A stretch of DNA of 32,427 nt from Candidatus Hydrogenedentota bacterium (GCA_029974275.1 JARKSN010000201.1:1-32427); one strand, 5' to 3'. Numbered from the stretch's first letter, positions 1 through 32,427 are shown. A program made the numbers and translations. Notes: generated from the letters alone by a model not told the origin.

Positions 1-1
1 C

Positions 2-307
2 ATCGAGGACGAGGACGGCCGCCCCATACGCAACGCAAAAATCCGCCTGCGCACCGTTGGCAGCCCGGCCAATGGCGTCCCGCCGCGCCTGACGCCGCTT
101 GGACCCGCCCAGCGACCTACCGAATTCGACTGCGCCACCGATCGCTACGGACGGTTTGCTTTTCCCGCGTTCAGCGCGGAAGACGAGATCACTCTCGCCG
201 TCGAGAAAAAAGGCTACCGCCCCGTCCAATCCACCCCAATCAGATTGACAGGCGATCGCCCCATCTTGGTCACGATGACCCGCGCGCCACAAACAGAACG
301 CCAGTAG
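2..307 (+). CDS. C-terminal part of a carboxypeptidase regulatory-like (beta-sandwich) domain protein, 5'-truncated by the window edge
   Basis: Manual translation of frame 2: IEDEDGRPIRNAKIRL...ATDRYGRFAFP...ITLAVEKKGYRP...*, stop TAG at 305-307. It matches the 'D..G.PI..A.V....TD..G.F.......L.V...GY' pattern of CarboxypepD_reg-like domains. Confidence 0.65.
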   Translation: MEDEDGRPIRNAKIRLRTVGSPANGVPPRLTPLGPAQRPTEFDCATDRYGRFAFPAFSAEDEITLAVEKKGYRPVQSTPIRLTGDRPILVTMTRAPQTERQ

Positions 308-486
308 CGCAGAGCATGGGAAAAAGTGAAGAAAACCGGAAATCAGCGAAGCGCACGGAAATGGCCGATGGTTTGCCATATCGATCTCGCTCGGGGTATA
401 ATTGGGGATGGTAGGCGGATTTTTCTTTACAAGAATGACGAAAATCGATCCGATATCGGAGTGTGCGGCAGTCTGTGCGCGGCGAA

Positions 487-514
487 TAAAGTTTCGTGCC
501 CGCCCAGCCGATAT
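487..514 (+). promoter_or_regulatory. sigma28 (FliA/SigD) promoter of flgM
   Basis: TAAA(GTTT) at 487-494 and GCCGATAT at 507-514, i.e. TAAA-N16-GCCGATAT, about 55 nt upstream of flgM. Confidence 0.85.
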
Positions 515-567
515 ATCGACCATGATGTAGAGGGCCGATGTTTCGGCTGCCCCAAAGGAGGGGAACT

Positions 568-864
568 ATGACAGGAATCAAAGGAATAGGCGGCGTACCC
601 GAACCAGCGCCTGACCGTTCGGCAAGCATCCGCGACCGAAAACGCGACGAAGCCAAAATCAGCGTCCCAAAAGACGGCGTCGCAATCAGCGCCAAGGCGC
701 AGGAAGCGGCAAACGTAGCCCGGCTCACGCAGATGGCCAAACAAGACGGAGGCGTCCGCGCCGAACGTGTCGCGGCGGCCAAGCAAAACCTGCAAGACGA
801 GACGTATAAACTTCCGGAAATCTTGACGGAGGTGGCGAAACAACTCAGCAGATACCTGCCGTAA
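568..864 (+). CDS. flgM: flagellar anti-sigma28 factor FlgM
   Basis: 98 aa from ATG 568 with RBS AAAGGAG at 554-560. Motifs 'DGVAISAKAQ' and 'VRAERVAAAKQNLQDETYKL...EVAKQL' are typical of FlgM, and a sigma28 promoter lies upstream. Confidence 0.88.
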   Translation: MTGIKGIGGVPEPAPDRSASIRDRKRDEAKISVPKDGVAISAKAQEAANVARLTQMAKQDGGVRAERVAAAKQNLQDETYKLPEILTEVAKQLSRYLP

Positions 865-885
865 CGAGAAAACGATCCTGCCTGT

Positions 886-920
886 GCGCGGCCGCGTGAG
901 CGGCCGCGTTTGCTTTGTTT
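886..920 (+). terminator. Rho-independent terminator after flgM
   Basis: CGCGGCCGC-GTGA-GCGGCCGCG (9-bp stem, GNRA loop) followed by TTTGCTTTGTTT. Confidence 0.8.
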
Positions 921-998
921 CGGCAAATCATATGCCGGAGCGCCATCAGCCCCTTGGCCTCCCTCGAATGCCACGGCGCGAAAGAGACCGCCTCGCGC

Positions 999-2294
999 TT
1001 ACCCTCCTTCGATCGCGTCGGCATCGTGGCCGCCCGCGCAACCGGGTACGGTCCGGGCAATGAGATCGAGGGTGCGCCCGATAGCCCCGCGGTTTGCCTC
1101 CATGGCCCGCCGCGCGAAATGCCCCATGGCGGTCAACTCCGCCGAATTCGCCAGCAACCGGCACAATGCGTCCGGCAATTCATTCGGACACGAAAGTTGC
1201 ACCGCTCCGCCCGCGTCCGTCAACACGCGCGCAGCGTCCCCAAAACTGCGCATATCCGGTCCCAAAATCACGGGGACGCCTTGCGCCGCCGGCTCGATGG
1301 GGTTGTGCCCCCCCACGCCCGAAAAGAAACTGCCGCCGATGACGGCCACGGCGGCCATCGCATAAAAGCGGGGCAATTCTCCCAGCGTGTCCAGCGCAAA
1401 CACGCGTGGCGCACGACTGGAATCCGTTTGGACCCCCTCGGACCTGCGCGAAAGCGGCTCCTGGAAAGGAGCCATCGCTTCGCCAAGCCGATCGAGATGC
1501 CGCGGCGCGATCACCAAGCGCACGTCAGGAAAACGATCCCGCAACACGTCCCAGCATCGTGCGGCGAGTTGCTCGTCGCCGGGGCGCGTGCTGCCAAACA
1601 ACACGATGCGCGCATCGGGGGGAAAGCCGCATTCGGTCTTCAAGGCGCGCACAGACGCCTCGTCCATCGCCGGCAGGTTGAGGTCGAACTTGATATTGCC
1701 CGTCACCGAGACGTTCTCTCGTCGGCCCCCAAGCGCGCACAAGCGATCGGCGCACGTCTCGTTTTGCATGCCCGCCGCCGCGATCCGCCCGACAGCGGCG
1801 CGCAAAAACCACGCGGCGCGCCGATACGATGGAAACGATTGGTCGCTAAGACGTCCGCTGACCAAGAGAACCGGAACGTCCCTGCAGGAAGTCATCGAGA
1901 TGATGTTGGGCCACAATTCCGTCTCGATCAGCAACAACGCACGGGGAGCGGCTCGATCGAGAAACCCGCGCACGCACCATGGATGATCGAAGGGGAACAG
2001 AGCCGCCCCGTCTACGTCGCGCACGGCGCGGGCCATCTCCCACCCTCCGATCGTAGATGTCGTGAGGAGGATCGGCACATCGGGCCAACGTTTCCGCGCG
2101 GCCGCCACGAGCGGTGTAGCGGCGTTGATCTCTCCGACGCTGCACGCATGAAACCAAAGAGGTGGGGGCGTGAGCCGGGGAACATGCGGCCGGAACCGTC
2201 CCAGCAGCCGACGATGACGCGATGAAGCCGCCAGCCACGCCGCGCCGAAAGGGGCCGCCCCCGTCCACAGCGCGTTGTAAAGCGTCATCCGCAT
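999..2294 (-). CDS. waaA: 3-deoxy-D-manno-octulosonic acid (Kdo) transferase
   Basis: Motifs WFHACSVGE, LFPFD, IETELWPN, TGNIKFD, GSTRPGDE, IAPRH, DTLGEL, GGHNPIEPA. Start is ATG 2294 or 2288. Confidence 0.95.
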   Translation of the reverse strand: MRMTLYNALWTGAAPFGAAWLAASSRHRRLLGRFRPHVPRLTPPPLWFHACSVGEINAATPLVAAARKRWPDVPILLTTSTIGGWEMARAVRDVDGAALFPFDHPWCVRGFLDRAAPRALLLIETELWPNIISMTSCRDVPVLLVSGRLSDQSFPSYRRAAWFLRAAVGRIAAAGMQNETCADRLCALGGRRENVSVTGNIKFDLNLPAMDEASVRALKTECGFPPDARIVLFGSTRPGDEQLAARCWDVLRDRFPDVRLVIAPRHLDRLGEAMAPFQEPLSRRSEGVQTDSSRAPRVFALDTLGELPRFYAMAAVAVIGGSFFSGVGGHNPIEPAAQGVPVILGPDMRSFGDAARVLTDAGGAVQLSCPNELPDALCRLLANSAELTAMGHFARRAMEANRGAIGRTLDLIARTVPGCAGGHDADAIEGG

Positions 2295-2316
2295 TCCGGC
2301 ATGCCCCGCGCACTCC

Positions 2317-2347
2317 AAGCAAAACGGCCCCCGGAACCCGGGGGCCG
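2317..2347 (-). terminator. Rho-independent terminator after the secretin gene
   Basis: 10-bp perfect stem CGGCCCCCGG/CCGGGGGCCG (2325-2347) followed on the minus strand by TTTTGCTT. Confidence 0.75.
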
Positions 2348-2369
2348 CCTGAAAACCGCCTCGAAATCC

Positions 2370-5300
2370 TCAGAGCTTCGACTCAAAGAATCTTGCTCCC
2401 GTCGGATCGATAATGTCCACCGTAACGAATATGAGCAAGCTGGACTGGCCCACCGACTTCGAATGCCCCCGGAAAAAATAACCCAGCACGGGGATATCGG
2501 CCAGATAGGGAAGCTTCTCCTGCCCTTTGGTCGTCGTATCCGACACCAAGCCGCCCAGCACAAGCGTATCGCCGTCATGCACGATGACGTTGGTCCACAC
2601 GGCCTGCGTCGCCGTGCGCGGATACACGATGTTCGCGGTTTGCTCGTTGCCGTTGATGACCGACTTCTGCGTGAACGAATCCTGACCGACCAGCGTGGTC
2701 ACCTGCGGGTTCAGCCACAAGCGCACCTGGTCGCCGCTCACGCGCGGCGTGACCGAGAAGGTGATGCCGAACATGAACGTCTGGAAGAAGAGTTGTTGCG
2801 CCGAACTCACCGTCGGCGTGCCGCCGAATCCCGCGTTGCTGGTCTGCAACGTGGAGACGACGTTTGTATTGTAGGTCTGGGTGGTGAAATTCGCGATGAC
2901 CGCAGGCTTGCCGCTCATCGTCGTGACGCGCGGAGAACTCAATAGCTCGGTGTCGGAAAGACTGTTGAGGTAGTCCATCACCACGCTCAACCGGTCTCCA
3001 TCGGCATTGTCCGTGATGATGCCCGACAGGCTGAACGTGCCCTTGGGTCCCGGATTGGCCACGGCGTTAAGAAGGCCCTGCGTGATCGTGTTGTTGATGA
3101 CATTCGATCCGTTTGGCTTGCTGTAGAATGGGATGTTTTCCGGAACGCCGTCGCCGTTGATGTCATAGGCGTAGCCGGGATCGGGCGTGAGACCGTTGCT
3201 CATCACCTGTCCCGTGCCCGTTCCTGTGCCCGTGCCTGCGCCCGCAATCGGCAGCCTGCGCGCCCGATTTCCCAAATCCGATTGCGACAGGTCCCATGTA
3301 AACCCGGTCTTCTCCAAGTCCGACACCTGCACCGTCAAGAACTTCGACTCGATGCTCACCTGCTGCGGCGTCACGTCGAGTTCTTTGAGCTGCTTTTTCA
3401 AGAGCTCGATGTTGGTGGGCGTATTGTGGATGATGAGCTGATTCGTCAACGGATTGTAGTCCATGTACGACAGCAAACGGCCCGAATAGGGCTCGATAAC
3501 ATCAGGTATAACGTTCCGGAGAATCTGCAAAATCCCCAGGGTGCCGCCGCCGCCCTGAAAAGTGCTGCCGCCCTGGTTGGCGCCGCCGCCGCCAAAATTG
3601 GAGCCGCCACCACCAAAATTGGAGCCGCCGCCGCCCTGGTAGGAGCCGCCTTGAATGCTTCCGCCGCCGCCCTGGTAGCCCGACCCGGCGCCGGTAAAGC
3701 CAGTGCCGCCTCCGGAAAGACCGATGACCGCCGGGGGCTCGCCCACGAACGGATCGCTCATGGTCGTGAACAACTGGCTGATGTTGCTGAAAGCCCCGGA
3801 ACTCGCACTTGTGCCGCCGCCCACATTGCCGCCGCCAAAATTGCCGCCGCCCACGTTGCCGCCGCCCACGCTGCTCGTGCCTTGCGGACCGCCGGTGTTT
3901 TGCACCACGATCTTGTACATTGTCTCGGAACCGGCATTTTTCAGTGTGAAATACCGCGTTTCCAGTTCTTCGAACGTCTCGGTGCGGATGCGTTCGGGCG
4001 TGCTAATCCAAATGAACGACGGCTGCTTCGAATAATCCAGATTGAGCGGGCGCAATAATGCGCGCAGAGCGTCTTTCAATGGAACATTGCTCAGACTGAT
4101 GTACGGCACGAGACCATCCGTAACAAAGGTTCCTCCCAGCCCCCCCCCCGGTTGTTGCTGGAGCTGTTGACCAAACGCGGGGCCGCCCTGGGCCGCTGCG
4201 GCTCCTTGAGCGCCGGGGAAAGGCGCGGCGCCGGGGAAGGGAGCGGCGCCCGGAGCGCCTTGGGCTCCCGGGAAGGGCGCGGCGCCGGGAACCGTGGGCG
4301 CGGCGCCGGGAACGCCCTGGGTCTGAACCGCTTGTTGCGGCGCCGCCTCGACCGGTGGCCTCACCACGCGTTTGTCGATGATGATGTTGATGTCCATGAA
4401 CTGACTGATGTGGTCGATGATGGTTTGGATGTGGGTCCCTTCCTTGAAATCGATGGAGATGGGCGATTTCAAGGCCTTATCGACGGGGGTTTCCGGCTTT
4501 TCTTCCGTCGCTTCTTCCTCGATCACCGGGACCGTCAAGCGATAGCGCTTGATGCCGCGCGAGTCCGCGCCCTCGGGCAGCGCCTTGGCGCGCTCGATGA
4601 ATTCGCGGGTCCGTTCGCGATCGATCTGCACTTCTTTTTCCGCGTCTGTTATGTTTTCCTGGGACACTCCGATGGTGGCGTCTTGAAGGCCGCGCAACGC
4701 GCGCTTGTTGTCCGGCGCGATCAAGAGCACCTGCTCGTAGAGTTCCGCCGCCTTCCGGTAGCGCTTGTTGTCCATGAACGTTTGCGCCTCGTCCATGAGC
4801 TTGCGCACGCTTTGTATCTTCAGTTCTTCGGCGCTCAGTCCCGGAACGCTTTGGGCCTCTCCCGCGCCCGGCGTCGCGCCCGGCGAAACCGTCTCGAAGG
4901 TCGCGACCGAAGAGGAACTCTCGCCGGCGGCGGCGATCTGCAGCTTCGCCTGGCACTTGTCGCGCATGGCCTTTGCCTGTTCATGCCCCGGCTCGAGTTG
5001 CATCGCGCGGTTGAACAGATTCAGGGCTTCGCGGAATTGGTTTTTGTTATAGAGTTCCACGCCTTGTCGAAACAACTGTTCCGCTTGGGAGATATTGGGC
5101 GCGGCGTCCGGGGCCATGGCTGGCGCGGGCTCGGCGGCGATGGGTTCCAGTTCGACCGTTTCGCCGGGGGGGGCCTCGGCGCCTTGCGCGGCGCCAGCGC
5201 TCAGCGCCAGCAGCATGACGACAGCGGCGCCATACAAGGCTATCCGTCTCATGCCCTGCGCGACGGCGGAAGATCGTGCGACGACGTCTCCTGTGGCCGG

Positions 5301-5402
5301 CGCATCCGACTCGTTCGAGGCGAGGCAACCGCGCTCAAGCAAGACGCGGCCTTGTGGAGTCGGCCTCGTGGCGGCAGACCACCGCGGCAACCGTGTAATC
5401 AT
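2370..5402 (-). CDS. secretin (PilQ/GspD-like) with N-terminal TPRs and Gly/Pro-rich insertions
   Basis: C-terminal secretin domain (TPQQVSIESKF, LLSSPRVTTMSGKPA, FGITFSVTPRV, VHDGDTLVLGGL, KLPYLADIPVLGYFF) and an N3 domain (TNQLIIHNTPTN). Two TPR-like segments are present. The signal peptide 'MRRIALYGAAVVMLLALSAGAAQG' starts at ATG 5252; ATG 5402 has the better RBS, so the start is uncertain. Confidence 0.9.
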   Translation of the reverse strand: MITRLPRWSAATRPTPQGRVLLERGCLASNESDAPATGDVVARSSAVAQGMRRIALYGAAVVMLLALSAGAAQGAEAPPGETVELEPIAAEPAPAMAPDAAPNISQAEQLFRQGVELYNKNQFREALNLFNRAMQLEPGHEQAKAMRDKCQAKLQIAAAGESSSSVATFETVSPGATPGAGEAQSVPGLSAEELKIQSVRKLMDEAQTFMDNKRYRKAAELYEQVLLIAPDNKRALRGLQDATIGVSQENITDAEKEVQIDRERTREFIERAKALPEGADSRGIKRYRLTVPVIEEEATEEKPETPVDKALKSPISIDFKEGTHIQTIIDHISQFMDINIIIDKRVVRPPVEAAPQQAVQTQGVPGAAPTVPGAAPFPGAQGAPGAAPFPGAAPFPGAQGAAAAQGGPAFGQQLQQQPGGGLGGTFVTDGLVPYISLSNVPLKDALRALLRPLNLDYSKQPSFIWISTPERIRTETFEELETRYFTLKNAGSETMYKIVVQNTGGPQGTSSVGGGNVGGGNFGGGNVGGGTSASSGAFSNISQLFTTMSDPFVGEPPAVIGLSGGGTGFTGAGSGYQGGGGSIQGGSYQGGGGSNFGGGGSNFGGGGANQGGSTFQGGGGTLGILQILRNVIPDVIEPYSGRLLSYMDYNPLTNQLIIHNTPTNIELLKKQLKELDVTPQQVSIESKFLTVQVSDLEKTGFTWDLSQSDLGNRARRLPIAGAGTGTGTGTGQVMSNGLTPDPGYAYDINGDGVPENIPFYSKPNGSNVINNTITQGLLNAVANPGPKGTFSLSGIITDNADGDRLSVVMDYLNSLSDTELLSSPRVTTMSGKPAVIANFTTQTYNTNVVSTLQTSNAGFGGTPTVSSAQQLFFQTFMFGITFSVTPRVSGDQVRLWLNPQVTTLVGQDSFTQKSVINGNEQTANIVYPRTATQAVWTNVIVHDGDTLVLGGLVSDTTTKGQEKLPYLADIPVLGYFFRGHSKSVGQSSLLIFVTVDIIDPTGARFFESKL
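3541..3870 (-). repeat. coding low-complexity Gly-rich repeats in the secretin
   Basis: Encodes GGGNVGGGNFGGGNVGGG (15-bp units, about 3813-3868) and GYQGGGGSIQGGSYQGGGGSNFGGGGSNFGGGGANQGGSTFQGGGG (about 3541-3700). Confidence 0.9.
4190..4320 (-). repeat. coding GAAPFP/GAQ repeats in the secretin
   Basis: Encodes VPGAAPTVPGAAPFPGAQGAPGAAPFPGAAPFPGAQGAAAAQG. Confidence 0.85.
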
Positions 5403-5528
5403 CCCCTCTGCTCCTTCCACATGTGTTGAAGTTGCACTATACCCTACTCCCGCATGCTACATCAAAAAACCTGACGTTCCCCTCGTCCCCAATGCCGCAT
5501 CCGCGCCCTCTCGGCGCGTGTATCGGAA

Positions 5529-6032
5529 TCACGGCAAACGCAAGGTGACGGTCCGGTCCAACGCGTTCGAAAACACCTCTATCAGTTTGTCCTCGGGATC
5601 GATCCGCATCACCTGGAAATTTTCGAATTGCTCCCCCTCGCCAACATATTGCAGCTTGTTCCCTTTGGTGATCACTTGGGCGCGATAGCCGCCGTCGCGC
5701 CATGGAACGATCTTGAGAAGCCGTATTCCCGGGTCTTCCTGTCGCTTGGTCGCGCCGGACTCGACTGCCCCGCTCGCCAAGGTGAAGGGATTGCCCCGCA
5801 CCAAAGCGGCCACCTCTTCTGGACGATCGCGCGGCACGGTCGTATCCGGAAGCGGCGGTTGTTCCGCTTCCGGCACGGTGGCGCTGGGAGGCCGGGGCGG
5901 GGCCGAAACCTGTATCTCGGCGGGATTCAGCACGATGTACACCCGGTACCCAAGGAACGCCACCATGATCGCAAGGACCATGCGTTCCTTGTTGTCCCAG
6001 AGCCACTGTCCCGCTTTTCGAACTTTATCCAC
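5529..6032 (-). CDS. membrane-anchored pilus assembly protein, PilP/GspC-like by position and architecture
   Basis: 167 aa with GTG start. It has an N-terminal TM, a Pro-rich linker, 'RGNPF' (cf. the PilP RDPF motif) and a C-terminal beta domain 'YVGEGEQFENFQVMRID'. It lies between the PilO-like gene and the secretin. Confidence 0.6.
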   Translation of the reverse strand: MDKVRKAGQWLWDNKERMVLAIMVAFLGYRVYIVLNPAEIQVSAPPRPPSATVPEAEQPPLPDTTVPRDRPEEVAALVRGNPFTLASGAVESGATKRQEDPGIRLLKIVPWRDGGYRAQVITKGNKLQYVGEGEQFENFQVMRIDPEDKLIEVFSNALDRTVTLRLP

Positions 6033-6138
6033 CGCGTGTCCTAGTGCCCCGCTGGAAGGGGCGTATCGCCGATCCTGTTTTCATGCTCCACATAAGGCCT
6101 CCCCGCCCTCTCGGCGCGAAAGGCATGCGGCTTTCGCG

Positions 6139-7053
6139 CTAGAAAGGAAGCCATATCTTCCACCAGGGTTTTTGCCGCGCCCGCATCATGGCCTCGATCT
6201 GCGCGGCCCTTGATTCGCCCATCTGCGCCTGGACCGCCGCCACCGCCGAACCGGCCGTGCTTTCCGATGCGGCCGTGATGGGCGTTGAGGGCGGCGCGGT
6301 GTATTGCGCCACCGTCACCAACATCTGCACGTTCAAGTACGGGTCGGGATACCGCAGGGTCGCGTTGGTGACTTGGAGCGCATCCACGTTGAAATAGCGA
6401 TCTCGGGTTTTCAACTCGTTGAGAAACTTGGTCAGCGTGGCCAAGTTGGTTGCGAACGACAAGCCAACCGTCTGCATCCGCAACAGATTTCCTTCCTGCC
6501 GGGGCGGCCAGATGACGACGTCGCGGATGGGGTTGATGCCGTATTGCATGAGCAGGCGCGTCACGTTGATGCCGAAGCTCAACTGCCGCAGCCAGGCATT
6601 CACGTCCTCCCGCGACGGGGCCTGCCCCCGCGTCTGGTCTGGGGTGGGTACGCCGAACGTTGTGGCGGGAATGCTGATCCGCGCGTTGTATGCGTCCACC
6701 TGGAGTTGCTGCATCATTTTGTAGAACTGCCCTTCATAGTGAAACTTGGGCATCGTTTCCTCGGGCACTTCCTGGAACTCGGTCAACTTGGCCATGTCAA
6801 AAAACACGGCGCGCTCGTTGACTGCGTCGGCCCACGGCTGTATGGCTCCGCGCCACGCCGCGATCAACGCCGGCGGACGAACGCCCTTGAAAGCCGTTTC
6901 CAATTGCTTCAACTTCGTTTCCAGCCGTCTTTTGGTCTCTTCGTCCCGCGCGTACTGCTGAAGCCTTACCTTGAAGTAAAATTGATAAACCCCTCCCACT
7001 GTCCCCAGGAGGAGCAAGGCCACGATCAGGGTTATGACGTGCTGCCTCTTCAT
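6139..7053 (-). CDS. PilO/GspM-like (Amuc_1100-like) inner-membrane pilus assembly protein
   Basis: 304 aa: N-terminal TM, coiled coil, then a ferredoxin-like C-terminal region 'VGLSFATNLATLTKFLNELKTRDRYFNVDALQV'. Directly downstream of pilMN. Confidence 0.65.
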   Translation of the reverse strand: MKRQHVITLIVALLLLGTVGGVYQFYFKVRLQQYARDEETKRRLETKLKQLETAFKGVRPPALIAAWRGAIQPWADAVNERAVFFDMAKLTEFQEVPEETMPKFHYEGQFYKMMQQLQVDAYNARISIPATTFGVPTPDQTRGQAPSREDVNAWLRQLSFGINVTRLLMQYGINPIRDVVIWPPRQEGNLLRMQTVGLSFATNLATLTKFLNELKTRDRYFNVDALQVTNATLRYPDPYLNVQMLVTVAQYTAPPSTPITAASESTAGSAVAAVQAQMGESRAAQIEAMMRARQKPWWKIWLPF

Positions 7054-7165
7054 CCGGCCTCATCGGGACGGACCGCCCCGCTTTTCCGCCGCGCCGCGCC
7101 GTCCGCCCATAATTTCAGGTTCGTCTGCATTCGCTTCTCTACGCTGTCACGCTATTCCAGCCGGT

Positions 7166-9058
7166 TTATGGAAGCGTCACTTCGATGCGAAATGACGTCA
7201 CCGTTTGCCCTGCGGCATATTGCCACGGAGCGGGGGCGCCGCCAACGGACGCGCCGCCTCCCGAAACGTTTTGTGCGTTGTCAAGCTCGGTCACGGACAC
7301 CCGGTTGGCGAACGCGTCGTTGAAATCGACCTTGGGAAACGATTTCTCGAGCGCCACCTTGAAATCCGTCACGTCTTGCGGCGTCAGGGCGTATCCGGCA
7401 ATGATGATGCCATTGCCCGGCGGCGGGCCCACCGCCGCCGCCGTCTGCGTCGACGATCGCAACGAACCGGCGCCGGCCGCCGCCTGGGAGCCGCCGCCGG
7501 CCGGGGGCTGAATCCCCGGGAAGCCCGAACTGACGCTTCCCCCGACAGGAGCGCCGCCGCGTTGTTGCGGCATCGCTCCGATATGCGTGGTTTCGATCCG
7601 GCTTATCCACACCTTGTTGCCTTTGGGCCTGGCATTGTTGATCACGTTGAGATAATCCAGCCAGAACTTACGGTTCCGCCGCAATGAATCCAACGTGTCT
7701 AGTTTGTTTTTTTCCTCGGCCACCCGGTTTCGAGCGACATTGAGATCGGCCTCCGATCGCGATGTCGTCGCTTGGGTGTCGCCCGATTTCGCCGTCCCCC
7801 GCGCCAACGACGCGTCGTAGCCGATAATGGCCGTCTCCACCTGCTTGATGTACTCGCGAACGGCGGCGTTCTCCTGTTCCTTGATGGGGATGACCGACGC
7901 CACGATCAACACCAGCGCCGCCACCGACAGCAGCCAATAGAAAATCTGCTCGCGCTGTTTGGCCAAGGCCAATATCGCCGGGGGAATCAGGTTGATGGCA
8001 ATGGGAACGGCGTCCAGCGTGCGGAGGGAAAGGCCCAACGCCACCGCCGCGCGTTCCGGGTGTTCGTTCACCTCCTGGGCCGATGGCGCGATCGCCAATC
8101 CCGCGAGGGGCTGGGCAATGCGGACTTCCATGGCGAGTTGCCGCTCGAGGTATGGAATCATGTTGCGCAAACAGGCGCCGCCGCCCGTCACGACGACGCG
8201 CGTCACCGGACCGCCGCCGGGCTGCGACCGGAAAAACGAGAAACTGCGGGCGATTTCTCCCACCAGACGGCCCAGCACGTCGCCAATGACTTGGCCGCCT
8301 TTTCCGTCGTGTTGGGCGTCGCCCGTTGGAGCGAAACCGCGTTCGCGCTTGAGCTTCTCCGCCTCGTAAAACGTGGTCCCAAAGGCGTTCGCCAAGGCGG
8401 CCGTGACATCGTTGCCGCCGAGATTCACGCTGCGGACGAAACGGAACTGTCCCTCGCGCTCGATCACGATGTCGGTGGTGGTGGCGCCGAGATCGATCAG
8501 CGCAACGCTCTCGCCCTGTTCGCCGAACTCGCCGGTGTATTTGAGCCAGTTGTATGCGGCGAACGGACACACATCGACAATGTCGATCTGCCGTTTCGCC
8601 TCGCGGACGGCGTCCAGCCACTTGTCGACGACGTCGACCTTGATGGCGGCCATGAGCACGTCGTACCCGCCGGCCTCTGTCCGGCTCAGCACCTGATAGT
8701 CCAGCGCAATCTGATCCAGTCCGAACGGTATTTGTTGTTGGATTTCGTACCGGACGATCTGGGTGACCTTGTGTTCCGGCACAGGGGGCAAGGGGCGGGT
8801 GCGCACGAAAACCGACTGTCCCGGGACGCCGAAAACGACTTTGCGGGTGCGGTTTTTGGTTTCCTTGAGCAAGGCGGCCAAGGTTTCCCGGCGGGCTCGA
8901 CGCTTGGTTTCCTCGTCGGCGGAAGGCTCGACCACGTATTCGCGCTGAATATACCGGACCAGCTGGTATCCGGTTTTGGTATGCGCCAATTCGCACATAC
9001 GGATGGCGCTGGTGCCAATGTCGAGAACCAGTCGCCTCTTGCGTTTAACGCGGGCCAT
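7166..9058 (-). CDS. pilM: type IV pilus assembly protein PilM fused to a PilN-like domain
   Basis: Actin-like fold motifs LDIGTSAIR, YEIQQQIPF, IDLGATTTD, GGNDVT, AEKLK, VTGGG. These are followed by the PilN-type 'INLIP' motif (about 7982-7996), a TM helix, a coiled coil and 'WLDYLNVINNARP..VWISRI'. RBS GAGGTGAGG. Confidence 0.9.
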   Translation of the reverse strand: MARVKRKRRLVLDIGTSAIRMCELAHTKTGYQLVRYIQREYVVEPSADEETKRRARRETLAALLKETKNRTRKVVFGVPGQSVFVRTRPLPPVPEHKVTQIVRYEIQQQIPFGLDQIALDYQVLSRTEAGGYDVLMAAIKVDVVDKWLDAVREAKRQIDIVDVCPFAAYNWLKYTGEFGEQGESVALIDLGATTTDIVIEREGQFRFVRSVNLGGNDVTAALANAFGTTFYEAEKLKRERGFAPTGDAQHDGKGGQVIGDVLGRLVGEIARSFSFFRSQPGGGPVTRVVVTGGGACLRNMIPYLERQLAMEVRIAQPLAGLAIAPSAQEVNEHPERAAVALGLSLRTLDAVPIAINLIPPAILALAKQREQIFYWLLSVAALVLIVASVIPIKEQENAAVREYIKQVETAIIGYDASLARGTAKSGDTQATTSRSEADLNVARNRVAEEKNKLDTLDSLRRNRKFWLDYLNVINNARPKGNKVWISRIETTHIGAMPQQRGGAPVGGSVSSGFPGIQPPAGGGSQAAAGAGSLRSSTQTAAAVGPPPGNGIIIAGYALTPQDVTDFKVALEKSFPKVDFNDAFANRVSVTELDNAQNVSGGGASVGGAPAPWQYAAGQTVTSFRIEVTLP

Positions 9059-9336
9059 GCCTCACCTCAGCGCGCTCGCTCTTATCCACGCGTTCGTCCC
9101 TGCCAGCCTGCCAGGGCGCCATGAAATCTATGATAAGTCCGGATTTTTCATCGCACGCTGCCAGAGCCCCGCGCGACGCCTGTCCTCGTGACAGCCCCCA
9201 TGCACTGTGCCTGAAAAACAACCTTTTACGACTTCGGCGCAGGCGCCTGGGCGGCATTTCTCCTCATGCCTTGTCGAGCGCTGGGAGAAATGCGGATCAG
9301 CCCCGCTCGCGCCACGCCCGTAACCCGTTGTGAAGC

Positions 9337-9365
9337 ATTGTAATAAACACGTTACCACCTGTCAA
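9337..9365 (-). promoter_or_regulatory. sigma70 promoter of the pilMN-O-P-secretin operon
   Basis: Minus strand TTGACA(9365-9360)-N17-TACAAT(9342-9337). Confidence 0.8.
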
Positions 9366-9435
9366 GAATAAAAACGCTTGACAAAAATTTCTTCTTTGGC
9401 GTTTTTTCCATCCGCGTCTTATTCATCTCGCCGGG

Positions 9436-10869
9436 TCAGCGCCCGCTCGGCGCCTCAGCCTTCACATCGAGCGCACACCGCAGCCCGTAGTCCTCGCGCC
9501 GCGCATCCATCGTGTCGAAGAGACGTCGGGCGCAGCGCGCATCAAAGGCCTTGGTTCGAAACGAGCCGCCTCGCAGCACCCGGAACAATTGCCCATACTC
9601 TTTTTGGATCACTTGGTTGCCGGGGTATGCCTGATACCAACTCGATGTCCACTCCAGCGCATTGCCCGCCATGTCCATGCATCCATACGGCGAGACTCCG
9701 GCTCGAAAATGGCCTACTTCGAAGGTTCTGGCATTGGGCCCTCCTTCGACGTTGCATGCCGATGCCTGGAAGACGTTGCCCCAGGGGTATTCCCTTTCGT
9801 CCGTGCCGCGCGCGGCTTTTTCCCATTCCATCTCGGTGGGAAGACGTTTGCCCACCGCCGAAGCGAACGCGACGGCTTCGTTATAGGTTATCCCCGTGAC
9901 GGGGTGACTTCCTTTGCCCTGTCCGTATTGGAATGAAGGAAACACGGCCTTGAATTGTTCGTTGGTGACTTCGTATTTGTCGATGTAGAACGCCTCCACG
10001 AACACCTTCCGCTGCGGGGCTTCGTCTGGCGAACTGCTCTCTTCGCCCATGAGAAACTCCCCGGCAGGGACAAGCGCCATTCCCGGAGGAACCGCGCCCG
10101 GGGTCATCTGAACTTCAATGCTCCGGGTTTCGTTGGGTTGTAGCTGCACCACTTGGTCCGATTGGATGTAGCCCTTCGTATGCACCGTGATTGTGTAGGT
10201 TCCCGGCTTGAGCGTGATTTTCGTGGGGGTGCGGGCCTCCATCAATTGATTGTCCACCCATATGTTCGCGCCTGTAGGGACGGAATACACCTCGAGCAGC
10301 GCGCCCCGCGGCGTCAAGAGGTGGTTCTTCTGGTATTGGAAATCCTCCTCCACGCGCAGTTCCTGCTCGATCGGGTCATAGCCCTCGGCCGAGATGAGAT
10401 AGCGGTGATTCCCAATCGGCACGGGCGCTTTCGTCAACGGCGTCACGCCCAGCACCTTCTCGCCATCCAAAATGACTTTGGCGCGTTGAGGCGTTGAGTC
10501 CACGCTCAAATACCCTACCCGAGGCTCCATCTCGAACAGGAATTCCTGTGGCTCGACTTTGTTTTCAATGACGACGACTTGCCACGCATGCTTGAAGCCT
10601 TCCCGCTCCACTTCCACCAATGCCTGTCCGGGCATCAGGTCCGTGACCGTCAACGGCGTCACGCCGCGCACCACTCCGTTGATGGAGACGACCCCGCCGC
10701 GTTCCGGATTGGTTCGGATGGCGACGGTGATGGGGAGATCGCTTCTGGAGCCGCCGCATCCGGCCCATAGCGCAATGCCCGCAACGAGGATGACCGCGAT
10801 TACGCCCCATCGCCGTCCAGGCGCCGGCAAACGTATGTCTCGCCAACGATAATCGCATCCCGTATGCAA
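9436..10869 (-). CDS. PEGA-repeat + FGE-sulfatase (SUMF1/EgtB/PvdO-like) domain protein, probable lipoprotein
   Basis: Hydrophobic N-terminus ending in 'LWAGC' (lipobox-like). Three PEGA-like repeats (S.P.GA.V..DG...G.TP). FGE motifs VPAGEFLMG, FYIDKYEVTN, KRLPTEMEWEKAARG, DMAGNALEW, RVLRGGSF, GLRCA. Start uncertain (TTG). Confidence 0.85.
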   Translation of the reverse strand: MHTGCDYRWRDIRLPAPGRRWGVIAVILVAGIALWAGCGGSRSDLPITVAIRTNPERGGVVSINGVVRGVTPLTVTDLMPGQALVEVEREGFKHAWQVVVIENKVEPQEFLFEMEPRVGYLSVDSTPQRAKVILDGEKVLGVTPLTKAPVPIGNHRYLISAEGYDPIEQELRVEEDFQYQKNHLLTPRGALLEVYSVPTGANIWVDNQLMEARTPTKITLKPGTYTITVHTKGYIQSDQVVQLQPNETRSIEVQMTPGAVPPGMALVPAGEFLMGEESSSPDEAPQRKVFVEAFYIDKYEVTNEQFKAVFPSFQYGQGKGSHPVTGITYNEAVAFASAVGKRLPTEMEWEKAARGTDEREYPWGNVFQASACNVEGGPNARTFEVGHFRAGVSPYGCMDMAGNALEWTSSWYQAYPGNQVIQKEYGQLFRVLRGGSFRTKAFDARCARRLFDTMDARREDYGLRCALDVKAEAPSGR

Positions 10870-11017
10870 TGGATCCCCCCGAGCTTACTGCACAAAACCA
10901 TCTTGCTGCGCAGACCCCGTCCGGGGCCTGCGCAGCCCATCGCGCTTCCATTTAAGCGCAAGCCGCGCATTTACGCAAGTCCTTTTCTGAACCGCGCCGC
11001 GCCTGCGCCGCAAGGCG

Positions 11018-13381
11018 CTACTGTCCCTCGAAGGGAAGCGTAACGCTCTGCGGATCGATGAGACCGTAGTACAAGCCGCGCCAATAGGCGTCCAAATAGC
11101 TGCCGCCGCCAATTTCGCGCTGCGTATTCTTCTCGAACTGCAACACGAGATGCGCGCTTTCCCACGTCTCGCCTGCATCCTTGGATAGGTACAGTCCCGC
11201 AGGGGTTCCCGCGAACACCCACGACGAATGGCGTGGAGCCAACGCCGTTTTGACGACCGGAATATCCAGGCCGCCTGTTTTCTCCTGCCACGAGACGGCT
11301 CCGTCCTCGCTCTTGCGCACGCCCAGCCCCGCGCCGGTGATTATCTCTTTATCGTTCGCGGGAGATATGGCGGGGCGGGCGATATCGCCCGGCAACAACG
11401 CGGCGAAGAATTCGCGCAGGCCGCCCTCCTCCATTTTCTCGTAGATGCTGCGCATATCGTTGGTCCATGTCAGGCCGCCGTCGCGGGTTTCCTGGAAGAT
11501 GGTTTTCATCTCCCTGCCGCCTGCGCGCGTCTTGGCCCCCGCGATGGCGTGATCCGGATTGGCGGGATCGACGGCGATCCACGGATGCAGCTCGCTGTAT
11601 CGCCCGAAGCCGATGTCGCCGCCGCGCGTCCACTGGGGATCGTCGATCTTCTTGGTGAAGACCGTCTGGCCGCACACGGCATAAAGGCGGCCCGGCTTGC
11701 CCGGCGCCACCGCGAAAGCGAACGCCGGGGCCTCCGGAAGCCCTTGCGCCAGGGACTCCCACGTCTTGCCGATGAAGCCTTCGCCGAAATCCGCGCTGCG
11801 ATAGACGCCGCGCGTGGTGACGGCGTACAGCACGTTCCCGTGGAACGGGTCGAATTGGATGTCTGCGGGCGCGCCGTCATCGGCCGGCACGGGAAGCCGC
11901 ATCCAGGCATACCCTGCCGTTGTGCTCAAGTAAAAACCGTCGTCGCACGCTGCGGCGACGATGCGCGATTTCGGCCCGCAATCCACGGCGCGGGCCGGAC
12001 TGCGCAGGTCTTGGTCCACGGGCCGCCAATTGTCGGCCGTCGCCGCGCCGTCGCGCGACTGATACAGGTCGCCGCGCTCGTCTACGGCATAGATCACCAT
12101 CGGGTCTTGCGCCGACACGGCCACGTCCGTAACGATGCGGCTCTGCCATCCGTCGGCCGTGAGCAGGCCGCCTTTCCAGATGTATTCGTTGTCCCATGCG
12201 GCCCAATACATTGGATACGGCGGCTTGCGTTCGGGATGGATGCTGTTCATCGTCGGACGCAGCGTCATATCCGTCGGCCACGACTGCAGCGAAAACAGCG
12301 CCTCCTTCAAGGCCTTTTCCCGGTCCGGCGCTTCCGGCGTCAACGCGTAATAACTGTACGTGAACAGGCTTTGCGCGTCATCCTTGTGGTTCGCCCACAG
12401 GGCGTCCATCACGACCCGATAGGCCGCCAGCAGTTCGGGATCGTCCTCGATGCGAAACAGATTTTCCAGGTGACAGAACACGTGCTGCGCATCGTCGAAA
12501 TCCTTCTCCGTCGAAAAGGATTTCAGCCCCCGCACGCCGTATTGATGGACCAGTTGATCGAACACGCGCTTGAATTTCGCGTCGCCCGTGGCATGGTGCG
12601 CGACGCGCGCGCCGGCAATCGCCATGAACACCCGGGTGTTCAGGGTTTTTCCGTCGGTGAACCCCAGAATGCTTTCGCCGGCGGTGTCGCTGGGCGTCTT
12701 CTGGTAGTCATAAATGCGCAGATCGTTGTCGACCCAATAGCTCACCAACGCATCGATCGCCTGGCGGCATCGATCTTTTTGTTCGCCTTCGGCGGCTAAA
12801 TCGTAGTATTGAGCCAAGCCGCCGACCGCCGAGCTGTAATTGTGGTGGCTGGGATCGCCGCGCCAGCGGAATTCCTTGCCGTCCGCCTGGCCCTGATGCC
12901 ATTTGTCGCTTTTCCTGGAGCCGAAACGTTCCTCGTACACGTCGCCATGACCGAGGAAGTACCCGCGCGCCTGCATGCCGCGCTCGCCCGTCACGCGCTG
13001 GCACCGGTAGACTGCTTCGAACAATTCATCCGCCCGCGCCTTGGCGTCCGCTATCTCATCGGCAGGCGCGTCGATCTTTTTCAAATACGCGTACCGGTAC
13101 GACATGCCCGCCAAATGATACGCCGTCCACACCACCGCATGCGCCACGTCCGAAAACGGCGTCGCCGTGGTGATGTCGATGGACTGTCCCTTCGGCGGCA
13201 GTTGCACCATCGACGGATACAGCCCGAAAATGTTGTGCCGATCGCGGATGTTCGCGTCCAAGATGCGGGCCTTTTCTGCCAAGGGCTTTTTCCAGGCGTC
13301 TTTTTCCTCTCCCGCCAACGCCGGAGCGACCAGACAAAACCCCATGAGAAGCGTGAATAGAGCATTTCCGCGGAAGCGCAT
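11018..13381 (-). CDS. secreted two-domain protein: helical N-terminal domain plus Asp-box/BNR beta-propeller
   Basis: 787 aa with RBS AAGGAGG and a signal peptide ending ALA. The C-terminal half has about six Asp-box-like repeats (SRDGAATADNW, STTAGYAW, SADFG..KTW, TRDGGLTW, SEDGAVSW, SKDAGETW). Function unknown. Confidence 0.75.
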   Translation of the reverse strand: MRFRGNALFTLLMGFCLVAPALAGEEKDAWKKPLAEKARILDANIRDRHNIFGLYPSMVQLPPKGQSIDITTATPFSDVAHAVVWTAYHLAGMSYRYAYLKKIDAPADEIADAKARADELFEAVYRCQRVTGERGMQARGYFLGHGDVYEERFGSRKSDKWHQGQADGKEFRWRGDPSHHNYSSAVGGLAQYYDLAAEGEQKDRCRQAIDALVSYWVDNDLRIYDYQKTPSDTAGESILGFTDGKTLNTRVFMAIAGARVAHHATGDAKFKRVFDQLVHQYGVRGLKSFSTEKDFDDAQHVFCHLENLFRIEDDPELLAAYRVVMDALWANHKDDAQSLFTYSYYALTPEAPDREKALKEALFSLQSWPTDMTLRPTMNSIHPERKPPYPMYWAAWDNEYIWKGGLLTADGWQSRIVTDVAVSAQDPMVIYAVDERGDLYQSRDGAATADNWRPVDQDLRSPARAVDCGPKSRIVAAACDDGFYLSTTAGYAWMRLPVPADDGAPADIQFDPFHGNVLYAVTTRGVYRSADFGEGFIGKTWESLAQGLPEAPAFAFAVAPGKPGRLYAVCGQTVFTKKIDDPQWTRGGDIGFGRYSELHPWIAVDPANPDHAIAGAKTRAGGREMKTIFQETRDGGLTWTNDMRSIYEKMEEGGLREFFAALLPGDIARPAISPANDKEIITGAGLGVRKSEDGAVSWQEKTGGLDIPVVKTALAPRHSSWVFAGTPAGLYLSKDAGETWESAHLVLQFEKNTQREIGGGSYLDAYWRGLYYGLIDPQSVTLPFEGQ

Positions 13382-13626
13382 ACCGACCTCCTTTCAAGAA
13401 CGCAATGCCATGGTGGGCGTTTTCGAGACGTTCCATTCTACGAACAACATCGATCCCTGCGCAACAGGCAGGCGGCGGCGATCGCTGTTGTTCCCCAAAC
13501 GCCTCCGGGACGCAATACCTTCCCTGTTGCGACGTTCCCGCTTGGATTTTCCTGCAGCCGTTCACAAAAGTATGCATGCTCCTGCGTCAAGCGTAGGGGG
13601 CTTTCTTTCTCTGGCGGGCAACGCCC

Positions 13627-13655
13627 TTGGAAAGGCTTCCCCGATGTGGTACACT
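13627..13655 (+). promoter_or_regulatory. candidate sigma70 promoter with extended -10
   Basis: TTGGAA(13627-13632)-N17-TACACT(13650-13655) with TG at 13647-13648. Confidence 0.55.
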
Positions 13656-13731
13656 GGCCCGGTGACGCTGACAGCCGCCATGGGACGGCGGCTGCGGCAA
13701 AGGCGGCCTTACAAGGGAAAGGAGAACCGGC

Positions 13732-13860
13732 ATGGTCCCTGTATTCATCCATACCGCGACTGCGATCCCGGTGGCCGTTTCCATCGGGACGGCGGCGTCC
13801 TTTACGGGGGCGCGCCGCGCGGTCCGCTCCCCATTGCCTGAGGCGCCGCTTATCGACTAA
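13732..13860 (+). CDS. putative 42-aa small protein or leader peptide
   Basis: MVPVFIHTATAIPVAVSIGTAASFTGARRAVRSPLPEAPLID*. RBS AAGGAG at 13719-13724, with a promoter upstream and a terminator downstream. Not in the supplied ORF track. Confidence 0.45.
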   Translation: MVPVFIHTATAIPVAVSIGTAASFTGARRAVRSPLPEAPLID

Positions 13861-13889
13861 CCCGCGCACTCCATAACAAGACGCGCAAC

Positions 13890-13930
13890 GCGCCGCAGGC
13901 AGAATCCACCGCCTGCGGCGCTTCGTTTTT
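13890..13930 (+). terminator. Rho-independent terminator or attenuator hairpin
   Basis: GCGCCGCAGGC-N10-GCCTGCGGCGC (11-bp stem) followed by TTCGTTTTT. Confidence 0.7.
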
Positions 13931-14111
13931 GAAAACGCCCCGCGAGGGGCATAGCGCCGGGTAAATGCCGGCAAGGAGGAGAAATCCATGAACGCGTTCC
14001 TTTTGGTACGAGTGCGAACTGCGGTCCGGGCCCATGCGGCCTTTGCGCCGGCCTCGCGCCGGATATGCTCGAAACCAAACGCAGAAAAATATCTCCATGG
14101 AGAACAGGGTC

Positions 14112-14534
14112 ATGACTACATTCAATCCGGACTTCTGGGAAGTCCCCGCGGACTCCCGTTATCTTGAGCGTTTCCCGGCCGATCGGGCGCTGTGGTTCGA
14201 AACCGAGGTCGATCGCGAGCGGCGGCACGCCGTGCAGGAGTTCTTTCAATGCGTGCTGCCCGTCGTCCAAGACTTGATCGATGCGAAACTGACCGGACGC
14301 CAGCGGCAAGTCGTTCGGCTGTACTATTTCGACGGAAAAACCCAGGAAGACATCGCCACGCTTCTCGATCTGTCTCAATCGACGGTGAGCCGACACCTGT
14401 TCGGAACCGTCCGCAACGGCAGGAAAGTCGGCGGCGCCGTCCACAAGCTGCAACGGATCATCGCGCGCGGGTCCTTCAAGCAAATCGACGACGCCCTGGA
14501 TTCGCTGCGCACGCGTTTTGCGAAGGCCAGTTGA
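14112..14534 (+). CDS. sigma70 region-4 type HTH protein (no region 2)
   Basis: 140 aa from ATG 14112 with GGAG at 14099-14102 (alternative ATG 14097). 'LTGRQRQVVRLYYFDGKTQEDIATLLDLSQSTVSRHL' is a sigma-r4 HTH, followed by the insertion 'FGTVRNGRKVGGAVHKL'. Confidence 0.8.
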   Translation: MTTFNPDFWEVPADSRYLERFPADRALWFETEVDRERRHAVQEFFQCVLPVVQDLIDAKLTGRQRQVVRLYYFDGKTQEDIATLLDLSQSTVSRHLFGTVRNGRKVGGAVHKLQRIIARGSFKQIDDALDSLRTRFAKAS

Positions 14535-14750
14535 CTGCCCCTCGCAAAGAACTTGTGCATCCGGAAGCGCTTTGCTACAATCCGCCCTGCCCCGCTCTAT
14601 GTGAAGGACAACGGGGGAGTGGGATTAGACCGCGGCGTCCGTATGTTGGCTTTCCCGACCGGCTAGAACGGCGGAAATGCCATCCGGCGTCCGCAAATGC
14701 GGCGCCGGGGCATAACCTGCGGATATGTCAAGAGTTCCGGGAAGGATCGC

Positions 14751-14779
14751 TTGACACGTTCGCACGTTTGTGGTTTAAT
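14751..14779 (+). promoter_or_regulatory. sigma70 promoter of the OmpA-domain gene
   Basis: TTGACA(14751-14756)-N17-TTTAAT(14774-14779) with an extended -10 TG. Confidence 0.8.
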
Positions 14780-14835
14780 TACACAGGAGTTGCTGTGTCA
14801 GCGGAAGGAAGCGGAAGGAAGAAGGAGAAGACCAA

Positions 14836-15489
14836 ATGAAAAAGGCGCTCGTTGGGATCTTTGCTATCGCATTGGTATTCGCATGTGCCTCTGCGATGGC
14901 GTACGAACCGAAAGTGTGGGATGACCTGTCCTGGTGGGGCCAGAGCGGCGCGAAGCCCGCTCCGGTGAAAGATACGCTGGACCGTTCCGGGTACTGGTGG
15001 TGGCCGACCGAGCCCGCCTCCAACGCCGATGATTCGGAATTGTGGGGCAATCGCGGCGTCGTGTATGCCAACTACGAAGAGAAGAAAGTGGAGCCCCCGA
15101 AGGCGAAGCCCCCGGTGGAAGCGCCCAAGCCCGTGCCCAGCCGCACCAAGCCTGTCTTGAACAACGTGTTGTTCGACTTCGACAAGGCCGTGCTCAAGGC
15201 CGAAGGCAAAGCCGAGACCGACAAGGTCGTCACGTGGATGAAAGACAATGCGAAAGACGTGCTGACGATCGAAGGGCACACCTGCAATATCGGCAGCGAA
15301 CAGTACAACATGGGTCTGGGCCAACGCCGTTCCGACTCGGTGAAAAAATACATGGTTGACAACGGCGTCGCCGCGGACCGCATCAAGACCCAAAGCTACG
15401 GCGAGACCAAGCCGGCCGTCCCGAACGACACGCCGGCCAATCGCAAGCTGAACCGCCGCGCCGTGTTCGACATCCAACTCGTCGACTAA
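14836..15489 (+). CDS. OmpA-like peptidoglycan-binding domain protein
   Basis: Signal peptide, short Trp-rich N-domain, Pro/Lys linker, then OmpA_C motifs VLFDFDKAVLK, IEGHTC..GSEQYNMGLGQRRSDSVK, SYGETKP, NRKLNRR. RBS AAGGAG. Confidence 0.93.
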   Translation: MKKALVGIFAIALVFACASAMAYEPKVWDDLSWWGQSGAKPAPVKDTLDRSGYWWWPTEPASNADDSELWGNRGVVYANYEEKKVEPPKAKPPVEAPKPVPSRTKPVLNNVLFDFDKAVLKAEGKAETDKVVTWMKDNAKDVLTIEGHTCNIGSEQYNMGLGQRRSDSVKKYMVDNGVAADRIKTQSYGETKPAVPNDTPANRKLNRRAVFDIQLVD

Positions 15490-15510
15490 TTGCGCTGCGC
15501 GTGATCAATC

Positions 15511-15552
15511 AGCCGCCCCGGAGCCCCAGCGGGTTCCGGGGCGGTTTCTATT
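15511..15552 (+). terminator. terminator between the convergent OmpA-domain and GxGYxYP genes
   Basis: AGCCGCCCCGGAGCCC-CAGC-GGGTTCCGGGGCGGTT followed by TCTATT. Confidence 0.75.
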
Positions 15553-15715
15553 CCGCCCCGCCCCCGCCCGTCGTCCCGGCTTGACATCCTTTCACCCATC
15601 GCGCCTTCGCCTCACGACAAACCTTCGTGACAACGCGCTCGCGATCTGTGTCTATCGTCTATCTGCGTTCCTCGGACGAGACGCAGCCGGCGACTCGACA
15701 GCGCGCGGCCACGCG

Positions 15716-17461
15716 TCACCTGCGAGGCGTGGTCGCGTTTTCAATCGACCGCTTATAGAGGTCAAAGAACGTATACGGATCGCAAAATTCCCAGTTTCGG
15801 TCGGGATATTTCTCGCACAAGCCGTCGCGAATCGCCCGAAGCGTGCTGGGCGTTTGAAGTATCATCCGGAAAAGCAAAAACTGCGGCCCCGACGGTTGGG
15901 CGGCGCCGGCCATTTGATCAACGGCGGCGGCAATTCCCCGAGGCGGATCGGGATAGATGTCGCCTACATGCCGGATAAACGGCGCGCCTCCCGCCAGCGG
16001 CGCGGCAAAGCCCAGTTGCATGCCCACCCCGTCGGGCGAGAACTTCGCATATGCCATCTGCACCTCGAGCGGCATGTCTCCGGCGAAACCATCGATCACA
16101 AAGCCCGTGATGCTATAGCCAAAACGCGCGTAACGCTTCGTGTTGTGTTTCACCCAGAGTTCGAGGGCGTTGGGCAAGCCGCTGCCCCGGCGTTCGCCCG
16201 CAAGCAATGTGGGATTGAGATACCCCGCGCCGGAGTCGCCCGCGATGAACCAATCGTTCGCGGTCTTGGTTCGATACACGTGATCGAACACATACGGCAC
16301 GCGATCCGCCAAGTTCGGATTGAACGCCCATGCGATAGGAAGACTGCCGCGCGCGGGATCGTCCCAGATCGCGGCAATCGAATTCGACAGCCACGCCGCC
16401 GAATCGTAATCGCCCATATAGACCAACACGTACGTCTTGTTCTCGAGCGGGCGCGAAGCGGGGCGCGGATTTTGTTTGTACCGTTTCTTGAGCGGATGAT
16501 GGCGGTATGCCGAAGCGTTCGCCATCGAATACGGCCCTACCGCGTCGGCGTCCAGGATGGCATTGTGCGCCGACAGGATCGCCGCATATTCCCATTCCGT
16601 GTTCACCGCCCCGTGTCTGCCGCCCGCGCCTGCCGCGTCGGTGTACTTTACGTTCCACGGAACAAAGCCGCCCACGCTCGTGAACTGACGCCCTTTGTTT
16701 TGCCGGTATTGCGCTTGCAGCAGCGTTTCGAGGGTGCGCTTGTCCGTTCCCAGGGGCTGCGCCGGATCGTCCACCGGCGCTTCGTCGGCCCACGGCAACA
16801 GATCAAAAAAGAAAGCCCTGCGCGCAATAAAATAATCCTGGTTCGGCAACGTATCCTGTCCGCCCACGCCGCCGGGAAAGGCATCGCAGTAATACGCCAT
16901 CAACGCGGGATGACAACGTCCCGCATCCAGGTACGTGCGTTTCGCCCAAAGATACGCATCGCACTTGCGGCTGCCCGTTTCGGAGCCGGTGAACATGCCC
17001 TCCAGCGACAGGCGCACGGGCAGTTTCGGGCCGGACTCGACAAGGCGCCGGTGCAACCCGCTGTTCGCGCGCACGGGCAGCCATCCTTCCACTCCGCACG
17101 CCGTGGCCGCGATGTTCGCCGTGGCGGGAACAGCCGGATCCCACACCACCACGCCGCGCTTCGACTCCGGAAAACACGCGAGAAGCGTGTCGATATCGGC
17201 GACGCGATCGAGGGCCCAGCCCTTCAGCCAGCCCTGTCGCAACACGGAAAGCCAGTACGCATCCATGGCGCTATCGTCCGGCGACAGGCGCAAAATCAGA
17301 CGGGGGGCGTCGCGGTTCACAACGCCCTGCAGCGCCGTCACGAACTTCATCGCGTCATATCGGTCCGTGCCGTCGATCGGCAGCGAGGCAAGATCGAACT
17401 GAACAAGACGAGGCGCGGGCGCCGCAAGCGTCACGCTGACACAGAGGATGGCAGCAATCAC
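15716..17461 (-). CDS. GxGYxYP-family putative glycoside hydrolase, secreted
   Basis: 581 aa with GTG start, RBS AAAGGAG and a signal peptide. Motifs ALQGVVNRDAPRL, GVVVWDP, YMGDYDS, RGSLPIAW, 'DSGAGYLNP'. Confidence 0.8.
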   Translation of the reverse strand: MIAAILCVSVTLAAPAPRLVQFDLASLPIDGTDRYDAMKFVTALQGVVNRDAPRLILRLSPDDSAMDAYWLSVLRQGWLKGWALDRVADIDTLLACFPESKRGVVVWDPAVPATANIAATACGVEGWLPVRANSGLHRRLVESGPKLPVRLSLEGMFTGSETGSRKCDAYLWAKRTYLDAGRCHPALMAYYCDAFPGGVGGQDTLPNQDYFIARRAFFFDLLPWADEAPVDDPAQPLGTDKRTLETLLQAQYRQNKGRQFTSVGGFVPWNVKYTDAAGAGGRHGAVNTEWEYAAILSAHNAILDADAVGPYSMANASAYRHHPLKKRYKQNPRPASRPLENKTYVLVYMGDYDSAAWLSNSIAAIWDDPARGSLPIAWAFNPNLADRVPYVFDHVYRTKTANDWFIAGDSGAGYLNPTLLAGERRGSGLPNALELWVKHNTKRYARFGYSITGFVIDGFAGDMPLEVQMAYAKFSPDGVGMQLGFAAPLAGGAPFIRHVGDIYPDPPRGIAAAVDQMAGAAQPSGPQFLLFRMILQTPSTLRAIRDGLCEKYPDRNWEFCDPYTFFDLYKRSIENATTPRR

Positions 17462-17547
17462 AGGGATCTCCTTTCACACAAAAAAGAACGTGTGCTCATG
17501 CCATCGTGATCGAAAGCGCCGGCATTTTCAACGCGGCGCCGCGCCAA

Positions 17548-17757
17548 TCAGCCGTAGGCGGCGAATAGGACGCGCGCGGCGCGTTGGGCGCCGGCGCAGC
17601 CTGCGCGGCTGGCGCTGTGCGAGAAGAATTCGACTTGGGTTTCGAGAAAGCACGCAGGACAGTAGGTATGGGAGACAGCCCCCGGCAACGGGGCGGCGGG
17701 GATATGCCAGGCGCCGCGAACGCGGACTTTTTTGCACTTGCAGCATTGCGTCACCAT
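17548..17757 (-). CDS. 69-aa Zn-ribbon-like protein (CxxCKKVR...W...SHTYCPxC)
   Basis: RBS AAGGAGG 7 nt upstream of ATG 17757, two CxxC pairs, and a sigma28 promoter immediately upstream. Confidence 0.75.
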   Translation of the reverse strand: MVTQCCKCKKVRVRGAWHIPAAPLPGAVSHTYCPACFLETQVEFFSHSASRAGCAGAQRAARVLFAAYG

Positions 17758-17784
17758 AGACAGCCCTCCTTGGCCTACCTGCGT

Positions 17785-17812
17785 CTATCGGCACAGCAGG
17801 GCGATGACTTTA
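17785..17812 (-). promoter_or_regulatory. sigma28 promoter of the Zn-ribbon microprotein
   Basis: Minus strand (C)TAAA(17812-17809)-N16-GCCGATAG(17792-17785). Spacing and the TAAAGT start are the same as in the flgM promoter. Confidence 0.75.
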
Positions 17813-18093
17813 GCGCGTTTTGATTTGCACACAACGGTTGAGGGGAATCCTCAAGCCGCTCGGCGTAATCTCCGCACGACTTTGCACAAGGATGAATCGG
17901 TCAGGACGCCAGGGCAGGGTCTTAGGGAAGGGAGATATGGCTGTCAAAATATGGATATACTTTTTCCCGATTCTGCGCTATACTGTCACAAACAGTCCAC
18001 AAATTGACAGTATTCTGGCGTTTAGAGGTTTAGGACGGAATAAGAGAGAAAGTTTCGCTCTGCGCAGGGTGATGCGAACGCAAGATACGGGAA

Positions 18094-21000
18094 GTGTACG
18101 TGTCCAAACGCTCGGCCCCAAAGAAGGAAAAAGACACGCCGCAGGGCGCTTGTTCGCTCAAAAACGCCTTTACCCAGACGGAAACGTCCCGCTGGGAACG
18201 TCTTGTCGGTTCCGTGGCGCGCATGCAGGAGATGGTGTTCTCGCATTCCGCCGTCAGCCTCGACGCCATTGCCAGCGCTGTCGCGAGTCTGGGTCAGGAC
18301 TTGGAACTCGACGGCGCCCGGCTCTTCGAAATTCATGCCGTCCCTAACCATGGCGCCCTGACGGCGCTTCCATGCGTTGCGTGGGAGGCTCCCGGCGAGC
18401 ATGAAGCGCGCTGCATCGCGTACGAGAGCGAATTCCCGCACTGGCTTGCGTTGCTGCAACAAGGCGAGTCCATTGGCGGATCCGTTGCCCATTTTTCCGA
18501 AGCCGAGCAAGAGGCGCTTCGCGCAAAGGGCATCCGATCCCTCCTGCTTCTTCCCCTGAAATCGGGCCGTTTTCAAGGCTTCCTCGAACTGTGCGCGAGG
18601 CATTCGGCACGCGAATTCTCCGCTTGCGAACAACGCCTGATCGCTGCCGCGGCCTTGTCTCTCTGCGGCGCATTGTGTTGGCATGGCGCGGCGAGGGCGC
18701 ATGAAGACGAGCGCGCCGGCGTCGTGACGGGATTGGCGGGAATCGCCCAAGACATCGCCGATCGCAGACAGGAAAAGTGGCTGCAGGCCATTTGCCAGCA
18801 CAGCCCAGCGGGGATTGTTTTGCTGGAACTGCCGCCCCTGATGCGGTTTGCCTGGGTCAACCCGGCGTTCTGCGCCTTGGTGGGTTACACGGAAGCCGAG
18901 TTGCACCGCATGACCCTCGAGCAACTTTCGCATCCAGAAGACCTCGCGGCGGAAATGGTCGAGGGCCGCCGCGTTCTTCGGGGTGAAATCCCGTTCTTTT
19001 CGAGAGAAAAACGGTATATCCGGAAAGACGGCTCCCTCGTATGGGTCGATCTCACCACCACGGTCATTTGGGGCGATGACGGCTCCCCGCAGCATGCCAT
19101 GGGGGTGGTGCTGGACATCACGGCCCGCAAGGAGGCCGAGCGAACCCTCAAGAAAATGCAAGCCGATCTGGCCGAAGCGCAGCGACTGGCCCATGTGGGC
19201 AGTTATTGGGTCAGCAACGAGGAAAACCGTGTCGAATGGTCCGAGGAGACGTTCCGCATCTGCGGGCGCGATCCGGCCCTGGGTCCGCCCCTCGGCGATG
19301 AATTCCTGCGCATCGTGCACCCGGAAGACGTCGATATCGTGCAGCGTCTGATCCAAACAGCCCTGCAGCAGAAGACCTCTTTTGAGGGAGAATACCGCGT
19401 TGTGCGCCCCGACGGAGCCGTCCGGCATGTATGCAGCGCGGGAGGGCCTCTGTTCGATGATGTGGGAGCGGTGAAGGGACTGTTCGGAACGGTCATGGAC
19501 ATCACCGAACGCAAAGAGATGGAGCGGCGCCTACGCGAGAGCGAAGAGCATTACCGCCTTATCACCGAGTGCTTGACCGACACGATATGGCTGACGGACA
19601 TGGATTTCCGCGTGAGGTTCATCAATCCCGCCGGCGAACGGTTGCGCGGATACACGATGGAAGAACTGCGCGACTTGCCCTTGGAAAAGCAGCTCACCCC
19701 GGCATCGATGGCCAGAGTGCGAACGCTCTTGCGCGAGGAACTCCTCCCGGAACGCCTCGCCGACAAAAACGCCTCGATCCACTTCGCCATCGAACTCGAA
19801 GTGTGCAAGAAGGATGGTTCGACGTATTGCTCCGAGTTGACGGTGACCCTCCTGCGCGATGCCCACGGAACGCCGACGGGATTCCTGGGGACGGGCCGGG
19901 ACATCACCAAGCGCAAGCAGGCGGAAGAGGCGCTCCGCGCCACCCATGAACAGTTGAACGCCTTGATTGAGGAATCGCCCCTGCCCATCGCGATCCTGGG
20001 GCCTTTGGGCGAACTGCTCGTCTGGAACCCAGCCGCCGTCCAGTTGTTTGGCTGGAACGCGGCGGACGTGCGCCACGTCGATTGGTCGTTCATTCCCAGA
20101 GCCAAAATCGACGAATTCTGGGCGCTGCATCGCCGCGTCATGCAGGGCGAAACCTTGTCCGCCATCGAGGGAGAAGCGATCACCCGGGACGGTTCCTCGG
20201 TTCATGTCTCGGTTTGGGCGGCTCCGTTGCACAACGCTTGCGGCCAGGTTTCTTCGGTCATGGCCGTCATTGAAAACACGACCGCCCAGAAACAGGCCAT
20301 GGCGGTCCAGTTGCACGCATCGCGCATGGAGGCCACGGCGACCCTGGCGGGCGGCATCGCACACGATTTCAACAACCTCATGGTGACCGTGATGGGCAAC
20401 GCCGAGTTGCTCCGGGGCGATTGCATGGACAATCCCGCCGAGGCGTCTCTCATCGAAGGGATATTCGAGAGCGCGCGCCGGGCGGGGGAACTGGCCCAGC
20501 TCATGTTGGCCTATGCCCAAGGGGGCAAGTATTTCCCGCAGCCGCTCGACATGAGCGCCGTGGCCGACGCCGCCGTCAAGTTGCTGGCGCCCAACGCCGA
20601 AGCCCGCAACGTCCGCATCGACGCGCGGTGTGTCGAGGGGCTTCGCCCTGTTTTCGCGGATGCCATCCAAATGGGCATCGTGATTCACAACCTCCTGATG
20701 AACGCCATCGAAGCAATGCCCGAGGGCGGCGTCGCGACGATTTCGACGTCGAACGCCAGCATGCCCGATTCCTCCGACGAAACGCCCGCCGCCGTTTCGC
20801 GAGAAGCCATTCTGCTGTGCGTGGAAGACACGGGCATGGGCATGGAGGATGCCGTGCAGCGCCGCATGTTCGAGCCCTTCTTTTCCACCAAGTTCCAAGG
20901 CCGCGGCCTAGGCCTTGCCGCCGCGTACGGAATCGTCAAAAACCACAGCGGCCAGATTCAGGTCGAGAGCGCGCCGCATTGCGGGGCTTCTTTCCGGGTG

Positions 21001-21450
21001 TATCTGCCGGTTTATGAGCGCCCTTCCTTGGCCATGGCCCCTGTCGAAAGCCTGCGCGCCGCAGAAGCCGAAACGATCCTGCTGATTGACGACGAAGCGA
21101 TCGTGGTTCGGACGACAAAACTCATGCTGGAACGGCTGGGCTACAAGGTGTTGACGGCGCGCAACGGACTCGAAGCCCTGCAACAAGCGCACGCCTACGA
21201 GGGCGACATTCACCTGGCGCTGCTCGACTTGGCCATGCCCGAAATGAACGGCTACCAGGCGTTCCCCTTGCTGCGTCAGGCACGACCGAACATGCGCATC
21301 ACGATCTGCAGCGGTTTTGATATCGACCCTTCGGTGCAGGCGCTGTTGGACGCAGGAGCGCGGGCATTCATCCGCAAGCCGTTTACGCTGAGCACGTTGA
21401 GAGAAAGCCTCGAACAGACGCGCCTCTCCTGCGCCACGGAATGGGAATAA
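18094..21450 (+). CDS. cytoplasmic hybrid sensor histidine kinase/response regulator (GAF-4xPAS-HisKA-HATPase-REC)
   Basis: PAS/PAC ends LDITARK, MDITERK, RDITKRK, ENTTAQK. H-box GGIAHDFNN, N-box NLLMNAIEAM, G1 EDTGMGM, F-box FEPFFSTK, G2 GRGLGL. REC motifs LIDDE/LLDLAMP/IRKP. No TM segments seen; GTG start uncertain. Confidence 0.93.
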   Translation: MYVSKRSAPKKEKDTPQGACSLKNAFTQTETSRWERLVGSVARMQEMVFSHSAVSLDAIASAVASLGQDLELDGARLFEIHAVPNHGALTALPCVAWEAPGEHEARCIAYESEFPHWLALLQQGESIGGSVAHFSEAEQEALRAKGIRSLLLLPLKSGRFQGFLELCARHSAREFSACEQRLIAAAALSLCGALCWHGAARAHEDERAGVVTGLAGIAQDIADRRQEKWLQAICQHSPAGIVLLELPPLMRFAWVNPAFCALVGYTEAELHRMTLEQLSHPEDLAAEMVEGRRVLRGEIPFFSREKRYIRKDGSLVWVDLTTTVIWGDDGSPQHAMGVVLDITARKEAERTLKKMQADLAEAQRLAHVGSYWVSNEENRVEWSEETFRICGRDPALGPPLGDEFLRIVHPEDVDIVQRLIQTALQQKTSFEGEYRVVRPDGAVRHVCSAGGPLFDDVGAVKGLFGTVMDITERKEMERRLRESEEHYRLITECLTDTIWLTDMDFRVRFINPAGERLRGYTMEELRDLPLEKQLTPASMARVRTLLREELLPERLADKNASIHFAIELEVCKKDGSTYCSELTVTLLRDAHGTPTGFLGTGRDITKRKQAEEALRATHEQLNALIEESPLPIAILGPLGELLVWNPAAVQLFGWNAADVRHVDWSFIPRAKIDEFWALHRRVMQGETLSAIEGEAITRDGSSVHVSVWAAPLHNACGQVSSVMAVIENTTAQKQAMAVQLHASRMEATATLAGGIAHDFNNLMVTVMGNAELLRGDCMDNPAEASLIEGIFESARRAGELAQLMLAYAQGGKYFPQPLDMSAVADAAVKLLAPNAEARNVRIDARCVEGLRPVFADAIQMGIVIHNLLMNAIEAMPEGGVATISTSNASMPDSSDETPAAVSREAILLCVEDTGMGMEDAVQRRMFEPFFSTKFQGRGLGLAAAYGIVKNHSGQIQVESAPHCGASFRVYLPVYERPSLAMAPVESLRAAEAETILLIDDEAIVVRTTKLMLERLGYKVLTARNGLEALQQAHAYEGDIHLALLDLAMPEMNGYQAFPLLRQARPNMRITICSGFDIDPSVQALLDAGARAFIRKPFTLSTLRESLEQTRLSCATEWE

Positions 21451-21479
21451 GGAGAAAAAGACCTCTTTGGCAGAAGAAA

Positions 21480-21556
21480 TGGTACCGGGAAAGGGGGTCG
21501 AACCCTTGACCTCTGGATCCACAATCCAGCGCTCTAACCATCTGAGCTATCCCGGC
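21480..21556 (-). tRNA. tRNA-His(GUG), CCA encoded, atypical acceptor end
   Basis: GCCGGGATAGCTCAGATGGTTAGAGCGCTGGATTGTGGATCCAGAGGTCAAGGGTTCGACCCCCTTTCCCGGTACCA. Stems are GCCGGGA/TCCCGGT, GCTC/GAGC, CTGGA/TCCAG around TT-GTG-GA, and AAGGG/CCCTT with a TTCGA loop. Confidence 0.95.
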
Positions 21557-21572
21557 AACAGAACCGAGGTCC

Positions 21573-21602
21573 ACTTTATCATGACCACGGGCGGCCGTGC
21601 AA
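21573..21602 (-). promoter_or_regulatory. candidate promoter of tRNA-His
   Basis: Minus strand TTGCAC-N18-TAAAGT with TGn extension, 16 nt upstream of the tRNA. Confidence 0.45.
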
Positions 21603-21699
21603 GAAATCGGAGCCATCGCAGCGCATCGCATCAAAAACACGCGATCCTGCGATGCAAATGCCCGCGCGCGTCTTTGCAGCCCGTAAGGACCAATCGGCG

Positions 21700-24210
21700 T
21701 CAATCGTGACGTCCGGGAAGACCATGGGCCGCGTATCCGCGCGCCTCGGAGTACCGTTCCTCGAGCGGCTGGGGCTGATAGCTTGCCGCCGGCTTGTCGG
21801 CGAATTCGAGGAGGTAGATCCCGTCCTTCACGGTGTCGAACTCGAGCGTCTTCTGGTCGGAGCGGAAAATCGCCTCCTTATCCTTGATCACGTTGCAGGG
21901 GCCATTCCACGGGTTCTCGATGCGGCACTTCCCGCCCCATAGGCTGCGGATTTCAACCAGTTTGGGAACGCCGTCCGTTACGTCCGCAGCGACGAGAAAA
22001 CCGCCTTCCGCGCGTAATTGGAACACCCCTCCCCATAAGGCGGACAACGCAGGAACCACGCGGATGACGCCGCCGTGGCTTTGCATCAGAATCTCCTGCA
22101 ACGCGGTGGCCGAACATCCGCCCCCGTCGAGGAAGGGAGGCGCGAAGGAATTGTCGCGCGGAACGGGCCGACAATGGATGACTTCCCAGCCGCCATAGGG
22201 CCAGGTGTTGAAACGGCGCGCGTGTTCCGCCAGCAGCACGCACGCCTGGTCCTTGAGTCCCAAGCGCGCCGCCCAGATCGCGTCCATGGACCAGCCCCAC
22301 CAGAGAGGAGTCGTGCGATAGACGAAGGTGCGCACGGCGCGGTCGTAGTCGGGCGCGCCGATGCCGCTCAGGCCGAAGGGATAGACGCGATACAGGGCGG
22401 GGTTTTCGCAGTTGATGCGGTTGGGAAAACCGTGTTTGCCGGCGGCGGGCGCGTAGGCGTCGACGGTTGCGTCTACGCGGCCATCGTCGTGCCACTTGCC
22501 GATGCTGTGATCGGGAAGCGCCGCGAGGACTTCCTGGCATTTGGCGCGCAGCCTGGCGTCCTTGCCGTATCGTTCGGAGAGTTCGATGAACTGCGGAAAG
22601 ATGGCCCGGATGCCGTCAAACGTGTCCGCGGGATCGCGCACCTGCCACCACGTTTCCAGCGCATTGGCGGGGTCAAGATGATAGCGCCCGTCCGCTTCTT
22701 TGCGCACCAGTCCACAGATGAATTCGCACACGCCGCGCACAAAGGGATACGCCTGTTTCCGCAAATACTCTTCGTCGCCGGAATAGCGGTAGTACGCCAG
22801 ATAGTGATGGCTGATTTCGAGTCCGGAGGTGAAGATCAGGCCGACATGCGTCGCGAAATGCGAGAAACGCCCATACGTGACGTTGCGCTCGGCGCTGTGG
22901 AACCACGCGGCGTTTTCGGGCGCGTTGTCGTCCGTGATGCTGAGCGTCGAACTCATGCCCCACGGCGCGTAGGTTTCGGGGACCCAGATGCCGTCCCACC
23001 CGAAGACGTTTTGTGTCTGTTTTTCGAGGAACGGGACCATGCGCGAGAAGGCGTCCGGCAGTCCCTTGGCCATTTCCAGGCGGTTGGCGGCATAGAGCGG
23101 CATGAAGTTGAAGCGCACCTCTTGCACCCAGTCCTCGACCTTGCTGCCGTCGCGCGCATCGCCTTCTATCAGCAGACCGCCGCCGCCGTAGGAGGCGGGG
23201 AACGGTCCGCGGTTCACGCACGCCAGCGTATAGAGATGCACGTGATACGCCGCCGTGAGCCACTCGGCCTGCTGATCGGCGCTGTGCATGCGCAGGAACG
23301 ACTTGCTCCAGTAATCCTTCCACCACGCCTCGTGCTCGGCGCGCAACGTCGCCATCGGTTTCGCGAGCGCTTCCGCAAGTTGTGCGTTCGCCGCCTCCAG
23401 AGGATCCGTTTTCAGCGTCACCTCGGCCGAGATGATGATCGAGCACTCGCCGGGGCGCTTGCCCGGCAACGTCATCGTGGCCACCTTGTCCTTGACGACG
23501 ATGCTGTCCGGCGCCAACGACGACGTCCCCACGACGACGCCCGTGCCGCGCCCCAGCATCGGGTCGGTTTCCGGCGTGAAGAAATGTTGCATGCCGGTTT
23601 CCGACCCGCCGATGCCGCTCTGCCAGACCTCCTTGGCCCAGGCGGTCGTGGGGGTCTGGCCGACGTTCATGCTGGGTCGCCATTGTGAGAACTCGACGCT
23701 GACCGGCCCGAGCATTGCCTGCGGGTCAAACACGTCAATCACGATGATGCGTCGGGAAGGATGGCCCCATACTTCGAAACGCGGGCCGTTCTCTTCGTCG
23801 CCGATCCGCGCCACAACCTTGCCGCGGTACAGGTCAAGACGCTGACGGAAGAATTTCCGGGCGAGTTCCTTGCCGCGTTCCCCGACATCGAGCCGGACAT
23901 GGCCCAGGCTTCCGTTCAGATTGTCGCACTTCGAAAGGTGGATATCGAGATCGCCGTCGCAACGGACCATCGCGGAAAGATCGCCGCCCCCCACGGGCAT
24001 GGATTTCCAGGCGTTGTAGGCAGGTCCTGTGTAGACGACATCGTTGCGAGAGACGATCCGGGCCGGGTCAAAGAGCCATTGATTGTTCGCCACATCGTAT
24101 GAGACCGCCCCGGCGTCGACGAAGTCCCCTGCTGGCGCTTGCTGCGCCGCCGCGAACAGAGCGCTGGCGGCCAGGGGCGTAACGAGAAAAAGATGTTGCA
24201 ACGTTTTCAT
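21700..24210 (-). CDS. secreted GH95-like/DUF5703 glycoside hydrolase
   Basis: 836 aa with a signal peptide. Motifs SMPVGGGDLSAMV, QRLDLYRG, HEAWWKDYWSKS, YRYSGDEEYL..AYPFVR, NALETWW, ALQEILMQSHGGVIRVVPA, LRAEGGFLVAA (GH95-type C-terminus). Confidence 0.8.
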   Translation of the reverse strand: MKTLQHLFLVTPLAASALFAAAQQAPAGDFVDAGAVSYDVANNQWLFDPARIVSRNDVVYTGPAYNAWKSMPVGGGDLSAMVRCDGDLDIHLSKCDNLNGSLGHVRLDVGERGKELARKFFRQRLDLYRGKVVARIGDEENGPRFEVWGHPSRRIIVIDVFDPQAMLGPVSVEFSQWRPSMNVGQTPTTAWAKEVWQSGIGGSETGMQHFFTPETDPMLGRGTGVVVGTSSLAPDSIVVKDKVATMTLPGKRPGECSIIISAEVTLKTDPLEAANAQLAEALAKPMATLRAEHEAWWKDYWSKSFLRMHSADQQAEWLTAAYHVHLYTLACVNRGPFPASYGGGGLLIEGDARDGSKVEDWVQEVRFNFMPLYAANRLEMAKGLPDAFSRMVPFLEKQTQNVFGWDGIWVPETYAPWGMSSTLSITDDNAPENAAWFHSAERNVTYGRFSHFATHVGLIFTSGLEISHHYLAYYRYSGDEEYLRKQAYPFVRGVCEFICGLVRKEADGRYHLDPANALETWWQVRDPADTFDGIRAIFPQFIELSERYGKDARLRAKCQEVLAALPDHSIGKWHDDGRVDATVDAYAPAAGKHGFPNRINCENPALYRVYPFGLSGIGAPDYDRAVRTFVYRTTPLWWGWSMDAIWAARLGLKDQACVLLAEHARRFNTWPYGGWEVIHCRPVPRDNSFAPPFLDGGGCSATALQEILMQSHGGVIRVVPALSALWGGVFQLRAEGGFLVAADVTDGVPKLVEIRSLWGGKCRIENPWNGPCNVIKDKEAIFRSDQKTLEFDTVKDGIYLLEFADKPAASYQPQPLEERYSEARGYAAHGLPGRHD

Positions 24211-24292
24211 GATGCCCCCGCTGGTTGCCTCCGCAAGACTGCGGCAGATTGCGTCGCGTTCTGGCCGTCACATTATAGCGCATGGAGGCGCG

Positions 24293-27200
24293 TCAGGCTC
24301 CGCCAAGAAAATCAAAGCTTATTTTTTTCTGGATGTTGGCGATCTGCGCAAAGGCCTCCCGGAGCAGCGTCTCCTCCATGTGCGTCAACGCCTTGGGGTT
24401 GATGGCATTGTCGGGCGGCAGATCTTTTGCGAGGGCGTTTGCCTGGTGTTCGAGGCGAAGGCGCATCAGGCAATCGTAAACTTGGATCGCTTCATCCTGG
24501 AGGGATTGGCGCAGCACGCCCATTTCCATGAGCGCGCGCATGCGATCCACGGTGTTGCTTTCCGCGACGTCGTGACGAAGCGCGTAAAGTCGCGCGAAGT
24601 TCACGACCGGCATCATGCCTTCCTTGATGTTGAATGTGGGCGAATGATCCTTGCCCGATTCCACGACAATCTTGCCGAAAAATCCTATCGGGCTTTTGTA
24701 CTGCAAGGCGTATTGCGCGTAGTGCAGCAGGAACGCGGGTTCCGTCTTGATCTCCGCCTCGATATGGCGGCGGAGGAGACCCGCATAGCTCTTCTCGCCG
24801 TGCACGACGCGGAAATCGAAAAACGTCATGGTATCCAGGATGCTTTGGGGTTCCGGAGCCCCAATCCAGTCGGAGAAATACCGTTTCCAGACTCGAAGCG
24901 GCTGACACCACCTGGGGTTGGCCGCCATGATGTTTCCCTCGCAACGGGGATAGCCCGCGCGTTCGAGCCAGTTGCATACCAGATCGCCAAGTCGGTTGAA
25001 GTACTCCTGCGCCGCGGACAGCGACGCGTCTTCCACGTCGTCGAAAACGATGGCGTTGTCCTGATCGCAGGCCAATGTCTGTTCCTCGCGTCCGGCGCTT
25101 CCGAGGGCGAGAAATGCGAAGCGAGCCGGAGGAGGCCCGATTTGCAGCATGGCGAGATGGATGAGTTGGCGCACAATGGCATCGGAAAGCGCGGTGATCG
25201 ATCGGGTGATGGTGCGTGTGCGCGCGCCGCCCACGATGAGGGCGTTTACCAGCCTTGGCAGGTCGCGGCGGAAGGAGGCGATCTCTTCCGGGGACGCGGC
25301 TCGCCCCACTTCCTGGAGCAACACCGCGAGGGTGTAGCGGTGGAAGTGAAGCAATTCGCGAATGTCGGCCATCCCGACAATCTGCCCCGCGTCGTCGCGC
25401 GCGACCAGATGGCGAATCTTTCGTTCCCGCATGACCAGGATCGCCTCGTAAACGGCGCACCGGTGCGAGATGTACACGACAGGGGAACTCATCACCCGGA
25501 ACAACGGCTCGTCAGGCGACAGGCCGGCGCCAACGACGCGTTCGCATATGTCCCGCTCGGTTACGATGCCGGCGACTTCATCTCCGGAGTTCACCAGAAT
25601 GGCGGAAGCGCCGTGCGCCGTCAAGCGTTCCACGGCGCGCGCAATTGGGTCGTGCATGTCGCAGGAAAGAACCTTCGTTGCGCAGGCAGAGACCGGCTCG
25701 TGAAGAAACATGAGCGAGCTTTGGAGTTCGGCAATCAAATTTTCTTGCTCGTTTTCGCGGCGTCTGCGTCCGTGATCGCGCAGATCGTGCGCGGCTAGGT
25801 CGCGCGCGGCCAGAATGAAGCCGGTTCGCCCCGCCGAAGAGACCGGGGTGATGGTGATGGCCGCCTCGACCGTCTCGCCTTCCTTCCGGCGCAGGAGCGT
25901 CTCGCAGAGCGGCGGGATGGGGCGCCCGTCGGATATCCGACGCACGATGCTGTCGGGCCCCGAGTCGTCCGGGAGGAGGTCGGCGACGTCCAGCAACGCG
26001 AATTCCGCCTCCGTGTAATGCAGCATCTCGGCCATTGTTTTATTGGCATAGGTGCAGCGTCCGTCGAGCACCATGAGTATCCCGTCCGTAGCCGCTTCGG
26101 CCAAAGTCAGGTACTTCTCATGCGATTCGCGCAGTTCGTCTTCGACATAACGCCGGCGCCGTTCGATGTTTAGGGTTTGAAGCGCCACAAAGGCAAGAAG
26201 CAGTATGCTGAGAATGGTAATGCCCAAGGAGACGCGGACCATTCGCGCCTCCATGGCCGCGATTTCTTTTTGCACGTCTTCCGTGTAAAGCCCCGTTCCA
26301 ACAATCCATCCCCACGGGAGGAATTTCTTGATGTAGGACTCCTTGGGAGCCAGCCTATTCGGGTCGTCTTTCCACTGCCAGACGTATTCGACATACGCGG
26401 CGTCCTGCGTCTTGAGGGCATTGACGAACTCGACGAAAATGGGGTCGCCGCGTTGATCCCTGAAATCGGTGAGATCGCGTCCGTTGAGTTCAGGGCGGTA
26501 CGGGTGGGACACCATCCGCGGATGGGTGTCCATCAGCCAGAAATAATCCTTCCCCTCTTTTCCATAGCGAAGGCCCTGGATGCGCTTGACGGCGGCCTCC
26601 TGCGCTTGTTCGAGCGACAGGCGTCCGCCACGCGCCTCATGGTCATATTCCGCCAGAATGCCGCACGCTATGTTGGTCAGTTCATGGATCATCTCGCGTT
26701 TGCGGTCCAGAAGTCTGGCCTCGAAATTCGGGATAATCACCTGATAGATGGCGAATATGAACAGCGCCGTGGCGAGGAACGTTGGAAGGACGATGCGGAG
26801 CAGAAACGAACCCCATCGCGCGTTGCTTTTTCTTTCTGGGACATCCCGCTTGGTTGATTCCTGGAGATGTGCGGAACTCTGGGCGAGGATGGAATCCCGA
26901 AATTGCTTCCAAAGCGGCGTGGGCATATCTATCCCCGCTTCGCAAAGCCCTGGGCGGGACAGGGCGTGGAAATCGCTGCCGGCGCTGATGCACAGCTGGT
27001 GTTTTTTCGCCAGTTCGATGAGGGCGTCTCGGGTTTCGTCAGAATAGCCGCAGTAGATCGCCTCGATGCCGTCGAGGCCCTGGCTTTTCAGATCGCACAG
27101 GAGCGCGTCAAGGGACTCCCAGGAAATATCCTGCCCCGGAGCGATGGGGTGCGCCAGCACCGCGATGCCGCCTGCTGCATGGAGCAGAGCAATGGCCTTG

Positions 27201-27604
27201 GCGATGGGGAGCAACGCGGGAGGCGCCCCCCGCCATGCATCCTCGCCCCCCGGGCGAAGCCACGTCTCTTGAACGGTGCCGGGGGGAGGCTGGCAACTGG
27301 CCGTGCGCTGGTTGCGAAGCGCCTCAAGCAGCGGCGCGTTTGTTGGATCAAAGCCGTATCCGAGCAGGTGCCGTTCGGCTCCATCGGAACCGAGGACCGT
27401 GATCTCGACTCCGGTGATGCACCCGATGCCCCTGCGCGCCGCCGCCTTGCGAAATGCTTCCGTGCCGTCACAGGAGTCGTGGTCGGTCAGGGCGGCGACG
27501 CGAACGCCATCTTCCGAAAGCAAAACGGCGAGCTCCTCGGACGAGAGCCCGCCGTCGCTCAAATTTGAGTGGCAATGAAAATTGACCCGCGTTTGCATGG
27601 TCAC
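24293..27604 (-). CDS. PHP - TM - sCache_2 - TM - PAS - CBS pair - DUF294 nucleotidyltransferase/DUF294_C fusion protein
   Basis: PHP motifs HCHSNLSDG, ALTDHD, GVEIT, HLLGY, VLAHP, GLDGIEAIY, AGSDFH. TM1 about 26805-26730. Cache motifs YFWLMD..PRMVSHP, YVEYVW, KESYIKKF.PWGWIVGTGLY. TM2 about 26235-26180, then PAS and CBS (GIVTERDI, VMSSP, IRHLV). NTase motif GSAGREEQTLACDQDNAI, GNIMAANPRWC, FFDFRVVHG, FNIKEG..PVVNFARLYAL. The GTG start overlaps the actP stop (alternative ATG 27598). Confidence 0.9.
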   Translation of the reverse strand: MTMQTRVNFHCHSNLSDGGLSSEELAVLLSEDGVRVAALTDHDSCDGTEAFRKAAARRGIGCITGVEITVLGSDGAERHLLGYGFDPTNAPLLEALRNQRTASCQPPPGTVQETWLRPGGEDAWRGAPPALLPIAKAIALLHAAGGIAVLAHPIAPGQDISWESLDALLCDLKSQGLDGIEAIYCGYSDETRDALIELAKKHQLCISAGSDFHALSRPGLCEAGIDMPTPLWKQFRDSILAQSSAHLQESTKRDVPERKSNARWGSFLLRIVLPTFLATALFIFAIYQVIIPNFEARLLDRKREMIHELTNIACGILAEYDHEARGGRLSLEQAQEAAVKRIQGLRYGKEGKDYFWLMDTHPRMVSHPYRPELNGRDLTDFRDQRGDPIFVEFVNALKTQDAAYVEYVWQWKDDPNRLAPKESYIKKFLPWGWIVGTGLYTEDVQKEIAAMEARMVRVSLGITILSILLLAFVALQTLNIERRRRYVEDELRESHEKYLTLAEAATDGILMVLDGRCTYANKTMAEMLHYTEAEFALLDVADLLPDDSGPDSIVRRISDGRPIPPLCETLLRRKEGETVEAAITITPVSSAGRTGFILAARDLAAHDLRDHGRRRRENEQENLIAELQSSLMFLHEPVSACATKVLSCDMHDPIARAVERLTAHGASAILVNSGDEVAGIVTERDICERVVGAGLSPDEPLFRVMSSPVVYISHRCAVYEAILVMRERKIRHLVARDDAGQIVGMADIRELLHFHRYTLAVLLQEVGRAASPEEIASFRRDLPRLVNALIVGGARTRTITRSITALSDAIVRQLIHLAMLQIGPPPARFAFLALGSAGREEQTLACDQDNAIVFDDVEDASLSAAQEYFNRLGDLVCNWLERAGYPRCEGNIMAANPRWCQPLRVWKRYFSDWIGAPEPQSILDTMTFFDFRVVHGEKSYAGLLRRHIEAEIKTEPAFLLHYAQYALQYKSPIGFFGKIVVESGKDHSPTFNIKEGMMPVVNFARLYALRHDVAESNTVDRMRALMEMGVLRQSLQDEAIQVYDCLMRLRLEHQANALAKDLPPDNAINPKALTHMEETLLREAFAQIANIQKKISFDFLGGA

Positions 27605-29526
27605 TTCGTCTTGGCAGTCCTCTGGTTGGTCATCAACGACACCAGCACCAGCGTGATGAAACTCAACGGGATGGATACGAACCCCGGATTGTCAAAAGGC
27701 ACGGGCGCGGTCAGCGGGTCCCATCCATATTGCTTATACATGCTCGGCGACAAGAGGATAAGCGTCAACGCGGTGAGAATGCCAACGACGATGGAGGCCG
27801 TGATGCCCAGCGCCGTCGTCTTCTTCCAGAACAGGAGCATGATGATCGCCGGCAGGTTCGCGGAGGCGGCCACGGCAAAGGCTAACCCCACCAGGAAATT
27901 CACGTTCATCCCTTTGAATAGAATTCCGAGGAAAATGGCCAGAATTCCGATGACGAACGCGGCGATCTTTCCCGCGCGCACCTTCTGTTTCTCGTTCATG
28001 GTCATCCCGGCGAAGCGGTCCATCAAGTCGTGCGCCACCGCGCCCGAGGCGGCCACGATCAGGCCGCTGACCGTTCCGAGCACGGTCGCGAACGCAATGG
28101 CGGAAATGATGGCGAACAAGAGCGTCCCGAAGGACTTTGCCAGCAGGGGAGCGGACATATTGTTGTCCGTGAGATTCACGACGCCGTTGACCATGGCGCC
28201 AAGCCCCATGAACAAGGTGAGGATATAGAAGAAGCCGATGGCGGCAATGGCGACAATGGTTGATTTGCGGGCGCAGGCCGGGCTCGGCACCGTGTAGTAC
28301 CGGATCAGGATATGCGGCAAGGCGGCCGTGCCGCAGAAGAGCGCCAGCATCAGCGAGATGAAGTCAAGTTTTTGGAGCGGCGTGCTGCCTTCCAGCTTGT
28401 ACTTCAGGCCCGGACGCAGGATCAGGTTGCCCGGGGTAAGGTTCGGGAAGTAGACCGTCACCTTATCGCCCGCCGCGTCGGCGAATGTCGCCGAAGCCCA
28501 GCGGCGTATGAGGGTGTCCTTGTCGCCAACCAAGGCAAGAAAACGGAAAGGCGAGATGCTTCCTGTAGCGGTTTCCGGCCCTGCGCGGCCTTGGAGAGAT
28601 TCGATATTGCCAACGTAGCGGAGTTGATTCTGCGGCGACGCAGGCGCTCCGTTGATGATCTTCTCTCCGGACGCGCCGACGGCAACCCACTGGGTCTCCA
28701 GGAACATGGGAACGCCGTCTTTCGTGTCCAGCTTCCACCACGAGGTCTGGCCGGCGTGGGCGAGTTTCACCAGAGACGCCTTTGGCGCCTTGGACTCTTG
28801 CCGCTCGACGATCTGCCACGCGGAATCGGCGGGAACCATCGCCCCCCCTTGATCCACCGCCGCCAACGCCTGGGGCTCGTGGAACGGCGTCTTTCCTTCT
28901 TTTCCCGGCGCCATCTGAGCGGGCGCGGTGGAAAGGCCGCGCACACAAACGGCAACGACCAGGATCAACGAGAAAATAATGAGCATCCCCCCTTTGAGGA
29001 ATTGCACATACGTGGTCGAGGTCATGCCGGCGGTGGCCACGATGGTGATGACGATGGCCCCGACGATGATGACGCCGACCGCGTGCGGCATGCCTAGCAG
29101 CGGCTCCACCAAGACGCCTGCCCCAACCATCTGCGGTATCAGGTAGCAGACCGAGACAATCAGCGTGCTCACCGCGGCGGCCAGTTTTATGCCCCGCGAG
29201 TCAAACTTGGAGTCGAGCGCGTCGGTGAATGTGTACTTTCCGAGGCGCTTCATCGGTTCGGCCACAATGAACAGCGCCACAATCCACCCCGCCAGGTATC
29301 CGATGGAGTAGAGAAACCCGTCGTATCCCACGGTGGCGATCATGCCGCAGATACCCAAAAACGATGCGGCGGACAGATAATCTCCCGCGAACGCGATGCC
29401 GTTAACCGACCAGTGGATGGAGCCGCCGGCGGCGTAGTAGCCGCTGGCGGATTTAGTGCGACGCCCCAAATAGAACGATAGGAAAAGAACCAGGCCAACG
29501 AAGAGGAGGAACACTATAATAGCCAT
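27601..29526 (-). CDS. actP: cation/acetate symporter ActP-like (SSS family) with a large hydrophilic insertion
   Basis: YYAAGGSI, NGIAFAGDYLSAASFLG, GYDGFLYSIGYLAGW, AEPMKRLGKYTFTD, YLIPQMVGAG, GTAALPHILIRYYTVP, AFATVLGTVSGL, AVAASANLP. ATG 29526 with RBS AAGGAGG, overlapping the upstream stop (TAATG). Confidence 0.92.
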   Translation of the reverse strand: MAIIVFLLFVGLVLFLSFYLGRRTKSASGYYAAGGSIHWSVNGIAFAGDYLSAASFLGICGMIATVGYDGFLYSIGYLAGWIVALFIVAEPMKRLGKYTFTDALDSKFDSRGIKLAAAVSTLIVSVCYLIPQMVGAGVLVEPLLGMPHAVGVIIVGAIVITIVATAGMTSTTYVQFLKGGMLIIFSLILVVAVCVRGLSTAPAQMAPGKEGKTPFHEPQALAAVDQGGAMVPADSAWQIVERQESKAPKASLVKLAHAGQTSWWKLDTKDGVPMFLETQWVAVGASGEKIINGAPASPQNQLRYVGNIESLQGRAGPETATGSISPFRFLALVGDKDTLIRRWASATFADAAGDKVTVYFPNLTPGNLILRPGLKYKLEGSTPLQKLDFISLMLALFCGTAALPHILIRYYTVPSPACARKSTIVAIAAIGFFYILTLFMGLGAMVNGVVNLTDNNMSAPLLAKSFGTLLFAIISAIAFATVLGTVSGLIVAASGAVAHDLMDRFAGMTMNEKQKVRAGKIAAFVIGILAIFLGILFKGMNVNFLVGLAFAVAASANLPAIIMLLFWKKTTALGITASIVVGILTALTLILLSPSMYKQYGWDPLTAPVPFDNPGFVSIPLSFITLVLVSLMTNQRTAKTK

Positions 29527-29819
29527 TAGTGGGTGCCCTCCTTGGAAGCCTGAGCGTCCAATTCCTGTTCTTTCCGGCTGCACATGACGGTATAGATAAG
29601 CGCGAGGATCAGGGCAAAGACAATCAGTCCAAACCCATACATGACGGCGACGTTCATTCCTAGGGCCACTGGCTTTTCCATCGCAACGGGTGAGAGTACG
29701 TTTTGCACGACAAATCCGCCATACAAAAGCGCGTAGACGAGAAACATCCAGACGCCTAGCCGCATCTTGTACGATGCGGCATGATCCTTGCCCGACTGCG
29801 CGGCGGGTTCATGTAACAT
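29526..29819 (-). CDS. DUF485 (YjcH-like) small two-TM partner of ActP
   Basis: 97 aa with two hydrophobic helices (LGVWMFLVYALLYGGFV; MNVAVMYGFGLIVFALILALIY), immediately upstream of actP as in yjcH-actP operons. RBS AAAGGTGG. Confidence 0.88.
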   Translation of the reverse strand: MLHEPAAQSGKDHAASYKMRLGVWMFLVYALLYGGFVVQNVLSPVAMEKPVALGMNVAVMYGFGLIVFALILALIYTVMCSRKEQELDAQASKEGTH

Positions 29820-30161
29820 GCGATCCACCTTTCTTGTTGTTCGCGCGTGAGCGTGCGCAACTTGTCCCGGCCCAACGGGGATTAGGCCGCCGCCGACTCT
29901 TCGAAGCGACTACCGTCAGTTGTAGCCCTTGTTTACTGCGTGCTTTATTTGGCGCGGGAGTTCCCCGAATCCGATGGCATGGGAGCAAGGCGACAGCTTG
30001 CCCGCCTTCCGCGCATCGTCTCAAGAACCCTGCCGGGGCGCCCCTCGCCCCCCCCTTTCGGCGCTTCAGAAAGCGCCTGCGGCGCAAGGGTTGCTCGCCC
30101 CCAGCGCCGGCCTCCGTTCCGCCCGGCGGCGTCAGTTTGCCATAGCGCGTTGCAATACGCA

Positions 30162-30191
30162 AGCGTTTGTTTGGACAGCGTTTGTTTGGCC
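30162..30191. repeat. 15-bp tandem direct repeat in the divergent intergenic region
   Basis: AGCGTTTGTTTGGAC followed by AGCGTTTGTTTGGCC (14/15 identical). Confidence 0.8.
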
Positions 30192-30506
30192 AAAATTCTT
30201 CGAGGCATTTTGATCGGGAATGGATGCGGTGCGGGGTTGTTGGCACGGACGGGCGATTCGCGGATGCGCGAATCACGGCGAACTCCGCAACGCCAATCGC
30301 CTGGATTTTGGACGCCATCCGGCGCGGCACATGGCGACCGCCACCCGCGCGCTTCTTGCCCGCCGCAGACAACAACGCAAAACCGGGGACGAAATGACGA
30401 AATTTGTCACGCAAGAACCATTCTGGACGCATCTCCTCGCGTCCGGCCCCGAAAATCTTTATGGCATCTTCTTTATTTTGAAGCCTTTATGTTCACTGCG
30501 CGGGCA

Positions 30507-30521
30507 TGGCACGTTTATTGT
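30507..30521 (+). promoter_or_regulatory. candidate sigma54 promoter of the pilin gene
   Basis: TGGCAC-GTTTA-TTGT: perfect -24 element, -12 element GT instead of GC, about 80 nt upstream of the ATG. Confidence 0.4.
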
Positions 30522-30602
30522 TCTTCCTCTCGCGATGTAGAAGGCGGCGTACGGGCAACGCAAGAGATGATCGGAAATGCCAAACGGCGCGGGAGAGGCG
30601 GC

Positions 30603-31091
30603 ATGCGTAAACACGACGGATTCACCTTGATAGAATTGATGATCGTGGTCACCATCATCGTTATCGTTGCCGCCGTGGCCATACCGAACATGGTCCGTTC
30701 GCGCATGAGCGCGAACGAGGCCAGCGCGGCGGGAGCCATCCGCACCATCTCGACAAGCGAATCCTGCTTCCAGTCCGCATGTTTTTTTGACAACGACGCC
30801 GACGGAAGGGGCGACTACGGGACGCTCGCGCAGTTGGCGAATCCAGACGGGGCAGGGCTTACCCCGCCGTTTATCGATCAGGTGCTGGGCAGCGGCCAGC
30901 GGCAGGGCTATGTGTACGCGATCGCCATTGTCATGGGAACGGCAGCGGCAAACCCCGCCTTCGCATGCACCGCGACGCCTCAAACCTCGCATCTGACCGG
31001 ATACCGACAATACTTCGTGGATGAAACAGGGGTCATTCGGTTTACAGCAGACGGGACGCCGGCAACGGCGGCTTCGCGTCCTTTGAGCTGA
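30603..31091 (+). CDS. type IV pilin-like protein (prepilin N-methylation/cleavage motif)
   Basis: MRKHDG|FTLIELMIVVTIIVIVAAVAIPN, a class III signal peptide with E5 and P22. Also 'ANEASA...RTI', 'GYVY', 'GYRQYFVDETGVIR'. 162 aa. The upstream extension in the ORF track is not supported. Confidence 0.92.
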   Translation: MRKHDGFTLIELMIVVTIIVIVAAVAIPNMVRSRMSANEASAAGAIRTISTSESCFQSACFFDNDADGRGDYGTLAQLANPDGAGLTPPFIDQVLGSGQRQGYVYAIAIVMGTAAANPAFACTATPQTSHLTGYRQYFVDETGVIRFTADGTPATAASRPLS

Positions 31092-31299
31092 CGTCCTACG
31101 CCAGAACGCGGTGTCCATCACGAAACAACCATCGGGCTGCGGGATGACGATGGCTGGAAGGAGCGGCGAGAGACCTCGCCGCTCCGGCGCTTTTGGGGGA
31201 GAATGGGCGTGTCTCAAGGTCCGGCGCATTGCGTGGCGCGATCCTGCTTTTCATTGGGATTTGCTTCGTGTATAACAGAGACACAAGGAGGGCAAGGCC

Positions 31300-31506
31300 A
31301 TGAGCGCACGACGATTCCGGGTATGCCTATGGTCGGGGGGGCGTGTGGTCGAAACGTGGATCACCACGAAAATGCCGTCTCAGGCCCCGAACGGAAACGG
31401 CTATCGCTTTCACACGGACGATACGGGCCTTCTCGTGGAAGTCATCGGCACGGTGTCCATCGAGGAAGGCGACTGGGAATACGAGAAGCTCGGTCCCCGG
31501 CTATAG
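31300..31506 (+). CDS. 68-aa hypothetical beta-rich protein
   Basis: Strong RBS AAGGAGG and upstream TTTTCA-N17-TATAAC (31248-31276). Globular-looking composition. Confidence 0.65.
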   Translation: MSARRFRVCLWSGGRVVETWITTKMPSQAPNGNGYRFHTDDTGLLVEVIGTVSIEEGDWEYEKLGPRL

Positions 31507-31581
31507 CGATCCGCCCGTTCTTTCGCGAGACCACGCGGCGTTCGCCGCAACGCGCGACGGCGAAAGGGCAAAGGAGACGAC

Positions 31582-31836
31582 ATGCCGGACCCTGATCGCG
31601 GCGAAGGATGGGGCCCCAAGGAATGGGCGGGAGCGGCCCGTCTGCTGACGTTGACGACCCAGTTGGGAATCACGATCGCGGCGCCGATTGTCGCGGGCGT
31701 GATCGGGGGATCGTACGTGGACGAATGGCTGGGCGCCCAGGGCATATGCGCCGCGCTCTTTGCATTCGTGGGCGTCGCCGCCGGGGGGTATGGGGCATTC
31801 CGGCTTCTCATGGGGGAATTGCGGTGGAAACCCTAA
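31582..31836 (+). CDS. AtpZ/AtpI-family (ATPase gene 1) protein
   Basis: 84 aa, 'QLGITIAAPIVAGVIGGSYVDEWLG...FVGVAAG'. RBS AAGGAG; first membrane gene of the atp operon. Confidence 0.85.
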   Translation: MPDPDRGEGWGPKEWAGAARLLTLTTQLGITIAAPIVAGVIGGSYVDEWLGAQGICAALFAFVGVAAGGYGAFRLLMGELRWKP

Positions 31837-32234
31837 AACGTTTTGAACGCATGACCCTTCTCTTTTCATTGGCGCTAACCCTTGCCGTTTCGGGAGGGGG
31901 CTATGTTTATTCGGCGCCTCTCGGCAAGGGCTTGTTGTTGGGCGGCGTGGCGGGAATGCTGGTATTCTGCCTGCACGCGCGCGCGATGAAGCGACTTGCA
32001 GACGCGCCGGTCAAAGGAGTATTATCCGCGCCGTCTGCGTGGACTTGGATGGGATGGGCCGTATATGCGGCGGTCCTGATCAAGGCGCATGGAGCGGATC
32101 CCGACCGCTTGCACGCTTTTTGGGGGGCGGCGGGGGGACTGATGTTCGTGCGCATCGCGGCGGTCTTCCTTGGCGTGACAGGATTGGACCTAAGGGCGGA
32201 AGGAGCGGAAGGAGCGGATGGAAGGAATCGGTGA
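31824..32234 (+). CDS. atpI: ATP synthase subunit I-like four-TM protein
   Basis: Four hydrophobic helices ('GLLLGGVAGML'), located between atpZ-like and atpB. Start GTG 31824 or ATG 31851. Confidence 0.7.
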   Translation: METLKRFERMTLLFSLALTLAVSGGGYVYSAPLGKGLLLGGVAGMLVFCLHARAMKRLADAPVKGVLSAPSAWTWMGWAVYAAVLIKAHGADPDRLHAFWGAAGGLMFVRIAAVFLGVTGLDLRAEGAEGADGRNR

Positions 32235-32427
32235 GCGGCTGATCATCCATTACGTGCCATTCACGGACCTCTCTATTTCAGGCGGCCTGAATATTCTAAC
32301 GGTCCTGAATACGCTCTTCGTGATGGCCCTTCTCTTGGCGTTTCTCTGGTGGGCGGTGCGGCGTTTCGCGGAAGTTCCCGGGCGCGCCCAATCGCTGGTG
32401 GAACTCTACCTGGGCGCTTTCGATTCG
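32218..32427 (+). CDS. atpB: F0F1 ATP synthase subunit a, 3'-truncated by the window edge
   Basis: Manual translation MEGIGERLII...TVLNTLFVMALLLAFLWWAVRRFAEVPGRAQSLVELY contains the subunit-a 'VPGRxQ..VE' motif, in atp operon context. Confidence 0.88.
   Translation, partial: MEGIGERLIIHYVPFTDLSISGGLNILTVLNTLFVMALLLAFLWWAVRRFAEVPGRAQSLVELYLGAFDS

Follow-up and report, generated by a model that had tools for sequence, protein, structure and literature searches.

A candidate carboxylate-sensing membrane receptor with a PHP domain and a DUF294 nucleotidyltransferase module, encoded beside an ActP-type symporter

Introduction

What might a transmembrane receptor do whose predicted output domain is a nucleotidyltransferase, and whose gene follows that of an ActP-type symporter? 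The question is raised by three genes in a stretch of DNA from Candidatus Hydrogenedentota bacterium (GCA_029974275.1 JARKSN010000201.1:1-32427), the whole 32,427 nt of which are referred to here as the window. A preliminary description read the last of these genes as a receptor with reversible nucleotidylation as its output, set by external carboxylates and energy charge and plausibly acting on the ActP/DUF485 proteins of its own operon. Here, we analysed the locus, its relatives in other genomes and the predicted structure of the receptor, and weighed this reading against its alternatives.

Results

Gene layout and domain architecture

Three ORFs on the minus strand, 29526..29828(-), 27601..29583(-) and 24293..27604(-), encode a DUF485 protein, the symporter and the 1103-aa receptor (Table 1). 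Inspection of the sequence revealed a ribosome-binding site, AAGGTGG, ahead of ATG 29819 of DUF485. The DUF485 and actP genes are joined by TAATG, the actP ATG at 29526 overlapping the DUF485 stop, while actP and the receptor gene meet in aagTGAccATG at 27604-27596; because of this sequence, the receptor may start either at the GTG within GTGA, which holds the actP stop, or at the ATG two codons on. The coupling of the three genes by overlapping stop and start codons (TAATG, GTGA), as first described, was thus seen in the sequence.

Table 1. Features of the DUF485-actP-receptor locus, in window positions
Feature	Position	Strand	Description or basis
DUF485 (YjcH-like) small membrane protein	29526..29819	-	97 aa from ATG 29819; Pfam DUF485 39.6 bits, cut-off 28
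ActP/MctC-like sodium:solute symporter	27601..29526	-	641 aa; Pfam SSF 230 bits, two stretches
ActP TM6-TM7 segment, inferred periplasmic	28384..28941	-	alignment, hydropathy
Receptor gene, PHP-TM-sCache_2-TM-PAS-CBS2-DUF294-DUF294_C, 1103 aa	24293..27604	-	Pfam, AF2
PHP phosphoesterase domain, TrpH/YciV/Cv1693 type, aa 1-243	26876..27604	-	PDB sequence matches, nine ligands
TM1, aa ~265-290, after low-confidence linker aa 244-264	26735..26812	-	hydropathy 268-286
Periplasmic sCache_2 domain, aa 293-452	26249..26728	-	matches to PDB 4k08, 5g4y; ligand contacts
TM2, aa ~455-478, then RRRR and long helix into PAS	26171..26242	-	hydropathy 458-476, AF2
Cytoplasmic PAS domain, aa 496-604	25793..26119	-	Pfam PAS 7.3e-11, PAS_9 2.6e-10
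CBS pair, aa 640-757	25334..25687	-	Pfam CBS 1e-15, two stretches
DUF294 Pol-beta NTase core, aa 781-920, and DUF294_C helical domain, aa 956-1099	24308..25264	-	Pfam, AF2, fold matches

Pfam placed PHP at residues 9-74, sCache_2 at 300-451 (120.7 bits), PAS at 498-602, two CBS domains from 643 onwards, DUF294 at 781-920 (157.5 bits, cut-off 21) and DUF294_C at 956-1099 (140.6 bits, cut-off 22.5). Hydropathy placed TM segments at 268-286 and 458-476, which enclose the sCache_2 domain and are bordered on the cytoplasmic side by K/R-rich stretches, so that the order PHP-TM-sCache_2-TM-PAS-CBS pair-DUF294 given in the preliminary description was confirmed by both approaches. The cNMP_binding domain of classical DUF294 proteins gave no match in the receptor (Pfam, E<=0.01), and PHP-TM-Cache-TM-PAS is found in its place. 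The protein is assigned to the DUF294 (COG2905) family as a one-component receptor that spans the membrane, its topology being predicted.

The AF2 model of the full-length receptor reached a mean pLDDT of 80.6 and a pTM of 0.47, and with this pTM it does not fix the placement of PHP relative to the NTase. It displays a continuous helix, 441-503, from TM2 into PAS, and falls below a pLDDT of 50 at residues 244-264, the linker of about 20 aa joining PHP to TM1. The preliminary description had let the Cache domain set the balance of both activities; for PHP this is not supported, since its linker does not lie in the Cache-to-NTase signalling path.

Reality of the fusion and spread of the family

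Since the window is itself one 32-kb contig of a MAG, an assembly chimera or annotation artefact had to be considered as the source of the fusion, and its probability is negligible: 60 full-length relatives from other species genomes show the identical domain order, contigs of two other studies span 25899-27282 and 25926-27647, bridging the junctions, including that between PHP and TM1, without indels, and, of 29 strain differences listed for the receptor gene, 18 are synonymous. We therefore rejected this explanation.

Among 8000 scored proteins, 1032 resembled the receptor at E<=1e-3, and PHP, sCache_2 and DUF294 occurred together in 115 of the 120 relatives listed, so that the fusion is carried by other genomes as well. 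Confirmed relatives are encoded in at least 579 species genomes of many phyla (579 of 600 pattern matches), and the family has a wide distribution among uncultured bacteria. In a tree of the NTase modules, the PHP-type members were split from nine classical ones by a single branch with a support of 94/95. The architecture is thus a variant of the known DUF294/COG2905 kind, the form with fused PHP and sCache_2 having no characterised example in our literature searches, which agrees with the initial statement that none was known. For DUF294 proteins, the same searches found no report of a target or of measured nucleotidyl transfer, hydrolysis or ligand binding. All conservation counts given below for full-length members refer to an alignment of 61 sequences.

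Sensor domains

Compared with PDB sequences, the sCache_2 domain matched 4k08, which was crystallised with acetate (E 9.2e-34), and PscD, 5g4y (E 9.9e-31); a match to NCBIfam MctS at residues 286-482 (E 5.5e-21) stayed below the cut-off. The propionate contacts described for PscD, namely Y90, W92, H103, F126, Y143, W145 and K156 (PMC5062169), map to Y354, W356, H367, F390, Y407, W409 and K421 of the receptor in a HMMER alignment to 5g4y, and all seven are kept in 61/61 members. The domain therefore carries a complete predicted pocket for C2/C3 carboxylates of the acetate/propionate type; of the claim that Cache senses a carboxylate, this pocket stands, and gating by such a ligand is proposed. 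Within the CBS pair, the G-h-h-T-x-x-D motif is represented by G679 (60/61), T682 (59/61) and D685 (57/61).

PHP domain

The PHP domain matched 3e0f, 2yb1, 7ug9 and 9etk among PDB sequences (E 1.7e-20 to 2.4e-15), and its NCBIfam scores remained below the cut-offs (NF041577, 115.2 bits against 400; NF047791, 101.8 against 375). Its metal ligands H10, H12, D17, H42, E67, H79, H152, D211 and H213 are all present, match the nine-ligand set of the trinuclear site of RNase AM (PMC9410882) and are kept in 61/61 members. RNase AM clamps the 5'-phosphate nucleotide by an insertion domain, 107-176, with R107, R110, R141 and F161 (PMC9410882). The corresponding region of the receptor (aa ~102-133) spans 32 aa between aligned blocks, compared with 75 aa in Cv1693, has a pLDDT below 50 at residues 104-128, and measures 28-47 aa in most family members and 2-7 aa in 9/61. 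At the position equivalent to Arg201 (H152+3), V/I/L/H/A/M lead in the 61 members, and Arg does not rank within this top six. The nearest enzymes, the pAp phosphatase Cv1693 and RNase AM, have nucleotides and RNA 5' ends as their substrates rather than modified proteins. A stand-alone TrpH-like PHP is encoded elsewhere in the genome (C78:784-1668). In the receptor, PHP is a predicted phosphoesterase that has all ligands of the trinuclear metal site and is tethered at the cytoplasmic end of TM1.

Nucleotidyltransferase module

The catalytic motif of the Pol-beta type, G835-S836-x-G838-R839-x-E841...D847-Q848-D849, is present; its single residues are kept in 56-61 of the 61 members and the motif in 60/61. 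With the residues located in the receptor sequence, this motif and the PHP ligands proved as intact as first noted. The AF2 model of the NTase module (pLDDT 93, pTM 0.91) was compared by VIA-align with 48,161 chains and retrieved GlnE, 1v4a (Z 27.9 over 304 aa, 2.7 A), DrrA, 6yx5_B (Z 26.1 over 293 aa, 3.2 A), and GlnE, 3k7d_B (Z 26.1), followed as the next whole-domain match by ANT(4') at Z 8.8. Foldseek gave E-values of 1.8e-8 to 3.5e-7 for the same GlnE/DrrA entries, and 1e-2 thereafter. No GlnD structure was among the fold-search matches. A weak sequence match to GlnE was found through NCBIfam PRK14109 (E 3.3e-5). As modelled, the module has the fold of a GlnE/DrrA-type protein adenylyltransferase; the likeness to GlnD/GlnE proposed earlier was borne out for GlnE, over the whole module.

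Linkage to symporters

Neighbours were examined in 80 PHP-type loci, 55 of which have at least 3 kb of flank on both sides. A strong ActP homologue occurs in 62/80, in four different arrangements, and in a further 5/80 another SSF symporter adjoins the receptor gene. Within the 55 well-flanked loci, ActP is adjacent in 45 and 6 kb away in one, another SSF symporter is found in five and none in four, so that a symporter adjoins the receptor gene in 50/55; the association with a DUF485/ActP-type carboxylate symporter holds in different phyla. The four loci without a nearby symporter (L012, L033, L071, L074) indicate that the target need not be the transporter. The only conserved genes of the loci are DUF485, actP and the receptor gene, and Rfam revealed no structured RNA within or beside the operon.

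The symporter of the window is 65-85% identical to those beside relatives of the receptor. Its NCBIfam scores were 439.6 for MctC (cut-off 670) and 394.8 for ActP (cut-off 750), the match being split in two by an insert. This insert lies in the TM6-TM7 segment, which is preceded by six TMs and comprises 205 aa here, compared with 47 and 63 aa in two aligned classical ActPs, i.e., it is about 140-150 aa longer; it gave no Pfam or PDB sequence match. The DUF485 subfamily has a conserved N-terminus, MLHEPAxxxGxDPAxxYKxRLG, with M1 invariant and H3 and D12 at >=90% in 36 sequences. This cytoplasmic N-terminus contains no invariant Tyr, Ser or Thr, and the Tyr preceding TM1 is replaced by Phe in part of the sequences.

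Complementarity with DEDDh exonucleases

A DEDDh (RNase_T) HMM built from three seeds was run at E<=0.01 on this locus, the 80 related PHP-type loci and nine classical soluble DUF294 loci. It found no exonuclease in this locus or in any of the 80 (0/80) and recovered 8/9 classical loci, or 5/6 when the seed loci are set aside; a PHP HMM, in turn, matched 0/9 classical loci. Fused PHP and a neighbouring DEDDh gene are thus complementary in these loci, which supports the earlier suggestion that PHP replaces the exonuclease.

Discussion

As the preferred reading, we propose reversible protein nucleotidylation by a carboxylate-gated, GlnD-like writer/eraser receptor, to which we give an even chance. 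A C2/C3 carboxylate would bind sCache_2 outside and adenine nucleotides would bind the CBS pair inside, both tuning the NTase, which would transfer an NMP (probably AMP or UMP) to a protein hydroxyl; PHP would then hydrolyse the resulting phosphodiester. In this way, a writer and an eraser of the GlnD type would be wired directly to a sensor outside the cell. Its most economical target would be the DUF485/ActP complex of the same operon, letting uptake track external substrate and energy state, though this choice of target is tentative and, to our judgement, rather doubtful. Equally tentative is the complete proposal, i.e., ligand-gated reversible AMPylation/UMPylation of the adjacent carboxylate transporter complex with PHP as the eraser in place of the DEDDh eraser of soluble systems. 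Of the reading given in the preliminary description, the architecture, operon, pocket, fold and PHP/DEDDh complementarity are in favour, and a function on ActP/DUF485 is a matter of conjecture. If true, it would define a class of receptors that signal neither by phosphorylation or methylation nor through a cyclic nucleotide, with a logic like that of GlnD-GlnK-AmtB condensed into one membrane receptor plus its transporter.

As the relatives of PHP cut nucleotides or RNA 5' ends and the classical partner is RNase T-like, nucleic-acid or nucleotide substrates would fit as well. The carboxylate-responsive DUF294 module might make a nucleotide or oligonucleotide messenger that PHP or DEDDh degrades, in the manner of GGDEF-EAL tandems. 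Partners from families cutting nucleotides or short RNA (TrpH/RNase AM-type PHP, RNase_T) and a sensor-rich chain with both a synthase-like and a hydrolase-like domain would suit this; we nevertheless regard it as unlikely, because it is the protein adenylyltransferases GlnE and DrrA that the module resembles over ~300 residues (Z 26-28), while the small-molecule-modifying ANT/AadA reach only Z 6.5-8.8 among the fold matches listed, because no gene conserved in the loci would encode a receptor or effector of that messenger, and because PHP is devoid of the 5'-phosphate-nucleotide clamp of RNase AM. The exoribonuclease relatives of both partner hydrolases could also point to RNA, with the NTase tailing, or the hydrolase trimming, either a small RNA or the mRNA of the operon to set symporter expression. 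This is less probable still: poly(A) polymerase and CCA-adding enzymes lie outside the top fold tier of GlnE/DrrA, terminal uridylyltransferase entries appear only at a Foldseek E of ~0.2 (TM 0.18-0.20), an RNA enzyme with both domains anchored to the membrane would be odd, and the Rfam search was negative in and beside the operon.

It is just as improbable that PHP is no eraser at all but has another job, such as removal of pAp or a by-product or a structural or regulatory role, with the NTase working alone. Its position behind a low-confidence linker, outside the Cache-TM2-PAS-CBS-NTase path, would agree with this, and the stand-alone PHP of the same genome implies that paralogues have housekeeping roles. 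Against it stand the nine ligands without exception in the family, the persistence of the fusion across phyla and the complementary distribution of PHP and DEDDh, a pattern most readily accounted for if both types of locus need the same phosphodiesterase function.

The sensor has its closest known counterparts in PscD (5g4y), McpP and Adeh_3718 (4k08), which likewise possess sCache_2 (E 1e-31 to 1e-34 to solved domains), and the receptor has the same residue as PscD at each of the seven propionate contacts. PscD, McpP, Adeh_3718 and the sensor kinase MctS signal through MCP or histidine kinase outputs, whereas that of the receptor is a nucleotidyltransferase. RNase AM (YciV/TrpH) and the 3',5'-nucleotide bisphosphate phosphatase Cv1693 share the PHP barrel and the same nine ligands with the receptor, which lacks the ~70-aa insertion domain with its Arg/Phe pocket and the Arg201 of RNase AM.

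The nearest relatives as a whole are the COG2905-type proteins (cNMP-binding - CBS pair - DUF294 - DUF294_C) whose yjcH-actP or DUF4212-SSS loci also encode a neighbouring exonuclease of the RNase T kind, e.g., PP_0354/PP_0353 of P. alloputida, Pflu5625 of P. fluorescens and the PA3233-PA3235 cluster of P. aeruginosa. Their CBS-DUF294-DUF294_C part is homologous to that of the receptor (24-34% identity to plasmid-borne members), and like it they show linkage to symporters of the DUF485/ActP or DUF4212/SSS type and have a phosphodiesterase as partner. The receptor, however, is membrane-bound, carries an extracellular sCache_2 and a PAS domain instead of the cNMP-binding domain, and has its hydrolase as a fused PHP rather than a separate DEDDh gene. 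According to the respective reports, COG2905 showed cofitness with the small subunit of the neighbouring symporter (10.1101/072470), deletions of PP_0353/PP_0354 impaired growth on propionate (10.64898/2026.09.07.749794), and deletions of classical genes gave weak or no phenotypes on acetate (including 10.64898/2026.09.07.749794).

The AMPylation domain of Legionella DrrA/SidM matches the fold of the whole NTase module, with 15% identity in the structural alignment and no relation at the sequence level. DrrA is a secreted effector acting on host Rab GTPases, and its de-AMPylase is separate. GlnE shares the fold of the NTase core and the helical C-domain with the receptor module, and its eraser is a second NTase domain. 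GlnD, the PII uridylyltransferase/uridylyl-removing enzyme, combines writer and eraser on one chain under sensor domains, the eraser being an HD domain and the sensors ACT domains. By analogy, the receptor would follow the same logic of a writer and an eraser governed by sensors on one chain; it would differ from GlnD and GlnE in PHP as the proposed eraser, in its Cache, PAS and CBS sensors and in its membrane anchor.

Operon Structure and Domain Architecture

The receptor gene closes a gapless run of three minus-strand genes at 24293-29819, in which the DUF485 stop overlaps the ATG of the ActP symporter (TAATG) and the symporter stop overlaps the receptor GTG (GTGA), with an alternative ATG two codons further on. 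Open reading frames, start/stop overlaps, Pfam and hydropathy confirmed both the three overlapping genes and the domain order of the 1103-aa product (PHP, TM, sCache_2, TM, PAS, CBS pair, DUF294, DUF294_C) given in the preliminary description, and every catalytic and metal-binding motif listed there was found in the receptor. The outer flanks of both membrane helices are rich in Lys and Arg, which places the Cache domain outside and both enzyme domains in the cytoplasm.

A scan of the window for promoters and terminators gave counts no higher than in shuffles, with no minus-strand promoter match upstream of DUF485, and the sole Rfam match in the window was a tRNA. The region between DUF485 and the next gene likewise had no promoter-like or Rfam match and contains only ORFs without family matches. 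Among the other genes, the TPR-secretin and PilM-like cluster suggests a type IV pilus or type II secretion.

Features of the window, of the receptor and of related loci
Feature	Position	Strand	Remarks
DUF485 gene	start ATG 29819	(-)	AAGGTGG ribosome-binding site ahead
DUF485 N-terminus, cytoplasmic	29750-29819	(-)	MLHEPAxxxGxDPAxxYKxRLG, conserved in PHP-type loci
ActP insert, inferred periplasmic	28384-28941	(-)	about 140-150 extra residues, TM6-TM7 loop
PHP	receptor aa 9-74		Pfam
Membrane helices (two)	receptor aa 268-286, 458-476		hydropathy
sCache_2	receptor aa 300-451		Pfam
PAS	receptor aa 498-602		Pfam
CBS (two)	receptor, from aa 643		Pfam
DUF294	receptor aa 781-920		Pfam
DUF294_C	receptor aa 956-1099		Pfam
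TPR-secretin, PilM-like protein	2370-9058	(-)	1016 aa, 630 aa
PEGA + FGE-sulfatase protein	9436-10869		477 aa
Hybrid histidine kinase	18094-21450	(+)	1118 aa, at least four PAS domains and a receiver
tRNA	21483-21556	(-)	next to the kinase gene
Region between DUF485 and likely start of prepilin-type (N_methyl) gene	29820-30580		about 760 bases
ORFs without family matches	29809-30432, 30459-31229	(-)	
TrpH/YciV-like PHP, same genome	contig C78, 784-1668	(-)	stand-alone, 295 aa, HMM E 3.8e-46
Long DEDDh exonucleases, alphaproteobacterial classical loci	L085:7932-9920, L088:6950-8638, L089:7192-9279, L092:9559-11284		562-695 aa
Calcineurin-like metallophosphoesterase	locus L047, 208-2160	(+)	650 aa, 174 bases upstream of a PHP-type receptor; single case

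Occurrence and Conservation of the Fused Receptor

Searching 5.8 billion clustered proteins revealed 1032 relatives of the receptor at E<=1e-3 among 8000 scored candidates, and PHP, sCache_2 and DUF294 occurred together in 115 of the 120 relatives listed. Three of the five exceptions were examined: the relatives P0005 and P0111 retain a truncated PHP match, and P0092 has 227 unassigned residues ahead of its Cache domain, with no PHP match at E<=0.01, so that these apparent cases do not establish a second architecture lacking PHP. On contigs representing one genome per species, at least 579 relatives were confirmed, among the 600 pattern matches listed, and 80 PHP-type loci, none of them from a cultured isolate, were kept for analysis. 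Their metagenome-assembled genomes are labelled Aminicenantes/Acidobacteriota, Chloroflexota, Armatimonadota, Verrucomicrobiota, Kiritimatiellia, Planctomycetota, Spirochaetota, Gemmatimonadota, Sumerlaeota, Hydrogenedentota and NC10, among others.

DNA nearly identical to our locus was present in wastewater, digester and activated-sludge metagenomes of several studies; no RNA run was listed among these public runs. Contigs of two other studies span 25899-27282 and 25926-27647 without indels, both bridging the junction of PHP and TM1 and the latter also the actP/receptor boundary. An assembly chimera, named in the preliminary description as a possible source of the fusion, is thus refuted, the domain trio being common among relatives and the junctions being crossed by independent contigs. 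Of the strain differences listed in the receptor gene, 18 of 29 are synonymous. When the receptor was aligned with 60 full-length relatives taken from these loci, each of the nine PHP metal ligands and of the seven Cache pocket residues was present in 61/61 sequences, and the NTase motif residues in 56-61 of 61. The receptor is a real and conserved feature, and the alignment indicates that selection acts on each of its three sites for catalysis or binding.

Sensor, Nucleotidyltransferase and PHP Domains

Among solved domains, the Cache domain matched the sCache_2 sensors Adeh_3718 (4k08, E 9.2e-34) and PscD (5g4y, E 9.9e-31). According to PMC5062169, PscD takes glycolate, acetate, propionate and pyruvate as ligands, and its propionate is held by Tyr90, His103, Tyr143 and Lys156, stacked on by Trp92 and Trp145 and backed by Phe126, while the Adeh_3718 crystal contained acetate. 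In the HMMER alignment, these seven contacts correspond to Y354, H367, Y407, K421, W356, W409 and F390 of the receptor, all of the same residue type. Because of this identical pocket, together with a sub-threshold NCBIfam match to the monocarboxylate sensor kinase MctS, a C2/C3 carboxylate is a well-founded prediction for the Cache ligand.

A fold search was needed for the NTase module, since comparison with PDB sequences gave CBS matches only for the single sequence, with none for DUF294, and only spurious matches to designed repeats for the profile. A model of residues 759-1103, built from an alignment of 45 sequences, reached a pLDDT of 93 and a pTM of 0.91. Compared as a whole module with 48,161 representative chains, it best matched the GlnE N-terminal domain 1v4a (Z 27.9, 304 residues, 2.7 A), DrrA (6yx5_B, Z 26.1) and the GlnE adenylylation domain 3k7d_B (Z 26.1), all of them enzymes that place AMP on protein tyrosines. 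The next match spanning both sub-domains was an aminoglycoside nucleotidyltransferase with a Z of only 8.8, and Foldseek gave the same ranking (E 1.8e-8 to 3.5e-7, then 1e-2). By its modelled fold, the output module is thus a protein adenylyltransferase. In a HEPN survey, DUF294_C was likewise grouped with the C-terminal domains of GlnD and GlnE.

The closest relatives of the PHP domain were 3e0f, Cv1693 (2yb1), the 5'-3' exoribonuclease 7ug9 and 9etk (E 1.7e-20 to 2.4e-15). For RNase AM, a TrpH/YciV PHP enzyme, PMC9410882 gives the metal ligands, an Arg201 binding the active-site sulfate and an insertion domain (107-176) in which the 5'-phosphorylated nucleotide is gripped by Arg107, Arg110, Arg141 and Phe161. 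The fused PHP family keeps all these metal ligands, whereas its insertion comprises 32 aa in our receptor, 28-47 in most members and 2-7 in 9 of 61, is modelled at pLDDT <50, and at H152+3, the position of Arg201, Arg does not rank with the six most frequent residues. This argues that the chemistry is conserved and the nucleotide clamp is not, which would fit a different, perhaps bulkier substrate. The genome also encodes a stand-alone TrpH-like PHP protein, which makes the fused domain an additional copy. Querying the ESM Atlas with the PHP portion, leaving out DUF294 clusters, gave best scores of 0.78 and 0.76, below the useful level.

Genomic Context and the Symporter

Of the 80 PHP-type loci, 62 contain a strong ActP homologue, placed upstream on the same strand (48), upstream divergent (8), downstream convergent (4) or downstream on the same strand (2). 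In five of the other 18 loci, a different SSF symporter and a small gene adjoin the receptor; in most of the rest the flanks are short. When the count is restricted to the 55 loci with 3 kb or more of sequence to either side, ActP is adjacent in 45 and 6 kb off in one, another SSF symporter is present in five, and four have none. ORF clustering recovered only three conserved families, namely symporter, receptor and DUF485; a fourth cluster, in 14 loci, is represented by an ORF antisense within the receptor gene. As the adjacency holds over four gene arrangements, it argues for a functional coupling of receptor and symporter, not for inherited gene order. The window's genome has three SSF symporter genes, only the window's copy having a DUF294 neighbour, and a canonical acetyl-CoA synthetase AcsA was not found there (TIGR02188: best 185 bits, cut-off 725).

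The symporter carries an insert with the motifs SWWK, INGAPAS and RPGLKFKVE, for which neither Pfam nor the PDB sequences gave a match. Of the 62 symporters that accompany PHP-type receptors, 58 have it; two classical ActPs lack it. Co-evolution with the receptor was considered as a sign of contact and dropped: distant versions occur in genomes without any DUF294, and among 135 genomes of the phylum, 21 have an insert homologue while only six have a true DUF294, so that the insert is independent of the receptor. Predicting a complex of ActP, DUF485 and the TM-Cache-TM part of the receptor (aa 262-482) gave a score of 0.00 and a mark of 0.32, which speaks neither for nor against binding. The conserved DUF485 N-terminus, lacking in four classical DUF485 proteins, is a candidate site for docking or modification.

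Comparison with Classical Loci and Origin

The arrangement given in the preliminary description, yjcH-actP followed by a soluble DUF294 protein and an exonuclease, was borne out by nine classical loci on proteobacterial plasmids, which read (acs)-DUF485-ActP or DUF4212-SSS, then soluble DUF294, then a 3'-5' exonuclease, often with overlapping genes. Pfam confirmed RNase_T in the three exonucleases tested, and a DEDDh HMM seeded with these three matched eight of the nine loci, including five of the six non-seed loci; L084 had no match. A PHP HMM and the Cache and PAS HMMs of the fused family had no matches in the nine classical loci, and the DEDDh HMM, which detected one DEDDh gene elsewhere in the window's genome, had none (E<=0.01) when run on 10,190 six-frame ORFs from the 80 PHP-type loci. 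The proposed mutual exclusivity thus held (DEDDh in 0/80 PHP-type and 8/9 classical loci), and the replacement of the exonuclease by PHP is a clear pattern but not a statistical test, the classical loci being few and the loci related to each other.

In four alphaproteobacterial classical loci the exonucleases are long; at least that of L085 has two hydrophobic segments at its N-terminus, and a response regulator precedes the gene in L085 and L092, with a sensor kinase also in L092. It seems, then, that the classical system has separate signal control over its hydrolase half.

In a tree of the NTase module, one branch (support 94/95) set 45 PHP-type sequences apart from nine classical ones, which would accord with the fused form having arisen once. 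The phyla are intermixed among PHP-type sequences, ours grouping with Aminicenantes, which together with the rarity of true DUF294 in its own phylum points to a lateral spread of the module.

Proposed Mechanism and Relation to Known Systems

Carboxylate binding at the Cache domain would be relayed through TM2 and a helix, continuous over aa 441-503 in the receptor model, to PAS, CBS and NTase. CBS domains bind adenine nucleotides, and the CBS pair (G-h-h-T-x-x-D motif) may add such an input. The NTase would then nucleotidylate a protein, which is preferred over making a nucleotide messenger or tailing RNA mainly because the top fold matches AMPylate protein tyrosines, and the tethered PHP would take the nucleotidyl group off. 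Since PHP sits on a low-confidence linker outside the signal path, it more likely acts constitutively, the modification level tracking NTase activity. With no other gene conserved nearby, the transporter complex would be the simplest target; however, the DUF485 N-terminus showed no invariant residue with a hydroxyl group, and four loci with good flanks have no symporter. Topology, sensor pocket, intact catalytic sites, GlnE/DrrA fold, symporter linkage and complementarity with DEDDh were all computed for the receptor, and a Cache-gated nucleotidyltransferase with a PHP eraser is the best available reading, now better grounded, its biochemical steps remaining proposals.

In the accessible portions of the literature on DUF294/COG2905/PF03445/PA3233 and on DUF485/yjcH/actP with nucleotidyltransferases, no biochemical study was found, in agreement with the earlier statement that no characterised protein of this architecture is known. 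Price et al. (10.1101/072470) reported COG2905 as cofit with the small subunit of the neighbouring symporter and offered the guess that expression depends on it. In a preprint of September 2026 (10.64898/2026.09.07.749794), P. alloputida PP_0353/PP_0354 are among the genes most dependent on MxtR/ErdR, their deletions led to poorer growth on propionate, and for the exonuclease gene PP_0353 also on pyruvate; its authors, taking the uridylylation of PII as their analogy, proposed that protein is modified and called protein chemistry still necessary.

DUF294/COG2905 genes reside in uptake operons for acetate and short-chain acids of many bacteria, and our receptor narrows the problem that they pose: its probable input, a C2/C3 carboxylate, can be named at the residue level, its output module is by modelled fold a protein adenylyltransferase, and the fusion of the hydrolase partner argues that the system requires phosphodiesterase activity as one of its two halves. 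The writer/eraser model thereby becomes directly testable; if true, nucleotidylation would join the outputs of bacterial transmembrane receptors, and a post-translational tuning of carboxylate uptake would be explained. Compared with the known, unexplained DUF294 systems, the novelty of this receptor is that it is membrane-bound, Cache-sensing and fused to PHP.
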